Of a DNA stretch of 64,000 nt, positions 1 through 64,000 are shown one piece after another. The stretch's first letter is position 1; each line of letters starts with the position of its first letter. This DNA comes from an uncultured virus (IMG/VR IMGVR_UViG_3300004805_000005). Taxonomy: Duplodnaviria; Heunggongvirae; Uroviricota; Caudoviricetes. The stretch lies in the IMG/VR virus record IMGVR_UViG_3300004805_000005; one strand, 5' to 3'. A program made the position numbers and the translations under genes. The notes under the pieces are model-generated. The model had not been told where the DNA came from and did no database searches. It was given only the letters and a program-made list of their open reading frames with translations.

Positions 1-64
1 AGTGTGAATATGCCGTTCTATATGTAACACCATGTTCGTTAGCGTAGTCTCTTAGTTTCTTCAT
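1..64 (-). CDS. tnpA: IS607-family TnpA (serine recombinase), N-terminal HTH only; runs off the window edge
   Basis: Not in the ORF track. The minus strand from ATG at 64 reads MKKLRDYANEHGVTYRTAYSH, resembling the MerR-like HTH start of IS607 TnpA. Preceded by CTAAGTATTTAC (78-67) and TTGAAA-N17-TAGCAT (111-83). Confidence 0.65.
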   Translation of the reverse strand, partial: MKKLRDYANEHGVTYRTAYSH

Positions 65-137
65 ATGTAAATACTTAGTAAAATGCTACTATTTTTTTAC
101 ATATTTTTCAATATTTTTTTTCATCATTCTTCAATGG

Positions 138-599
138 TTGATACATCAGATGAGAATACTACAAAAACAATCTCGATGGACAAACGATTTGAATCATACA
201 CTCTCCCGCGAGTTGGTTGACTATTGCCTGTCTCAAGACATAGACGTTCTAGGTCTTGAAGATTTGAAGGGCACTCAACTATCAAATAGGAGATTCAGGA
301 AGTACAATTGGGCTTTCAAGGACTTACTCAGTAAGATAATCCACAAGGCTGAATTGGCTGGACTGAAAGTCATTGGTGTTGATCCCAGAGGAACGAGTCA
401 GACTTGTTCTTTCTGTGGTCTGAAGGATAAGACCAACAGGATTTCTCAAAGCCTATACGTATGCTCGTGTGGGTCTGTGATGAATGCTGACATCAATGCG
501 GCTAAAAACATTCAACACCTTTCGATGTTGAATGGGCCTTATGTGAATCAGGCCAATGGAAGCTCTAAACCAGAAGCTAGTGTGGCTTTAGCCACCTAG
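138..599 (+). pseudogene. tnpB: 5'-truncated TnpB (RuvC-II, zinc finger and RuvC-III only)
   Basis: Contains LEDL, VDPRGTSQTCSFCG, CSCG and NADINAAKNI. The RuvC-I GxD motif and the N-terminal half are missing. In-frame ATG at 150. Confidence 0.8.
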
Positions 600-607
600 T
601 AGTTCAC
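535..607 (+). ncRNA. Putative TnpB omegaRNA 3' scaffold / transposon right end
   Basis: GAAG followed by hairpin CTAG-T-GTGGCT-TT-AGCCAC-CTAG (577-599) then TAGTTCAC (600-607), the usual look of a tnpB element right end; a GGCCT/AGGCC stem at 535-554. The 5' boundary is uncertain. Confidence 0.55.
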
Positions 608-1389
608 GAAACTACCGCATGTACTAATATCTGTTCGGAATTAGTCTTTATTGGCTTTCTTCCTCTAGACCATCCACCACACTCATTACACTGGTATCTT
701 TGGTACTTGTGAACGATAGTCCGCTGAACGCCTCTACGGATTACATCAATCGATCCGCACTTGGGACATACTACCTGACTTCCATCATCCTCATACAATC
801 CCATATTAGGATGTACATCTACCCAAGGAATTAACTTAATATACAACTCTTCCACAACATCTACATCGTGGTTACAATAGGTAACCAAGGTCTTCCATGC
901 GATTTCGACACCGTTCATACAATCTCTCCACAGAGTAAACGGTTGCTTTTCCTTTATGGCTATTCCGAAGTAATGACTGGCAGAGTCCAAGCTGTTACTG
1001 GGAAGACGAAGCTTCTTCTTGAGAACTTCCAACGTATCACAAATTTTATAAGGGGTAGGGGGTGGCAGTCCGTAAGCAATGAATCTTGCATTCAGGGTTG
1101 CAAGATCAAATGCCTTTACGTTATGTCCAACTACAATATCAGCTTCACAGAGTAACTCATGGGCCTTCTTCACAACTGCCCAATCATCTGTACGATTTCC
1201 ACGATTCCAAGAACGTCCACCAAAAAGCCCAACGTTCTGTACCCTTTGGTTCATCCACTTCCACGACATACACAGCAAATATCCGGGTTCCTTTATCTGT
1301 GTTTGTCCAACCGTTTCTTTAAAACGTTTCCATATATATGCGGTTTCCGGTGCTGTCTCTATGTCGAGAATCAGAATTTTTGCTGACAT
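604..1389 (-). CDS. DEDD/RNase H-like 3'-5' exonuclease with C-terminal zinc ribbon
   Basis: ILDIET, GHNVKAFD and YCNHDV exonuclease motifs; CPKCGS...CNECG. Confidence 0.8.
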   Translation of the reverse strand: MSAKILILDIETAPETAYIWKRFKETVGQTQIKEPGYLLCMSWKWMNQRVQNVGLFGGRSWNRGNRTDDWAVVKKAHELLCEADIVVGHNVKAFDLATLNARFIAYGLPPPTPYKICDTLEVLKKKLRLPSNSLDSASHYFGIAIKEKQPFTLWRDCMNGVEIAWKTLVTYCNHDVDVVEELYIKLIPWVDVHPNMGLYEDDGSQVVCPKCGSIDVIRRGVQRTIVHKYQRYQCNECGGWSRGRKPIKTNSEQILVHAVVS

Positions 1390-1442
1390 TTAATATTTCT
1401 CCAGTTGTTAATAACGTATTTAGTTTAATCGGTTCAAAGATA

Positions 1443-1470
1443 AGTATACCCCAAGTTTACTTTTAGTCAA
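1443..1470 (-). promoter_or_regulatory. Sigma70-type promoter for the exonuclease gene
   Basis: Minus strand TTGACT-N16-TATACT. Confidence 0.55.
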
Positions 1471-1473
1471 ACA

Positions 1474-2019
1474 CTATTTTACTCCGGGACCGGAAGGCCC
1501 AGCTTGTCCTACTCCACCACCAGCCGCATCTGGTTCTTCCTTGGCACCAACTAAATCATCTAAAGTTCCTGTCATTTGCTTGAACATACTCTTCAATTCA
1601 TCCCTCAACTCAAGAACGGCAGTTAGCTTTTTATAAAAATTACCATAGAATTGTTTGATGCCCTCTTTGTCTTTTACTTTGGTTATTGCCAAACTCACAG
1701 AATCCACAAAATCGTCAAACATCTCAGGAGATACACCTTCTTTCTTATCAACCAATAACGATAAAATAGATCTAGTATATTCTCTAGGATCTGTTTCTCT
1801 TTTGGTTTCATTATCTGCATCTTCTGCGTTACTAGCAGGAGCACCACCAGCGGCTGGATCGCCACCGGCTGGAGGAGGAGGAGGAGGAGGAGCACCACCA
1901 CCAGCATCAGGAGGAGGAACACCACCCGCATCAGGTGTAGGTGCGGCACCAGCAGGTGGCATATCTGCTTCAATCAATACCTTGTAACAACTCTCGACCA
2001 AACTTTCAAATTTACTCAT
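1474..2019 (-). CDS. Hypothetical Pro/Gly/Ala-rich protein
   Basis: ORF with SD (GAGG); poly-Pro encoded by a (GGA)7 run on the + strand at 1871-1891. Confidence 0.7.
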   Translation of the reverse strand: MSKFESLVESCYKVLIEADMPPAGAAPTPDAGGVPPPDAGGGAPPPPPPPAGGDPAAGGAPASNAEDADNETKRETDPREYTRSILSLLVDKKEGVSPEMFDDFVDSVSLAITKVKDKEGIKQFYGNFYKKLTAVLELRDELKSMFKQMTGTLDDLVGAKEEPDAAGGGVGQAGPSGPGVK

Positions 2020-2030
2020 ATATACCTCAT

Positions 2031-2456
2031 TTATTGTGCGGCTGGTGCGACTACTGGTGCGGCCCCTGCCTGTGCTTGGGAAGACTTAACGGTTGTAAAC
2101 TGTCCAGTTTTTGGATCAAATGCGAGAGAACCGAAAAATTCCTTTATTCCGGGAATATTACCAGAGGTCTTCAGTGCATTATTCATTGCCTGTACACTTG
2201 CTTTAGAATCACCAAACTTCATCGTCTTGAACACATTAGCTAATGCCTGATCTGGTGTGGCTGGTTTTGCCTCTGGGGTTGCCGCTGTTTGTGTCTGTGC
2301 TGCTGGTTCCGTAGTCGCCTGTGCTGGTGCCTGTGTCGCCTGTGTGGTGGCCCCTGCGGTTGCTGGTGCGGTTACCGGTGCTGCTGATGTCTGCGTGGCA
2401 TCTACCTCATTTAGCTGCGTTAATTTCGTCGAAATTATCTGATCGAACTTATTCAT
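2031..2456 (-). CDS. Hypothetical Ala/Thr/Gln-rich protein
   Basis: ORF with AGGAG SD and upstream ATAAATATTTAA motif (2480-2469). Confidence 0.7.
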   Translation of the reverse strand: MNKFDQIISTKLTQLNEVDATQTSAAPVTAPATAGATTQATQAPAQATTEPAAQTQTAATPEAKPATPDQALANVFKTMKFGDSKASVQAMNNALKTSGNIPGIKEFFGSLAFDPKTGQFTTVKSSQAQAGAAPVVAPAAQ

Positions 2457-3051
2457 TGGTATCTCCTTTTAAATATTTATTGTAAAACATACTATTTTTA
2501 ATACTATCCTCTGGATAATACTTATACATGAACTGAATTAATCCATTATCTTTGCTATATTTTTTCAACTTCTTTAACGAGGTTGTTTTGTTTCGGTAAT
2601 GACTCAACGCACTTTCTAGCTGATGTATGGTTTCTCTCGTTTCTCCGCAATCATTTAACAATTCTATATTTTTTGTTTCTACAAGTATTGGAATAGGAGC
2701 ATTTCGTGAAACCGATTTACATGTTTTGATAACAAACGCCCCAAACTTTTCCTTTTCAGTATATGTCCATAATTCATAGTGTTTATCCATAAAGTTAGTA
2801 TTGATATATAATATACTATTGGTGTCTCTTTCTTTGTTCATTCGATTACATATCTTATCCAAGATGGCATATACGGTGATTTTTTTTATATCAGACCGCA
2901 TGTCTTTAATCAAATTCATATCTCCGTATATATTATATACTGTATTGATTAAATGGATAACTACCAGTTTGAAAATCTCATCAAAGGTTATGATCGTAAG
3001 TTCCGGCTTAGAACATACGAACTTATCTTCTTCAGTCTGAGTTATTGTCAT
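2449..3051 (-). CDS. Hypothetical protein
   Basis: 200-aa ORF coupled to its neighbours by short overlaps. Confidence 0.65.
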   Translation of the reverse strand: MTITQTEEDKFVCSKPELTIITFDEIFKLVVIHLINTVYNIYGDMNLIKDMRSDIKKITVYAILDKICNRMNKERDTNSILYINTNFMDKHYELWTYTEKEKFGAFVIKTCKSVSRNAPIPILVETKNIELLNDCGETRETIHQLESALSHYRNKTTSLKKLKKYSKDNGLIQFMYKYYPEDSIKNSMFYNKYLKGDTNE

Positions 3052-3682
3052 ACCTCTTAATTATAGACTCAATTATCAAATTTTCAATATGTGATTTTGA
3101 AAATCCTTGTTCCATGCCTTCGGCAACAGAATCGTGTAGACATTCCACCGCATGGTCTATGTGTCCGCATAATTCTACTTCCTTCTTGAATTTCACAGGA
3201 TCAAACTTATCGATAGATTTCTTAGATGCCATCTCAAGCAATACACTAGACTTGAACAAATCTAAGGTATCTTCTCTTATCAGTCTTCTGATTTTCAGGA
3301 TATGCATATCTATGGGAGTTAGTGAAGCCTTTTCTTCTACTGTATTGGGTTCTCTTATTTTACAGCCCGATTCATCAATTATACCTAATTTATATGCCGA
3401 CATATCTTTGATGGGTTGTACCAATCTGGAAAGGAATAATCCAGTTACGGTTGATTGATGAATTGATTCTTTTATCATATTATTATACTCTACTCCTCTG
3501 ACATGAAGCTTACTGAAAGGATTCAACGGACAACCAAATCCTACTGAAGTTGACCCACAGTATATACATTTGTCTCCAGAAGATATATGTACATGCCTCT
3601 TATGCGCTGAATATGCACACCCATATCCGTAGGCCGTTGAATTACAAAACATACATCTGGTTACCTGTTTCTTCTCGCTCAT
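3032..3682 (-). CDS. Hypothetical protein with tandem Cys/His (Zn-binding-like) N-terminal repeats
   Basis: CMFCNSTAYGYGC...H and CIYCGSTSVGFGC...H; downstream AYKLGIIDESG motif. Confidence 0.65.
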   Translation of the reverse strand: MSEKKQVTRCMFCNSTAYGYGCAYSAHKRHVHISSGDKCIYCGSTSVGFGCPLNPFSKLHVRGVEYNNMIKESIHQSTVTGLFLSRLVQPIKDMSAYKLGIIDESGCKIREPNTVEEKASLTPIDMHILKIRRLIREDTLDLFKSSVLLEMASKKSIDKFDPVKFKKEVELCGHIDHAVECLHDSVAEGMEQGFSKSHIENLIIESIIKRYDNNSD

Positions 3683-4170
3683 TTAATTCTCCTACAATAT
3701 TCTGCTATTAACAAACCATCAGCATCTCCGTGCTTCTTAATCATTTCGGTGTGTTGTGGAAAGGTTCTAATCCCAATATCTAAACTGGCTTTCTTTAACT
3801 CGTCTGATCCTTTTATACCTTGAGGAAGTAATACTTTCTGCCAATTTTTAGAATCTAAAAACGCATAAGGAAGCACCAGATTTTCTAAAACAATTAACGT
3901 AGATTCCAACGATCTAAGCGCAGAGGTAGTAGCCTGAAATCTTAGTGGATTTACCATTGGACGTTCAAGCATAACAAAACAATCAGTATTCCTAAATCTT
4001 TCCAAAATACGATGGAGTTTAACATGGTCTATCCGTGTTATATTAGCTTTCTTCTTGGTATAGTTCTGTTGGGAGAATGTGGGGGTTTCTATGAATTCAC
4101 TAATCCCATCTACAATAATTCCGATGGTTCCAGAAATCCCATTATCAATTCCTATTCTTGCCCTTACCAT
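3679..4170 (-). CDS. RuvC-like Holliday junction resolvase
   Basis: IGIDNGISG, MLERP, WQK and DADGLLIAEY acidic motifs of the RuvC fold. Confidence 0.75.
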   Translation of the reverse strand: MVRARIGIDNGISGTIGIIVDGISEFIETPTFSQQNYTKKKANITRIDHVKLHRILERFRNTDCFVMLERPMVNPLRFQATTSALRSLESTLIVLENLVLPYAFLDSKNWQKVLLPQGIKGSDELKKASLDIGIRTFPQHTEMIKKHGDADGLLIAEYCRRIK

Positions 4171-4943
4171 TATTTCTTTTTCTCCATTTTGGCTAACTTA
4201 TTATAATAAAAAAAATCTTCCCACGTATGATCTCTGGCTATCTCTTGGGCGATAGATTTATCTGTTGTGTGTTCCATCTCCACCTTAGTACCTTGTTTTA
4301 ATTTGTCTTCTAATTGCTTCTCAAAGTCTGATACTTCGGGGTATCCCTTATCTTTATATCTTTTGCGAAAATCTTCCAGTGTTTTTCCTTCAGACTTTCC
4401 TCCGGGAATCTTATTCCCAGATAAGTCCATTTCTCCAATCAATGATATCACCTCACCACTATCAAACACTTCTTCTGATATAATATTAGTTATACATTGT
4501 AATATAGTCTGTATACGGTTATCTGTGCCTTCTACGATTACACAGTTATCGTCAATTGTGTGATTTATCTCGTAACGTTCCATTATATCACGTATAACTT
4601 TAGTATACTCTACATTTTCTGTATAGATCACACAATTCAGGGCATAGTCCTGTTCTTCACTTGCTTCAGTTGTTAGCATCTCTGCGAATGTTCTACGGTA
4701 GATGGGTATTTTATCTTTCTTCCCCTTCTTTCCCTTTTTTCCTTTCTTAACAAACTCATAGGGATCATTTCCACCTGCACCTATGACTTTAGGTATTCTA
4801 GCATCTCCCGGAGCATATGAATCAACGTTGCCTACGTTTCCGCCCTGATTTCCACCAGCACCAAACATACCACCAACGCCACCAGCTACGTTCATTTCAC
4901 GTACCATCTGTAAACCTTGTTTGTAATTCATACGATACCTCAC
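4170..4943 (-). CDS. Hypothetical protein with C-terminal GxxVEMEHT...EIARDH domain (DUF5661-like); probable start 4931
   Basis: Motif LKQGTKVEMEHTTDKSIAQEIARDH...YYNKL; GAGGT SD before the ATG at 4931. Confidence 0.6.
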   Translation of the reverse strand: MRYRMNYKQGLQMVREMNVAGGVGGMFGAGGNQGGNVGNVDSYAPGDARIPKVIGAGGNDPYEFVKKGKKGKKGKKDKIPIYRRTFAEMLTTEASEEQDYALNCVIYTENVEYTKVIRDIMERYEINHTIDDNCVIVEGTDNRIQTILQCITNIISEEVFDSGEVISLIGEMDLSGNKIPGGKSEGKTLEDFRKRYKDKGYPEVSDFEKQLEDKLKQGTKVEMEHTTDKSIAQEIARDHTWEDFFYYNKLAKMEKKK

Positions 4944-5038
4944 CCTTTATAGTATTTAGTGTGAAAACATTTAATATCAATCTTATATTTACAATGAACT
5001 GTCTTGTATTTTGCCAAAAATATGATAATATATAGTAT

Positions 5039-5452
5039 ATGGAAAATAAAATTGATATGACACTATTTGAGAAATACATGGCAGAAATAACGGAAGAGTT
5101 GGATCTATCCGATTTCAACGTCAAAGATGTTCAGATGAAATTACCCTCGGTAAAACATAAATGGATAGCTCGTATGATTCAACAAAAGATAGAATTAAAC
5201 AAGTTGAAAAAACTAAAAGCAGAGGCAATCGATACAATAATCCAAAATCTACGCAAAGAAAATCCGGTTCTGTTGTCAGATGCCGCGCTTTCTAAACAAG
5301 CCGAGAAAAATGAAACAGTTCAAAAGATAATAACAAAAATTGAAGAATGTGAATTATTGATAGAATATCTCGAAAAGGTCGAAAAGGTATGCAATGGAAC
5401 CACTTATGATATTAAAAATCTAGTGGACATCAAAAAACTTGAACTTAGTTAA
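5039..5452 (+). CDS. uvsY: UvsY-like recombination mediator
   Basis: 137-aa helical protein ending ...TYDIKNLVDIKKLE, directly upstream of uvsW as in T4-like phages. Confidence 0.65.
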   Translation: MENKIDMTLFEKYMAEITEELDLSDFNVKDVQMKLPSVKHKWIARMIQQKIELNKLKKLKAEAIDTIIQNLRKENPVLLSDAALSKQAEKNETVQKIITKIEECELLIEYLEKVEKVCNGTTYDIKNLVDIKKLELS

Positions 5453-5461
5453 AAATAAAAC

Positions 5462-5490
5462 TTGACAACATATAAAACTTTTGGTATAAT
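5462..5490 (+). promoter_or_regulatory. Perfect sigma70 consensus promoter
   Basis: TTGACA (5462-5467)-N17-TATAAT (5485-5490). Confidence 0.75.
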
Positions 5491-5689
5491 AAACACATAA
5501 CATTCAAAAACATAAAAGACTTTGTTCAGAAACTTCTGAAGCTTAAGAAACAATACTATTACATTTTTTCTAACAATTTAAGAAACATTTATTTTTATAC
5601 TTTATAAGTTTCTGAGATATTCTAAAACTACTTTAATACAAATTTTAACAAATCTTAGAAACATTTTAATATGAATAAGATATAATCTA

Positions 5690-5717
5690 TTGACTATTAT
5701 GCAAAATATACTATAAT
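5690..5717 (+). promoter_or_regulatory. Sigma70-type promoter for uvsW
   Basis: TTGACT-N16-TATAAT, 10 nt before the ATG at 5728. Confidence 0.6.
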
Positions 5718-5727
5718 TAAAACAACA

Positions 5728-7395
5728 ATGGCAAAAGTAATACTAGATTGGGATGAGAAATATAAGACAGCTATTATAGTATCTGACTTCTTACCCGCTA
5801 TACGAGCTAGATTTTCAATACCAAACACTAGCAAAGAAATGTTAAAGAAACAAGGAAAACCAACTTGGTACATGCCTGATTTCGTAAGTCCTATAACAAC
5901 TGGAGGTAAGTTTGGTATAGGTTTATACTTTGAGCTGATAACTTTTTTTACAAAAGATAATGTAGATTACCAAATAATAACAACTGATTTATTAGAAAAA
6001 CAAATCATACAAACATATGAATGGAATGATAATTATATTATAGATAGTCTTAATATGGAATTAAGACCATATCAAGAATCGTCAGTAAAGAAATGTATTC
6101 GTATGGGATATGGAATTGTTATTGTAGGAACTGCTGGTGGTAAAACATGTATCATGGCATCTTTGATACAGACAATACGAGCAAAGGAAGCTCCATTCAC
6201 TACACTAGTCATATTACCCTCAAATCTTCTGCAACAGACCTATAAAGAGTTTTTGAGCTATGGAATTGACCCAGAGTTAATGTCAACATGGGGTGGAGAT
6301 GGTGGGTTTATAAAGAAACCTATTGTCTTGGCGAGTATAGAAATATTGAGAGCCAATCTAACTACCTTCTCTGAGCGTAAACCAAAAACAGAATATGCAT
6401 GGAAATCTGACTGCATTTGCAAATTAAGCATTAAGCCATGTAAGAATAAATGCAAATATGGTTATGAAAAGGAAACCTGTACTAACAAAGTATCTACCCA
6501 AACATATAAAGAATATCTAGACATCTTTTCTAATGAAGAGAAAGCACGAAAGAAAAGTTGGGCGGCTAGACGTAAAGATACATTGGATCAGTTATCTGAT
6601 GTTGAATTAGTTTTAATTGACGAAATTCACAGCTTACGTCGAGGAAACGTAATGAACGAAGTAGTTGGTTTATTCTCTACAAGACATAGATTTGGGTTTA
6701 CTGGAACCCTTCCATCTGATATAATTGATCAATGGAATATAATGGGGAACATTGGACCTATTCTAATTGATGTAGATTCTGCGGCACTACGTAAAATGGA
6801 TTATATTGCACAAGTAAAGGCACAAATATTACAAATACAATATAAAACAAAACTACGAGTCAACATAGACCAAAATGATCCAACCAAAGCCTTTAACGAA
6901 GAATGCGAGTTTATATACAAGAATAAGTTCAGGAACCGGGTGATGTTGAAGCTATGCAATTCTTTTGAAAATAATGCATTGATCATGGTAGATAAGATAG
7001 ATCACGGAAGACGAATTGCGAAATATATCAGAAACAATTTGAAAGACAAACAAGTATATTGGATACGGGGATCGGTTGAGATGGAAGATAGGGAACGGAT
7101 CAGAGCCTTGATGGAAACCAACAACAACGTGGTTTGCGTGGCTATGTCTCGTATTTTTGCTGTTGGTATTAACATCAAGAATTTACATTATGTCGTATTT
7201 GCACAGGGCGGCAAAGCGAAAGTTACTTTAATACAAAGTATCGGAAGAGGGTTGCGTTTGCATGATAACAAGGTGTGTCTTATCATAATAGATATTGCAG
7301 ATATGTTGCATTATGGAACAAAACACCTTTTAGAAAGATTAGATTACTATAAGGACGAACAGATTGAACATGAAACTAAAGAGCTATACGAATAA
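5728..7395 (+). CDS. uvsW: UvsW-like SF2 DNA helicase
   Basis: LRPYQ, GTAGGKT, DEIH, GFTGT, GINIKNLH and QSIGRGLR motifs. Confidence 0.9.
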   Translation: MAKVILDWDEKYKTAIIVSDFLPAIRARFSIPNTSKEMLKKQGKPTWYMPDFVSPITTGGKFGIGLYFELITFFTKDNVDYQIITTDLLEKQIIQTYEWNDNYIIDSLNMELRPYQESSVKKCIRMGYGIVIVGTAGGKTCIMASLIQTIRAKEAPFTTLVILPSNLLQQTYKEFLSYGIDPELMSTWGGDGGFIKKPIVLASIEILRANLTTFSERKPKTEYAWKSDCICKLSIKPCKNKCKYGYEKETCTNKVSTQTYKEYLDIFSNEEKARKKSWAARRKDTLDQLSDVELVLIDEIHSLRRGNVMNEVVGLFSTRHRFGFTGTLPSDIIDQWNIMGNIGPILIDVDSAALRKMDYIAQVKAQILQIQYKTKLRVNIDQNDPTKAFNEECEFIYKNKFRNRVMLKLCNSFENNALIMVDKIDHGRRIAKYIRNNLKDKQVYWIRGSVEMEDRERIRALMETNNNVVCVAMSRIFAVGINIKNLHYVVFAQGGKAKVTLIQSIGRGLRLHDNKVCLIIIDIADMLHYGTKHLLERLDYYKDEQIEHETKELYE

Positions 7396-8860
7396 TGATT
7401 TTAACATAATTGTTAAATCAGCTAATGATTTTGATTGGAAACCTTCTATAGAAACAATAGAAACGCCAACCACACTATTATTTGCAATATCTACACTTCC
7501 TAATATACTAATCAAAAAAATAATATGGGATTTTGGAACAGGGAAACAGGTAAAAAGTCTAACCAATAGAAAATTTCCACTGAATGGATACGGTATTGGT
7601 TGTAAATACAAAAAATCGCACGATACTACGATAACCATACAGGCTTCTGTTTATACGGACGATCATAGGTTTATCCCAAAGTCGTTGACGAGTACAACGT
7701 TGAATCATATAATAAAGACACACTATGTTGATCCTGATACGTTTAAAGATCAGATATTAAAATATTATAAAACAGATAACTTTACAGATGATGTGGCAGA
7801 ATCCATATATAAAATTGCAAATAGATTAGCGTTTTCGTCCAACTTCATAAATTATTGCGTAGATAGCGAAACCGAAGCTCTAACACAAAGAGGATGGTTG
7901 ACTTATAAAGATATAACTACCAAAGATACGATATTATCATACAATATAAATGACAAGAAATTAACTTGGTCTTCTATAAAGGAAGTATTCGTCAACGAAA
8001 ATTATAATGGTCCTATGCATTATTTAACCACTCCGGGATTAGATGCATTAGTAACGCCTAATCATAAATTCGTATCAGCAGAGTCTGGCCTAAAGGCAGT
8101 TGAGCATATTAAATGCGGAGAGCATATTGTACTTAACGGACTTCCGGTGGAATCTATGTTATCAATCATCAAGTGTGATGATAACGATGTAAAAAAAATA
8201 GCATTAGATTATATCAATGAATCAGAATTTAGCAAAGAGATTAATATATTTAGTATAATTGTTATAACTAATTTAAATCAAGATCAAAGAACATTGCTAA
8301 TAGAAACCATATTGCGGAATAGTAAGGATTTAACATATATACATAAAGATAAACTACATATAGATAATTTTCTTATGTTATGCACACTAGCAGGAATAAA
8401 GACAACAACCAAGTTTATGGAAAATGATTCGACATATAATGTTAAAGTTTATATGAAATCAAATCTTCAATGTAAATCAGATGATATAACATTTCACCCG
8501 ACTCAACAATATACAGGAACAGTATGGTGTCCAAAAACCGAGTACGGTACATTTGTATGTAAACGCAATGGATCTATATATGTCACAGGAAACACATACC
8601 GTGAAGAGATGGTGGGGGATGCCATCTTGTTAATGGTGAAGGCACTAACAAAACGAAAGTTCGATCCAGACAAAGGAAATCCATTTTCTTACTTTACACG
8701 TATTGCATTTAACGCATTTTGTAATAGAATAAAGGAAGAGAAGAAGAATCGGGAAGAGTTAACAAAATATCAGGAAGACATATACGGTGGAGCACTCGGA
8801 GAAACCACGAATCATCTCGGAGAAGATCATTCACACGAATCAAATAATTATGAAAATTAA
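7364..8860 (+). CDS. gp55: T4 gp55-like late-transcription sigma factor containing an intein
   Basis: The exteins join as IANRLAFSSNFINY|TYREEMVGDAI...FDPDKGNPFSYFTRIAFNAFCNRIKEEK, the gp55 signature; immediately upstream of gp47. Confidence 0.85.
   Translation: MNMKLKSYTNNDFNIIVKSANDFDWKPSIETIETPTTLLFAISTLPNILIKKIIWDFGTGKQVKSLTNRKFPLNGYGIGCKYKKSHDTTITIQASVYTDDHRFIPKSLTSTTLNHIIKTHYVDPDTFKDQILKYYKTDNFTDDVAESIYKIANRLAFSSNFINYCVDSETEALTQRGWLTYKDITTKDTILSYNINDKKLTWSSIKEVFVNENYNGPMHYLTTPGLDALVTPNHKFVSAESGLKAVEHIKCGEHIVLNGLPVESMLSIIKCDDNDVKKIALDYINESEFSKEINIFSIIVITNLNQDQRTLLIETILRNSKDLTYIHKDKLHIDNFLMLCTLAGIKTTTKFMENDSTYNVKVYMKSNLQCKSDDITFHPTQQYTGTVWCPKTEYGTFVCKRNGSIYVTGNTYREEMVGDAILLMVKALTKRKFDPDKGNPFSYFTRIAFNAFCNRIKEEKKNREELTKYQEDIYGGALGETTNHLGEDHSHESNNYEN
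7856..8593 (+). mobile_element. Intein (246 aa) in the late sigma factor
   Basis: Block A CVDSETEALTQRGW, block B VTPNHKF, block F/G YTGTVWCP...IYVTGN, +1 residue Thr. Confidence 0.9.
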
Positions 8861-9908
8861 CAAAAACGAAGTAGCGATAATCGGTGACGTTCATCTAGGA
8901 CTGCATCAATCTAATAACATATGGCATGACATAAGCTGTAATTATGGTAAATGGTTGAAGCAGACCCTACAGGATAAGGGTATAAAGGATATCATCTTTC
9001 TTGGTGATATCTTGGACAATAGAAATGAAGTATCGGTTACCACGCTTCATGTGTTAAGCAAATTTTTCAAGATGCTGGAAGACTTCAATATCATAATCGT
9101 GATAGGAAATCATGATTGTTATTATTCTAAGAGATCAGATGTGCATTCGTTGGGGACGTTAAACGATTGGGCAAATATAGAAGTTGTGGATAAACCAGTA
9201 TCAGTTAATCTATTCAACCAAACTCTAACGTTCTGCCCTTGGAATACTCAAATAGAAGATATACCAAAGAGTGATATCCTATTCGGACATTTCGAGATAA
9301 ATACATTCAAAATGAATGGTGGTCATGTATGTGAAGGCGGATACAACTCAGCCGCTCTTCTAGACAAGGCACCATTGATCATGTCTGGACATTTCCACAA
9401 AACGGATGAAAGAGTGTATAAGAACGGAAAGATTCTATATGTTGGTTCAGCCTATCAGAATAACTGGGGAGAGTATGGAGATCCGAAAGGATTCTATGTA
9501 TTAGACTTGCACGACAATTCAATGGAATTTATAGTAAATGATGTATCTCCTAAACACGTAAAGATTAGAATGTCTGAATTACTGGCTGTTGGAAAGATTA
9601 CTGACAGCATAAAAAAGGAATTCAATGGTAATATAATTAACTTCATTATAGATATGGAAATGGAACAGAAAGGAATCGATACTCTGTTGGCTAAGTTCTA
9701 TGCACTAAATCCAATATCAGTAAAAACAGAAAATGAACTAATCTCCAAACCCATTGTTTCTTCTGCGGAAGAGATAAAATTCGAAGGCATAGATATAAAG
9801 AAGGATATTGTAGAGTTTGTTAACAGCTTAGATAATATTGACAACAAAGATACGATCATTAATTATTTGATAGATGTGCATGATAAGTGCAACGAAGGGA
9901 AGAAATGA
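8850..9908 (+). CDS. gp47: gp47 / Mre11-SbcD-like recombination nuclease
   Basis: GDVHLG, LGDILD, GNHD, FGHFE and SGHFH metallophosphoesterase motifs; ATG at 8850 preferred over the track's 8787. Confidence 0.9.
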   Translation: MKINKNEVAIIGDVHLGLHQSNNIWHDISCNYGKWLKQTLQDKGIKDIIFLGDILDNRNEVSVTTLHVLSKFFKMLEDFNIIIVIGNHDCYYSKRSDVHSLGTLNDWANIEVVDKPVSVNLFNQTLTFCPWNTQIEDIPKSDILFGHFEINTFKMNGGHVCEGGYNSAALLDKAPLIMSGHFHKTDERVYKNGKILYVGSAYQNNWGEYGDPKGFYVLDLHDNSMEFIVNDVSPKHVKIRMSELLAVGKITDSIKKEFNGNIINFIIDMEMEQKGIDTLLAKFYALNPISVKTENELISKPIVSSAEEIKFEGIDIKKDIVEFVNSLDNIDNKDTIINYLIDVHDKCNEGKK

Positions 9909-10708
9909 ACAACAAAATTGGAGTTGGTGTAGTAACCTATAAAAGGCCGGATTATTTCAGAACATGCATTAATTCGATTCCGAATGTAGATACGTTGGTA
10001 GTTGTCAATGATGGTGATCCATACGAATCGTCAATATATCCTAGTAGTGTAAAGGAAGTGATTCAGCATACTAAGAACAAGAGCGTAGGTGTATCAAAAA
10101 ATGAACTTATGCGATATTTGATACAAGATGGATGTGACCATATCTTTATATTAGAAGATGATATAAAACTAATAGATCCTAATATATTCATCAATTATAT
10201 CAAAGGAGCAGAATCTTCTGGTATTTGGCATATGATGTATGGATATCATGGACCAGCAAATAAAGATGCCGATAGCAAACCAAAGCCCAGATATATCGTA
10301 GACTATAAAGAGGCTAAAATTGCACTTAACCAGCATTGTGTTGGAGCATTCTGTTATTATCTCAGAAGTGTGATAAAACAGGTTGGGTATATAGACGAAA
10401 AGTTTTTTAATGCGTGGGACCATCTGGAACATTCCTTCCGTATCGTAAAGGCTGGAGTACTTCCTGCATATTGGTGGTGGCCTGATATCGCAGATTCTGC
10501 ATCTATGATAGAAGATCAAGATCCTACGTTAATGAGTAGTGTGATACGAAAAGATGGTCAAGAGTTTATGAAATCATTCCAAGAAGGTGCGGCATGGTTT
10601 AAACACAAACATGGAGCATATCCTACCCATATACCCGACACCAAGTTTGAAGATGTCGTAGCCGCCCTTAAACAGATTAAAACCAATTACGCAAAAAAAG
10701 TTCTATGA
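9905..10708 (+). CDS. GT2 (GT-A) glycosyltransferase
   Basis: VGVVTYKRP, VVNDG, ILEDD and VGYIDEKF motifs. Confidence 0.85.
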   Translation: MNNKIGVGVVTYKRPDYFRTCINSIPNVDTLVVVNDGDPYESSIYPSSVKEVIQHTKNKSVGVSKNELMRYLIQDGCDHIFILEDDIKLIDPNIFINYIKGAESSGIWHMMYGYHGPANKDADSKPKPRYIVDYKEAKIALNQHCVGAFCYYLRSVIKQVGYIDEKFFNAWDHLEHSFRIVKAGVLPAYWWWPDIADSASMIEDQDPTLMSSVIRKDGQEFMKSFQEGAAWFKHKHGAYPTHIPDTKFEDVVAALKQIKTNYAKKVL

Positions 10709-11430
10709 ATGATTTAACTCTTATTACATGTTCCTATAATACTCCTGATATCATTTTAACTATGTTAAAATCATTTCACCAGTCTAACAATACATGTGAT
10801 AAGTTGGTGATAATTGAAAATTCTACTAATGATGAAACAGCCAAAATATTAAAAGAAAACAATATACCCTTTTATGTTCCGGGAACAAGACGACATAGCG
10901 AAGGAGTTCAAGCTGCCTTTGATATATGCACAACTAAATATGCTTTATTAGTAGATACTGATATTATATTTAAAAAAGATGTAGATCCTGTACTTAAACA
11001 ATGCAAAGAAAATGATATATCGCTACTAGGAGAAGTGTGTGGAAATAGAGGTGGACGAGTAATTAACACGAGAATACATCCATGGTTTTGTTTTATTAAT
11101 ATAGATAATATAAAAAAATATAATATCAAATTTTGGGATTCCCGTAGATTTGGAAATGGTTATGATGTAGGTTGTTCATTCTTCGAAGATATCAGAAAAA
11201 ACGGTCTTAATGTAGGTGATATAAAAATGGACCCATTTTATTATACACACTACGAAGGTATGAGTTGGCGTACTCAAACATATGATCCAACTAAACCAGA
11301 TACTGGTATAGACAATGGAGGGACGCATCCATTCATCGAATACTTCAACGCAGGGAACAGAACCAAACGAATATACGATTCAGAAACGGCATATCTTAGA
11401 CCGATAAACATAAAGAACATATTTAAATAA
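10705..11430 (+). CDS. GT2-like glycosyltransferase
   Basis: ITCSYNT, IIENS and LLVDTD (DxD). Confidence 0.75.
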   Translation: MNDLTLITCSYNTPDIILTMLKSFHQSNNTCDKLVIIENSTNDETAKILKENNIPFYVPGTRRHSEGVQAAFDICTTKYALLVDTDIIFKKDVDPVLKQCKENDISLLGEVCGNRGGRVINTRIHPWFCFINIDNIKKYNIKFWDSRRFGNGYDVGCSFFEDIRKNGLNVGDIKMDPFYYTHYEGMSWRTQTYDPTKPDTGIDNGGTHPFIEYFNAGNRTKRIYDSETAYLRPINIKNIFK

Positions 11431-12255
11431 ATGCAAAAGAAATACTTAATAAATATATATGATTATATGTTCTCAAGTGGAGGCATCATTGCCTGTCATA
11501 AACTATGTCATGATCTTAGGTCTCTTGGAAGAGAAGCTTATATATTAGGCAGGAATACTCATCCATTACTTAACGCATCTCAAGTAAATAGAACGTTTAA
11601 ACGAGATGAATTAGTTGTCATATATCCAGAAGTTATTATAGGTAATCCATTAAAGTCCAAACATGTAGTTCGGTGGATACTTAATACTCCCGGAGAATGC
11701 GCTGGTATGAAACATAATGATTTTTATGGAAACTTGAAAAATACTGATATATTTTTCAAATATTCAGATGCATTCAAATTACACGATGGACTTAATTATA
11801 AAGGTCTATTGACTACCTTTTTTATAGATACTAGAATCTTTAACAACGAAGCAGGAGACCGAAATCATACTTGTTATCTTATAAAGAAGGGCGGGATGAC
11901 TAATAAGTATCATCCAGATGATTCGATAAACGTAAGTAATTTACAAGAAGATCATCCAACAATGGCTGCTATATTTAAAAAAAGCAAATATTTATATTGT
12001 TATGATAATGAATGCTTTTGGGTTGTTTTAGCCGCAGTATGTGGATGTATCCCTATAATCATACCAAACGGAAACTATACCGCAGATGACTGGTATGAAA
12101 AATTTCCACACAAGACGGCAGGTATTGCGTATGGTATGGATAACCTTAAACGAGCAGAAGAATCTATAAATAGTATAACAGATGTTTTGACAATATATAA
12201 AGAAAAACATTTAAGCACCGTAAAGAATCTTATCAATATATGCGAAACTCTATAA
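11431..12255 (+). CDS. WavQ-like putative glycosyltransferase / polysaccharide biosynthesis protein
   Basis: SGGIIACHKLCH, VIYPEVIIGNPL, VVRWILN and AAVCGC motifs. Confidence 0.55.
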   Translation: MQKKYLINIYDYMFSSGGIIACHKLCHDLRSLGREAYILGRNTHPLLNASQVNRTFKRDELVVIYPEVIIGNPLKSKHVVRWILNTPGECAGMKHNDFYGNLKNTDIFFKYSDAFKLHDGLNYKGLLTTFFIDTRIFNNEAGDRNHTCYLIKKGGMTNKYHPDDSINVSNLQEDHPTMAAIFKKSKYLYCYDNECFWVVLAAVCGCIPIIIPNGNYTADDWYEKFPHKTAGIAYGMDNLKRAEESINSITDVLTIYKEKHLSTVKNLINICETL

Positions 12256-12962
12256 CCATATCATGTATCATGCTAACAAATACCAATAACCTAATGTTGT
12301 ATGGTATATGCAACCGTGCTCTACAAACGCTAGTATGGTCAGAACCTACTATAAAATTCAATATAATATTAATGGAGTCTAGCCATTCCTCGCAGGAACA
12401 AGGATTCTTTTATAGTGTAGACGGAGCAGACATAACAACAATAACGCCTAAAGAAGAGTTTAATTATAATAAATTTTTAAATTATGGGATTGACGAACTT
12501 AAAAGGACCAATAACTTAACAAACTGGATATTAATTTTGAATAATGATTTAATATTTACTAAAAATTGGTTATCTAAATTACTAGACTGGCAAAAAATTC
12601 ACCCAGAGGTATTATCCTTGAATCCATGGGAACCCCAGTGGCACGAAAGACATGGCCTATCACCAACCATAGAGGTCCATTATGGGTATAGAGTTCCGTT
12701 CGAAATAACTGGATGGTGTATATTAATCAACAAAGAAGTTATATCTAAGTGTGATCTATTTGATCCTAGATTTGTTTTTTGGTACCAAGATAATGATTAT
12801 GCCAAAACTTTGGAATCACATAAAATAAAGCATGCTTTATTGACCAACTCAAAGGTATATCACATGGCTAGTCAGTCTCATGAGATATTAGATGATACAC
12901 AACGTGAGATAAAGACGCATAGCCAAATTAACACGTTTGTGGCAAAGTGGGGCACTATATGA
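12240..12962 (+). CDS. GT2-like glycosyltransferase
   Basis: FNYNKFLNYG, ILNNDL, GWC and FDPRFVFWYQDND motifs. Confidence 0.8.
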   Translation: MRNSITISCIMLTNTNNLMLYGICNRALQTLVWSEPTIKFNIILMESSHSSQEQGFFYSVDGADITTITPKEEFNYNKFLNYGIDELKRTNNLTNWILILNNDLIFTKNWLSKLLDWQKIHPEVLSLNPWEPQWHERHGLSPTIEVHYGYRVPFEITGWCILINKEVISKCDLFDPRFVFWYQDNDYAKTLESHKIKHALLTNSKVYHMASQSHEILDDTQREIKTHSQINTFVAKWGTI

Positions 12963-13789
12963 AAATATTTTTAACTGGATCATCTGGATACTTAGGTTCT
13001 AATATATACAAAAACATATCTGCTGAATATTTTTTATACAGGAGAGGAAGTAATATTCTAGATGATCTATTAAAATTTAAACCAGATTTTATTATACATT
13101 CGGCAGGAGAAATATATGATAAAGAAAAGATGTTCGATAGTAATGTAGTATTAACTAATGATATTTTACAATATGTTAAAAATAACAATATCATAAAAAT
13201 GATATATCTAGGAACATCTTCAGAATATGGGAAATGTATTACACCAATGGCCGAGACAGATACCACTGATCCATTTAGTATATATGCAGCAACCAAATCG
13301 TGTGGAACTTTATTGTGCCAAGCATATGCTAGAGAATTCGACAAGGATATTTGTATTCTACGTCCATTTAGTGTGTACGGTAGTAATGAACCAATGCACA
13401 GACTGATACCGACCATTGTAAGTAATATACACGCAAATAAATCCACTACATTAATACATGGATTCCATGATTTTATATATATAAAAGATTTCATTAAATT
13501 GATTTACATTTTGCTAAATTCTGATAAAATTAAAACCAAGGCAGATATCATAAATTGCGGGTCAGGAAGACAGACTAGTAATAGAGAGATATTTGATTTG
13601 ATATGCGGATTAATAAGCATACCGAATAACGTAATCGAGATAGACAAGAAAAAGGAATGTGATTCAGAGATGTGGATCTGTGATATCGAAAAAAATATAA
13701 AGAAATATAATTTTAACTGTGATTATATTTTGACCGATGGTCTAGGAGAATATATAGATGAACGAAATAAAACTAAAGTTGATAGATGA
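12947..13789 (+). CDS. NAD-dependent NDP-sugar epimerase/dehydratase (extended SDR); probable start 12959
   Basis: TGSSGYLG, SSEYG, YAATK and LRPFSVYG. Confidence 0.9.
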   Translation: MGHYMKIFLTGSSGYLGSNIYKNISAEYFLYRRGSNILDDLLKFKPDFIIHSAGEIYDKEKMFDSNVVLTNDILQYVKNNNIIKMIYLGTSSEYGKCITPMAETDTTDPFSIYAATKSCGTLLCQAYAREFDKDICILRPFSVYGSNEPMHRLIPTIVSNIHANKSTTLIHGFHDFIYIKDFIKLIYILLNSDKIKTKADIINCGSGRQTSNREIFDLICGLISIPNNVIEIDKKKECDSEMWICDIEKNIKKYNFNCDYILTDGLGEYIDERNKTKVDR

Positions 13790-14462
13790 TTCATACATGG
13801 ACTTATCATTTAATGATAAATTTAACGTATATTATAATAATGCACAATCATATACTAGACATATTATAGAAAAAGAAATAAACCATGGGCATTATCAACA
13901 TCCCCAATTCATGGAAATATTCAAGAATAGAAATGCTGTTGTCATAGATGCTGGAGCTAATATTGGATTATTCTCTTTACATATATCTCCAAAATGTAAA
14001 AGCATATATTCAATAGAGCCGACCAAACAGCATCTTGAAGTTTTGGTTGAGATAGCAAAGGCAAAGAACCTAACTTGTATTGTTCCAGAAGAAATAGCAT
14101 TATGCAACTATACGGGAACAGTTAAGTTCATTACCGATAGCAGCAATACAACTACAAATAGAATTCATGATAGTGGATATGCTGTACCATGTGAAACGTT
14201 GTTAGGTTTTATAACAAAGCGAAAAATAGAAGATATTGATCTGTTGAAATTAGATATAGAAGGAGGAGAACAATTTGTTGTATTAGAAGATCCAACATTT
14301 GAGCAAGCAATAAAGAAGTGTAAAAACATATATGTAGAAATACATCCTCCACTTTCCGATGGGAATGCCATATGCAACAAAATATCTAATCTAGGATATA
14401 ATCATATATTTATGAATAGTGATTATCTGAATAATTATCTAAACGTTTTATTTTACAAATAA
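13758..14462 (+). CDS. FkbM-family methyltransferase
   Basis: IDAGANIG, IEP, LKLDIEGGE and VEIH. Confidence 0.9.
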   Translation: MNEIKLKLIDDSYMDLSFNDKFNVYYNNAQSYTRHIIEKEINHGHYQHPQFMEIFKNRNAVVIDAGANIGLFSLHISPKCKSIYSIEPTKQHLEVLVEIAKAKNLTCIVPEEIALCNYTGTVKFITDSSNTTTNRIHDSGYAVPCETLLGFITKRKIEDIDLLKLDIEGGEQFVVLEDPTFEQAIKKCKNIYVEIHPPLSDGNAICNKISNLGYNHIFMNSDYLNNYLNVLFYK

Positions 14463-15220
14463 TGAAAACACTATTTTACACAATTTTATGCTCAGACTAT
14501 AAACATCATATCGAGTTTGATTTATTCACTAAGGGATTTAAACGATTTCATCCAGATATTGAACTTAAGGTAGTGGATGAGAATATAATCGATGAATTAC
14601 GCAAGACAAAACCATGGATAAATTTACTTAATTGTAAGGCTAGTATAGCCAAACTATTCTATAATGACTACGATCTTGTGGTTAATATAGATGCAGATCA
14701 TTTCATATTTGATAGATTAGATGAAATATTAATAGGAGATTATGATGTAGCTGCACCGGCCAATTATAATCTATACGAAAACGTTGGAATTAAAATAACT
14801 ACATATTTAAATAATATATATGAAATTGTGCCAGAGACACAATATATTCAGGGAGGATTAATTGCTTCGACTAGTAAACGATTTTGGGATGTGTATGAAT
14901 TAGCCTCATTTAGATATAGTAATAGTTTTGCTTGTAAGGAAAATGATACACTAAATCTTGTAATGTGTTTTAATAATTTTAAATTTAAATTTTTAGATGG
15001 TCACTTTGACTACAGAGATCCAAAATTTAAATGCTTTTATGGATGTAGTTCATTAAACCAAGAAAAGAACGTAATTGTATTTAACAATAAATTATATTTG
15101 AATGATAAACCAATGAAATGCTACCATGTTGCTAAAGGTGGTGGAAAGCCTAAGATGGTAGACATATTTATTCCTAATGTCGTTGATTGGTACAAAAAGG
15201 AGATAACGTATGGAATTTAA
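14462..15220 (+). CDS. GT-A (GT8-like) glycosyltransferase
   Basis: VNIDADH (DxD), ENDTLN and a C-terminal His (YHVAKGG). Confidence 0.65.
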   Translation: MKTLFYTILCSDYKHHIEFDLFTKGFKRFHPDIELKVVDENIIDELRKTKPWINLLNCKASIAKLFYNDYDLVVNIDADHFIFDRLDEILIGDYDVAAPANYNLYENVGIKITTYLNNIYEIVPETQYIQGGLIASTSKRFWDVYELASFRYSNSFACKENDTLNLVMCFNNFKFKFLDGHFDYRDPKFKCFYGCSSLNQEKNVIVFNNKLYLNDKPMKCYHVAKGGGKPKMVDIFIPNVVDWYKKEITYGI

Positions 15221-15782
15221 TACAACACTTTTTACTCCATATGTACTGGACTTCTTTACAGAAAATCTAAAAGACTATGATACGAACTATCTAGAGATAG
15301 GAGTATATTATGGAAAAAGCATAAAAGAACTATCCGAAACATATACAAATAAAACTATATTTGCGATAGATCCATTCATAGAAGATGGACACACTACACA
15401 TAAAAGCGGAATAGCCCAAGGCAACGAGCTGTCATCACAAAAAAATAATGTTATATCTATACTAGAAACTCACAAAAACATAAAACTATTTCAAGCATCT
15501 TCGGTAGATTTTTATAAGACCCTAACCAAAGAAATAATAACAGATCTAAATATAGGTTGTATTTTTATGGATGGAGATCATCACTATTCATCCATAGTAA
15601 ATGATTACAAATTATCTATTGATTTGATAGGAAGTAAAAAAGGTATCATATGCTTCGATGACTTGCATCTAGATGATGTATTACAAGCATACAACGAATT
15701 CATACAAATAATGGAACATAGAATAGAAAATATTAATATCCTCGGAAATACGTGTAAGGCAGTTAGATTAAAAAATGATTAA
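15210..15782 (+). CDS. Class I SAM-dependent methyltransferase (Methyltransf_24-like)
   Basis: LEIGVYYGKS, AIDPF, MDGDHHY and FDD. Confidence 0.85.
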   Translation: MEFNTTLFTPYVLDFFTENLKDYDTNYLEIGVYYGKSIKELSETYTNKTIFAIDPFIEDGHTTHKSGIAQGNELSSQKNNVISILETHKNIKLFQASSVDFYKTLTKEIITDLNIGCIFMDGDHHYSSIVNDYKLSIDLIGSKKGIICFDDLHLDDVLQAYNEFIQIMEHRIENINILGNTCKAVRLKND

Positions 15783-16401
15783 TACATTACATAATAGACT
15801 TATTGATATATCATTCAAAAATAAATTATCTCATTTGAGTAGTTGCATAACTTCATTACCCATCATATATGATATATATAAAAAGAAAAAGGAAGAGGAT
15901 ATATTCATACTTTCTAATGGACATGCTGGACTAGCGTTATATGTTGTGTTAGAACACTTCTATAGATTTAATGCCGAAGATCTGCTACATACTCATGGAG
16001 TACATCCGAATATAGACACAGAACACAAAATATATTGCTCTACAGGTAGTCTTGGACTGGGGTTGCCAGTAGGAATAGGTTATGCTATATCAAATTTAAC
16101 TAGAAAGATTTACGTGTTAATATCTGACGGAGAAGCTAAAGAAGGAAGCATATGGGAATCTCTTAATTTTATTGATACCAAACAGATAACTAATATAGAA
16201 GTTAATGTTAATGTTAATGGATATTCTGCTTATGATATTATAGATCAAGATAATATAACACGTAAGCTGAAATCCTTCCTAAATAATATAGTGATACACT
16301 ACACAAATTTAACGAAGTTTCCATTATTAGATAATATGGGAATAGAATCTCACTATTATATATTAAAAACAGAAGATGAGAGGAACACATTATTGTTATG
16401 A
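15775..16401 (+). CDS. Transketolase-like ThDP-binding (PP) subunit
   Basis: SHLSS, LSNGHA, GSLGLG and SDGEAKEGSIWE...N ThDP motif. Confidence 0.9.
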   Translation: MINTLHNRLIDISFKNKLSHLSSCITSLPIIYDIYKKKKEEDIFILSNGHAGLALYVVLEHFYRFNAEDLLHTHGVHPNIDTEHKIYCSTGSLGLGLPVGIGYAISNLTRKIYVLISDGEAKEGSIWESLNFIDTKQITNIEVNVNVNGYSAYDIIDQDNITRKLKSFLNNIVIHYTNLTKFPLLDNMGIESHYYILKTEDERNTLLL

Positions 16402-16871
16402 GATATACGTTTTCACATTTAATATTAGATGCGATGCAGAAAGATAAGAATATATTCTTTCTTACAGCAGACTTAGGGTATAAAATATTTGATCCATTAT
16501 TTAATGCCTTTCCGACAAGAGTGTTCAACACTGGAGCCGCTGAACAACTAATGGTATCATGCGCTGTTGGATTGGCGTTAGATAAAAAGCTACCTGTCGT
16601 ATATAGCATAACACCATTTCTGTTATATCGTCCATTTGAAATCATTAGAAATTATGTTAATAATGAAAAGTTAAACGTTACTCTTATTGGTTCAGGTAGA
16701 GATAAAGATTACGCACATGATGGATTTAGCCACTGGGCGGAAGATGATAAGAAAATAATGAATATATTTGAAAATATAAAAACGTTTCATCCAAATAACA
16801 AAGAAGATTTACAAACTAAGTTTGATTATTATCTTTATAATGGACCTTCGTATATAAATTTAAAAAGATAA
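16398..16871 (+). CDS. Transketolase-like pyrimidine-binding subunit (no C-terminal domain)
   Basis: LTADLG, NTGAAEQ, RPFEIIR and GFSH; ends at GPSYINLKR. Confidence 0.85.
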   Translation: MRYTFSHLILDAMQKDKNIFFLTADLGYKIFDPLFNAFPTRVFNTGAAEQLMVSCAVGLALDKKLPVVYSITPFLLYRPFEIIRNYVNNEKLNVTLIGSGRDKDYAHDGFSHWAEDDKKIMNIFENIKTFHPNNKEDLQTKFDYYLYNGPSYINLKR

Positions 16872-16924
16872 TTATATATAGCAAATGTCCATAGTTATGG
16901 TATACTTATACAAGAAAGGAAATT

Positions 16925-18814
16925 ATGCAAAAAGAAATTGATTTTTTTGAAGAGATCGGAGACTTCGTATTTACTTCGAAATACGCACGTTATGATGAGA
17001 AACACCAGAGACGAGAAACTTGGCACGAGGCAGTAAAGCGAGTCGAGAAGATGCATCTAAAGAAATATAGTCATCTTCCTAAAGAAGACCTAGAACAGAT
17101 TTCTTGGGCGTTCGATCAAGTCAGAGAAAAGCACGTAGTTGCTTCTATGCGTTCTATGCAATTCGGTGGAAAGCCAATAGAAGTACAAAATACTCGTATG
17201 TATAATTGTGCTATGCGACACGTAGATTCTATTCGATCTTTTTCTGAAATATTCTTTTTGTTGATGTGCGGAGTTGGTGTGGGATTTGGACTGAATAAGA
17301 AATCATTAAATCGACTTCCTGATTTGGTTGATAAGACAGACCGAAATGGAACAATTCTAACCTATGTAATCCAAGATAGCATAGAAGGTTGGGCTGATAG
17401 CGTAGAGGCTCTTCTTAGTTGTTACTTCAAGAACACTGCCTTTACTGGACGCAAGATAGTTTTCGACTATTCTAAGATTCGTGCAAAGGGAACTCCTATC
17501 AAGACTAGTGGGGGGAAAGCTCCCGGACATGAGGGGTTAAAGCAGAGTCTAAAGAAGATCAAAGATATTTTAGATTATATCATCGAAGACAAAGTACAGA
17601 ATCGGATACAAACAATAAATGCATATGATATAATCATGCATATGTCAGATGCGGTACTTTCGGGAGGCGTCAGAAGAAGTGCCACCATTGCTCTATTCCC
17701 CCAAGATGATGAGATCATGCTCAACGCCAAAACCAATTTCAAAGTATTGCGTACTATTGGATTTGAAAAGGAAACCAGCAAGAAGGGTGAGATTACTTGG
17801 GAAGGTCGTATTGTTATTGATTCTACCTATGGTGGCATCGAAGGCAAGAAATATGATGTATCCTTGACAGAGTATGAATACACTGAGATGCTATGTAAGG
17901 ATAAGTTGATAAATTGGAGACACATTGAACCCCAGAGAGCACGTAGCAACAATTCTGTTCTATTAATGCGCGATAAAGCAACTCCAGAATTTTTCAAGTC
18001 TATTATAGAAAAGATTCAGCAGTACGGGGAACCGGGATTTGTGTTCGCAGATGATGAGATGTTTTTAGTTAATCCATGTTCTGAGGTCGGAACAATTCCT
18101 ATCACCAGTGATGGTATGTATGGTGTACAGTTTTGTAATTTGGTTTCCATGAATGGAAGACACATTGATAGTGTTGAAAAGTTTATGACATATGCAAAGG
18201 CGGCTACTATCATCGGAACTTTACAGGCGGGATATACTAATTTCAAATACTTGAGCAATGTATCAAAGCAGTTAACAGAAGAAGAAGCATTGCTTGGAGT
18301 ATCGATTACTGGATTAATGGATAACCCTACTATTCTTCTTGACCCTAAGATCCAAGCAGAGGTTGCCCAGTATACTAAGATTGTTAACGCAGAATGGGCC
18401 AAGAAGCTGGGTATTAATCAGGCGGCACGTATTACCCTTGTCAAGCCTGAGGGGTGTTTGGATAGTAATACTTCAATCAAAACATCCTTGGGGGATACAA
18501 CCCTAAAAGAAATATTTGAAATAAATGGATATAATATTGATGATATTAGTAAACTGCAAGGAACATTTATTCCACCTTCTGAGAAGATATATGTAAGAGA
18601 CGAAAATGATGAGTGGAAAATAATAACACAACTATTTGTTAATGGAACAGATACTCCAATATATGAAATAGAAATGGAAGACCACACTATAATAAAGTGT
18701 ACGGGACATCATGCGTTCTTAACAAAGGGCAATGTATGGAAATCAGCATCAGATTTAACCGAAACCGATGAAATAATAGATTTTAACACAAATAAAACCA
18801 GCATAAAACTATAA
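16925..18814 (+). CDS. nrdJ: Class II (adenosylcobalamin) ribonucleotide reductase, N-terminal part fused to split-intein N half
   Basis: YNC, GVGVGF, GGVRRSA, NPCSE, QFCNL and VKPEG, then CLDSNT (intein block A). Confidence 0.9.
   Translation: MQKEIDFFEEIGDFVFTSKYARYDEKHQRRETWHEAVKRVEKMHLKKYSHLPKEDLEQISWAFDQVREKHVVASMRSMQFGGKPIEVQNTRMYNCAMRHVDSIRSFSEIFFLLMCGVGVGFGLNKKSLNRLPDLVDKTDRNGTILTYVIQDSIEGWADSVEALLSCYFKNTAFTGRKIVFDYSKIRAKGTPIKTSGGKAPGHEGLKQSLKKIKDILDYIIEDKVQNRIQTINAYDIIMHMSDAVLSGGVRRSATIALFPQDDEIMLNAKTNFKVLRTIGFEKETSKKGEITWEGRIVIDSTYGGIEGKKYDVSLTEYEYTEMLCKDKLINWRHIEPQRARSNNSVLLMRDKATPEFFKSIIEKIQQYGEPGFVFADDEMFLVNPCSEVGTIPITSDGMYGVQFCNLVSMNGRHIDSVEKFMTYAKAATIIGTLQAGYTNFKYLSNVSKQLTEEEALLGVSITGLMDNPTILLDPKIQAEVAQYTKIVNAEWAKKLGINQAARITLVKPEGCLDSNTSIKTSLGDTTLKEIFEINGYNIDDISKLQGTFIPPSEKIYVRDENDEWKIITQLFVNGTDTPIYEIEMEDHTIIKCTGHHAFLTKGNVWKSASDLTETDEIIDFNTNKTSIKL
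18455..18811 (+). mobile_element. Split intein N-fragment (119 aa)
   Basis: Begins CLDSNTSIKT; block B KCTGHHAFLT; ends shortly after WKSASDLTETDEI with no terminal Asn motif. Confidence 0.9.
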
Positions 18815-18838
18815 GTATTTATATATGGAGGTTTTATG
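18802..18838 (+). promoter_or_regulatory. Late promoter within a start-codon-sequestering hairpin
   Basis: CATAAAAC (18802-18809) is complementary to GTTTTATG (18831-18838, includes the ATG); ATAAGTATTTAT (18811-18822) and the GGAGG SD lie between the arms. Confidence 0.65.
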
Positions 18839-19918
18839 AGTATATATTTAAACCTAAAGAAGAATAGCAAACGATATAAAGTTCACCGGCTAAAGAGACA
18901 TCTAATATATGTATATGGAGAAGATCGGGGAATGCAACGATATTATAAAATAATAAGAGGAGCATCTCTGAAATATTTCATATTTAGATTTGGCGTGATA
19001 GAAGGTAACCGTAAATATAAACTATATAGGATGAGAGGAACAAAAGAAGCATATATCACAAAATATGGCGAGGATGAGGGAATCAAAAAATACATAGAAA
19101 AAAATAAAAAACTATCGGTAAGTACTGAATCTCTAAAAAATAACGGTTATACTGATGATGAGATAAAAGACATACAACAAAAACACGCAAAGAATTCCGC
19201 AATAACCAAAGAAAATATGATTCATAACTATGGATTAGAAGAGGGAACGAGGAGATATGAGAATTATACTAACAACACAAGAGTTAGTGTTAGGTCTATT
19301 GATGAATTAATATCACGTAAAGGTTTATCATTAGAAGACGCGAAGTTATATGTAAAACAAATACAACGTAGAGATTTACCATTTTTTATCAAAAAATACG
19401 GAACAATAATAGGAAAAGACAAATACCAGAAAGCGACCATTAAAAAGGCATACGCAAATACAGAAGAATATTATAAAAATATATATGGAGAAGGGACCGG
19501 AAAAGAAATATGGAAAGAGGTTGTCCACAAAAGAATGTCAATCGGATCTGATTCTAAACCACAGATAGAATTTGCTATGAATATATATAATAGGTTAAAT
19601 CAAAAGACAAAATCAAGGTTTATTGGGATGCCAATAACAAAATCTTGTATTATATATTTCGAGAAAAATAAATATAACCTGAACTATTGTATTCCAGATG
19701 TTATAATAGATAAAAATATCATAGAATTTGATGGAGATTATTGGCATACACTACCAAATATATTAGAACGGGATATACAGAAAACGGTTCTATTGATATC
19801 GATGGGATATCAAATAATACGAGTTAAGTATTCAGATTACATAAAAAATAAAAATTCATCTGATTTTTATGATAAAATTACAGAACAATGCAATATAAAG
19901 GAAATAAATGAAAATTAA
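18836..19918 (+). CDS. Free-standing homing endonuclease, Vsr/DUF559-like PD-(D/E)xK C-terminal domain
   Basis: PD...IIEFDGDYWH...RD...GYQIIRV; six (Y/F)GxxxGxxx(Y/W) repeats in the N-terminal region; lies between the intein halves. Confidence 0.8.
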   Translation: MSIYLNLKKNSKRYKVHRLKRHLIYVYGEDRGMQRYYKIIRGASLKYFIFRFGVIEGNRKYKLYRMRGTKEAYITKYGEDEGIKKYIEKNKKLSVSTESLKNNGYTDDEIKDIQQKHAKNSAITKENMIHNYGLEEGTRRYENYTNNTRVSVRSIDELISRKGLSLEDAKLYVKQIQRRDLPFFIKKYGTIIGKDKYQKATIKKAYANTEEYYKNIYGEGTGKEIWKEVVHKRMSIGSDSKPQIEFAMNIYNRLNQKTKSRFIGMPITKSCIIYFEKNKYNLNYCIPDVIIDKNIIEFDGDYWHTLPNILERDIQKTVLLISMGYQIIRVKYSDYIKNKNSSDFYDKITEQCNIKEINEN

Positions 19919-20012
19919 AACAATAAAACGAGGAATATCCACTCTAACCCTAGACATAGAAGTAGCCGATTCACACACATATCAGTTATCTAATGGATGT
20001 ATAACTCATAAC
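19908..20012 (+). mobile_element. Split intein C-fragment (35 aa)
   Basis: Basic MKIKTIK start, block F DIEV, block G THN, +1 Thr. Confidence 0.9.
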
Positions 20013-20624
20013 ACTACCAGTCTGATGCTAGGCACTGCCAGTGGCATTCATCCACACCATGCCAGAACATACTTCCGTAGGATTCAATGCAATAAAGAAG
20101 ATAATGTTTATAAACATTTCAAAACATATAATCCTCATGCAATTGAACCAAGTGTCTGGAGTTCAACGAAGACTGATGATGTGGTTACTTTTCCATTAAC
20201 AATCTCGGATAAAGCTATGGTTAAGGAAGATCTAACGGCACTACAGCATCTTCAATATATATTGAATACGCAGAAGAACTGGGTGCTGAATGGAGAGACA
20301 GAAGCGAACAAGAAGAACATTCACCATAACGTATCTTGTACGGTAATCGTAGATACTCCAGAGTGGGATGATGTTATTAAGTTTATCTTCGAACACAAGC
20401 AATATTTCACGGCTGTTGCCTTCTTGCCTAAGATGGGAGACAAGATATATAAACAAGCTCCTAATGAAGCGATAACAACACCAGAAGATGAATTAACATT
20501 TAATAACTTGAAAAATCACTGGAAGCGTGTAGAATATACAAAGATGAACGAAGACCAAGACGTTACTGAACTACAGAAAGAAGTGGCCTGTTCGGGAGGG
20601 GTTTGCGAACTCACAAGGATATAA
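19908..20624 (+). CDS. nrdJ: Split-intein C half fused to the NrdJ C-terminal part
   Basis: MKIKTIKR...LDIEV...ITHN|TTSLMLGTASGIHP, HNVSCT and terminal CSGGVCE. Confidence 0.9.
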   Translation: MKIKTIKRGISTLTLDIEVADSHTYQLSNGCITHNTTSLMLGTASGIHPHHARTYFRRIQCNKEDNVYKHFKTYNPHAIEPSVWSSTKTDDVVTFPLTISDKAMVKEDLTALQHLQYILNTQKNWVLNGETEANKKNIHHNVSCTVIVDTPEWDDVIKFIFEHKQYFTAVAFLPKMGDKIYKQAPNEAITTPEDELTFNNLKNHWKRVEYTKMNEDQDVTELQKEVACSGGVCELTRI

Positions 20625-20625
20625 T

Positions 20626-20829
20626 ATGACAGACATAAAAACACCATTTGAGAGACGTTTAGATGATATGGAAGCCGATATCAGTAAAATTAAAGATATC
20701 GTAGAACAGCTACATATAGATATGATGGATTGTAAAGAAGCCTTTGAGCATAATGATGATAGTTTAACAAATCTACGAACGATTGTTAACGATCTTGCTA
20801 AAGCTCTTCCTTCAGAAGTAACCGTATAA
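20626..20829 (+). CDS. Small coiled-coil hypothetical protein
   Basis: 67-aa ORF filling the gap between nrdJ-C and gp46 with tight coupling. Confidence 0.55.
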   Translation: MTDIKTPFERRLDDMEADISKIKDIVEQLHIDMMDCKEAFEHNDDSLTNLRTIVNDLAKALPSEVTV

Positions 20830-22661
20830 TGAAAGAAGTTATATTCAAAACCCTGTCGATAAAGAATTTCCTGTCAATTGGGGATGAACCAATTGATATT
20901 AAATTTGAAACTGGATTGCATATTATAACTGGTATCAATAAAGACAAAGAAGATGGGAAAAACGGAACAGGTAAAAGTTCTATTGTTGATGCCTTCTTCT
21001 TTGTTTTATATGGTACTCCATTAAGACCCATCAAGAAAGATAGCATTACCAACTGGATCAACAAAAAGGAATGTAGCGTTACGTCTACATTCAACGTAAT
21101 TGATGACGGCAAAACAGACGAGTATACTTTATTACGAGCATTGAATCCTTCTCGTATTCAGTTGATAAAGAATGGAGAAGATATTTCCCGCACTATCGGA
21201 AAGACTAATGATAATATATCTGAAATTCTAGGCACAACGCCAGATATGCTTTCTCAGAGCGTAATTACTTGCCTAAACGAGACAGAACCTTTCCTATCAA
21301 AGACCCCAGCAGTTAAGCGTAAATTTATTGAAGATATCTTCAAGATTGAAATATTTGGTAAGATGACGCAATTCATACGCAATGAGTATAATGAAACAAA
21401 GCGTCTATATGATTTTGAATTAGAAAAAATCTCTGATATAGAGTCGAATATCAATCTACACAAAAAGCAACAAAATGAGCAAACCGAAAAGAAGAGAATC
21501 AGAATCAATGATCTAGAATCACGCAAAGACTCCACACTAGAAGAAATCGAGCATTTAAAGGAAAAGATAAAGGAGTCACAAGAAAAGGTAACTGCCACAA
21601 ATAGTTCTGATATATCTACCAAGATAACTTCTCTCAAAACAAAAGAAAAAGAAGTAATAGAAGCAGACAAACAGAACATAAAAACTCTTACCATCAATCA
21701 AACAACGATCATCAACTTAAAGAATGACATTAGAGAGCTTGAGAAGGTAGCCGATGGATTTTGTGTTCATTGCAAACAACCGTTTTCAGAATCAAATAAA
21801 GAAGAAAAACGGAAATTAATATCAGAAAAGCGTAATGATATTATAATCTGTTCAGATTTGGTCAATACTATTGAAGAAAAATTAAAACAAACGCAGAAGA
21901 CTAAAAACGATATAGAAGACTTGATAGAAGAGTTGAATATGTCCTTACGGGCTATAAATGCAAGTCAATCAGAATTAGTTAGACTAAACTCTGACTTGAA
22001 ACAACAAGAGAAGCTGTTAAACCAAACCATAGGTGACATAGCCAACATAAATAAGGATTCTCCATCATTCGATGGTATCATAAATGAATTGACAACCAGA
22101 AAAGATTCACTAACAATAACAGCTAATGAATATAAGAATAAGTTAGTAATAATTGAATCCAGCAAGTTTATCGTATCCGATGAAGGTGTTAAGAGTTTTA
22201 TTATAAAAAAGATGTTGAAAATGTTGAATGGTAGACTAAGTTATTACCTAATACAGTTAGACGCACCCGGAAGTTGTCAGTTTAATGAATATTTCGAAGA
22301 GACTATGGTAAACAATAGAGGAAAGGAATGTTCATACTTCAACTTTTCAAGCGGAGAACGAAAGAGGTTTGACTTAGGAATGCTATATACTTTTAAGGAT
22401 ATTAGAAGATTGCAGTCTAATGTATCTATTAATGTTGGTATATATGATGAACTCTTAGATACTGCACTAGATGCTAATGGAATAGAAGCAGCTTTAACCA
22501 TCTTAAAAGAACGTGTATTAAACCATAAAGAAGCTATATATGTCATAAGCCATAAAAAAGAAGCGGCAAAACACGCTACTGGCGAAGTAATATATCTAGA
22601 AAAAGAAAATGACATAACAAGAAGGAAACCCCATGAATACTCAGCAATATCAACCAATTAA
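20829..22661 (+). CDS. gp46: gp46 / Rad50-SbcC-like ATPase
   Basis: KNFLSIG, NGTGKS, coiled coil with CVHC zinc hook, FSSGE, YDE and ISH. Confidence 0.92.
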   Translation: MKEVIFKTLSIKNFLSIGDEPIDIKFETGLHIITGINKDKEDGKNGTGKSSIVDAFFFVLYGTPLRPIKKDSITNWINKKECSVTSTFNVIDDGKTDEYTLLRALNPSRIQLIKNGEDISRTIGKTNDNISEILGTTPDMLSQSVITCLNETEPFLSKTPAVKRKFIEDIFKIEIFGKMTQFIRNEYNETKRLYDFELEKISDIESNINLHKKQQNEQTEKKRIRINDLESRKDSTLEEIEHLKEKIKESQEKVTATNSSDISTKITSLKTKEKEVIEADKQNIKTLTINQTTIINLKNDIRELEKVADGFCVHCKQPFSESNKEEKRKLISEKRNDIIICSDLVNTIEEKLKQTQKTKNDIEDLIEELNMSLRAINASQSELVRLNSDLKQQEKLLNQTIGDIANINKDSPSFDGIINELTTRKDSLTITANEYKNKLVIIESSKFIVSDEGVKSFIIKKMLKMLNGRLSYYLIQLDAPGSCQFNEYFEETMVNNRGKECSYFNFSSGERKRFDLGMLYTFKDIRRLQSNVSINVGIYDELLDTALDANGIEAALTILKERVLNHKEAIYVISHKKEAAKHATGEVIYLEKENDITRRKPHEYSAISTN

Positions 22662-23886
22662 AATAAACACACTAGGAAGCGTAATGGGACGACCAATTGG
22701 GTTACCCATGCAACAGTATGGTGCAATGCCAGTTATGGCCCAGCATGAGCCACCTCCTCTCGAAATGCCGGGGCAGGGTCTATCTCGTGCTATAAACTAC
22801 TATGCCGATTATGCTGGGTGTGGCTGGTGGCGTATGATCGCTCCTGAAATGTTGATGAATATTAATAACAGAGCTGTTGTCTGTGGTTTAACTACTATGG
22901 TACTAGATCCACGATTCTATGCTGGAATAAAGGCAGTTCGTTTACAGAGACAGGCTACGCCAGTACAGTTGCAATTCTTGAAATTCTTGAAACAAGGTTC
23001 TGTACAACACAATTTCAAAATAATATATGAGATTGACGATATTATTGTAAAACATGATATTCCTGACTACAATCGTTGTAAGGTAGCATTTGAGAGCGAT
23101 GAGATTATGAACAGTTGTATCGAAATGATGCAGATGTCTGATGAAATTAGTGTAACCTGTCAGTATATGAAGGAATATTATATCAACAAGACCGGAAATA
23201 AGAAAGTTACGGTAATCCCAAATTATCCTGCAAGGATGTGGTTAGATGGACATTATGATCCTAAGAAGATTATAAAAGATTATCAAGATAATAAGAAAAA
23301 ACCCCGTGTTGCATATGTTGGTTCTGGTACACATATCGATGTGATGAATAAAACCAACCAGAAAGATGATTTCGCGCATATCGTAGATGATATCATTTCG
23401 TCTAGAAAGGATATTCAATGGGTATTCGTAGGGGCACACCCATTAGCATGTAAGCCATTTATTGATCGCGGAGAAATGGAGTTTGTACAGTGGTTTCCTT
23501 TATTGGAACTTTGGAAGGCATATACAACCACAAATGTAAATGCAGTTATTGCTCCACTACAGAATAACGTATTCAATAGTGCTAAATCTAATATTAAGTT
23601 CTTGGAAGCAGCTACTGCCGGTATCCCCGGAATTTTCCAAGATATGATCACATATAAAGACGCACCCCTACGTTTTACTACTGGTTCGGAGTTAGTTGAT
23701 CAGATCAAGGCTTTGACCAAGGATGAGAATACATATATGAAGTTCTCGAAGAAGGCTCGTGAGTATGCGGATGGGTGCTGGTTGGATGACCATCTTGATG
23801 AGTTTGTTGAACTGTATTATACAAATATTGGAGATAAGGGTAGAATTGCATTATTGAAGAACAATCCAGATCAGAAAATCATATAA
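22633..23886 (+). CDS. GT-B fold glycosyltransferase-like protein
   Basis: GCGWWR, YEIDD, IAPL..N.FN.AKSNIKFLEAATAGIP. Confidence 0.75.
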   Translation: MNTQQYQPIKINTLGSVMGRPIGLPMQQYGAMPVMAQHEPPPLEMPGQGLSRAINYYADYAGCGWWRMIAPEMLMNINNRAVVCGLTTMVLDPRFYAGIKAVRLQRQATPVQLQFLKFLKQGSVQHNFKIIYEIDDIIVKHDIPDYNRCKVAFESDEIMNSCIEMMQMSDEISVTCQYMKEYYINKTGNKKVTVIPNYPARMWLDGHYDPKKIIKDYQDNKKKPRVAYVGSGTHIDVMNKTNQKDDFAHIVDDIISSRKDIQWVFVGAHPLACKPFIDRGEMEFVQWFPLLELWKAYTTTNVNAVIAPLQNNVFNSAKSNIKFLEAATAGIPGIFQDMITYKDAPLRFTTGSELVDQIKALTKDENTYMKFSKKAREYADGCWLDDHLDEFVELYYTNIGDKGRIALLKNNPDQKII

Positions 23887-23894
23887 TTTATCCC

Positions 23895-23923
23895 TTGATA
23901 AATCCTAAGATATCGAGTATCAT
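23895..23923 (+). promoter_or_regulatory. Sigma70-type promoter for polymerase N-half (probably leaderless mRNA)
   Basis: TTGATA-N17-TATCAT; ATG at 23930 with no SD. Confidence 0.55.
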
Positions 23924-23929
23924 ATATAC

Positions 23930-25456
23930 ATGAATAAATTTGGGTATAGAACTGTCTGGTACAATCCCAGAAAGAAATGTGTTCATTTATGGACATGGGA
24001 TGATGAAGGGAATCGTATTGAACGAACAGAACCATTTAATCCTTATCTTTTCTTAGAAACTACATCTACACCAGATGCAGTTTCTATTTATGATACCAAT
24101 CTAAAGAAGATAACATTTCCTAGCCAGTTTGAACGTAGACGCTATGTAAAGGAATGTGGAGTCAAACGCCTATTCTATAATCTTAGGGCGGAACAACAGT
24201 TTCTATTAGATGGCTATCTTGGATTAAACGAAACCCCAGATTTCTCAAAAAATCCACTAAAGATCGGAACTCTGGATATTGAAGTTTTTTCTCCAAGCGA
24301 ATTTCCGATAGCCGAAGAAGCAAATCATCCTATCAATCTAATAACTTTTCATGATTCGTTAAATGATAGATATCATACATTCGGACTCAACCAAGAATAT
24401 ACCCCCAAGCTTCCTAATGTAACGTACTATAACTGTAAAACCGAAGAAGATTTATTAAACAAATTCCTAGATGTGTGGTCTTCAGATTACCCAGATATTT
24501 TAACTGGATGGAATACTGACGGATTTGATATTCCATACATAATAAATCGAATTACTAAAATACTAGGCGAAGACGAAGCCAAGAAGTTATCTCCGGTGGG
24601 TAACATATATTTTAAAGATAATGTATCACAGAAATTCGGAGAAAAGGTTGGTAAGTGGATTATTAGCGGAATAAACTGCTTAGATTATATAGAGATATAT
24701 AAAACATTTACTCGTGAAAAGCGAGAACAATATAAATTGGATTTCATAGGGAACTTTGAATTAAAAGAAGGTAAGCTAGGTTATAACGCAGTTAGTTTAG
24801 CCAAATTATCTATATCTGATTGGGCATCCTTTGTAGATTATAATATACAAGACGTAAACATTGTATGTAAGCTTGAAAATAAGCTTAGATATATAAAAAC
24901 AATGAGAATTATCTCGCACAAAGGTTTCTGTAATATGGAAGATACCTTGGGTAAGGTAACCGTGGTGAATGGAGCTATGGCGGCACAGGCATTAAAGCGT
25001 AATAAGATATTAGCTACCTTCGTAAATGATAAGATGGCGGATTATGATGGTGGATTTGTAAAGGAAATTGAACCGGGTATTGTTGAGGCTGTAGTTACTT
25101 TTGACGCTAATAGCCTTTACCCAAACACAATTATCACATTAAACATGTCACCGGAAACCAAAATAGGCAAGGTTACTGAGATAGATAATGATAAAAATGA
25201 AGTTTGTATAAAATTGATAAATGGCAAAAATTATACTTTAACCAAAGAGAACTTTCTTGGATTTATAGAAAAAGAAAAGGTAGCTATTTCAAAATCTCGT
25301 GTTCTATTCTCTCAGAAGACAAAGGGAATAGTACCTGAATTTGTTGATAACCTATACAACGAGCGTGTTGCGATCCAAAAAGAGATGAAAGCGAAAGAAA
25401 AGGAACTACAAAAAATTACCGAAGAATACACAAAAAAGTATGCAACAAAACCATAA
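23930..25456 (+). CDS. gp43: Family B DNA polymerase, N-terminal part (exonuclease, motif A, first fingers helix)
   Basis: LDIEV, GWNTDGFD, YNIQDV, YDGGFV, FDANSLYP and GIVP...YNER. Confidence 0.92.
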   Translation: MNKFGYRTVWYNPRKKCVHLWTWDDEGNRIERTEPFNPYLFLETTSTPDAVSIYDTNLKKITFPSQFERRRYVKECGVKRLFYNLRAEQQFLLDGYLGLNETPDFSKNPLKIGTLDIEVFSPSEFPIAEEANHPINLITFHDSLNDRYHTFGLNQEYTPKLPNVTYYNCKTEEDLLNKFLDVWSSDYPDILTGWNTDGFDIPYIINRITKILGEDEAKKLSPVGNIYFKDNVSQKFGEKVGKWIISGINCLDYIEIYKTFTREKREQYKLDFIGNFELKEGKLGYNAVSLAKLSISDWASFVDYNIQDVNIVCKLENKLRYIKTMRIISHKGFCNMEDTLGKVTVVNGAMAAQALKRNKILATFVNDKMADYDGGFVKEIEPGIVEAVVTFDANSLYPNTIITLNMSPETKIGKVTEIDNDKNEVCIKLINGKNYTLTKENFLGFIEKEKVAISKSRVLFSQKTKGIVPEFVDNLYNERVAIQKEMKAKEKELQKITEEYTKKYATKP

Positions 25457-25501
25457 ATACTTTTGTATAGTATTGTATTGCAATATTATTAAGGAGTATA
25501 T
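25453..25501 (+). promoter_or_regulatory. Late promoter plus SD-sequestering hairpin for the HNH gene
   Basis: ATAAATACTT (25453-25462); ATACTTTT (25457-25464) can pair with AGGAGTAT (25492-25499, G-U pairs allowed), enclosing an inner TAGTATTG/CAATATTA stem. Confidence 0.6.
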
Positions 25502-26665
25502 ATGGAAGAGATAGACATAATAACATGGATACGAGAAAATTTATCATCAAAAAGAAAAGTAATTAACCCAAATTACACACGAAATAATTTCAAATTCATC
25601 AAAACAAAATATCCAGAAATGTGGAATACACTAAATGGAAGAACAATAACAATTGATGATAAAATATATTCATTTGAAGATAAACTATTAATACCAAACC
25701 CAATAATAAATGGAATATGTATAGGAACTGCATATTATTTCAAGAATAAAAACATGCAAAAGTTATTGTCAACTTTGGATCATAGTAAATATATATCATT
25801 TAATGAAATAGTTGATGCATGTATATCACTAAAATTATCTGGAATACGCTTAATGCTGATAGCTAAAAAGGCATATCCAGAAATATATGAAAAAATAAAG
25901 AAAATATATAAAATAACAAAAAACGAAAGCGAATCAGTATATTGCTTCCGTAAGAATATAAAACCACTATACATAAATGGAACCCACCTAAACTTTCAAT
26001 ATCTTTATGGTGGATATTCTTATGAGAATCTATACTTTATATATATTAATAACAAACATAATTTATTGAATATGTTACGTGAAATGTACAAAGAAGATTC
26101 ATATAAACTGGTTACATTTATTAAATTATATTTACCAGAAATAAAGAGTAGAATAGAAACCCACGAAATATCTATACATGCTAAGAATATTGACGAAAAA
26201 ATACATATATTAGTTAATGATCTATTCGAGCAACCAACTTGTTTAATGTGTGGACAGTATACAAAGTTTATTACCCTAACTACAGGATATCATAATTTCT
26301 GTTGCAATAAATGTAGATTAATTTATACTGGCATCGGAAATAGGAAGTATAGAGATCCAAAAAGATGGAATGAATATAATTTATTAGTCGAAAGATATAC
26401 CAATATTACATATAGAAAATTTAAAGATATTATCAATCCAAATAACTATAATCGTTCAATGCTAGATCATAATGTAGATCATATAATCCCAAGATCTTAT
26501 GGTTACGAGAATAACATTGATCCTAGAATAATATCACATGTCAGCAATCTACAGATGCTTCCGCAAAAAGTCAATAAATCTAAAGGGAAGAAAATTATTG
26601 ACAAAACTCTAATAGAACTTATAATGATACTCAAAGAAAGCGATATAAAATACTATGATGAATGA
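25502..26665 (+). CDS. HNH homing endonuclease
   Basis: CLMCG...FCCNKC zinc motif; HNVDHIIP...NLQML...NKSKG. Confidence 0.85.
   Translation: MEEIDIITWIRENLSSKRKVINPNYTRNNFKFIKTKYPEMWNTLNGRTITIDDKIYSFEDKLLIPNPIINGICIGTAYYFKNKNMQKLLSTLDHSKYISFNEIVDACISLKLSGIRLMLIAKKAYPEIYEKIKKIYKITKNESESVYCFRKNIKPLYINGTHLNFQYLYGGYSYENLYFIYINNKHNLLNMLREMYKEDSYKLVTFIKLYLPEIKSRIETHEISIHAKNIDEKIHILVNDLFEQPTCLMCGQYTKFITLTTGYHNFCCNKCRLIYTGIGNRKYRDPKRWNEYNLLVERYTNITYRKFKDIINPNNYNRSMLDHNVDHIIPRSYGYENNIDPRIISHVSNLQMLPQKVNKSKGKKIIDKTLIELIMILKESDIKYYDE
26598..26625 (+). promoter_or_regulatory. Sigma70-type promoter inside the HNH 3' end, driving the polymerase C-half
   Basis: TTGACA (26598-26603)-N16-TATAAT (26620-26625), 29 nt before the ATG at 26655. 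Confidence 0.65.
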
Positions 26666-27770
26666 AGAAGATTATAAGAAAAAAATTATAGAACTGTCTA
26701 GTGATGTCGAGAGATTAAATAATCTACAATTTTCTATAAAAATTTTATTGAATTCAATATATGGGGTATTTGGAAATCAGTTCTCTGCACTATGTGATGT
26801 CGATTGTGCTGAATCTATTACACTTACTGGGCAAGCTGTAATAAAAGAGGCTAGTAGCATATTAGATAAATACGCAAAAGAAAAATACGGGATAGAAGAA
26901 TCGATTACAAAATACGGAGATACTGATTCGGAACATATAACAATAAAACCAATTCTAGATAAATTAAACCAACAGCTATTTGATGAAAATAATACAATAA
27001 ACCCAATAGTATATAAATTAGTAAATGAAATGAACGCTTACTTAAATGAACAGATAAATAATTGGAGCAAAAAAACGTTAAATTCTATTGATTCGAGATT
27101 TATATTTAAACGAGAAGGTATTTGTTCGTCTGGGTTGTATCAATCTAAAAAACACTATATATTACACATTAAAGATAAGGGAGAAAACGATCCCATGCCG
27201 TGTGATATAATAAAGCCGGTTGGTGTAGAATTAGTCAAAAGTACCATGTCAGAAACTGTAAAAGATATGATAAAACAGGTAGTTATGACGATGCTTACGT
27301 CTACTAATAGGGAAAAGACATTAGACACCTATAGAAAAGTATATGAAGAGTTTAAGAACTTGTCTATCGAGAATATCTCGTTTAGGTCTAAAATTGGAAC
27401 ATTTACCAAATACTCAAAGAAATCTATCGGATTTAATTTGTCAAAGCATACCCCAATTGCAGTATCTGGATCTATCTATTATAATACAATAATCAAAGAG
27501 CTTGAACTAACTTCAAAGTACCCACTACTTTCTAGTAATGATCATGTTAGGTGGGTATATTGTTTGTCCAATAACAAATATAATATAAAAAATATAGCAT
27601 TTTTGGACACTATACCAGAAGAATTCGTTGACATAAAACCGGACTATGATATAATGTTTAAGAAGCTACTAGAACCGGCAATCAAACGTCTGTTCATATG
27701 TGCGAAGTGGAAAATGTCGAATTTGCAAGCAGAATATACAGTAGATCTGCTTGACTTATTTAAAGAATAG
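26655..27770 (+). CDS. gp43: Family B DNA polymerase, C-terminal part (motifs B and C, thumb)
   Basis: KILLNSIYG, ITLTGQ, YGDTDS, FKRE, KKHY and GVELVKS. Confidence 0.92.
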   Translation: MMNEEDYKKKIIELSSDVERLNNLQFSIKILLNSIYGVFGNQFSALCDVDCAESITLTGQAVIKEASSILDKYAKEKYGIEESITKYGDTDSEHITIKPILDKLNQQLFDENNTINPIVYKLVNEMNAYLNEQINNWSKKTLNSIDSRFIFKREGICSSGLYQSKKHYILHIKDKGENDPMPCDIIKPVGVELVKSTMSETVKDMIKQVVMTMLTSTNREKTLDTYRKVYEEFKNLSIENISFRSKIGTFTKYSKKSIGFNLSKHTPIAVSGSIYYNTIIKELELTSKYPLLSSNDHVRWVYCLSNNKYNIKNIAFLDTIPEEFVDIKPDYDIMFKKLLEPAIKRLFICAKWKMSNLQAEYTVDLLDLFKE

Positions 27771-27801
27771 ATTAGTATATGAATATAAGGAGAAACAAGA
27801 T

Positions 27802-28194
27802 ATGGCGAATAAGAACCTAGTTACATTTCTAGACGCTGCACAGCGTACAATCATTGCTGAACTAGCCACCGATACGGCAGAGGCAATTACAGTAAATAAC
27901 CCAGTGGTGGTTAATATCGTACCCCAGTATGATGAGATAAGTGGAAAGCCCACAGGTCAAATGGCACTTCAGTTGCTTCCTGTGTATTTCCGTGAGTTTC
28001 AGGGAGAGAAGAAGAATCCTGCGGTATTTACATATACGAAGAATACAATCACTCAGATATCATTTGAGGGTGGTTTTGATTTCCGTCTATATGGACAGTA
28101 CGATCATATTTTCAACCCCCAGCCTTCGGCACCTGCCGCTCCCGCTGGTGGAAGTGCTCCCATATTAAAGTTGTTTGATGAGGAAACCAAGTAA
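27802..28194 (+). CDS. Hypothetical protein, possible Sm-like beta fold
   Basis: AAGGAG SD before the ATG at 27802; TTGACT-N16-TAGTAT at 27751-27778; RTIIAEL...ITVNNPV pattern. Confidence 0.55.
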   Translation: MANKNLVTFLDAAQRTIIAELATDTAEAITVNNPVVVNIVPQYDEISGKPTGQMALQLLPVYFREFQGEKKNPAVFTYTKNTITQISFEGGFDFRLYGQYDHIFNPQPSAPAAPAGGSAPILKLFDEETK

Positions 28195-29330
28195 TGGCTA
28201 AGAAGGCAACCAAAGAAGTTGATAGCGAAAAGCAAGACGCTAAGTCTAAACTCAAATCCGTATTTGATGGTTTGGATGAGCTTAATCCTTATGGATCATT
28301 ACTATCTGAAAGTGCATTGTCGATAGTTGACTCTTGGACAGATACTGGATCGTATGCATTAAATGCGATCTTGTCTGGTTCTTGTTATCGTGGTGTTCAG
28401 AATGGACGAGTAATTGTATTCTGTGGACCATCTGGCTGTGGTAAGACGTTGCTTACGATGAAAATCATAGGCAACCATCTAAAGCAAGATCCAGAAAACT
28501 TTGCGGTTGCCTTCGATTCAGAACTTGCAGTTGACGCGCAAACCGCAATAAATCTAGGAGCCGATCCTAGTCGTATCAAGCATTATCCAGTAAAGACTGT
28601 GAACGAAGCTCGTAATCAGGTTCTGAAATTGTTGAACAATATAACAGAACTTGGATTACAGAAGAAGTGCATGGTGGTTATCGATTCGCTTGGTATGTTG
28701 GCTGGTGGAAAGGAGACAGCAGACGCAGAGAAGGATAAGGATGCCGCCGATATGGGTCTACGTGCAAAAGAATTACGAGGATTGCTTCGTATCATTACGT
28801 GGCCAGCCGCCATATCCAAGACAACTGTTCTCTGTACGAATCATACATATAAGAGTCCGACTGAAATGTATCCGTCTGCCGTTGATCATCAGTCTGGTGG
28901 AGAGGGGCCGATTTATGCGGCATCTCTAATTGTTCAGTTGGGATTCAAGCGAGAAAAGAACGAAGAAGATTACCAAGAGGAAGAAATCATAGCTATTGCC
29001 AAGAAAGTTGGTGGTATTACTATGCATGCGTTAACAACTAAGAATAGATTTATTCCTCAAATGTTGACTACTGATCTTTATCTTAACTTCAAAACAGGAT
29101 TAGATAAATATTCTGGATTGTTTGATATGGCAAAGGCATTTAATATCTTTGAGGGTTCGACTAAGTATTCCGTTGATGGCATAGATTTGGGATTCCGAAA
29201 GAACTTTGAAAGAGATCCTGAGGTTTGGGAAAAGACTTTGCTTCCTAAACTTGAAGCTGTTATTAAAAGGGAATTTACTTTCCATTCTGATGCAGATGAT
29301 ATCAAGAAAGAAGTTAAAAATATAAAATGA
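28194..29330 (+). CDS. uvsX: UvsX/RecA-like recombinase
   Basis: DTGSYALN, GPSGCGKT, FDSE, VIDSLG, TNHTY, SGG and KNRF. Confidence 0.92.
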   Translation: MAKKATKEVDSEKQDAKSKLKSVFDGLDELNPYGSLLSESALSIVDSWTDTGSYALNAILSGSCYRGVQNGRVIVFCGPSGCGKTLLTMKIIGNHLKQDPENFAVAFDSELAVDAQTAINLGADPSRIKHYPVKTVNEARNQVLKLLNNITELGLQKKCMVVIDSLGMLAGGKETADAEKDKDAADMGLRAKELRGLLRIITWPAAISKTTVLCTNHTYKSPTEMYPSAVDHQSGGEGPIYAASLIVQLGFKREKNEEDYQEEEIIAIAKKVGGITMHALTTKNRFIPQMLTTDLYLNFKTGLDKYSGLFDMAKAFNIFEGSTKYSVDGIDLGFRKNFERDPEVWEKTLLPKLEAVIKREFTFHSDADDIKKEVKNIK

Positions 29331-29527
29331 AAACGTCCAAACCAACAAACAAAAAACTTGAAAAATTCTATAAACTATTAGAAGATTTATCTAACGCATC
29401 TTTTGATTGTGGAGATTTTAAACCACTGGGAAATGCAAAAGATTCCGAAATATATAAAGTATTGAGCGATGCTAATAAAGAAATTTTGGATCAATGCAAA
29501 AAATGGGCTGAAGAAAATATTAAGTAA
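29327..29527 (+). CDS. Small hypothetical protein
   Basis: 66-aa ORF with ATGA-type overlap to uvsX. Confidence 0.5.
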   Translation: MKTSKPTNKKLEKFYKLLEDLSNASFDCGDFKPLGNAKDSEIYKVLSDANKEILDQCKKWAEENIK

Positions 29528-29532
29528 TATAT

Positions 29533-30048
29533 ATGAAGTATCTCAAGGATAAATGTGCATACCTGAGTGGGGGTATGTACCAGCATACAGATAGTGGAAT
29601 ATCTTGGAGAGAAGATATAACAAAAAGGCTGGAAAGATTTGATACGAAGGTTATAGATCCCTGTAAGAAGGTTATAGGAATAACTGAAATAGGGGAAGAT
29701 AAGAATACCTTTAGATCAATTATATTGAAAGAAAACTGGGCAGAATTGAAAGACACATTCTGGCCCATCGTGAAGCATGATCTAAGAGGAATAGACAAAA
29801 GCGATTTTGTTATATTTAATTATGATGCTTCGATACCCACTATCGGAACGATACATGAACTAGTCGTAGCAACCTTCGAGAAAAAGGTTATTTTGTTGAA
29901 GTATGATAAAGCTCAATTACACTTATTCAATCCGTGGATAGCCACATTCATAAAAACTAACCACTTTTTTTATGATTGGGATATGATGTTTGAATATTTA
30001 GAAAAAGTAAATGATGGGGTATTTGACACCTCACTATGGATAATATAA
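29533..30048 (+). CDS. Nucleoside 2-deoxyribosyltransferase / nucleotide N-glycosidase family protein
   Basis: YLSGGM, WRE, DP, DLRGIDKSD and GTIHE. Confidence 0.75.
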   Translation: MKYLKDKCAYLSGGMYQHTDSGISWREDITKRLERFDTKVIDPCKKVIGITEIGEDKNTFRSIILKENWAELKDTFWPIVKHDLRGIDKSDFVIFNYDASIPTIGTIHELVVATFEKKVILLKYDKAQLHLFNPWIATFIKTNHFFYDWDMMFEYLEKVNDGVFDTSLWII

Positions 30049-30647
30049 AGGAAATTATGCCAAGAATAACAATATCAGGAGCACACGGGGTAGGAAAAAG
30101 CACACTAGTATCCGCTTTGAAGGAAATTCCAGAAATCGAAAAACGATTTACCTTTAAGGATGGAGTTATCCGAAATATTATGAAGGATAGAATAAAGGCT
30201 AATGAGTTTGGTGCAGACAATACCCAACTTTTAGTACTGGCTAAGTTTTTGGAGTATTCGACTATTTCTAATACAATATTGGATAAATGTTCATTAGATG
30301 GTTTAGCATATACAGCATATCTATACGAAAATCAGGAAGTACGCAAAACTACCCTACAAGTTGCCGAATCAATATTTGAAAATATAAAATATGATATTTA
30401 CTTTTACATTGCGCCAGACTTTGATATAATACACACAGGCACACCTCCAGCGAATATGGAATTCCGTAATAGAATTTCTGAATTGTTTGAGGAATATATC
30501 CAGTCATATAGATTACCAGTTATTAGATTAACTGGCAAAACAGAAGATCGGGTAAAGCAGGTCGTAGATACGATTGAGGCATATGACAAGTGGTTGAAAT
30601 CTGAGACGAAAGAGAAAGAAAAATATATGAACTCGGTGAAAGTATAA
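30036..30647 (+). CDS. P-loop nucleotide kinase-like protein (dNMP kinase / AAA_28); probable start 30057
   Basis: ISGAHGVGKST, LDKCSLDGLAY and YDIYFY. Confidence 0.7.
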   Translation: MDNIKEIMPRITISGAHGVGKSTLVSALKEIPEIEKRFTFKDGVIRNIMKDRIKANEFGADNTQLLVLAKFLEYSTISNTILDKCSLDGLAYTAYLYENQEVRKTTLQVAESIFENIKYDIYFYIAPDFDIIHTGTPPANMEFRNRISELFEEYIQSYRLPVIRLTGKTEDRVKQVVDTIEAYDKWLKSETKEKEKYMNSVKV

Positions 30648-32003
30648 ATGGTGGAAACTATAAAAAAATTAGATTATGATCTATTTGAATATATCATAGC
30701 ATTTAATTGTACGTTCGATGATCTATATATTACCACAGTAATAGATAATCTTAAATTGGAATACATAAGTAATCTCAATATACGAAGCTATTTGAAAATA
30801 TTATTTGATTTCTATCAAGCAAATCAGGCACTTCCAGCAGCCACTGAAATACGAGCGTATCTCAGTAATGACGAATTAAAGAATTCTTATAGAGATGTTG
30901 TATTAAAGTTCAAGACATTGGATTCTAAATATAATTTCGATGAGCTTATTGTTAATACACAACAGTACATAAAAGAGAAAGCCGTTTATTTAGCAGTAAA
31001 ATCAACAGTTAATACCTTTTCTGGCGATGGGCCTAAAGATACTGGAGAAATATTTGACCTATTTAACAATGCTTGTAACATAAGCCTGATTGATGATTTG
31101 GGTTTTGATTATCTCAATAAAATAGATGAACATATAGCTGACATAAAGGTAATCGATAGATTCATACCTACTGGATACTCGTGGCTAAACAAAATGCTTG
31201 GCGGTGGATGGCTAGAGGGTGGACGAGCATTATATCTATTTATGGGAGCAACTAATGTAGGCAAGTCTATTGTGCTCGGAAATATAGCCAAAAAACTACT
31301 AGAACAGGATCGTGTAGTTGTTTTAATTAGCTTAGAAATGTCTGAATTAGTATATAGTAAACGTATAAGTACCCAACTATCACGAATACCTTTTGCTAAA
31401 TTAAAAAACGAGACTGATGCATTGGCTATCTATTTAAAGAAGTTCAAAGAAGAACATCCAAACTCCAGATTAATCGTAAAGGAATTTCCTCCTAGTAGCA
31501 TAAGCGCAAATAATATAAAAGCCTATATTAAACAATTAGTAAATAAAATGAAGATAAGGCCAGATGCAATTATATTAGATTATCTGACGCTATTAATGGC
31601 AAATACACCATCTGGCAGTATGTATACTGATGGAAAGGCGATTGCGGAGCAGGTACGTGCATTAACGTATCCACAGAATTTTGGGTGCCCCATAATATCA
31701 GCTTCCCAAATAAATAGATCCGGTTTTGGAGAAGCTAATCCAGATTTAGATAAGACTGGAGAAAGTATAGCAATCCCCCAGACAGCGGATGCCTCATTTT
31801 CTTTGTGGCAGACGGAAGCGGAAAAGGAATTAGGGATTCTTAACATGGGAATAAGAAAAAACAGATTTGGAGTTAACTTTGGCAAAACTGCGTTTAAGAT
31901 TGATTATGACACATTAGCTATCGATGAGATTGAAGATGTATTTGGAAATACCGAAGCGATTAAAGAAACAGATGATATTCTTAGTCGTTTAAATAAAAAA
32001 TAA
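30648..32003 (+). CDS. gp41: gp41 / DnaB-like replicative helicase
   Basis: IPTG, GATNVGKS, ISLEMSE, VKEFP, LDYL, SQINRSG and KNRFG. Confidence 0.92.
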   Translation: MVETIKKLDYDLFEYIIAFNCTFDDLYITTVIDNLKLEYISNLNIRSYLKILFDFYQANQALPAATEIRAYLSNDELKNSYRDVVLKFKTLDSKYNFDELIVNTQQYIKEKAVYLAVKSTVNTFSGDGPKDTGEIFDLFNNACNISLIDDLGFDYLNKIDEHIADIKVIDRFIPTGYSWLNKMLGGGWLEGGRALYLFMGATNVGKSIVLGNIAKKLLEQDRVVVLISLEMSELVYSKRISTQLSRIPFAKLKNETDALAIYLKKFKEEHPNSRLIVKEFPPSSISANNIKAYIKQLVNKMKIRPDAIILDYLTLLMANTPSGSMYTDGKAIAEQVRALTYPQNFGCPIISASQINRSGFGEANPDLDKTGESIAIPQTADASFSLWQTEAEKELGILNMGIRKNRFGVNFGKTAFKIDYDTLAIDEIEDVFGNTEAIKETDDILSRLNKK

Positions 32004-32045
32004 AAGTATGATTGATTTTTCTAAATAAAAGAATAAATATATTAT

Positions 32046-32942
32046 ATGGCAAGACATAAAAAAATATTCTGCTTCACACACTATGACTTGGATGGAGTAA
32101 TATCTTATCTGGTTACAAAGTGGGCACATCCAAAACATATAATAGAATATAAGCCTATTGTTGATTCTGGCATTAGAACTGAACTAGCACAGTGGTTATT
32201 AAACAACAATTTCGATGATTACGAACGAGTATACTTCCTTGATTTAGACGTATCTGGAGCAGTTGATCTAATTGACAGAGAAAATGTATTCATCGTAGAT
32301 CATCACAAATCTCATGTCGATAACATGAAATATACCAAATGCGTTGCAGTTGTTAAGGAATATACATCCGCATGTTTATTGGCTTACAAGGCATTTAAGA
32401 AGATATATAACTATGAATTTACGGATGCTCAAAAACAGCTAATACTATATGGAAATGATTATGATTCATATGCTAATAAATTTCCTGAGTCTAAGATGTT
32501 AAATGCAATATATTATAATACCCAAAAATCATTTGAGTCATTTATAGAGATATATGCGGAAGGATATGTTGATTTTACAAATCAACAGTTGGCTATATAT
32601 AGAATGTTTGAAAATGAATTATCTGATATTCTAGATAAGTTGACTGTATATCAAGGTGGATATGCTGATGTAGATGGAGAATATCGAGTAGTAGTATCAA
32701 CTTTCGCAAATAAACACATAAATGATGTTGCAGAATACGTGCTAAACAAGTATAATTGTGATGTTGCAATAGTAGTAAATCTTAAATCAAACCACATTAG
32801 CTTTAGAAGACCAAGTGATGGAACAATGAAATTAGATGTTTTTGCTAGAGATATAGCTAGTGGCGGTGGACATGAATACTCCGCTGGTGGTATTATAACA
32901 GATACATTTCTAGACTTTACAAAGACACTCAAACCAACATGA
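32046..32942 (+). CDS. DHH/DHHA1 phosphoesterase
   Basis: THYDLDG, LDL, VDHH, SFR and GGGHEYSAGG. Confidence 0.88.
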   Translation: MARHKKIFCFTHYDLDGVISYLVTKWAHPKHIIEYKPIVDSGIRTELAQWLLNNNFDDYERVYFLDLDVSGAVDLIDRENVFIVDHHKSHVDNMKYTKCVAVVKEYTSACLLAYKAFKKIYNYEFTDAQKQLILYGNDYDSYANKFPESKMLNAIYYNTQKSFESFIEIYAEGYVDFTNQQLAIYRMFENELSDILDKLTVYQGGYADVDGEYRVVVSTFANKHINDVAEYVLNKYNCDVAIVVNLKSNHISFRRPSDGTMKLDVFARDIASGGGHEYSAGGIITDTFLDFTKTLKPT

Positions 32943-33259
32943 CAAGAATATACCTAGACGATGCAGATTCTATACAGGATCATGTCCATACAATAACCGA
33001 AAGGGAATTAGACATGATTATTTTAAAGATGGGATCGCTATTATCGATACTACAAAACAAGAAAACGAACCAAGCTAAAATGTTAATTTTTCTAGTTAAG
33101 AACGAAAATTTCAGGAAGGCATTTCTATATATCGCAGAAGTAAATTGTTTTCAAAGATTAGTGAATTGTTTGATGGAAAAGTATCCAACCCTGTGTGAAT
33201 CAAAAGTCGTATACGGAGCATTGAAGCGTGATAACAAACGTCGAAAAAAACTTATATAA
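32939..33259 (+). CDS. Hypothetical protein
   Basis: 106-aa ORF translationally coupled to the DHH gene. Confidence 0.55.
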   Translation: MTRIYLDDADSIQDHVHTITERELDMIILKMGSLLSILQNKKTNQAKMLIFLVKNENFRKAFLYIAEVNCFQRLVNCLMEKYPTLCESKVVYGALKRDNKRRKKLI

Positions 33260-33884
33260 TACGTATCTTAGAATATCACGAACCGTTAAAAATAAACCAT
33301 TCTCATATCGAAAGGATTTTTCCGATATGGATGATTCTACATTATTGCAGTTAACTAGAATAAGTAATTTATTTTTTAAATATCCTCATATTAGTCCAGA
33401 TGATTATTTTCTGGCTCCTTATAAGGTATATCCAAATGCCGAACATTTTACATTAGATTATTATGCTGGTATGGGAGCAGTCGAAGCTTTTAGTATCTAT
33501 ATGAAACAAATACAGGAAATGCTACCCGATAGCGATGAACAGTTAACATATATAAAAGCATCACTTCGATTTATTGGATCTTTCTGTATAAAGAATAAAA
33601 TCAGTATAAAAGAATATCCACAACACAAAACTGGATTAACCTATGATTGGATGAAACATATCAAGAAGCATGAAATATCCGTATATTCTATAATGGAATT
33701 TCCAGAGATACATGCTATAATACAATCTGCTGCCGAAGACGAGAAGGAATTATTTCTTGGAGACGTTGGAAAATATTTTCTAGGATATAAGGCTAAATAT
33801 ATCCAGTCTAAACTAGCTAAACAGTTGATGAGAGAAGGACTGGAAAAAATATCCAAAATTGTTGATAATAAGGTAGATATATAG
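33228..33884 (+). CDS. Hypothetical protein; positional candidate for a gp59-like helicase loader
   Basis: 218-aa aromatic-rich ORF directly upstream of gp32; function inferred from size and position only. Confidence 0.35.
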   Translation: MITNVEKNLYNTYLRISRTVKNKPFSYRKDFSDMDDSTLLQLTRISNLFFKYPHISPDDYFLAPYKVYPNAEHFTLDYYAGMGAVEAFSIYMKQIQEMLPDSDEQLTYIKASLRFIGSFCIKNKISIKEYPQHKTGLTYDWMKHIKKHEISVYSIMEFPEIHAIIQSAAEDEKELFLGDVGKYFLGYKAKYIQSKLAKQLMREGLEKISKIVDNKVDI

Positions 33885-34025
33885 GATATGCAACATAAAT
33901 ATTTATGAGAGATTCGAATAATAGTGAAATATTGCTTGAATTAATCCTAAAAACAGGTATACTCTTAAGAGTGACCAATAACATAATAAACGCAATAGTG
34001 AAAACAACAAAAAAGGAGCATAGTA

Positions 34026-34922
34026 ATGAGTGCAGTTGATATGAAGAGCATGTTTGAAAGTATTAAAGAGGGTTTGAATGCCGAGCGAGGCCGCAGTAGC
34101 GGTCTATTCAAAAACTTTCTTAAGATGGAAACTGGAAAGACTTATCTAGTTAGGCTTGTACCTAACATTAAAGATCCAAAGGCAACCTTCTACCATTATT
34201 CACACCATGGATTTACGAGCCTATCTACGGGACAGTATGTTGATGCCATGTGCCTGAAGAACTTTGGTGAACGCTGTCCCATCTGTGAGCAGGTATTCAA
34301 GTTATATAAAACTAAGAAGGAAGAAGATAAGAAGCTTGGTTATTCTATCCGAAGCTTGGAAAAGCATTTGGTTAACGTTTATGTAATTAACGATCCAACC
34401 AATCCTGAAAATGAAGGAATGGTGAAGATTCTTCGCTTTGGAAAGCACATTCATGATAAGATCATAGCGGCTACCGAAGGTGATGATTCTGATGAGTTTG
34501 GTTATCGTATTTATGATCTTTCTGAGAATGGTTGCAACTTCAAGATTAAGGCAGAGAGCAACTCTGATGAACGTAGTAAGCGTCAATACACTAACTATAG
34601 TAACTCCAGATTTACATCTGCTGGTGCCATTCCTAATATGACTCCAGATAAGATTAAGGAAATATATGATAATTCTTGTGATCTTACTAAGATATTAGAT
34701 GTAAAGACCGATGTGGAATTGACTAATCTTCTCAAGATCCATGTCTTTTGTGAAGGAACCGTAAGTCCCACAAAGGTCAAAGAATCCGAGGCAACCACAC
34801 AGTCGGCATATTCAAAGGAAGATGCTGTCGAGAAGGAATCCGCAAAAGAGTATCCTAAGAAGGCAAATGCGGATACAAACGATAAGATCAAGAAACTATT
34901 AGATGGTTTAGACAGTCTGTAA
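34026..34922 (+). CDS. gp32: gp32-like single-stranded DNA-binding protein
   Basis: VRLVP, HGF...C...CPICE zinc site, NVYVINDP.NPENEG.VK, NF.IK, NYSNSRF and an acidic tail; AGGAG SD. Confidence 0.9.
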   Translation: MSAVDMKSMFESIKEGLNAERGRSSGLFKNFLKMETGKTYLVRLVPNIKDPKATFYHYSHHGFTSLSTGQYVDAMCLKNFGERCPICEQVFKLYKTKKEEDKKLGYSIRSLEKHLVNVYVINDPTNPENEGMVKILRFGKHIHDKIIAATEGDDSDEFGYRIYDLSENGCNFKIKAESNSDERSKRQYTNYSNSRFTSAGAIPNMTPDKIKEIYDNSCDLTKILDVKTDVELTNLLKIHVFCEGTVSPTKVKESEATTQSAYSKEDAVEKESAKEYPKKANADTNDKIKKLLDGLDSL

Positions 34923-34928
34923 ATAAAT

Positions 34929-34963
34929 GCCGCCCCTAGCATAATATTAGGGGCGGCTTATTT
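34929..34963 (+). terminator. Rho-independent terminator after gp32
   Basis: GCCGCCCCTA / TAGGGGCGGC 10-bp stem followed by TTATTT. Confidence 0.75.
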
Positions 34964-34972
34964 AAGGGGTAC

Positions 34973-35512
34973 ATGAAATTCTTCAATTCGGTATCACGGT
35001 GGATAAGGAAAAAAATGGAAAAGATTAGTAAAGATGATTTGGATGCGTTAGGTGGGATGGCTAGTTTAGTCGGAACATACATGAAAGACTTTGCATCTAA
35101 AACTACTGAGGATGCACGAAGTAAACTATTTAAAAATAGTATAAATCCACGAGATACTATAGCTAACGCACTTATACCACCAAAAAATGATATTGCTCAA
35201 CAAGCAGTTCCAGATAATACTAAGTTAGCACCATCTTTATCAGAGCCAGAACCACTCGTATCTAGTCCTACATCACAATCAGTAATACCAAAAGAAAATA
35301 CAATAATCGATAAAAATCAAATGGAGTTTTCCTTTATTGAAAGACCCATAGCTGGATATGGAACTGTTGGTGATCTTGTGAACCATTTCAATACTAGACT
35401 TGACAATATTGAAGAGTCTGTTAGAATATTAAAGATGTACCTAATAGATATAAAAGTAAACTTACCCAAGCGAAGGATAAAGGCTACCGATGAACCTAAA
35501 GAAACTACATGA
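34973..35512 (+). CDS. Hypothetical protein
   Basis: ORF in a co-oriented cluster; start may be the MEKIS methionine. Confidence 0.55.
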   Translation: MKFFNSVSRWIRKKMEKISKDDLDALGGMASLVGTYMKDFASKTTEDARSKLFKNSINPRDTIANALIPPKNDIAQQAVPDNTKLAPSLSEPEPLVSSPTSQSVIPKENTIIDKNQMEFSFIERPIAGYGTVGDLVNHFNTRLDNIEESVRILKMYLIDIKVNLPKRRIKATDEPKETT

Positions 35513-35771
35513 AGCTGCTTTATGGAAGAAGATGTCAGAACAAGATTTTCGAACAAATGCGACTGAAAAATTATTGTTGCAAGAAAAAAATATAGAAAAA
35601 TTGTCTAACATTATTACAAAGCTAACAGAAGATATATTCATATTGAGAAAACAATTTGGAAACATGAGTATCCAGAATGTTAAACTAAACCAAAAAGTAA
35701 ATAACTCTAACCAAAAGATGAACGATGACGCTGACTCTAAACAAAGCGGAAATAATAACTCAGTTTCTTAA
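35490..35771 (+). CDS. Hypothetical coiled-coil protein
   Basis: 93-aa ORF overlapping both neighbours. Confidence 0.45.
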   Translation: MNLKKLHEAALWKKMSEQDFRTNATEKLLLQEKNIEKLSNIITKLTEDIFILRKQFGNMSIQNVKLNQKVNNSNQKMNDDADSKQSGNNNSVS

Positions 35772-36474
35772 TCCAGTAAGCAGAATATCTGAAGAATGTA
35801 GTTTAAGTATAACTTCAGATAGTATATCAACTCTGACTAATGATAATGATGGACGTATTTTATACGGAAAAATCAAAACCAAAACAGGATTAGAAGAAAC
35901 TGAAATAGTATCTTTGAACTTTAAAGACTTACGAAAACTAATAAAGATATTTGAGTGCATACCTGATGATATATTCGAACTTAAAATAGGCGAAAATGCT
36001 AGTATTATAAGTTATAAGTCTTCCGCACTATCATTTAAATTACATTTAGTATCTGATAATGTTATTAAGAAAAGCAACATAAGTCTAAAAAAAATAAGCG
36101 AGTTGACATTCGATAGTGATTTTGAGATGTCTAGCGATAAAATATCTGAAATTCTACGAGGAAGTATTATTGCATCTATTCCCGGAAAAGAAGATAAGGT
36201 ATATTTCTATACTAAAGATAAAGAAGTATTTGCCGAACTTACTGATAAATCAACACAAGAAGTAGATAGCATAACATTTAACATTGCAAGTAAATATAAT
36301 GGACTTGATATATCTAGTCCTCTACCATTCAATATGGAAGTGTTAAGACTCATGACCGTTAATAAGTTTGATAATTTAACAGTAAAGATCAATGATAAAT
36401 TCAAGGTCTTGCTGTTTGAGATTTGTAATCCAAGGGTGATGTTTAAATACATCATACCGGCATTTACAAAATAG
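35725..36474 (+). CDS. Sliding clamp-like protein (gp45/PCNA fold)
   Basis: 249 aa with two repeats of a helix/beta pattern, ending in a beta strand YIIP; replication context. Confidence 0.6.
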   Translation: MTLTLNKAEIITQFLNPVSRISEECSLSITSDSISTLTNDNDGRILYGKIKTKTGLEETEIVSLNFKDLRKLIKIFECIPDDIFELKIGENASIISYKSSALSFKLHLVSDNVIKKSNISLKKISELTFDSDFEMSSDKISEILRGSIIASIPGKEDKVYFYTKDKEVFAELTDKSTQEVDSITFNIASKYNGLDISSPLPFNMEVLRLMTVNKFDNLTVKINDKFKVLLFEICNPRVMFKYIIPAFTK

Positions 36475-36507
36475 ACCGAAACAATAATAAGTAGAAAGGA
36501 TAAGAAT

Positions 36508-36879
36508 ATGGCAAATAAATTGACAACATTGGGTTATTTCAAGAAGCGTATGCGTGATAGTGGGTATATTGTAGATGATCTATATCGTAACTATTCGCAA
36601 ATGGACCCACGAGCATGGACAGTAATTATTGATCCGGGTATTGCAAGTGTTTTTTGCACTTGTTATATTAATGCAAACAAAGATAATATCGAAGATAGTC
36701 AGGTAGGTGACTTTTATTTTGAATTATATGATGGTGGCCAATTCGTACCCAATAGGTTTGTAATTAAAACTAGTTCAATTGAAGTATTGATTGAATATTT
36801 AGTTAGATTTGGGATTAATAATAAGGCTACTCAATATAATAATAATCAACAGTATGTTGAAAGACCACAACAGGTATAA
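36508..36879 (+). CDS. Hypothetical protein
   Basis: 123-aa ORF with AAGGA SD. Confidence 0.7.
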   Translation: MANKLTTLGYFKKRMRDSGYIVDDLYRNYSQMDPRAWTVIIDPGIASVFCTCYINANKDNIEDSQVGDFYFELYDGGQFVPNRFVIKTSSIEVLIEYLVRFGINNKATQYNNNQQYVERPQQV

Positions 36880-36914
36880 CTTATATTTTTGATTAACGAG
36901 TACTAAATATTTAT

Positions 36915-37330
36915 ATGAAAGATGAAATAATTAATACAGAAGAATTTTTTGAAAAACCAAAAAAAAAAGAAAAAGCAAAGCTAAAGAGACTACTAAGAGT
37001 ATTCCTAAATCAGTAGAACCGACTTTAGCCGCATCTACTAAAAATATTGAAGAAACGTTAATACAAAATATTGCTAATATACTCAAAAATAATACAGAAA
37101 AATATTCAGATACAATTGATATCAAGAAAAGTTCTGGTCGCGAGGATTTTAACTGCTTGCAACCAATTGTATCTGAATTTCTAGATGATTTTCTTATCAT
37201 AGGTCACACACTAACTGGTCAGCGTGTAGTAATACGATATACTGCAACTCCTGCTGATTTAGATAAATTAACTGAACTAAGTCGAAAAGTACTTATACGA
37301 ATGATGAATCAAGAAGAAAATAATGATTAA
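36915..37330 (+). CDS. Hypothetical protein interrupted by a frameshift in an A10 run
   Basis: ATG at 36915 follows CTAAATATTTAT; adding one A in 36959-36968 gives a 138-aa ORF ending at TAA 37328-37330. Absent from the ORF track. Confidence 0.65.
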
Positions 37331-39633
37331 GCTGGTACTCTAAATCCTACCCAATGTAAATTAGGCGTAGGCAATGTTTCGTTATTTGTTTTTGCATTTG
37401 TTCTAGTGCCTATTGCACTAAGAATCTTATCTGGTATATATGGTGCATTCAATACCCAAGGTGGTGCATGGAATACATGTACATGAGGAAGTGGACCAAG
37501 TGCGATTTCGGTTTGATATCTAAAATCTGGAGCATTTATATGCAACAGAGAAAGTTCTCCTTCAATATGAGCACCACCAACCACTTTAAGATTATCCGCA
37601 ACATCCAAGTTACCATTCACCAACACAGATTTTTCGTGTATTCTTGGAACATTATTTGCACCAACGGCAGGAACCGTTCTATCATGTGGTGAAAGAGAAA
37701 TTACAGAACCTGAAATATCCACACGTTCGCCACCATCTATTAATACTTCATTAGCAGAAGATATATTAACAGATTCTCCGGTTACGTTAACCATAGCACC
37801 ATAAATGTCTAATGGTCCACCAGTCTTAATTCTTATTCCTTTATTTCCCACAGTAAGTGTATATTTATTACAAACTGTTAGATTGTAGTCCCCACCAGGA
37901 ACATCATCTACATCAACATATTCTAATAACGGAACTGCTTTATAACTTACATATGTTCCAAGTTGTGCTATGACTACATTAGATGGCTTCAACTTACCCA
38001 CTGGGTCCATTCTATAACTTGCAAGTTCGTTAAATACTGTTCCTATGGTAGCATCTACGCTGCCTGTAACATTTTCAATCTTATCACCACCATCGCCAAA
38101 TTCTGCTTCTAGCGGCAACAATAAACGTTGTGCATCTCTAATAGAATTTACTAATATAGGATAGGCAGTAGCCTCAGGAATAGGATGATGTGGTATCCAT
38201 GTTGCAGAATCTACAATAGGATGTTCCTGATCTATGGGCTGTGGTATAATCGTATTAACCCATGTCTTATTAATAAAATCCCATATTAATGCAGGTTCTT
38301 TTGGGGGTGGAACTGCTATCCATTGTTTTGTAATATGTTCATACCATAGCCAGTCTCTACCAACGGGTTCCCATTTAATCTTATTGATAAGCCATAAACC
38401 ATCTTGCGTAGCTGGACTTAGGCCGGTTCCATTACAGGTTCTACATGGATCTAGGAATATAATGCCAGCACCGCTACAACATGGACAAGGAGCAGGTACA
38501 CCTGCACGTAATTGAAGTAGAGAAGTGTGTAGTGGGTCTGGGAATGCCCTATCTACTTCAAATAATCGTTTCATTTCATGTAGTGGCTTCAAGATATTAT
38601 AAATTTGCTTTGCTATGACTTCTTTGTCTTTATAATTTCCGATCTTTTCGTACTTATCTCCGTGTATGATATCTTCGACATGTCCACCCGTAAATTGCGA
38701 CTTGTTCTTCTTGACAGTAGAGAAGAAATCACTCTGCACTAGCTGCTGATAGTTATTAGCAGAAAACTGAGAAGTGGCGAAATTATTAAACTCTAAGAAT
38801 GATCCAGAATAACTTGTTAACTTAAGTATTTCTCGTTGATCAGTATCCACTAATTCTATGGTATGTTTGTTAGAATTGAATACTGTCTTAGACCTGAATG
38901 TTTGCATATTATGATCTAGTGTTGGATTTTCGTTTGAAGCTACGTTCTCGTATGACGCAGGATAATCCATAGATACAAATTTCTTGACATCTGTTTCGTC
39001 TTTATTCTGAGAATAAATACGACTCCAATCTTCTTGACCGTATGAAGCCGCAAATACTACAGGATAGTTTGGATCGCCGCCGGAAAAGAATACCCATACA
39101 TGAGCACCCACATTTGGAATCGTAAACATACCACGAGCTAGGTTAGAATAATCTGACGGCTCAAAATCATAAGCATGTGGATTAGCAAATTTATTTCCTA
39201 CATTTCCCGTTTCTGTAAATGCATCTACTAATCTGTTTTCATTAGTATACATATGAAGGGGACGAAATCCTTCCATGACTTCGTTTTTTCTTGAGGTTAA
39301 ATCCTTTTCCCAGAAGTTTGAATCTGATGTGGTTCCTTTCTTCGTAAATGCATTATATCTACCAGACGAAGAACCGCCAAACAGAGGCATAGCCGTTTCA
39401 GCCCAAGGTAGACATTCTTTTAGATAGGGTAATATTTTATCTAAGTCTGGATTCGTTTTTTCATCAGGAAACACAATATGCTTGTCAGATAGATCCATGA
39501 ACGTCTGATTAAAGTTAGTATACACAGTTGCAGAAATATGAGGAATCCAGACCTTAACTCTGCCACGCTTTTCTGGATCATTTGTCTGCAAAACCAATCC
39601 TAAATACATACTGTTATAGTTTACTTCGTTCAT
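37327..39633 (-). CDS. gp5: gp5/VgrG-like baseplate central spike protein
   Basis: YLGLVLQTNDPEKRGRVKVWIP and IPNVGAHVWVFF..GDPNYPV OB-fold; beta-helix-type repeats; C-terminal HVH. Confidence 0.85.
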   Translation of the reverse strand: MNEVNYNSMYLGLVLQTNDPEKRGRVKVWIPHISATVYTNFNQTFMDLSDKHIVFPDEKTNPDLDKILPYLKECLPWAETAMPLFGGSSSGRYNAFTKKGTTSDSNFWEKDLTSRKNEVMEGFRPLHMYTNENRLVDAFTETGNVGNKFANPHAYDFEPSDYSNLARGMFTIPNVGAHVWVFFSGGDPNYPVVFAASYGQEDWSRIYSQNKDETDVKKFVSMDYPASYENVASNENPTLDHNMQTFRSKTVFNSNKHTIELVDTDQREILKLTSYSGSFLEFNNFATSQFSANNYQQLVQSDFFSTVKKNKSQFTGGHVEDIIHGDKYEKIGNYKDKEVIAKQIYNILKPLHEMKRLFEVDRAFPDPLHTSLLQLRAGVPAPCPCCSGAGIIFLDPCRTCNGTGLSPATQDGLWLINKIKWEPVGRDWLWYEHITKQWIAVPPPKEPALIWDFINKTWVNTIIPQPIDQEHPIVDSATWIPHHPIPEATAYPILVNSIRDAQRLLLPLEAEFGDGGDKIENVTGSVDATIGTVFNELASYRMDPVGKLKPSNVVIAQLGTYVSYKAVPLLEYVDVDDVPGGDYNLTVCNKYTLTVGNKGIRIKTGGPLDIYGAMVNVTGESVNISSANEVLIDGGERVDISGSVISLSPHDRTVPAVGANNVPRIHEKSVLVNGNLDVADNLKVVGGAHIEGELSLLHINAPDFRYQTEIALGPLPHVHVFHAPPWVLNAPYIPDKILSAIGTRTNAKTNNETLPTPNLHWVGFRVPA

Positions 39634-39634
39634 A

Positions 39635-40750
39635 TTATTCGCCTTGTATGATCGTTGGCTTGATCACGTTATTATTTACTTTAGATTCTTGAATATCCAG
39701 ACGGTTTCCACGATTGTCTGTAGTAAGAGATAAGTCATAGGTTGCTGGAGAAAAAGTCTCTTCAATACCAGTTGGAGTTTGGTAATGCGTTATAGAAGAA
39801 TCTGCTTCTTGATATAGTCCCATAGGCCACAAATGATTAACAATTAAATGAACCATAAAATCACCGAAATTATAGTATTGACTCAAGTAAGATACTATGT
39901 CTTTATATGAATGATCTACTGACATAAGTAGTATGCGTATCTCTCTATGATAGGTTTCGCTGACCAAGCTTAACCCATGTGCCATAGGAAGAGGCAGAGG
40001 GGGTATAGGACGCACTATCTTGGTTACCCCACCTAGTAGATCGGTTGCATAATACGCCTCGCTTACGGCATTTCTAGCCATGCAGCCAGATAGTTTGGCA
40101 TTTGATGCCTGAATTAATCTAATCACACTATTATCTAATTTGTGTCTTATATTTTCTCTGATATATGTTGGAGCCGTAAACAGTTTAGGCAATTTACTTA
40201 TATCATTATTCATTAACTCCGATGTCTCTTTCCATTTCGTAATATCAACATTAGTAGTATCTGACGTATCTAAAATTACATTTTCTGCCATGACTTCAGC
40301 AGTATTTTTGAAATGGCACATCTTGAATAATGGTAACATTTCCAAAGACTCGGTAATACCTGAATCTATGATCGGATGAATATTAGTTAAAAATTTCATC
40401 CAATTTCTGATATTAGTTACGCCCTTATATGGTGTAATATCTATGGGTAATGTTTTTGTTGCAAATGTTTCATGTATACTATGTATAACTGCCATAAATT
40501 CGGTGCTTTCATCCTTTTTCTGGAAGCACTTCATCAACTCTCTCATCTGATACACATCATTAGCTAACGTGGATACTGATTGTACATCCATTCCCTCGAA
40601 TAAGGGAATGGCCCGTATCTTATTTATAAAGTTGGTTTCAACTATATTAAACGTAGTACGAGGAGCAATTGGATTAAACTCAGGATATAACGGTTTGGGG
40701 ACAACCGTCAACTTCTTTGAAGATTCCAAGTGTATGTTGTTAGAAATCAT
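39635..40750 (-). CDS. Hypothetical protein in the baseplate module
   Basis: 371-aa ORF in a tightly packed - strand operon. Confidence 0.6.
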   Translation of the reverse strand: MISNNIHLESSKKLTVVPKPLYPEFNPIAPRTTFNIVETNFINKIRAIPLFEGMDVQSVSTLANDVYQMRELMKCFQKKDESTEFMAVIHSIHETFATKTLPIDITPYKGVTNIRNWMKFLTNIHPIIDSGITESLEMLPLFKMCHFKNTAEVMAENVILDTSDTTNVDITKWKETSELMNNDISKLPKLFTAPTYIRENIRHKLDNSVIRLIQASNAKLSGCMARNAVSEAYYATDLLGGVTKIVRPIPPLPLPMAHGLSLVSETYHREIRILLMSVDHSYKDIVSYLSQYYNFGDFMVHLIVNHLWPMGLYQEADSSITHYQTPTGIEETFSPATYDLSLTTDNRGNRLDIQESKVNNNVIKPTIIQGE

Positions 40751-40756
40751 TTTGTC

Positions 40757-41194
40757 CTATGTTGACGGAATAGATGGTACGGTTGGAACTGAAGTACCCG
40801 CTGGCAATGCTTCGGTTGCTTTTCTAGCACATGGAGTATTAAGAGCAGCCCTAATAACTTCTATCTTTTCTGTAACCCACTGTATCCATCCTTTGATAGT
40901 TTCTATTGCTCCTTTAATCCACGCCTTTATTCTTTCGATTCTGTTTTTTATATCAGTAATTCTAGGATTTTCCTTTTCCTCTTTATCTGGAAAATATTTG
41001 TTCTTCAATGCTGTAAATTTGTCTTTAATCCATTTAGTTATTATCGCCATTACATCAATTCCATAACACTGGTTTAATGCGTCTATAGCTACAGCAGTTA
41101 ATACTACAGCAACAGCAACAATAGCAGGTGGTGATATTGCTGAAGATGCCGCCGATTGTCCAGAACCTATTGCGCTTGAAATTGCTGCCATCAT
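40757..41194 (-). CDS. Hypothetical protein with a hydrophobic segment
   Basis: AIVAVAVVLTAVAI stretch followed by amphipathic helices. Confidence 0.6.
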   Translation of the reverse strand: MMAAISSAIGSGQSAASSAISPPAIVAVAVVLTAVAIDALNQCYGIDVMAIITKWIKDKFTALKNKYFPDKEEKENPRITDIKNRIERIKAWIKGAIETIKGWIQWVTEKIEVIRAALNTPCARKATEALPAGTSVPTVPSIPST

Positions 41195-41196
41195 AA

Positions 41197-41634
41197 TTAT
41201 TTTCCTATAGTTCTAAGTGCGTCTATGTCATTGATTTTGAGTGACGATTTAATCAAATCCATTTTTTTTGTCAACTCATCTATTTTTGCCATACTACTTT
41301 GCATACTACCAAAACTACATGTTATAGCACTCATAACTGTACTAAGTGCAGTATTTAATGTACTATCTAATCCAGACTGACCTAATATAGAAGTTCCACC
41401 CAATGAAGCTAATGTACAGTTCATCAATTTCATCTGATCTTGAATCATAGATGAAATTTTATCTGGGGATATAGTTGCAGATATATCTCCCATGGTTTTA
41501 ATTTGTCCATTATCCATTGCAGTCTTTATAGAATCTGCAACTTCGTTCATATCACTTAGATTTATTCCTAACTGACTACGATAGTCAATGGTGCTTGGTG
41601 CTCCGGTGAATGTTGTATTTTGATCTTCGCTCAT
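41197..41634 (-). CDS. Hypothetical protein
   Basis: 145-aa ORF with AGGAG SD. Confidence 0.6.
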   Translation of the reverse strand: MSEDQNTTFTGAPSTIDYRSQLGINLSDMNEVADSIKTAMDNGQIKTMGDISATISPDKISSMIQDQMKLMNCTLASLGGTSILGQSGLDSTLNTALSTVMSAITCSFGSMQSSMAKIDELTKKMDLIKSSLKINDIDALRTIGK

Positions 41635-41643
41635 GGTTCTCCT

Positions 41644-42495
41644 TTAAATTGGTAATGGACTGACTAGCTGGGCTTTCAGTACTGCGGTTCCTTTTGCTCT
41701 TGAATCGATAACCGATAAAATTAGTGGAATCATACCCGCCGCTCCCGTAACTTGTTCTAAGGCTCTATCGAATAATATTACGATATCTACTGCTCTTCTT
41801 GTTAGAATTGCAAGAGACAAATCTAATAATAATAAAATAGATAGTACATAATTTACTACATATTGGACAATCATAAGAAGTATATAAACTAGATATAGTA
41901 CTAAGATACTCGTTTGCCATGGAATCAATACTGCCTTAATCATTGTGCCATTTGGTGTTGAATTTAGAACCGGCATAAATAAATCTGCATATACAACCCA
42001 AACTGACATATATACCAAATTTAATATTGTCCATAATACATCTACTACTAAATGATATAATAACTGAAATACAAATAAAAGAGTAAAGTAGAATATCATG
42101 TTAATAATAGCTTCAAGATTACGAACTATGGATTCTGTGATAGCACTTATATCTTTAACTATTTCAATAAATTCTACTGTGTAGTTTAATGTTATGGTAG
42201 TCAAGTGTCGAATCAGCCGATCAGCTTCTAATTGAAGTTTATTTATAAACTCTGGAATATATGTTATCTTTTCCATTGGTAGAAAATAGGTTTCTAGTAA
42301 GGTAGCCTTTAGAGCTATGTTTGGATTTATGTTCTGAAATAGTTTAATATAGTCAATTTTATCTAATGCTGTATATAATTGGGATTTATCGGTAGGCTTG
42401 CCTAAAATAAAATCAATATTGATGGGAGCTAGTGTCTTCCCATATTCCGCTAATAATTTTAGTATTTCTCCTGCCATATTAATATTTATCCACAA
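41644..42495 (-). CDS. Hydrophobic helical hypothetical protein; probable start 42477
   Basis: Long hydrophobic stretches; ATAAATATTAAT directly before the MAGEIL start. Confidence 0.6.
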   Translation of the reverse strand: MWININMAGEILKLLAEYGKTLAPINIDFILGKPTDKSQLYTALDKIDYIKLFQNINPNIALKATLLETYFLPMEKITYIPEFINKLQLEADRLIRHLTTITLNYTVEFIEIVKDISAITESIVRNLEAIINMIFYFTLLFVFQLLYHLVVDVLWTILNLVYMSVWVVYADLFMPVLNSTPNGTMIKAVLIPWQTSILVLYLVYILLMIVQYVVNYVLSILLLLDLSLAILTRRAVDIVILFDRALEQVTGAAGMIPLILSVIDSRAKGTAVLKAQLVSPLPI

Positions 42496-42507
42496 GGAAC
42501 CGTTTTT

Positions 42508-44349
42508 CTACTCAATACCTTCGTTTACGGGTAACTTCTTGTATGCATGTACCTTTACCATAGTAATGTCATTAACAAACTTCTGCTGTTGGATAATGTG
42601 TTTTACGTTTGTTACCAGATATTGACCACAAAGTTGATAGTCATATATCGTATCACTACTAGTAGTATGTCTATCTACGCCCACGAAGGTTCCAGCTAAC
42701 CTATGTGTTGATCCTGTCATACGCACAACCAAATTTTGATTTAGGAATATACCAGCATATAAGGTTTTTCCCCTACCATCCAAACTTCTTATAGATCTAT
42801 CATTTTGTGGCCCAAGATTAGATATCGGAGAAAATTGGGGATCTATGCTTTTTTGTTCTGTCTTGGTTTTATTTAATGCCATTACGGGATATGTATCAAT
42901 AGATAGAACATTTGCTACATAATTTTTCTTGAAATAGTTTTCTCTCACATTTGTGATTTCATTCTCACTAACATCAATATCAAATTGTTTCTTAGTATGC
43001 CAGTGAGAATATACCGGACGAGTTAGAAATGCCTTTGCATTGTCTAATCCAGATGTTTGCGAGAATCTATAGTTTTTGATTATACTGTATTCATCTGATT
43101 TTATATCTTTTTCATACGACACGCCAGTATCCATAGGAGCTTTTGGTGGAGTAATAGCAGGAGGTATTTGTGCTATATTTTCTTCTAAAAACATATGTTC
43201 GATCTGCAATTCTTTGGGTGCATTAGTTCCAGCCTTTTCAAACATCCCCCAAACCGGAGACAGATTCCATTTCTTATCAGCACGATTCCATTGTAATATA
43301 CAAATATCATTTTTTCCATCATCGCTTATTTGTTGATTTAATATATACTGAATACATTCCCATATTGTCCAATCTGCTTTGGCTACAAAATTGATTCGGC
43401 TTTTTCCCCAGTTCCATTTCGTAAGATCAATATATGATTCATATCCTGCTTCAGCCAATAAAGATGCTATCGCTTCTCCGGTGAACATAGAACGCTCTAA
43501 ATCTGAAGCGTGTGCGATAGGGTTGGGGCATATAATATTTCCAGTATATGAGGTAAATCGCTTACCCGTTGCCGTACTCCATTGTATATTTTTTTCTAAT
43601 AGATATTGAAATTTTTTATCCCAAAAATATAATTTTTTAGCCTTGATTGTCATGTCAGTATGTGCTAAGTCTTCAATATCATATACAACAGCTTCCATTT
43701 CAATTTTCCATATTCTCTCGGGTAGTGTTCCCTTTTCTATAATAGGTTGTATTTCGACATAAATTTCATCTCTTGCGTCAGATCGTAAAAAGTAAAATAA
43801 GCCAAAATCCTCCGATCTTTCAAAGGCTTCCATTCGACTATCTACCAGAACATATCCTCTCAATGGCCAAGATAATAAATCATCTTCTACACAAAGCATC
43901 TTTATGGCGCGAGTAGGAATCTCAAATCTTTGTGTGTGATTAAATAGTACAACTTTATACTGCCATAACTGTTGTCCTATTAGTTTAGTATCGCTCTGAA
44001 ATACATCTGGAACAGCATCCTCTGTTAATACTACAGGTATATTTTCTCCAAGCGGTACGGGTAATCCATTTTTTAGAATATTGGAAGTATCCGTTCCATT
44101 TTTTGTTAATGCGTTTATATCTTCATTGGTCATGGGTGGTTTATTGGATTGTGGAATCCATGCTGTCCCACCTACGTTACGTATATATGGTTTACCATCA
44201 GGACCAATTGGAGGAGTTTCTATACCAGTAGATCTAGTCGATGGCATACTAGCAACAGCAGCATTAGTAGCCAAAGATGCATTAACAATAGTCTGTACGC
44301 TTATTCCTGTTTTATTGGAAGATTCTGGTGATGTAATTTTCGAAGCCAT
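42508..44349 (-). CDS. Baseplate hub-like protein (gp27-like by position)
   Basis: Between gp53-like and gp5-like genes; C-terminal GQYLVTNVKH strand typical of hub proteins. Confidence 0.55.
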   Translation of the reverse strand: MASKITSPESSNKTGISVQTIVNASLATNAAVASMPSTRSTGIETPPIGPDGKPYIRNVGGTAWIPQSNKPPMTNEDINALTKNGTDTSNILKNGLPVPLGENIPVVLTEDAVPDVFQSDTKLIGQQLWQYKVVLFNHTQRFEIPTRAIKMLCVEDDLLSWPLRGYVLVDSRMEAFERSEDFGLFYFLRSDARDEIYVEIQPIIEKGTLPERIWKIEMEAVVYDIEDLAHTDMTIKAKKLYFWDKKFQYLLEKNIQWSTATGKRFTSYTGNIICPNPIAHASDLERSMFTGEAIASLLAEAGYESYIDLTKWNWGKSRINFVAKADWTIWECIQYILNQQISDDGKNDICILQWNRADKKWNLSPVWGMFEKAGTNAPKELQIEHMFLEENIAQIPPAITPPKAPMDTGVSYEKDIKSDEYSIIKNYRFSQTSGLDNAKAFLTRPVYSHWHTKKQFDIDVSENEITNVRENYFKKNYVANVLSIDTYPVMALNKTKTEQKSIDPQFSPISNLGPQNDRSIRSLDGRGKTLYAGIFLNQNLVVRMTGSTHRLAGTFVGVDRHTTSSDTIYDYQLCGQYLVTNVKHIIQQQKFVNDITMVKVHAYKKLPVNEGIE

Positions 44350-44350
44350 T

Positions 44351-44719
44351 TTATTCTATCCTAATATTATTGAGAACATTGTTAAGATATATAGAACGTA
44401 GTATTTTTATTTGTGTACCAGCAACTGGCATTTCTGTTGGATTTTGTATGTTATTTAATGAACAAATAGCCCACCATAGAAATATACTGTTATACATTTT
44501 CCAAGATATAGAGGGCCACGTATCATTAGGTTTAATAACATATACATCATATACATCAGATGATATATCCGCTGGAAAATTCACAGTTTTCAATAAATTA
44601 TAGAAATAACCTATATCGGAATCACCGTATACATTGAAAATGTTTTCATATTGCTGGGGAGATAGAGAATAATTTATATCAGTTAATTGATTTTGTTTTG
44701 TCATTTTGTTATTATCCAA
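44351..44719 (-). CDS. gp53-like / LysM baseplate wedge protein
   Basis: YVIKPNDTWPSISWKMY...LWWAICSLNNIQNP...GTQIKI. Confidence 0.75.
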   Translation of the reverse strand: MDNNKMTKQNQLTDINYSLSPQQYENIFNVYGDSDIGYFYNLLKTVNFPADISSDVYDVYVIKPNDTWPSISWKMYNSIFLWWAICSLNNIQNPTEMPVAGTQIKILRSIYLNNVLNNIRIE

Positions 44720-45704
44720 GTAGCTTCATAGCCGCATTAGCAGTATCTAAGGCAGCTCCACCAACTACTCCAGCCGCTTTCGCCGCTTTAATTTCTATTG
44801 CCTTTAGTTTAGCATCATTTGCCGCCTTGGTAGAATTTGCAAGTGCTTCCGTTTTTCCACCACCGGCTACAATTATTTTGGTTGTTACATTAGCAAATCC
44901 ACCCTTAATTGCATCCTTCCATAGTTGCTTACTTTCATTAATTAATTCAGTAATACCAACAGTTACTTCCCATGCATCAGGGACTATGTAATCTCCTACT
45001 ATGCCGGGTACTTTATTATTCAGGCTTCCTTTATTATTTACGGTTAATGAGGAAACTATTGCTGCTGGTGCCCATCGTACACCCGGAATATATACTTCAT
45101 ATATTAGTGGTGGGGTAACAGATAATGCACTATTTTGGTTATGTAGATTATCTTCAATAAATTGGTGTAAAAATGTTCTATTGAGATTTATATTAGTTAA
45201 TAATTCATTACCATTTCCTGCATTAGTATTTATTAGATAAAATGTAAATGTATATGTTGCAGGTTGGCTACCAGCATATGACTTTGGATATACTATACCA
45301 GCTGCGGGTAGAACTGCTTTAGCCGCAGTTTCTACCACCTCAAGGCCAGACTTAATCGCATCACCAATCGGACCATTATTAGGTTCCCAGCTTTGGCTTA
45401 TGCCATGATGATATTCTGTAAAATATGGTAACCTATATTTAGTTTTTGGTGTACCCGAATATAGATTTGAATATGGATTACCCGCATTTCCGGGATCGGC
45501 TCTAGCCAACCAATAATCGACATTAGTAATAGCACTACTCCATTGTTGTTCAAACCCATACATTTCTATACTGGGCAATGTCTCCAATGCTTCTTTGGTA
45601 TATGGAGTATTTGTCCAACATATACCGTCAACCCCTTTTGACATAAAATCAAAGTTAAATCCAGCCATTATAACACCACATATCCTTTTCTTATTCGATC
45701 CCAT
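44712..45704 (-). CDS. gp48-like baseplate/tail-tube cap protein; probable start 45668
   Basis: YTFTFYLIN, PPLIYEVYIPG and WEVTVGITEL tube-fold motifs. Confidence 0.55.
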   Translation of the reverse strand: MGSNKKRICGVIMAGFNFDFMSKGVDGICWTNTPYTKEALETLPSIEMYGFEQQWSSAITNVDYWLARADPGNAGNPYSNLYSGTPKTKYRLPYFTEYHHGISQSWEPNNGPIGDAIKSGLEVVETAAKAVLPAAGIVYPKSYAGSQPATYTFTFYLINTNAGNGNELLTNINLNRTFLHQFIEDNLHNQNSALSVTPPLIYEVYIPGVRWAPAAIVSSLTVNNKGSLNNKVPGIVGDYIVPDAWEVTVGITELINESKQLWKDAIKGGFANVTTKIIVAGGGKTEALANSTKAANDAKLKAIEIKAAKAAGVVGGAALDTANAAMKLLG

Positions 45705-48496
45705 GCGCGGGATCTTAATACATAAGCGGGATCTCTCATAGTACCCGCTTCTTCTGATATACCCGGCAATCCCGCATTCGGAGGTGCCGATGAACTGGTT
45801 GGCTTAGAATTATCGCTTTCAAGCATACGCATAACTTGAGTCATTGTTTCTATCAATTTATTTACATCTTTATGCAATTGTGACATACTCTGATTCATAT
45901 CACTATTTTTATCAGAAGATCCTCGCATTGCATCTACCATTTGATCAAATTTCTTATTATCTTTTGTTGAAATAATGTTATCGTCTGAAGAAAACTTTTG
46001 GACCCTTTGTCCCTTTCTCCATACAAAGTCTTGAGCAACATCTGGGGCCGTATCTTTTTTGGATTTTGCTGTAGTTGGTCCAGAAGAACTCGCATCGGTT
46101 GGTTCTGTCTCATCATCCTTTCCTAACAGATCGCCAAGGCCCGGAATAAATTTCATAGCCTGTCTAAGCAAGTAAGGCAATCCCTTTAGTCCCTTTTTAA
46201 TTTTTTTGAATAGTACATCTTTGAATGCGGTAAATAAACTTACTGGCTTTCCTCCAGCCTTTCCAAATTCTACCTTTTCGTTTGCGGTTCCTAACCAGCT
46301 ATTAAGCATAGAAAAGGCCGGTCCAATTATAGGAATACCACTAAGCACTGATGCAATTTTACCAAATCCGCCAACGATATCTCCTTTGAATATATCAAAT
46401 ATGCCAGAACCAATTTGGAATATTGATGTATTTTTAAACCAAGCTACTATCTTATCCTTTATAGGGACTATGAATCCCTTCATTAAATCAAATGTAGTTA
46501 CTTTCTTGCCATCAGTACTTGCAGCTGCTGCTTTCTTTTCTAACATATTAGATAGTACTCCAACTCCTATAGACAACATAGATCCATATCCGGGAACTAA
46601 TGTTGCGAGTCCACCAACTATTGCCATTATGCCGCCACCATAATCTTTGCTTTTGAATTTTTGATAAGCTTCATATAACTGTATTGCAGTTCCTATGAGA
46701 GGAAGATGTCTCAACCCCTTCATTATAAATCTACCGACTGCCTTTGCCCCATCTCCTAATAAATCTAGCTTTTTAGCATTTTTTCCGGGACCAGCACCAC
46801 CTGCTTTATAGTCTAAGAATGCATTCAGCGCACCAGCACCCAAAGATAGAGCCGTACCGACACCGGGAGCAACTATATTTATAAGTGAGGCTAATCCGCC
46901 TACCAATGCAATAGTACCACCAACAAAATCCTTTTGCTTGAACCGCATGAAAGCATCTGCGAAGTCAATAAGCGTTCCAACGAATGGTATGAAGGTAAGG
47001 GTTTTTAACAGCTTTCCACCAATCTGTTTGGCTAACATTTTTAAACCAGCCATTAATCCGCCTTTACCTAACATAGTCATTAATCCCTTCGCTGGTCCGG
47101 TGCTCATCAACCCCATCGCCAAGGCTCCGAGACTTCCTATGATCATTATAATTGGAGCCATGTATTTCATGATTCCAGATGAAATCTTTCCACCCTCGCC
47201 GCCCTTAACGCTCCCGAGTGTTTTTGGCTCTGATATTTTGCCCCCTGTGATCTCTGCCATAGAATCTAAAGCAGTTTTGCTATAAGATACAATTTCTACT
47301 GGATTTGCCCTTTCTTCTAAGCTTTTGAATGCTCCCTTCCCTTTACCATCTTCTTTGGTATCACCCATTGAAAAAGCTGCTTTGCTCTTTATTTTGTCTA
47401 ATATAGATACACTAGATTTTTCTGCCGTTCCCTTTTCTTTTATATTTAATTTTTTGTCGTCTATTCCGACTGGGTTATCGGCAGCATCGGATGCCTTTTT
47501 TAATAGTTTTCTCTGTAACATACCCCATCTTAGTTTTGTGAATAGTCCCATTTGAGGTGTTACGCCCATAATGTCATTAAATGTAATTTGCTCTTTAAAT
47601 GAAAATTCCTCTGGGATGCTTTCACTAATCTTAGATAATATATTCCACTGCAATATAGACCATTTTATTCTATTAACAGAATTAGTCTTTGGTGGTGATC
47701 CCATTATTTCATTTAGTCCTACTTCTTTAAATTCAATATTACTAGTAGACTTAGAAACTTTATCCATTATACTATTCTGCATTTTATTCCATGCGGAAAA
47801 TCTACTACGAGACAACATCATGGATAAAGCATTTCCGGTAGGGCCAAGCGGACGAAATATATCACCTATTCCTATTTCTTTAAATGAGAGTGCTTGCGTT
47901 GGCAAACTAGTCGTAATCTTATCTAATAAAGCATTCTGTAGTCCGCTCCATTTCTTTTGATATGCAGATGACCTAGAAATATACGAACTAGCGTCTCCAG
48001 AAGGTTTAAATATATCACCAACACTAATTCCATGTTTACCAAGATCTATTTTTTTTGGTATTCCCGTAGATAGACCATCCAATAACTTTGTCGTAATTTC
48101 TTGATATTTTTTTCTATTAACAGTTGATAACTCTGGAGATTGTCCCAATAGAGAAGATATTGATAAACTTCCTTTACTTTCCTTGGCGGATACTTTGTTC
48201 GTGCTATCTGATATCTGCGTAGTAATAATTTTAATAGTATCGTCTATACTCTTCGATATACCATCTTGTATATCTTTATTGATGTCCTTGCTTATACTTT
48301 TACCATCAATTTCGAAAGGAGTTGACTTTATTTTGATATCTTTTAATTTCTTTTCAATCTCAGACAACACAGTTTGGGCAAAATGCTTACCAATTGGTTG
48401 ATTTTCTTTAATAGCAACAGATAGCAATTGAAGAATATCTTGCTTTCCGATATCCTTCGAAGCATCCGAAAATAGTTGTTGTAGGGTTTCGTCCAT
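45668..48496 (-). CDS. Tape-measure-like protein
   Basis: 942 aa, Gly/Ala/Lys-rich helical repeats (IPFVGTLI, LPLIGTAI, IPIIGPAF); lies downstream of the chaperone-like pair. Confidence 0.65.
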   Translation of the reverse strand: MDETLQQLFSDASKDIGKQDILQLLSVAIKENQPIGKHFAQTVLSEIEKKLKDIKIKSTPFEIDGKSISKDINKDIQDGISKSIDDTIKIITTQISDSTNKVSAKESKGSLSISSLLGQSPELSTVNRKKYQEITTKLLDGLSTGIPKKIDLGKHGISVGDIFKPSGDASSYISRSSAYQKKWSGLQNALLDKITTSLPTQALSFKEIGIGDIFRPLGPTGNALSMMLSRSRFSAWNKMQNSIMDKVSKSTSNIEFKEVGLNEIMGSPPKTNSVNRIKWSILQWNILSKISESIPEEFSFKEQITFNDIMGVTPQMGLFTKLRWGMLQRKLLKKASDAADNPVGIDDKKLNIKEKGTAEKSSVSILDKIKSKAAFSMGDTKEDGKGKGAFKSLEERANPVEIVSYSKTALDSMAEITGGKISEPKTLGSVKGGEGGKISSGIMKYMAPIIMIIGSLGALAMGLMSTGPAKGLMTMLGKGGLMAGLKMLAKQIGGKLLKTLTFIPFVGTLIDFADAFMRFKQKDFVGGTIALVGGLASLINIVAPGVGTALSLGAGALNAFLDYKAGGAGPGKNAKKLDLLGDGAKAVGRFIMKGLRHLPLIGTAIQLYEAYQKFKSKDYGGGIMAIVGGLATLVPGYGSMLSIGVGVLSNMLEKKAAAASTDGKKVTTFDLMKGFIVPIKDKIVAWFKNTSIFQIGSGIFDIFKGDIVGGFGKIASVLSGIPIIGPAFSMLNSWLGTANEKVEFGKAGGKPVSLFTAFKDVLFKKIKKGLKGLPYLLRQAMKFIPGLGDLLGKDDETEPTDASSSGPTTAKSKKDTAPDVAQDFVWRKGQRVQKFSSDDNIISTKDNKKFDQMVDAMRGSSDKNSDMNQSMSQLHKDVNKLIETMTQVMRMLESDNSKPTSSSAPPNAGLPGISEEAGTMRDPAYVLRSRAWDRIRKGYVVL

Positions 48497-48511
48497 AGTT
48501 ATTTTAAATAT

Positions 48512-48745
48512 TTATGAACTATGTGGACCATTAATGCCAATTCCTTGTGGAATATTGTCCAATGCTGTATATTGGCCATCTCCCTTCTTTTGTTCTCTTT
48601 GATCTTCCATCCAATATGCCCAAAATAGCTTACGCTCTAATGGACATATAGATTCAACATATTCATTAGAAAAGTGAGCATAATTAACTAATCTATATAT
48701 TTCTTGAAGTATTACATGAAGATTTTCATTAAATAACAACTTCAA
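48512..48745 (-). CDS. gp51-like ORF; likely the -1 frameshift extension of the upstream gene
   Basis: EYVESICPLERKLFW motif; only a TTG start, no SD. Confidence 0.6.
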   Translation of the reverse strand: MKLLFNENLHVILQEIYRLVNYAHFSNEYVESICPLERKLFWAYWMEDQREQKKGDGQYTALDNIPQGIGINGPHSS

Positions 48746-49608
48746 GAAATCGTAAAAAAATTGCCGTCAATCGATAACCTCTTATTGTATGTTTCTCCAT
48801 TAAACTCAAAGGTAACCAACTCAATCTTGTCAATTTCTTTACGAACAATATTAATATAAGCCAAAATCTCTCTAAGTAATACAGTTTTGAAGGTTTCGAC
48901 TACCTTGATACGATCCGCATATGAGAATTTCTTCCAGTCAATTGGAATTAATACATCATCTTGCCCCTTAATCCATACATTATTAATATATTTTACTATT
49001 TCTGTCACAAAGGCGTCACCAACCGTTTTTCTCAATTCTTCTACGTTTTCAATCTGTATATTAGTAACCTTATTACGCAACTCCTTCTCTAGTTTATATT
49101 CCATTCCTATAGTTGGAACCGAACATTCGATTCTATAATAGGCATCTTCTATAGTGTTTGGTAGTATAGTTTCTACTGCATTTACTACTAAATCTAAAAT
49201 TTTAGGAATATCTAATGCGGTATTGACCTTGGTGCCATCTTTGGTTTCTACCTCAATTTCTACCGTACTACCAATGCTCTTAATACGCAAGGCAAGAGCC
49301 AATACCAGTTTATCTACGATGGTCAGGCTATCTACATCTATGGTAGCATCTTGACAGTTTTCCTTCAATATATCTCTAAGTGTATATATAAATTCGGTAT
49401 TATATACTGGAGAATCAATAACAGATTTGACCAACCGCTTTTGTTGTGAAGTGTTTATTTCGTTAAATGGAACCGTTTTGTTTAATGATGGAACCATAAA
49501 ATGAGAAGTATATGAAATATCCTTTCTTCTTATGATATTTTGAATCTGGTCTATGGATGTAATTGCCTTTATTTCGGCTGGGGTTTCTATATTATTGTCT
49601 TCGGTCAT
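48742..49608 (-). CDS. gp26-like baseplate hub / tail assembly chaperone
   Basis: VPSLNKTVPF, LTIVDK..L.LRIKSIG; ends GNFF; AGGAG SD. Confidence 0.65.
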   Translation of the reverse strand: MTEDNNIETPAEIKAITSIDQIQNIIRRKDISYTSHFMVPSLNKTVPFNEINTSQQKRLVKSVIDSPVYNTEFIYTLRDILKENCQDATIDVDSLTIVDKLVLALALRIKSIGSTVEIEVETKDGTKVNTALDIPKILDLVVNAVETILPNTIEDAYYRIECSVPTIGMEYKLEKELRNKVTNIQIENVEELRKTVGDAFVTEIVKYINNVWIKGQDDVLIPIDWKKFSYADRIKVVETFKTVLLREILAYINIVRKEIDKIELVTFEFNGETYNKRLSIDGNFFTIS

Positions 49609-49629
49609 ATTGATTCTCCTTATATTTTC

Positions 49630-49641
49630 ATAAATACTTAT
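49630..49641. promoter_or_regulatory. Quasi-palindromic late promoter between divergent structural genes
   Basis: ATAAATACTTAT (reverse ATAAGTATTTAT) in the 55-nt gap between the gp26-like and gp54-like genes. Confidence 0.65.
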
Positions 49642-49663
49642 ATATAACCACAGGAAATCAACT

Positions 49664-50845
49664 ATGTCAATAAAAATAAAGGGATATAAAACATCTATAC
49701 ATGAGGCATTTTATGGTACACTTACAGATTCTTCTGATTCTTTAGCATTATCACAATTATGGGTTTGTGCTATCGATAAAAAGGTATTAACTAAAATTGC
49801 TACTAGAATAACTTCGGACCTACCAGAGTATGAAACAAAAGAATGGGTTTCCGCAGGAACTCTTACGTTTGATAAATCTTCTAAATCTGGATGGATTACA
49901 ATTGATCCTATCGAAAACGCAACTGGTGGAGCCATGGATGTATTTTTATGGATAAGTGGAATATCTTTTATTGGTGATGGAATATCCTCTTCTCGTGTTG
50001 GTGTGCAACAATCTGGTGCATCCAAGGGTCTAATATCGGAAAATCGTAATGAGTTCACTACTGCTAAGATAACTTTCTTAGAAAGTAATGTATCTTTCGT
50101 GGATGGGATTTTGCGTCCATGGTCAGTATTGGTTGGATATAAAAGCCTCAAAGATCCAGAGTTACGATGTAATATAGAATTATTTGCTTTAGAAAAGACG
50201 GGATTAACTACATCATTTAAGATCAGAAAATCCATATTATTACGAAACGCTGTTCCTGTTTCTATTGATGCGGAAGAATATAATTATTCGGGTGCAAAAT
50301 TAATTGAAAGAGGAATAGAGTTTGCATTTGATAGATATGATATTAGAATAGATCCATGGGTTGATTATGTGGACGAAACACAGAAAATAAAAGATAGTGT
50401 TGAAAAAAAGATAATAAAACCCATGTATCAGAATAAAAATGATAAATTAACCTTAAATGGTCCAACCGAAGTAATAATTTCACCACCGAAATATATATCT
50501 AGTGAAAAGGAATTAACTACCGAAGACCAAAACAGAAAGGCATTAGTACCAAAACCAACAGAACCATCGTTGCTGCAACAAATAAAAGATATAGTAGGAA
50601 AGGCACAATCAGCAGTTAATACTGCTAAAGGAATAGCAGATACAACTACTAGCGCGGTTGCACAGGGGTTGAACGCAACAGGATTATCTAACACGGCTAA
50701 TAAAGTCAGTAATATAAATAATAGGTTTCAATCAAAGGTAATTACCCCAACGGCTAATGTTTTGAGTACAGGAACAAACAGGATAGCGGGTGCCCAAAAC
50801 ATAGGTGCGGCTTTTGGAACTGTTACTGGAACTAAGATACTATAA
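49664..50845 (+). CDS. Tail-tube-fold baseplate protein (gp54-like)
   Basis: ITFLES, LRPW, NAVPVSI and FAFDRY resemble the gp19/gp54 tube fold. Confidence 0.55.
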   Translation: MSIKIKGYKTSIHEAFYGTLTDSSDSLALSQLWVCAIDKKVLTKIATRITSDLPEYETKEWVSAGTLTFDKSSKSGWITIDPIENATGGAMDVFLWISGISFIGDGISSSRVGVQQSGASKGLISENRNEFTTAKITFLESNVSFVDGILRPWSVLVGYKSLKDPELRCNIELFALEKTGLTTSFKIRKSILLRNAVPVSIDAEEYNYSGAKLIERGIEFAFDRYDIRIDPWVDYVDETQKIKDSVEKKIIKPMYQNKNDKLTLNGPTEVIISPPKYISSEKELTTEDQNRKALVPKPTEPSLLQQIKDIVGKAQSAVNTAKGIADTTTSAVAQGLNATGLSNTANKVSNINNRFQSKVITPTANVLSTGTNRIAGAQNIGAAFGTVTGTKIL

Positions 50846-52138
50846 ACATCCAAATTCATACAATCTTACATTTGAATTTGGAGATTTGTAGCTAAAAGAC
50901 TTCAAGCTTTCGCTCAAAGGAATTCTATATCTCATTTTAGAATTCTTTAACCATTCTGACAACTCTTTCCACGTACCAAAGCTCTTTTCTAATGTTTGCT
51001 TCCATAGCTCATTTAGACTGTCTTTACTTGGTATCGATGGATAGAATTTATCCTTCTGGTATTTGAAATATCCTCTGCGATTGATCTCTAACGATGCACA
51101 AATTGGGTCTGGGTATGAATTATAGATCGTATTTCCTATGATACTACTATATGCTGGATTGACTTCAACGAATTGAATCCCGAATATATTGCACCACTTC
51201 TTCACTCCTTCTATGATCAAATTCCTATTCCAGTTATTGTTGACCATTCGATTGAAGTTTCTGCCTTTGCCTTGATTTTTATTTTTTATGGATAAGTCTT
51301 CAATTATAAACTTCGAGCATCTATAATGTACTGCTTTGTCTATAAGAAACATAACAACCTGATGCAGTTCATGTTCTCTTTTATTGTTTTGATGCAGTTG
51401 TTCTGTTGAGTTGGAAGAGACTTTCAGAGACTCATTCAACTTCTTCGTGTCTACTATTCCACTATCAACTATATTTTGTTTGTCTTCGTTGTAATCGCAG
51501 ACAGAATATCCGATAGAATTTGGATTCAAATCTATTCCAATGACTCTATTGTTTATGGTTTCTATTCTTGTAGATTCTTCTTCAAATGATATGAATATAT
51601 TTTCTTTTGTTAGCTTTATGGAGAAAGGCATTTTCTTCTGTTTTGATTGTAATTCGATCCATGCTAGTTCTTTTTTGTAATTTGATTTCAGTTTGGGTAA
51701 GGATAAATCGAAGTGATTAGATCGGCTCATCTTGAAGATAATCTTGCTGTTTTCTATATCCAATTCAAATTTTCTATTACCTTTTTGAGGCATCTCGCCT
51801 TGTATAGACAAAGGAAATAATCTATTTTCTTTATATTGACCTTTTGTTATAAATTTCTTCAAATATTGGATCAAATTGTATTTTCCACCGAAGACTATCT
51901 TCTTATCTTTGAAACGTGCATATAATTGCTTTGCCTCCATGATTCCGCTTTGAACCATCCAAGAATCCTTCAAATCATTATTCAAATCCTTTATTTTCTT
52001 TCTTATGTCTTTTTCTGGAAGTTTCTCTTGATATCTATTGAATGCATAGCGAATGATCGAAGACTGGTTTCGTTGAAGGTTTTCCAATTCTGTGAAGAAC
52101 TCATCGGAAGATTTATATGGAAGTTTAATTGTTTTCAT
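50840..52138 (-). CDS. tnpB: Full-length TnpB-like RNA-guided nuclease lacking the zinc finger
   Basis: RuvC motifs IGIDLN, IIEDL, EVNPAYSS and YPDPI; no adjacent tnpA. Confidence 0.85.
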   Translation of the reverse strand: MKTIKLPYKSSDEFFTELENLQRNQSSIIRYAFNRYQEKLPEKDIRKKIKDLNNDLKDSWMVQSGIMEAKQLYARFKDKKIVFGGKYNLIQYLKKFITKGQYKENRLFPLSIQGEMPQKGNRKFELDIENSKIIFKMSRSNHFDLSLPKLKSNYKKELAWIELQSKQKKMPFSIKLTKENIFISFEEESTRIETINNRVIGIDLNPNSIGYSVCDYNEDKQNIVDSGIVDTKKLNESLKVSSNSTEQLHQNNKREHELHQVVMFLIDKAVHYRCSKFIIEDLSIKNKNQGKGRNFNRMVNNNWNRNLIIEGVKKWCNIFGIQFVEVNPAYSSIIGNTIYNSYPDPICASLEINRRGYFKYQKDKFYPSIPSKDSLNELWKQTLEKSFGTWKELSEWLKNSKMRYRIPLSESLKSFSYKSPNSNVRLYEFGCL

Positions 52139-52341
52139 TTATGTTTATGATAAGTATCTACGAGGGACAGCTAAGGTTTATGTTTACTTAGTTTTCTTTA
52201 GACTGTAATCTAAAGAATTACCTCATATAAATACTTATAGTTTCGGATAGATTTTTCTTGCAATACTTGTAAAATAATGTATAATTATTTACATGAAAGA
52301 GAATAATATAATGTCGGATATGAACAAAATGACACAAGGAT

Positions 52342-52384
52342 AAACGAAAAAGACTCTAAGATTAACTTAGAGTCTTTTTCGTTT
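52342..52384. terminator. Bidirectional terminator after the tail tube gene
   Basis: Perfect 19-bp inverted repeat AAACGAAAAAGACTCTAAG / CTTAGAGTCTTTTTCGTTT with a 5-nt loop. Confidence 0.85.
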
Positions 52385-52400
52385 TGATATTTATTTTTAT

Positions 52401-52964
52401 TTAAGAACCAACAATCTGATCATTTGTATTATCATTTACCCAATACTGATATGCCAAAGTAACTGTCATGGTCTGCTCCTTGCCACCGCCAGTTGCATCA
52501 TATCCAATTTCAGCCATTGTTACCGGATAACAACCAATTAATTTAATCGTCCTTACAGCTTTACCAGTTCTATCAAATACGGCTAATTTAGCATATGTAT
52601 CAGATCCTTTAGGGCTATATGCTCCAACACTATCCGTTTCATCGGGGAATGCGTTGAAGATAGACTTCTGCCAACCAATGATCTTCTCACGAAGATTTAG
52701 TTGAGCATCACAACGAAACACCACCTGCCATCCTTCACTTCCGGGGAAAGTTCCACCACCGGGAATATTGAAGTTCATCCCCATGAATGGAACTTGATTG
52801 TTTGTGATAGCGTATCCGGGAAGAACTGCTGTCGTAATATATACGTTGTCATCTTCTTTGATGAACCCGCCCGGACCTATCGCAAGAACTCTCATCGAAA
52901 AATCACGAGAGAAGTCCTTCTGAAGAGCTTGATTGTAGAAATCTCCTATACCCATTGTTGCCAT
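52401..52964 (-). CDS. gp19: Tail tube protein
   Basis: AVLPG, VPFMG..FNIPG, W.V.F.CD, GCYP and VTLAYQYW; follows the sheath gene. Confidence 0.85.
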   Translation of the reverse strand: MATMGIGDFYNQALQKDFSRDFSMRVLAIGPGGFIKEDDNVYITTAVLPGYAITNNQVPFMGMNFNIPGGGTFPGSEGWQVVFRCDAQLNLREKIIGWQKSIFNAFPDETDSVGAYSPKGSDTYAKLAVFDRTGKAVRTIKLIGCYPVTMAEIGYDATGGGKEQTMTVTLAYQYWVNDNTNDQIVGS

Positions 52965-53011
52965 AAAATTATATCTCCTTTTAATTACTTATCCTATCAC
53001 GTACAATCTAA

Positions 53012-53054
53012 CTCAAATATACGATTAGACTTTTAATTTAATCGTATATTTGAG
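53012..53054. repeat. 16-bp inverted repeat between sheath and tube genes
   Basis: CTCAAATATACGATTA / TAATCGTATATTTGAG. Confidence 0.8.
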
Positions 53055-53064
53055 CATCTAACCA

Positions 53065-55914
53065 TTATATTAATTCCTCGAATTTCTGTCCTGTACGAGT
53101 TGCTACGAAATTAATAAGAATAAATTCAGCCACACGCACCGGACGGATATAAATGTCAACAACCAGCTCATTGCGATCAATTACGTCTGGAGTATTATTT
53201 TTCTCATCCGATATAATCATGTAGTCGTAAATGCCTTCATTCCTCTTCGCAAAGGAAAGCACAGGATCAATAGCTGCCCGTAAACGACCTCTCGTAGAAG
53301 GAGTATTCTGTTCGAATACGAAGTACCTAGAAAGCTGCAATACTGCCTTCTCAGCCCACAGGAACAACCTACGAACATTGATACGATCAAAGGCCGAAGG
53401 CTTGCGCTGTAGGGTCTTCTGACCCCATACAACATAACCATCTCCGGGCCAGTACACTGTAGGGTTGATACCATTCTTGTAGAGCAAGTCACGCTGTTTA
53501 TGAGTAGGATTGATACCGATATCCAATATTCCAGTCAACACACCACGGGTTAGACCAGCAGGTGCATACCAAGGAAAGAAGTTTGTATCAGTATTGATCA
53601 TACGGTTAGCCAAGAACCCTGAAGGAGGTGCCCAGACGAACTTATCACTGATCGTATCGTTGACCTTGAACCAGTTGGCATATGTGCAAGCATAGCTTGA
53701 ATTCAGACCACCAAACAGATTCTTCAGAGGCCAGAAGATATGTTGTGAGAAGTTGAGGGTCTTCTTGTCCATAACCTTCATATCGCCATTACCCTGTACG
53801 AAGATGTAACGGAGAGGATCTGCGATATATAGACAATCCTTGCGAGTATACTGACAGAACTGATTGAATATACTAGAGATAGACTCATATAGGTCACCAG
53901 CTTCGGAAGCCGAACCATTAGTCTGACTCAGTAAGCCATCACTATCCTTATCGAATGTGTGTGCATTCAAGATACCGTTGATATATACTTTATCATCAAA
54001 GATTTCTTTGATACGAGTTGAATCAGTACGGCTCATTGCATTGGTAGGCCAGTTGCTCATGTCCAGATTCATACCAGTCCATATTGTACCAATACCAGCT
54101 TCGGGAACCAAGTCCAGACGAAGCTGTTCATAGTTCTCAGCCAGACGCAAAGCCTTTTCTAGTTTGCGAGGAAGGTTACCAATATACTTCTGTATCTGTG
54201 AATCACAAGGAACATATTCGCCAACACCATATAGACCATCACCAGCGGCACAGTAGGTACTAGCTCCAGTCATCTTATCGAAGATGACTTTAGCGATACC
54301 ATGTGGTTCCGCAGGAGAAGATCCGATAACATCTGTGGTAAAAGATCCAAGAACATTTCTTTCTCCGCATACAACGCGAACATACTTGAGAGGGTCTTGG
54401 GTCTGAGCATCGTACCAACGTCCGCTGAACTGCGAGATGTAGGGATTTACAAATACCTTCATAGCATTTGAAACCTTATTCACCTTCTCTTCAAGGAAGA
54501 AGTTCAGGGGAGCACCACCAGCTTGATTCTGAATTGTGCGGGTTGCATCAAACGAACCGAGATAAGCTTCATATAGAACCTTATCAAGAACACGCTCGTT
54601 GTCATTATAGACGGAAGGACGAACTTTGAATACTGCTAGAGCAATGCTATCACCAAACCCACCCTTGCCAACATTAGCAAAATCGAAATCGGGAAGACTC
54701 TCTACGATTTCAGATACACTACCAGAATGTTGATAATATGAACCAGTCATGGAAAATGCCAGCGACTGTGGATTTAATGTCATCCATTCATTGTTATCAG
54801 AGGTCTGATTAAATGTCTTGGCTTTTGCAATTGAATCGAAGTTCGACCCCTTGTCCATCTTACTATTATCAGCGATTGCGACATAGTAACCAGCGAATCT
54901 CTCATCAATTGTACTCTTCAACTCGTTTACCACAATCATGGCACCATAACCAACACCACCAGCGGCTGTTATCATATTAGTATTCAATGTAGTAGGAACA
55001 GTAGACTTCCACTGAATTCCACCCTGTAACCACTGCATATATGTATCTTCATCGATTGTTATATGGGTAGGTTCACCAAGATAAAAGTTAGTTGCGTTAG
55101 AAGTACTAGCTCCCGTAATAGCAGAACCATTTATTCCACAAGTCCGAAGTTCACCACTTAAAATACCAGCACCAAACGTAACACCAACATTGCTAGAACT
55201 CAATAGAGCGTAATATACTGGGCCTAATACATTTTCATCATAAGTAGTAACGGCCTTTAATTCACCATAGAAGTTGGTTGCGGTTATTGGTGCGCCAGAA
55301 AGCGTAGTACTTCCAGCAAACACACCTAATCCAGCAACAATTCCGCCGGTTATCGGAAAGCTGATTGAAACCTTCGTACCAGATATTACTCCGTTGTATG
55401 AAAACTGAGTAAAAGCAGAAACCGCTAACTTGGCACTATTGAATCCAGATGTACCGCTAAGGACAGCAAAATCATTAGTTGTAGTAACCTGTAATCCAGT
55501 CTCAGATGCGACTAAAGTATAAAACTTTTCAGTGGATAGATATAAACCACTAGTAGTACCGTAAGTTGTGCAAGGAGAATTCATATCTACGGGGATATAA
55601 GGATATATCAAAGCACTATACTTGGTTGTATAACCTTCGCCATCGCCAGAACCATAAGGCACACGGGTAACCAAAAGATTACCGTTTACATTTAGAATCT
55701 GACGAGCCGTCTGATACATATATCGTTCAGCGGCGTTTTCGGGCATACCGTAAATCTGCTCCAGTTCTTCGGCACTCGTAACGTTTAACAGTTCGTCAGT
55801 TGGGCCTTGCTTTGCATAGCCAATAACTAACGAAGTGGTGCCATTTGGCAGTTCGGTGTTAAAACTTAAATCTACTTCACGTATTTCTACGCCGGGACTT
55901 TCAATTGTACGCAT
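53065..55914 (-). CDS. gp18: Contractile tail sheath protein
   Basis: SPGVEIREVDLS, WYAPAGLTRG, RDLLYKNGINP, WGQKTL, FDRINVRRLF, FEQN and AEFI. Confidence 0.95.
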   Translation of the reverse strand: MRTIESPGVEIREVDLSFNTELPNGTTSLVIGYAKQGPTDELLNVTSAEELEQIYGMPENAAERYMYQTARQILNVNGNLLVTRVPYGSGDGEGYTTKYSALIYPYIPVDMNSPCTTYGTTSGLYLSTEKFYTLVASETGLQVTTTNDFAVLSGTSGFNSAKLAVSAFTQFSYNGVISGTKVSISFPITGGIVAGLGVFAGSTTLSGAPITATNFYGELKAVTTYDENVLGPVYYALLSSSNVGVTFGAGILSGELRTCGINGSAITGASTSNATNFYLGEPTHITIDEDTYMQWLQGGIQWKSTVPTTLNTNMITAAGGVGYGAMIVVNELKSTIDERFAGYYVAIADNSKMDKGSNFDSIAKAKTFNQTSDNNEWMTLNPQSLAFSMTGSYYQHSGSVSEIVESLPDFDFANVGKGGFGDSIALAVFKVRPSVYNDNERVLDKVLYEAYLGSFDATRTIQNQAGGAPLNFFLEEKVNKVSNAMKVFVNPYISQFSGRWYDAQTQDPLKYVRVVCGERNVLGSFTTDVIGSSPAEPHGIAKVIFDKMTGASTYCAAGDGLYGVGEYVPCDSQIQKYIGNLPRKLEKALRLAENYEQLRLDLVPEAGIGTIWTGMNLDMSNWPTNAMSRTDSTRIKEIFDDKVYINGILNAHTFDKDSDGLLSQTNGSASEAGDLYESISSIFNQFCQYTRKDCLYIADPLRYIFVQGNGDMKVMDKKTLNFSQHIFWPLKNLFGGLNSSYACTYANWFKVNDTISDKFVWAPPSGFLANRMINTDTNFFPWYAPAGLTRGVLTGILDIGINPTHKQRDLLYKNGINPTVYWPGDGYVVWGQKTLQRKPSAFDRINVRRLFLWAEKAVLQLSRYFVFEQNTPSTRGRLRAAIDPVLSFAKRNEGIYDYMIISDEKNNTPDVIDRNELVVDIYIRPVRVAEFILINFVATRTGQKFEELI

Positions 55915-55975
55915 AATGTTCTCCTTAAGATAAATCTATATCTATAACTATTTATAGTATTTCAGGTCATTTTTT

Positions 55976-56575
55976 TCAGATCAATTGCATATCTAGCTGA
56001 TTAAATATAAATTCAAACGAACACTCAATTTCTTCTGGATCTCTGTAACTATATTCATAACTTCCAAGTTTTGTGACAAAACAACTGGTAAAAGTAAACT
56101 CAACTTTTTTATTGTTATATTCATCTAAGGCAAATACTGTTATAGGTGTAGTATAGTCATATAACGTCTTTGGCATTTGTTCAGGATATTCACCAGCTTT
56201 AAATATATTAGGTCCACCATAGGTGCTTGCTAGTGGATCGTTCAATAGTTGTAACCATTTCCATATTAACCAATAATTTTTGAATTCATTATCAACGGAG
56301 AATTTAACAGTAACTGGTTCATATGCAGGACGATCAAACGAGGTTACATTATAATTTTGCCCAGAATAATGTAATTGATTCGCATTTACTTGGATTGTTG
56401 GTATATTGATACTGTAAATAGAAAACTGCATACTATCTAAATTTATGAATTTGTTTTCTCTGACACTTTTTGAATTTATTGTCTTCAAAATGTTAGGAAT
56501 CGTAAGGATAAGTTGGAATTTATCCTTACGAGCTTTATTCAGGGATGCTTGAATTATGTTATTTTGGTCAGACAT
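55976..56575 (-). CDS. gp3-like tail completion protein
   Basis: YEPVTVKFSVDNEFKNYWLIWKWL and FTSCFVTKLG tube-like fold. Confidence 0.65.
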   Translation of the reverse strand: MSDQNNIIQASLNKARKDKFQLILTIPNILKTINSKSVRENKFINLDSMQFSIYSINIPTIQVNANQLHYSGQNYNVTSFDRPAYEPVTVKFSVDNEFKNYWLIWKWLQLLNDPLASTYGGPNIFKAGEYPEQMPKTLYDYTTPITVFALDEYNNKKVEFTFTSCFVTKLGSYEYSYRDPEEIECSFEFIFNQLDMQLI

Positions 56576-56578
56576 CTG

Positions 56579-56995
56579 TTACCCCAAATCAGTTGGACCT
56601 GCGTGTACTTCATCTGTATTATCAGATTCCATGCCATCCATATCTGCCGATTCTGGTTCTGCTCCATCGTATTCACTTAAATATTTCTCTAATGCTTGAT
56701 ATAATCCAGTCTCGTCCCCTTCAAGAGTAGACAACAAATCACTAACCGACATGCTTAGAATCTGATTACTGAAAGATTCATGATCTTCGGTCACTACCGA
56801 TTCTTTAATCTTCTTCTTTTTGCCCTTGAGCCAAGGTGGAAGACTCTTCTTTTTCTTTCCGCCTTTCTTTTCATCCTTCTTGTCTTCGTCCTTGTCTTCT
56901 TTCTTATTCTTAAGCCAAGGTGGCAAACCTTTCTTTTTTTCTGTTATAAGCGATTCCATATACGCACCAAAAATCTTATCTTCGTCAATTCTCAT
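56579..56995 (-). CDS. Hypothetical highly charged protein with two LPPWLK repeats
   Basis: AGGAG SD; KKGLPPWLK and KKSLPPWLK. Confidence 0.65.
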   Translation of the reverse strand: MRIDEDKIFGAYMESLITEKKKGLPPWLKNKKEDKDEDKKDEKKGGKKKKSLPPWLKGKKKKIKESVVTEDHESFSNQILSMSVSDLLSTLEGDETGLYQALEKYLSEYDGAEPESADMDGMESDNTDEVHAGPTDLG

Positions 56996-57006
56996 AATGT
57001 ATTCTC

Positions 57007-57333
57007 CTATTTAAACTGCAATCTTTTCTTTATATTTTCTAATGCAGTATTTATTTCAGAATACTTACTAGCATCAAAGTTCATTTTATCTAAATCTTCT
57101 TCCAACTCAGTAATATATGAGGTTATATTGTTTTTGAATTGTTCAATCTTGGTCATTCTATATGTAGTTTTAGTCGCTTGTGCGGTGTCCTTGAGTCCTT
57201 TAACGAAAGCCTGGCCACCAGCTTTAGCGGCTTGTCCAGCAGCTTTTATATTATCGAATATTCCTTCATTTACATTCTGTTCTTTAAGTACACTGTAATA
57301 TGCGTTTTGTAGATCTAGTTTATCGTTATTCAT
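57007..57333 (-). CDS. Hypothetical protein
   Basis: EGIFDNIKA motif shared with the upstream ORF. Confidence 0.65.
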   Translation of the reverse strand: MNNDKLDLQNAYYSVLKEQNVNEGIFDNIKAAGQAAKAGGQAFVKGLKDTAQATKTTYRMTKIEQFKNNITSYITELEEDLDKMNFDASKYSEINTALENIKKRLQFK

Positions 57334-58034
57334 TACATTCCTTCTCTTATAATTTGAGCGTTAGTTTGTTTACAAAAGTTTTTAAAACTTGAACATGCTT
57401 CTGGCAAGTTATCATATGGAGCATCTTTCCTTCTTTTTGATAACATTCTTTCTTTGATTTTGTCTCTATATCTCTTAGATCTTAATGCCTTTAGTTTCTT
57501 TTTTCTATCTTCTTTTCGAAGTTGTTCTCTGGTATTCTTTTTAGGTGCTGGTGCTGATACTTTAGGTGCTGGTGCTGATACTTTAGGTGCTGGTGCTGGT
57601 GCTGATACTTTAGATAATGGTGGAGGTTGAGACATATTTGGTGGTGTATTGGCTGATGGTGGAGTTATTTTACGCAAACCACTAATCAACTTATTAAGAT
57701 TTTGTAGAATATCGGCTATGTTTGGATCTTCTTTAGATGCATTCTGAAGATCGTCGGAAATATTGTTCATCTCTGTATTGGCCTTTTCTATGAAATCATT
57801 TATTCTAGTAGAAAATGCCTGTGTGTTAGCCGCTTTCCCAACATCACCAGAACCAGCTACAAAAGTTCCTTTTATACCAGAACTCCCCTTTTCGCCTGAC
57901 CACATGTTTTTAAATCCGGCCCCTATTTGTTTAGCTCCGGCTTTAAGTCCTTGGGCATTGGCTTTAAATCGGTCAAACATACCCTCTTCGAGTATTTTTG
58001 TATAAATATCTTCAAGATCTTTGTTTTTATTCAT
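57333..58034 (-). CDS. Hypothetical protein with KVSAPAP repeats and basic C-terminus
   Basis: EGMFDRFKA motif; tandem repeat at 57540-57613. Confidence 0.65.
   Translation of the reverse strand: MNKNKDLEDIYTKILEEGMFDRFKANAQGLKAGAKQIGAGFKNMWSGEKGSSGIKGTFVAGSGDVGKAANTQAFSTRINDFIEKANTEMNNISDDLQNASKEDPNIADILQNLNKLISGLRKITPPSANTPPNMSQPPPLSKVSAPAPAPKVSAPAPKVSAPAPKKNTREQLRKEDRKKKLKALRSKRYRDKIKERMLSKRRKDAPYDNLPEACSSFKNFCKQTNAQIIREGM
57540..57613. repeat. Coding tandem repeat, 21-nt unit
   Basis: TTTAGGTGCTGGTGCTGATAC x2 plus a 27-nt variant with an extra GGTGCT. Confidence 0.9.
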
Positions 58035-58067
58035 ATTATATATCCTACAATTATTTATGATTTTCTT

Positions 58068-58640
58068 CTATGTTTTTGGCGATCTTGCAATTATAAGATT
58101 TCCTTTGCGGATTACATCATTAAAACACCTTTGAATTTCTAGTATATATTCTTCCGTTTTCTTATAGTTTTGCCAACCCATAGAAGTTTCTCTGCCTATT
58201 CCATCACCAGCAACTTTTCCTTTATTAGTATATCCCTCAAAGATCAAGAAATATGCTATTCCATCAGATTTTATAGACTTCATTGCTTGTTGAATTACTC
58301 TTTCCCTTATACTAGACTCTTTAATTACATTCAAAACATTATTAACCGTAGCCGTATCTGTTGGATTTTTATCGATATTCTGCTGTGATATTTTATTATG
58401 CTCATTAGATCTATTAAATTTATCAATAACAATATTAGTTATACCTATACTATTTAAATATTCTGTAGCAATATCATATCTACCTCCACCAATATCAACA
58501 TTTCGAGTTCCAGATTTAAATAGATTTGGAATCTTGAACACAGAAGCTATTTGAGGCCTAGACGTTTTTTCAGAACTATATTCTTGATTTATATTCTCTG
58601 TTAGATATATTGATTTTATATTTTCGATATCTGTATTCAT
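58068..58640 (-). CDS. Class I SAM-dependent methyltransferase-like protein
   Basis: VDIGGGRYD (motif I), IDKFNR, NNVLNVI and GIAYF. Confidence 0.65.
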   Translation of the reverse strand: MNTDIENIKSIYLTENINQEYSSEKTSRPQIASVFKIPNLFKSGTRNVDIGGGRYDIATEYLNSIGITNIVIDKFNRSNEHNKISQQNIDKNPTDTATVNNVLNVIKESSIRERVIQQAMKSIKSDGIAYFLIFEGYTNKGKVAGDGIGRETSMGWQNYKKTEEYILEIQRCFNDVIRKGNLIIARSPKT

Positions 58641-58670
58641 ATTAATAATATTTAGTTAACTCTTGACCTT

Positions 58671-59045
58671 TTGTATATATATGATATCATGTTGACATGC
58701 ATATTAAACCAGATAAATATGGATATTATGAATAAACTACTACAGTTCTTGTTAAGACTATTCCGAATTGGATTAATATATAGAGGAATGTACGCCATTC
58801 ATAGTGGAGATAAAATAGGTGCCTTCTTTGTTTATGTAAAAGAAGAAAACCAAGGTAATTGTTATGCTATTCTAACAATGCCAAATCCAATGGAAGCTCT
58901 ATATGTAAAGGTTTCAGAAATAAAATTCGACTTAAAATATGGTAATATAAAGTTAGTTAGGCGAATTCCGATAGATGTATACGAAGTGTGCAAAGTAAAT
59001 TTTCAATATTACGCAAAAAAGTCAGGAATATATGTCGGTCGATAA
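58671..59045 (+). CDS. Hypothetical protein (true start probably 58719 or 58728)
   Basis: ORF overlapping the start of the 5'-3' exonuclease gene. Confidence 0.5.
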   Translation: MYIYDIMLTCILNQINMDIMNKLLQFLLRLFRIGLIYRGMYAIHSGDKIGAFFVYVKEENQGNCYAILTMPNPMEALYVKVSEIKFDLKYGNIKLVRRIPIDVYEVCKVNFQYYAKKSGIYVGR

Positions 59046-59934
59046 TTTAATAATTGACGGAACAAACCTAGAGTTTAAGGTGTTTTATGTTACTAGATCA
59101 CCTAATGAGACTACTGAATCAGAACACCCAGATGAACAATATAATTGTACCATAAAATATCTACAAATGTTCCATAGACTAGTAGAAAAATTCAATCCTA
59201 CCAATATCTACGCTTCTTGGGACAAACGACTAAGCTATAATTCAACTAATTTCAGAAAAATCATGATGGATGGCCAGTATAAAGCTGGACACTCAAAACC
59301 GCCTGAAATTCAAGAAATGTATGATCAAGAAATAAAGCTTATTGAGATATTAGAAACGTTGGGCGTTAAGAACATATATCCCAATGTACTAGAAGCAGAT
59401 GATGTGTGTGCTTGGTTGGCTCATACGTTAACAGGCACAAATATGGTGGTATCGGGAGATCAAGATCTTCTACAGCTAATAACCCCAAAAACATCTGTAT
59501 ATAACACAAAAGATATAATAACATATGATAACTTTGAAGCTAAGAAAGGAATCAAACCAGAGAACTTCACATTATTTAAAGCCATTAAAGGAGATACATC
59601 AGACAATATAAAGGGGTTAGAAGGATATGGTGAGGTTCGATCCCGAAAACTGGCATCAAACTGGAACGAATCAACCCTAACTGAAGAGTATAATAATATT
59701 ATATTACGAAATATTAAGTTAATGGATTTGAGATATGGTTATAATCATCAAGAAGGGGAGAGGCAGAAATATGAAGAACAATTTAAATATACTAATACTA
59801 TAAAGGGAGATTTCAATAAGTTTCTAGCCCTGTGTACTAAATATGAATTTATGTCTATAATTAAAGATCATTCCAAGTGGAAACGGATAATAAATCGAAA
59901 TAATATTATAGATTTTATAGCTAAGTTAAGCTAA
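59032..59934 (+). CDS. rnh: 5'-3' exonuclease / T4 RNase H-like flap nuclease
   Basis: IIDGTN, WD, YKA, LEADD, SGDQDLLQL and GDTSDNIKG..GYG. Confidence 0.9.
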   Translation: MSVDNLIIDGTNLEFKVFYVTRSPNETTESEHPDEQYNCTIKYLQMFHRLVEKFNPTNIYASWDKRLSYNSTNFRKIMMDGQYKAGHSKPPEIQEMYDQEIKLIEILETLGVKNIYPNVLEADDVCAWLAHTLTGTNMVVSGDQDLLQLITPKTSVYNTKDIITYDNFEAKKGIKPENFTLFKAIKGDTSDNIKGLEGYGEVRSRKLASNWNESTLTEEYNNIILRNIKLMDLRYGYNHQEGERQKYEEQFKYTNTIKGDFNKFLALCTKYEFMSIIKDHSKWKRIINRNNIIDFIAKLS

Positions 59935-59959
59935 ATAGTTATACAACAAGGAATAATAT

Positions 59960-60160
59960 ATGTCAGATCAAGTTCATCAATTAACTCAATTATCATGTAA
60001 TATGTGTGGCCAGAGCGGAGTCATTCCTCGCACAGAAACATACTTCGATAGGTTCGCACAAGAAACTATCACAGAAGCGGTATGGCAATGCTCTCGCTGT
60101 GGCTCACGCTTTAGCTCTGGTATTGTATCTCGCGTAAAAGAAACAAATGAAAAAGAATAA
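59960..60160 (+). CDS. Small zinc-ribbon protein
   Basis: CNMCG...CSRCG; preceded by CTAAATAGTTAT (59931-59942) and AAGGA. Confidence 0.7.
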   Translation: MSDQVHQLTQLSCNMCGQSGVIPRTETYFDRFAQETITEAVWQCSRCGSRFSSGIVSRVKETNEKE

Positions 60161-60614
60161 ATCCGAAATATTGGATAGTATCATAACCGAAGCTATGGAC
60201 GCTGGTGGCACCTTATTTGGTGGAGCGGCTTATGGTGGTTCTGGTACATTCTCATATTCCCAGCAAGCTGGTGCAAAAACATGGGCACCAAAAAGCTCAT
60301 CTATGCGATCCACTACAGCTGATCCTCATGGATACAATGTCAAGGATATTGGAGATGAAGAACATGAATTTCACCACCAAGCCCCCAAGAAACGTCCATT
60401 TCCGCTTGAGACTATTAATGATTTTCTAGCACAAGCTTATATTGATTTGACTAATGCCGAAATACAGCTAAGAACATGCAAAAAATATAATGCTATTTTA
60501 GATACGAACATGGAAAAGAAAGCGTTACTAAAAAATATACATAAAAAAACCATAGCTATGAAAAGAATGATAAGAAGTATGGCGGAAGATCTTGACAGAA
60601 TATCGTTTTCGTGA
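60147..60614 (+). CDS. Hypothetical protein
   Basis: 155-aa ORF in operon. Confidence 0.6.
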   Translation: MKKNKSEILDSIITEAMDAGGTLFGGAAYGGSGTFSYSQQAGAKTWAPKSSSMRSTTADPHGYNVKDIGDEEHEFHHQAPKKRPFPLETINDFLAQAYIDLTNAEIQLRTCKKYNAILDTNMEKKALLKNIHKKTIAMKRMIRSMAEDLDRISFS

Positions 60615-60870
60615 TAAGATACTAACTATGGATACTCTAAGAGAAAAGAAAGAAATACGTGGACTAAATGTTACCTGCTTTAAACAAAGCGGTGTTAATA
60701 TAATGTGCAAGATAAACATAACCCCCAGCGATGCTGATGAGTTGTGCGAAAGAACAAAATCAGGACTCTTTAAAAACAAAGAATTCCATGATAGATTCAT
60801 TAATATGATAGTTACTAGACTAGATACTCTGTTACGAGAAGAAAAGGAAAAATTAAATGCCACAAAATAA
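60592..60870 (+). CDS. Hypothetical protein; probable start 60628
   Basis: TTGACA-N17-TAAGAT (60592-60620) lies 7 nt before the ATG at 60628. Confidence 0.5.
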   Translation: MTEYRFRDKILTMDTLREKKEIRGLNVTCFKQSGVNIMCKINITPSDADELCERTKSGLFKNKEFHDRFINMIVTRLDTLLREEKEKLNATK

Positions 60871-61345
60871 TATGGTGATGATGCTTTTAAAATCTATAAC
60901 AATAATATTGTTTGTCGCATTGGTAATAGGTAGTGGTGTTGGATTTATTGTTGGAAGTTTACTATCTGGTATTGTCATGTTTATTATCACTATCGTTGCT
61001 CAGTTTGCTGGGAATTCGATAATCATGTCTCTGGCAGATCGTAAAAACAAAGAAACCGAATTTCTTGCACAACAAGTTCTACAAGAAGCAGCCGAAAGAC
61101 AACTTCCATATGATTTAAATTGCGCCTACTGTAATAAATTAAATCGTGTTGGTGTATCATTTGTATACGAGAACTCCTTTACATGTTCTCAATGTAACCA
61201 ACCTAATAAAGTATATATCCAATTTTCTACTGTAAGAATAACTACTCCCCTAAACCAGAAAGATACAAACATAATTGATATAGAAGAAGATAGCGGAGTA
61301 GTCCAATCAACCATAAATGAACCAATTATAGTTAACCAAAAATGA
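60857..61345 (+). CDS. Membrane protein with two TM segments and a CxxC...CxxC zinc ribbon
   Basis: Hydrophobic N-terminus; CAYC and CSQC. Confidence 0.7.
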   Translation: MPQNNMVMMLLKSITIILFVALVIGSGVGFIVGSLLSGIVMFIITIVAQFAGNSIIMSLADRKNKETEFLAQQVLQEAAERQLPYDLNCAYCNKLNRVGVSFVYENSFTCSQCNQPNKVYIQFSTVRITTPLNQKDTNIIDIEEDSGVVQSTINEPIIVNQK

Positions 61346-61797
61346 ACAACGAAGAAACACTAAAAAACGAACTCAAAGAGTTAATGACAGATATACCATC
61401 GTCAACTATTCCTTTATCTAAACCAGATATTCCGATTACAGAAATCCCAATAGATATAAACGTATATAATCAGCTTATGTGGGAAAATAAATCAAATAGA
61501 TTATTAACTGATTATAAGTATGGAGAGAATCTTGCTAGATATGGAGAAAACAAAATATCAAACAAGGCATTCTTTGATAGATTCGCCAATTCATTCTGTG
61601 CGATCATATCTAACGAATTTCAAAAACGCGGAGTTGGTTCTGAAAGTTTAAAACCACACTATGCCATTTTGGAATCTTGTCTTTCTTTAATAGCAAAAGA
61701 AATAGACAAAAATGAGTTGAAAGACCAAGAACCATATGCTATAATATCAGCGTTACACGGATTCATAACTAACTATAATCAGAAGAAAAGAAATTAA
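61342..61797 (+). CDS. Hypothetical protein
   Basis: 151-aa coupled ORF. Confidence 0.6.
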   Translation: MNNEETLKNELKELMTDIPSSTIPLSKPDIPITEIPIDINVYNQLMWENKSNRLLTDYKYGENLARYGENKISNKAFFDRFANSFCAIISNEFQKRGVGSESLKPHYAILESCLSLIAKEIDKNELKDQEPYAIISALHGFITNYNQKKRN

Positions 61798-62088
61798 ATG
61801 GATAGGACATTGATTGACGGAATGACAATATTTGAACAAGCTCGTTGGTACTCGCTCATAGAGTGCATTAACATGGTAGCAGACGAATGTGAAAAGAGAA
61901 AAAAGAAATTCAAAAAGATGCGGATTTCTCCCATAGATATTAAAGATTATATAGAAAGTACTTGTGATATATATGCTAGTAAAATAAAAAAAGAAGTAGA
62001 AGATAACAAAGAAAAAGATATATCATTAAACTTATATAATTTATCTATCAAAGTAGGGGTTCCATCTATTCAAGAAGTCACCGTATGA
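61798..62088 (+). CDS. Hypothetical protein
   Basis: 96-aa coupled ORF. Confidence 0.6.
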   Translation: MDRTLIDGMTIFEQARWYSLIECINMVADECEKRKKKFKKMRISPIDIKDYIESTCDIYASKIKKEVEDNKEKDISLNLYNLSIKVGVPSIQEVTV

Positions 62089-62462
62089 TTTACATAACTG
62101 GGCATAAATTCATAGCCAATACTACCCCAAAAGCAGAACCAAAAGTAGTTTCAGTACAGGAAAAAATTGCACTAGCTAGACGATCTTTATCCCAGCCAAA
62201 AATATCTTCATTGTTTGATACTAGGTTTCTTGTTGGAAATACATATGAGATATCTAGAATTCAAAAAATAGTAGAGAATAATGAATCCAAGGTAAAATAT
62301 ATGTTTAGAAATATATATAATCAGCTAGAAGATATAGATATAGTATTTCCTTCAGTACAGGATGCAGAAAATTATATAGCTGCCTTATCTGGTAGAATAC
62401 AGGAACTCAATGGAGTTCGGGATTCGATTACTGCTTTATACGAAACTTCTACGGATATCTAA
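62085..62462 (+). CDS. Hypothetical protein
   Basis: 125-aa coupled ORF. Confidence 0.6.
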   Translation: MIYITGHKFIANTTPKAEPKVVSVQEKIALARRSLSQPKISSLFDTRFLVGNTYEISRIQKIVENNESKVKYMFRNIYNQLEDIDIVFPSVQDAENYIAALSGRIQELNGVRDSITALYETSTDI

Positions 62463-63349
62463 TATTTTCCATAAATCGATGTATTGCTATCAGAGTGCTT
62501 TTCATAATCCCAGATACGATCTGATTCTTTTTCAACATTCTGATCATATTTCTTTAGATTTTCTGGAAAGTTGGTTCCAGCGGAAAGTTTACCATACATC
62601 GTTTCGTCAGATACTTGATAGCTTCCTGGTTCTCGTGGAGCATCTGGTTGATAACTATAGTCGAATCTCTTAGCATGTAGAATCCATACATAATGGCCCT
62701 GTAACATATTGAAGTTCATAGTCATATTTTCGTCACGTTTTTCTGTTATCTCATATATAGATGCACCACGTACTAATTTTTCAAAAGTAGCTACATCATT
62801 ATAAGATGAATAGAAATTAGTATCTGTCTTGCAATTAAAGGTACTCACACCCGCAACTAATCCATCATCACATATCATTTTTAGAGGATCATTAGCAGCT
62901 AATCCAGAACAAGTGCTAGTTTCACTTACTAATAGATTTAAATCATCAACACTTCCCGGACGATCCCAGCCTAGTTCTGTTAAACGAACTAGATCACCTG
63001 CTTTTGGTTCTACTGTATTGCTATTGAATGCAGCCCTAAATGCCAATATTGGAACGATAAATGTTACGTCAGCATCAGTACGAATTCCAAACTTTGCCAA
63101 CAGAAGAGAATCATTATTGAACTGAGCCATCATAAGCATTGGTTTAGGCCCAACGAAAGGAGCTAATGGCTGTTCCCCATAAAAGGAATCATGAGCACTA
63201 AGACTATAATCATACACATAATAATCAATATATGTACCATATAATTGATTTAACTCGTTCCACCAACTCTGAAACAATCTTCTTTCATTTTCATTAGTTG
63301 ATTTACGATTAAGTCTTAATCCTGTAGGTGTTCCGGTTCCGCACTTCAT
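62459..63349 (-). CDS. gp14-like neck protein
   Basis: YG...DSFYGE, LAKFGIRTDADVTF and EPKAGDLV. Confidence 0.7.
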   Translation of the reverse strand: MKCGTGTPTGLRLNRKSTNENERRLFQSWWNELNQLYGTYIDYYVYDYSLSAHDSFYGEQPLAPFVGPKPMLMMAQFNNDSLLLAKFGIRTDADVTFIVPILAFRAAFNSNTVEPKAGDLVRLTELGWDRPGSVDDLNLLVSETSTCSGLAANDPLKMICDDGLVAGVSTFNCKTDTNFYSSYNDVATFEKLVRGASIYEITEKRDENMTMNFNMLQGHYVWILHAKRFDYSYQPDAPREPGSYQVSDETMYGKLSAGTNFPENLKKYDQNVEKESDRIWDYEKHSDSNTSIYGKY

Positions 63350-63822
63350 CTTCCTTGTATTCCTTTTATGATTTTAGCATGACCTCTGCCAAATGGACTT
63401 CTCTTCTTGTATTTTTGTTTTCCACGATGGGGTTTAAACAAATAAAACATTCCTGGTTTGTATCGAATCATTTGAATTCCGGTTGATCCTAAGTGCTTCA
63501 TGGGTTTAGCGTCATTTGGTATAATAAACTTATACTTCTTGGCAATATCTAGAATTTCTTTCTTAGATAATCTCCAAACTCCCATAGGGGCTTTCTTAGC
63601 AATATCAACGGTTCGGCTACTCATGTCCATTCCCTTGATCATATTAGCCAATCCAGCAGGTATCATGTTGGTTTTTTGTACCTTATGAACATCTGGCACT
63701 TGATGCAAATTTTTACGATTTAATCCTCTATTCTTGAATCTATGAGAATTCATCGTATCTCTTACTTTGATCTTTCCTAATTTTTTTGCATCTTCCCTAA
63801 TAAAATCTAAGAAGTTTTCCAT
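63346..63822 (-). CDS. Hypothetical basic protein
   Basis: 158-aa Lys/Arg-rich ORF with GGAG SD. Confidence 0.6.
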   Translation of the reverse strand: MENFLDFIREDAKKLGKIKVRDTMNSHRFKNRGLNRKNLHQVPDVHKVQKTNMIPAGLANMIKGMDMSSRTVDIAKKAPMGVWRLSKKEILDIAKKYKFIIPNDAKPMKHLGSTGIQMIRYKPGMFYLFKPHRGKQKYKKRSPFGRGHAKIIKGIQGR

Positions 63823-63998
63823 AAGTCTCCCATCACTTTATTAATCTTCGGAACATCAGATAATTCTAATTCTCCCTTATCATCTAAAATAGATTCTAGT
63901 TTCTTTATAAATCTGATATAATAATATTTTTCTAATAATTTATATAAAATATTTTCTGGTAATTGATTTTTAGATCCATATATTTGAATCTCTTGTGG
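63807..63998 (-). CDS. 3' end of a hypothetical gene entering from outside the window
   Basis: Open frame PQEIQIYGSKNQLPENILYK...MGDLWKTS* on the minus strand. Confidence 0.45.
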   Translation of the reverse strand, partial: PQEIQIYGSKNQLPENILYKLLEKYYYIRFIKKLESILDDKGELELSDVPKINKVMGDLWKTS

Positions 63999-64000
63999 GG

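Follow-up and report, generated by a model that had tools for sequence, protein, structure and literature searches.

Between the genes gp47 and gp46 of an uncultured freshwater T4-like phage we identified ten intact, tightly packed ORFs (A–J, positions 9905–16871, + strand) in the window, the whole 64,000-nucleotide stretch of DNA analysed here. These ORFs very probably constitute a functional glycan cassette that includes a module for sugar tailoring. The best explanation overall, held with about even confidence, is a mobile and interchangeable glycan-synthesis cassette of two sub-modules, the product of which would form a glycan coat on virion proteins. The cassette comprises five soluble glycosyltransferases (four GT-A and one WavQ-like), an extended SDR, two methyltransferases and a two-gene mini-transketolase. 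The initial annotation had described a coherent operon for glycan synthesis at a site where gp47 and gp46 usually adjoin, and this was upheld.

The ten contiguous ORFs were found exactly where they had first been placed. Spacing between adjoining genes ranges from 0 to −32 bp, so that they abut or overlap, and the start of A overlaps the stop of gp47 by 4 bp (ATGA); the ten genes are predicted to be translationally coupled. Gene decay, initially considered, was not observed, as the cassette genes contain no internal stops and are thus undecayed. In two more freshwater runs (X2 and X3), contigs match the cassette with 0 differences and 0 indels in the pieces listed, demonstrating that it is intact and circulating. 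Strong sigma-70-like sites occur only upstream of the cassette (5462–5717), which is embedded without a gap among consecutive replication and recombination genes; this hints weakly at early or middle expression, as opposed to late.

Profile and structure searches confirmed the originally proposed set of four GT-A enzymes, a WavQ-like protein, an NDP-sugar enzyme and FkbM and Methyltransf_24 methyltransferases. Gene A (9905..10708, +) encodes an EDD-motif GT-A glycosyltransferase (phrog_2456, E = 1.5e−26), whose AF2 model (pLDDT 92.3) matched the GT-A enzymes WrtF, TarP, POMGnT1 and GalNAc-T3 in Foldseek (TM ≤ 0.60). It is the conserved first island gene among close relatives, with orthologues (54–74% identity) directly 3′ of gp47 in loci L001, L002, L085, L086 and L088–L090. 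Orthology of A with the Che8 virion-glycosylation glycosyltransferases gp108, gp109 and gp110 was rejected (pairwise E = 0.003, 1e−4 and 0.065, respectively), and its mycobacteriophage relatives (~30% identity) are other cluster F enzymes, not the Che8 operon. Gene B (10705..11430, +) encodes a GT2-family GT-A glycosyltransferase (PF00535, E = 8.9e−8) with orthologues in L085 (47%) and L246 (45%). The WavQ-like glycosyltransferase-like protein C (11431..12255, +; L246 orthologue, 53%) was assigned by structure and had no Pfam or PDB sequence match. In an Atlas structure search it matched a cluster named WavQ (TM 0.90), a mostly Nucleocytoviricota cluster (TM 0.87) and Glycos_transf_1 clusters (TM 0.73–0.77), and it resembles one half of a GT-B fold. 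D (12240..12962, +) is probably a GT-A glycosyltransferase (phrog_22332, glycosyltransferase, E = 6.8e−8) and the weakest assignment of the five; its match to PF00535 is weak (E = 0.017), and its L246 relative (27%) itself matches PF00535 at E = 3.9e−5. The GT8/Nucleotid_trans-like GT-A glycosyltransferase G (14462..15220, +), which has no Pfam match, was assigned through GT8-named viral clusters (Atlas features 0.98, structure TM 0.78), and a DAD motif was spotted by eye.

The remaining genes are associated with sugar tailoring. E (12947..13789, +; PF01370, E = 5.9e−33) encodes an extended-SDR NDP-sugar enzyme of epimerase/dehydratase type with the GxxGxxG and YxxxK motifs, and its true start is likely the ATG at 12959. 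Its best NCBIfam matches, LegB and dTDP-glucose 4,6-dehydratase, both fell far under the cut-off and sequence matches were found in the PDB; it is most alike to SDRs adjoining mini-transketolases in cellular loci (29–37% full-length identity). F (13758..14462, +) encodes an FkbM-family SAM methyltransferase (PF05050, E = 1.9e−13; TIGR01444, E = 4.4e−20, 72.6 bits against a cut-off of 37.7) and H (15210..15782, +) a Methyltransf_24 class I SAM methyltransferase (PF13578, E = 2.7e−9).

The two-gene transketolase reported initially is present as two subunits, but both are truncated (208 and 157 aa, compared to 309 and 341 aa for the solved split-transketolase chains). I (15775..16401, +; PF00456, Transketolase_N) corresponds to the ThDP/PP-domain subunit, with the split-transketolase N chain 6yak as its best PDB match (E = 4.5e−10). 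In its family alignment the cofactor motif SDGE...NxNG is invariant, as are the His residues; among more than 4000 relatives (searched at 114–364 aa), the best 120 are 200–227 aa long. J (16398..16871, +; PF02779, Transket_pyr, E = 4.9e−14) corresponds to the pyrimidine-binding subunit, aligns to residues 39–191 of PDB 6yaj (E = 4.5e−16) with AEQ and DG.SH conserved, and lacks the C-terminal domain. Judged by sequence, I and J are a truncated transketolase with its cofactor and catalytic motifs kept, and could run a different ThDP reaction; our literature search found no assay of a mini-transketolase.

The combination of SDR, methyltransferase and mini-transketolase occurred in 393 viral contigs. 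In cellular genomes it was found in surface-glycan loci, where homologues of E, F, I and J neighbour flippase-like, YfhO/PTPS-related and Bac_transf genes. Among the best 80 of the 393 viral relatives, J followed I in 79 and an E-like SDR was present in 77, whilst FkbM adjoined the mini-transketolase in 42 and MT24 lay directly 5′ of it in 14. All nine cellular loci that we chose lay within glycan clusters, and in eight an extended SDR was at most two genes from the mini-transketolase. This half of the cassette is a conserved module, most likely branching and methylating a keto-sugar nucleotide, and the branched and/or methylated sugar first proposed is plausible.

Transketolases belong to central metabolism and aquatic phages carry pentose-phosphate genes, which favours a metabolic role. 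In such a scenario I, J and the SDR would be auxiliary metabolic genes that redirect host sugar metabolism, with the transferases as unrelated cargo; alternatively, the glycan would be placed on another soluble acceptor (a small molecule or non-structural protein), and the nearest solved folds of the window's GT-B enzyme (described below) do include the small-molecule enzymes BshA and MshA. We consider either version improbable. Between a third and a half of a real transketolase is missing from I and J, whose score of 77.8 bits is far below every curated transketolase cut-off (488), and their linkage to glycan clusters and to the SDR, together with the predicted coupling of all ten genes, argues against a metabolic role.

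For a glycan cassette we infer the sugar chemistry, the reliance on precursors from the host and, most of all, the acceptor as follows. The first sub-module (E, F, H, I and J) would tailor a sugar nucleotide drawn from the host pool: E would make or handle a keto-sugar nucleotide, the mini-transketolase would perform a ThDP-dependent two-carbon addition at the keto carbon to yield a C-branched sugar, and F and H would methylate it. We give the C-branching step an even chance. Its substrate is assumed to be host-derived because the window cassette lacks the 4,6-dehydratase and nucleotidyltransferase of a related cassette (L246, below). The second sub-module (A, B, C, D and G) would act in the cytoplasm during infection and build an oligosaccharide that is short and specific to the strain. 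According to published accounts, ThDP enzymes that branch keto sugars include YerE-like lyases and the E1-type alpha/beta pairs AviB1/AviB2 and KbDH, a split-gene transketolase has been proposed for miharamycin and amipurimycin, and the resulting sugars occur in O-antigens and antibiotics (PMC12247030, PMC4753412). This agrees with the earlier statement that SDRs and ThDP enzymes meet in branched-sugar surface loci. As in the systems described there, the ThDP gene adjoins an SDR that would supply the NDP-keto-sugar and, as in the E1-type and split-transketolase cases, I and J form two subunits; in contrast, they are much shorter and have no C-terminal domain.

The position of the cassette was compared across the best 80 of 155 metagenome relatives. 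In 57 of these, the start of gp46 is no more than 45 bp from gp47 (eight loci were too short to tell), in line with the initial view that the two are normally near-adjacent. True inserts between them were found in L085, L086, L106, L114, L115, L119, L146, L148 and L089/L090. The islands differ in content: L001 has GT2, MT24, GT-D-like and UDP-GlcNAc 2-epimerase genes, L085 MT24 and a nucleotidyltransferase, L089 Glyco_trans_1_2, a methyltransferase and a GDP-mannose dehydratase, and L106 GT11, GT47-like, DUF6492 and MT23. The gp47–gp46 gap is a hot spot, and the sugar genes that it holds vary from one close relative to another. A near-identical set to that of the window (A, B, D, C, E, F, I and J at 27–62% identity, plus the 4,6-dehydratase and nucleotidyltransferase) occurs in L246/G006, a 236-kb record rated 100% complete, at 87–96 kb, ~10 kb from gp47 at 105.8 kb. 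On these grounds a functional link to DNA repair, or a new modification system tied to gp47–gp46, is not supported; the cassette appears mobile and is one of the exchangeable versions that such phages commonly carry.

This adds to the GT-rich variable regions already published for aquatic T4-like phages, namely, in pelagimyophages, the host recognition cluster together with scattered LPS genes (PMC7029224) and, in the cyanophages S-SCSM2R, S-SCSM1 and P-SSM2, genes that synthesise or modify the cell wall (PMC12801897, PMC1079782). These clusters, carried by uncultured or cultured phages, also combine non-syntenic glycosyltransferases, NDP-sugar epimerases/dehydratases and methyltransferases, and the target is putative in each. 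Unlike those clusters, reported from the tail-fibre region, the window cassette lies in the replication module and has a split mini-transketolase; the word ‘transketolase’ does not occur in the main text of PMC7029224 or PMC12801897. Going beyond them, a near-identical cassette is found at two genomic sites within one clade.

Virion proteins of the phage itself are the acceptor we tentatively favour, giving a variable glycan coat. A membrane-span-like hydrophobic segment is absent from nine of the ten cassette proteins (C has one buried-looking stretch), and the priming phosphoglycosyltransferases PF02397 and PF00953 were absent from the window and from four complete relatives, which favours a cytoplasmic, non-lipid acceptor. 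Phage-encoded virion glycosylation, which the initial annotation rightly mentioned, is described for mycobacteriophages, including Che8 gp108–110 and Corndog gp38 (Freeman et al. 2023 via PMC12363180, PMC11256854, PMC12619734). As presented in those sources, these operons likewise consist of a few soluble glycosyltransferases, have no export genes and offer a working model for a virion glycan coat; they differ in host and phage type and in that A is not orthologous to Che8 gp108–110, and the window cassette would make its own modified sugar. Clade-specific clusters of Megavirinae are reported to make rare bacterial-like sugars that are put on virion fibrils (PMC10117803); these are similarly virus-encoded, and the structural neighbours of C include the mostly Nucleocytoviricota cluster mentioned above. 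Megavirinae are, however, eukaryotic giant viruses. We know of no ThDP branching enzyme in their clusters. Several observations run counter to this reading: A is no orthologue of the Che8 enzymes, the module has its nearest cellular counterparts in surface-polysaccharide loci, fitting host-surface modification equally well, and the replication-gene setting weakly suggests early or middle expression.

Host surface glycan ranks second to virion proteins and is possible, if rather doubtful. The enzymes would modify host lipid-linked or envelope glycan intermediates, altering O-antigen, capsule or S-layer glycan, and the altered display would block superinfection by competing phages or trap fewer progeny, as published accounts propose for the GT-rich clusters that pelagimyophages and cyanomyophages carry (PMC7029224, PMC12801897). 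The cellular context of E, F, I and J and the GT8-, GT2- and WavQ-like families, typical of lipopolysaccharide assembly, are consistent with this, and because such pathways likewise employ soluble enzymes as their peripheral glycosyltransferases, the solubility of the cassette proteins is no argument against it. Profile searches of the window, however, detected no flippase, polymerase, ligase or priming transferase, in agreement with the export genes initially noted as missing, and with PF02397 and PF00953 absent from the four complete relatives all membrane steps would be borrowed from the host. Five transferases and a new sugar would also have to fit the existing pathway of each host strain, and a virulent T4-like phage has scant time for surface turnover.

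Finally, the glycan could sit on a modified base of phage DNA, shielding it from host nucleases, as with glucosyl-hmC in T4 or arabinosyl-5-hydroxycytosine in RB69/DLP3. Phage DNA glycans can be oligosaccharides, and, as in the described systems (T4 a-gt/b-gt, RB69/DLP3), the glycosyltransferase genes lie among T4-like replication genes (PMC13326640). A further GT-B gene flagged initially (22633..23886, +) does fold as a GT4-type enzyme (AF2 pLDDT 88.6), with BshA (3mbo), HepE, PglA, WaaG and MshA as top Foldseek matches; BshA, the best, is also that reported for the DLP3 DNA arabinosyltransferases (PMC13326640). Located outside the cassette, in the gp46–gp43 interval, it belongs to the core genes of the whole clade whether or not the cassette is present, following gp46 in 35/35 cassette-free loci reaching far enough, with relatives in 541 of 600 candidate stretches in viral_contigs. 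The window also encodes a thymidylate-kinase-like P-loop kinase (30036–30647), a type said to accompany arabinosyl clusters (PMC13326640). The cassette adjoins gp47, and T4 does carry a-gt beside it (46, 46.1, 46.2, 47, 47.1, a-gt), which had prompted the suggestion of DNA. To our knowledge, all DNA-glycosylation routes begin with a thymidylate-synthase homologue or a TET/JBP dioxygenase. Profile searches found no base hydroxymethylase in the window, as stated initially, and no thymidylate synthase (PF00303) in the window, in five clade genomes (membership defined by the GT-B; three rated 99–100% complete by CheckV) or in the complete, cassette-bearing G006. Counted by completeness, the negative for the thymidylate-synthase family covers six records of relatives rated 99–100% complete by CheckV; five of these are clade members by the GT-B, one of which bears the near-identical cassette. 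This negative spans the window, itself part of a phage genome (its own protein occurs on a contig measuring at most 87,960 bp), and its relatives. Tet_JBP gave no match in the five clade genomes in a search run without a positive control, and neither the GT-B nor C showed sequence similarity to T4 a-gt (E = 0.22 and 0.46). As complete relatives lack a thymidylate-synthase-like gene, DNA is the least likely acceptor, a very unlikely one in our estimation.

At the edges of the gap, the anchors are gp47 (8850..9908, +; SbcD-like nuclease subunit, phrog_100, E = 3.1e−61, Metallophos) and gp46 (20829..22661, +; SbcC-like, phrog_77, E = 4.5e−86). The cassette had been described as wedged between them, which holds on the gp47 side, whereas a class II ribonucleotide reductase and a 67-aa ORF precede gp46. 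The reductase (16925..20624, +) shares the gap with the cassette and is not a glycan gene. It is split into two pieces, both matching phrog_367, with an endonuclease-like ORF between them and Intein_splicing and MTES_1575/DUF559 matches (an intein and endonuclease insert), whereas in L001 it is a single 714-aa ORF.

The window (G+C ~33%) is, judged by its gene content, part of the genome of an uncultured T4-like myovirus. PHROG and Pfam scans identified UvsY, a UvsW-like helicase, gp55 with an intein, gp47, gp46, a split gp43, UvsX, gp41 and gp32, together with baseplate, sheath and tube genes. No isolated phage was close, the best gp46 match being only 28% identical; megablast found no near-identical match to 8787-22661 among phage records, and an exact 46-base pattern from the region had no match in viral_contigs. 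The transketolase-like protein of this virus is itself recorded on a contig no longer than 87,960 bp.

Positions 9905-16871 are filled by ten + strand ORFs (A to J) with gaps between neighbours of 0 to -32 bp, exactly the layout given by the initial annotation, which read the anatomy of the block correctly. A is a GT-A glycosyltransferase (phrog_2456; confident AF2 model with GT-A neighbours), and B (PF00535), D (phrog_22332 and weak PF00535) and G (GT8/Nucleotid_trans-like, from the Atlas) are of the same type. C had no sequence family, but its structure matched a bacterial cluster named WavQ (TM 0.90), which bears out the WavQ-like label first given to it. E is an extended SDR and H a Methyltransf_24 (MT24) enzyme (both Pfam), F is an FkbM methyltransferase (Pfam and NCBIfam), and I (15775-16401) and J (16398-16871) each encode one half of a transketolase-like ThDP enzyme (Pfam and PDB matches). 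PDB sequence searches with A, C, F, G, H and the downstream GT-B gene (22633-23886) returned nothing usable, and no convincing membrane span was found across the ten cassette proteins. G+C was 0.32-0.37 in A-D versus a lower 0.29-0.30 in E-J. The block had been placed between gp47 (8850-9908) and gp46 (20829-22661); A indeed overlaps the gp47 stop, but an interrupted ribonucleotide reductase and a small ORF separate J from gp46.

Contigs of two other freshwater runs reproduced pieces of the cassette with zero differences and zero indels, and near-identical 151-base pieces occurred in a fourth run; all cassette-holding runs were freshwater metagenomes. This piecewise identity shows that the cassette genes are intact and circulating, and the decay that would have spoken against a working system was not seen. 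Regulatory signals were uninformative: the T4-type late promoter motif TATAAATA had 11 matches against 16.6 expected (one within the cassette at 12165 and another 35 bp ahead of the sheath gene), and the frequency of sigma-70-like sites and terminators was not above that of shuffles.

Scanning metagenome contigs with a gp47 alignment identified 155 relatives among 515 candidate stretches, of which the best 80 were kept. In 57 of these 80 loci gp46 starts ≤45 bp from the end of gp47 (8 were too short to judge), and in four others (L108, L123, L149, L152) the match to gp46 covered just its later part, the spacing to GT-B leaving room for gp46 alone. Other loci had the site occupied, either by a single A-like gene (L114, L115, L119, L148), by a methyltransferase and one further gene of no named family (L146), or by multi-gene blocks (L085, L086, L106, L089/L090). 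An A orthologue (54-74%) directly followed gp47 in every relative with a gp47 identity of 63-70%, and the subsequent genes varied. Gene content across relatives, a comparison proposed at the outset, thus differed: GT2, MT24, a GT-D-like gene and a UDP-GlcNAc 2-epimerase in L001/L086; a B orthologue, MT24 and a nucleotidyltransferase in L085; an A paralogue, Glyco_trans_1_2, a methyltransferase and a GDP-mannose 4,6-dehydratase in L089; and, in L106 (gp47 40%), two GT2 genes, DUF6492, GT11, MT23 and a GT47-like gene. C to J were absent from this site in all of the best 80 loci. The gp47-gp46 position is therefore an insertion hot spot. The background first given for gp47, gp46 and T4 was right, except that the T4 order (46, 46.1, 46.2, 47, 47.1, a-gt) puts a-gt on the opposite side of gene 47. 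Distant members of the A family (L148:8924-9628, L115:8360-9130, L177:85-831, L175:1596-2345), among them the lone gene that some lineages carry between gp47 and gp46, no longer have the EDD (DxD) motif (RDT, NDS, HTD and NSN instead) and may be inactive or use another mechanism.

The GT-B gene, initially counted as a further member of the system, lies outside the cassette. Its orthologues (39-55%) were found between gp46 and gp43 in 35/35 cassette-free loci extending far enough, and relatives made up 541 of the 600 candidate stretches from viral contigs, making it part of the core of a large clade of aquatic phages. It is 82% identical to its orthologue in L001, compared with 60% for the flanking gp46. 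The GT-B model (pLDDT 88.6) matched the GT4 enzymes BshA, HepE, PglA, WaaG and MshA; the fold matches of both A and GT-B were generic (TM ≤ 0.65) and did not discriminate between acceptor classes. The N-terminal 35 residues of GT-B (orthologues in L093-L158) are disordered and proline-rich (pLDDT < 50).

The nearest equivalent to the window gene set was L246, on a viral contig of 236,391 bp with a completeness rating of 100%. The locus runs from a 4,6-dehydratase-type SDR through A (42%), B (45%), a D-like gene (27%), C (53%), E (55%), F (54%), I (59%), J (62%) and a small ORF to a nucleotidyltransferase. This genome belongs to the same clade, with gp47 at 105,806-106,831 and GT-B at 109,370-110,518; the 2.5 kb from gp47 to GT-B would, by spacing alone, accommodate gp46 and hardly anything more. 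The cassette is found about 10 kb from gp47, on the opposite strand, so the link to gp47/gp46 is positional and not functional, and the cassette moves between genomic sites. With T4-like core genes flanking a sugar-gene block whose content differs between related phages, the cassette is a further instance of the GT-rich variable cassettes of aquatic T4-like phages, with an unusual enzyme. Such regions rank with the most frequent unexplained features of these abundant phages, the roles in print being guesses, and here a compact, intact ten-gene example comes with a defined insertion hot spot and a cassette that shifts between sites.

The unusual enzyme is encoded by I and J. The SDGE...NxNG motif and three His were invariant in 16 aligned family members and aligned to the N chain of 6yak, giving I the ThDP/Mg-binding motif and PP-domain His of a transketolase. 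J aligned to residues 39-191 of 6yaj, a pyrimidine-binding domain, with conservation of AEQ and DG.SH, which we take to be catalytic positions including the cofactor-activating Glu. However, I has 208 aa versus 309 in the split-transketolase N chain, and J has 157 aa versus 341, stopping after the Pyr domain, such that a full-length PP domain and the C-terminal (TKC) domain are missing from I/J. As the best NCBIfam transketolase score was also 77.8 bits where the cut-off is 488, the pair is classed as transketolase-like rather than as a transketolase; the initial reading of a two-gene transketolase holds for the two halves, in truncated form.

This mini-transketolase is widespread. I had >4000 relatives in the protein collection (200-227 aa among the best 120 listed), and 534 of 600 candidate stretches in species genomes were relatives. 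For viral contigs, a single-protein scan with I confirmed none and an alignment-based scan gave 393 relatives among 411 candidates. Nine cellular loci on long contigs were picked by hand from different phyla and their neighbours run through Pfam; in 9/9, TK-N was followed by a TK-pyr of 155-174 aa without the C-terminal domain, and 9/9 lay in glycan clusters. Five had an extended SDR immediately upstream, two immediately downstream and one at a distance of two genes, and FkbM, other methyltransferases, a ~310-aa GT2 and YfhO/PTPS-related membrane proteins recurred. The SDRs adjoining cellular mini-transketolases were also those most similar to E (29-37% over the full length). In L011, L028, L043 and L017 (Patescibacteria and Gammaproteobacteria MAGs), the ~310-aa GT2 follows the SDR and mini-transketolase pair, often with PTPS_related/YfhO membrane proteins and carbamoyltransferases alongside, a layout that resembles three-component (ArnC/ArnT-like) lipid-carrier glycosylation systems.

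Viral loci shared this association. Among the best 80 of the 393 viral relatives, TK-pyr accompanied 79, an E-like SDR 77, FkbM 42, MT24 14 and G 13, typically in the order SDR, FkbM, (MT24), TK-N, TK-pyr, often with a second SDR next. The mini-transketolase profile had no match in five cassette-free clade genomes, in a search that had no positive control. In a TK-N tree built as a quick version and not by careful search, the window, L246 and L247 fell inside a mainly viral branch (10 of the 13 rows in the starred set were viral), and 40/53 cellular sequences lay on the other side, in a tree rooted at the midpoint only. A limited literature search found no description of a mini-transketolase in glycan loci or phages. 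The SDR-methyltransferase-mini-transketolase module occurs in hundreds of viral contigs as well as in the surface-glycan loci of many uncultured bacteria and archaea; it predicts a new family of branched-sugar-forming enzymes and is the part most worth pursuing.

The chemistry proposed for this module has partial precedents. The available text of a review names three ThDP classes that branch keto sugars, namely YerE-like enzymes, E1-type alpha/beta pairs and a split-gene transketolase, the last a proposal, not assayed, for miharamycin and amipurimycin (PMC12247030); the accessible part of PMC4753412 is also relevant to ThDP sugar branching. The nucleotidyltransferase and 4,6-dehydratase encoded in the L246 version could be the source of an NDP-4-keto-6-deoxyhexose, to whose ketone the mini-transketolase would join a two-carbon unit, and the methyltransferases would then decorate the branched product. 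Both genes are absent from the window, where the intermediate would therefore come from the host.

For the acceptor of the glycan, we rank virion proteins first and the host surface second, with DNA and other acceptors lowest and a remainder left unallotted; virion, host surface and DNA can be separated experimentally. DNA seems improbable, and acceptors of other kinds equally so. To our knowledge, every phage DNA-glycosylation route requires a thymidylate-synthase homologue or a TET/JBP dioxygenase. According to the available portion of PMC13326640, the recently reported 5-hydroxycytosine route likewise needs one of them. PF00303 was absent from the window, in agreement with the lack of a base hydroxymethylase first noted there. 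The suggestion to look beyond the window for thymidylate-synthase-like genes, followed up in relatives, yielded none in genomes G001-G005 (three rated 99-100% complete) or in the complete, cassette-bearing genome of L246, with a control positive in 10/14 genomes and the window itself a partial genome. The Tet_JBP search was empty in the clade genomes, although it ran without a positive control, which together with the incomplete genome leaves DNA some room. GT-B and C showed no similarity to T4 a-gt (E 0.22 and 0.46), and tblastn of GT-B against phages gave no RB69, DLP3 or T4 record; neither a hydroxyl-supplying enzyme nor a homologue of a proven DNA glycosyltransferase was found. The best fold match of the proven DLP3 DNA arabinosyltransferases is BshA, as for GT-B, and P-loop kinases like the one at 30036-30647 accompany the RB69 and DLP3 DNA-hypermodification clusters (both from the accessible text of PMC13326640); however, BshA as a shared top fold is generic among GT4 enzymes, and no thymidylate-synthase homologue lies near this kinase.

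A host surface glycan is possible but rather doubtful. The cellular homes of the module are surface-glycan loci, and the parts available of PMC7029224 and PMC12801897 put this reading forward for GT-rich clusters. However, the window and four complete relatives all lacked any export gene and a priming transferase: the window ORFs included no priming phosphoglycosyltransferase, flippase/ABC exporter or polymerase/ligase, and hence nothing of a Wzx/Wzy or ABC locus, as first remarked, and PF02397 and PF00953 were absent from the four complete relatives.

Virion proteins are the leading candidate, held somewhat short of an even chance. Soluble enzymes without lipid-carrier machinery would fit direct protein glycosylation, by analogy with mycobacteriophages as described in the available sections of PMC12363180 and PMC11256854. 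Against this, Che8 gp108-110 are not orthologues of A, and the relatives that share 30% identity with A in 558 mycobacteriophage records are another, putative transferase. No homology to the Che8 gp108-110/Corndog gp38 transferases was found for A, the one protein compared, and the place of the cassette amid replication genes gives a hint of early expression. Were virions the target, glycan coats would be general and variable in environmental phages and no peculiarity of mycobacteriophages. We consider it unlikely, though conceivable, that large aquatic phages run a self-contained pathway, centred on the two-subunit mini-transketolase, to a C-branched, O-methylated sugar, and that interchangeable cassettes let them cover their own virions in glycans that differ by strain; if true, this would be a phage counterpart to bacterial O-antigen diversity, shaping adsorption, decay or recognition by hosts and grazers. 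The tail sheath protein (53065-55914) has 949 aa and matches the sheath profile only in its last ~210 residues; the large N-terminal part may form an exposed decoration or insertion domain, which would make it a candidate glycan acceptor.

Several other genes in the window are interrupted or carry inserted domains. At the window start, a 153-aa ORF (138-599) has a Cas12f1-like/TnpB TNB domain (E 1.8e-20) and looks like an IS605-type TnpB fragment inside the phage genome. The late sigma factor gp55 (7364-8860) has 498 aa with an intein-splicing domain at residues 182-365; the L002 orthologue has 253 aa without this domain and the L001 version 593 aa. The class II (B12-dependent) ribonucleotide reductase (16925-20624) consists of two ORFs (629 and 238 aa) parted by a 360-aa endonuclease-like ORF (MTES_1575/DUF559), with intein-splicing signatures at the junction, and is one uninterrupted 714-aa gene in L001. 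A nucleoside 2-deoxyribosyltransferase-like ORF (E 7e-6, under the Pfam cut-off) overlaps the P-loop kinase, which is thymidylate-kinase-like; the two ORFs span 29533-30647. The gp43 DNA polymerase (23930-27770) is likewise in two ORFs (508 and 371 aa), parted by a 387-aa ORF (phrog_5104); the two parts adjoin in most relatives.
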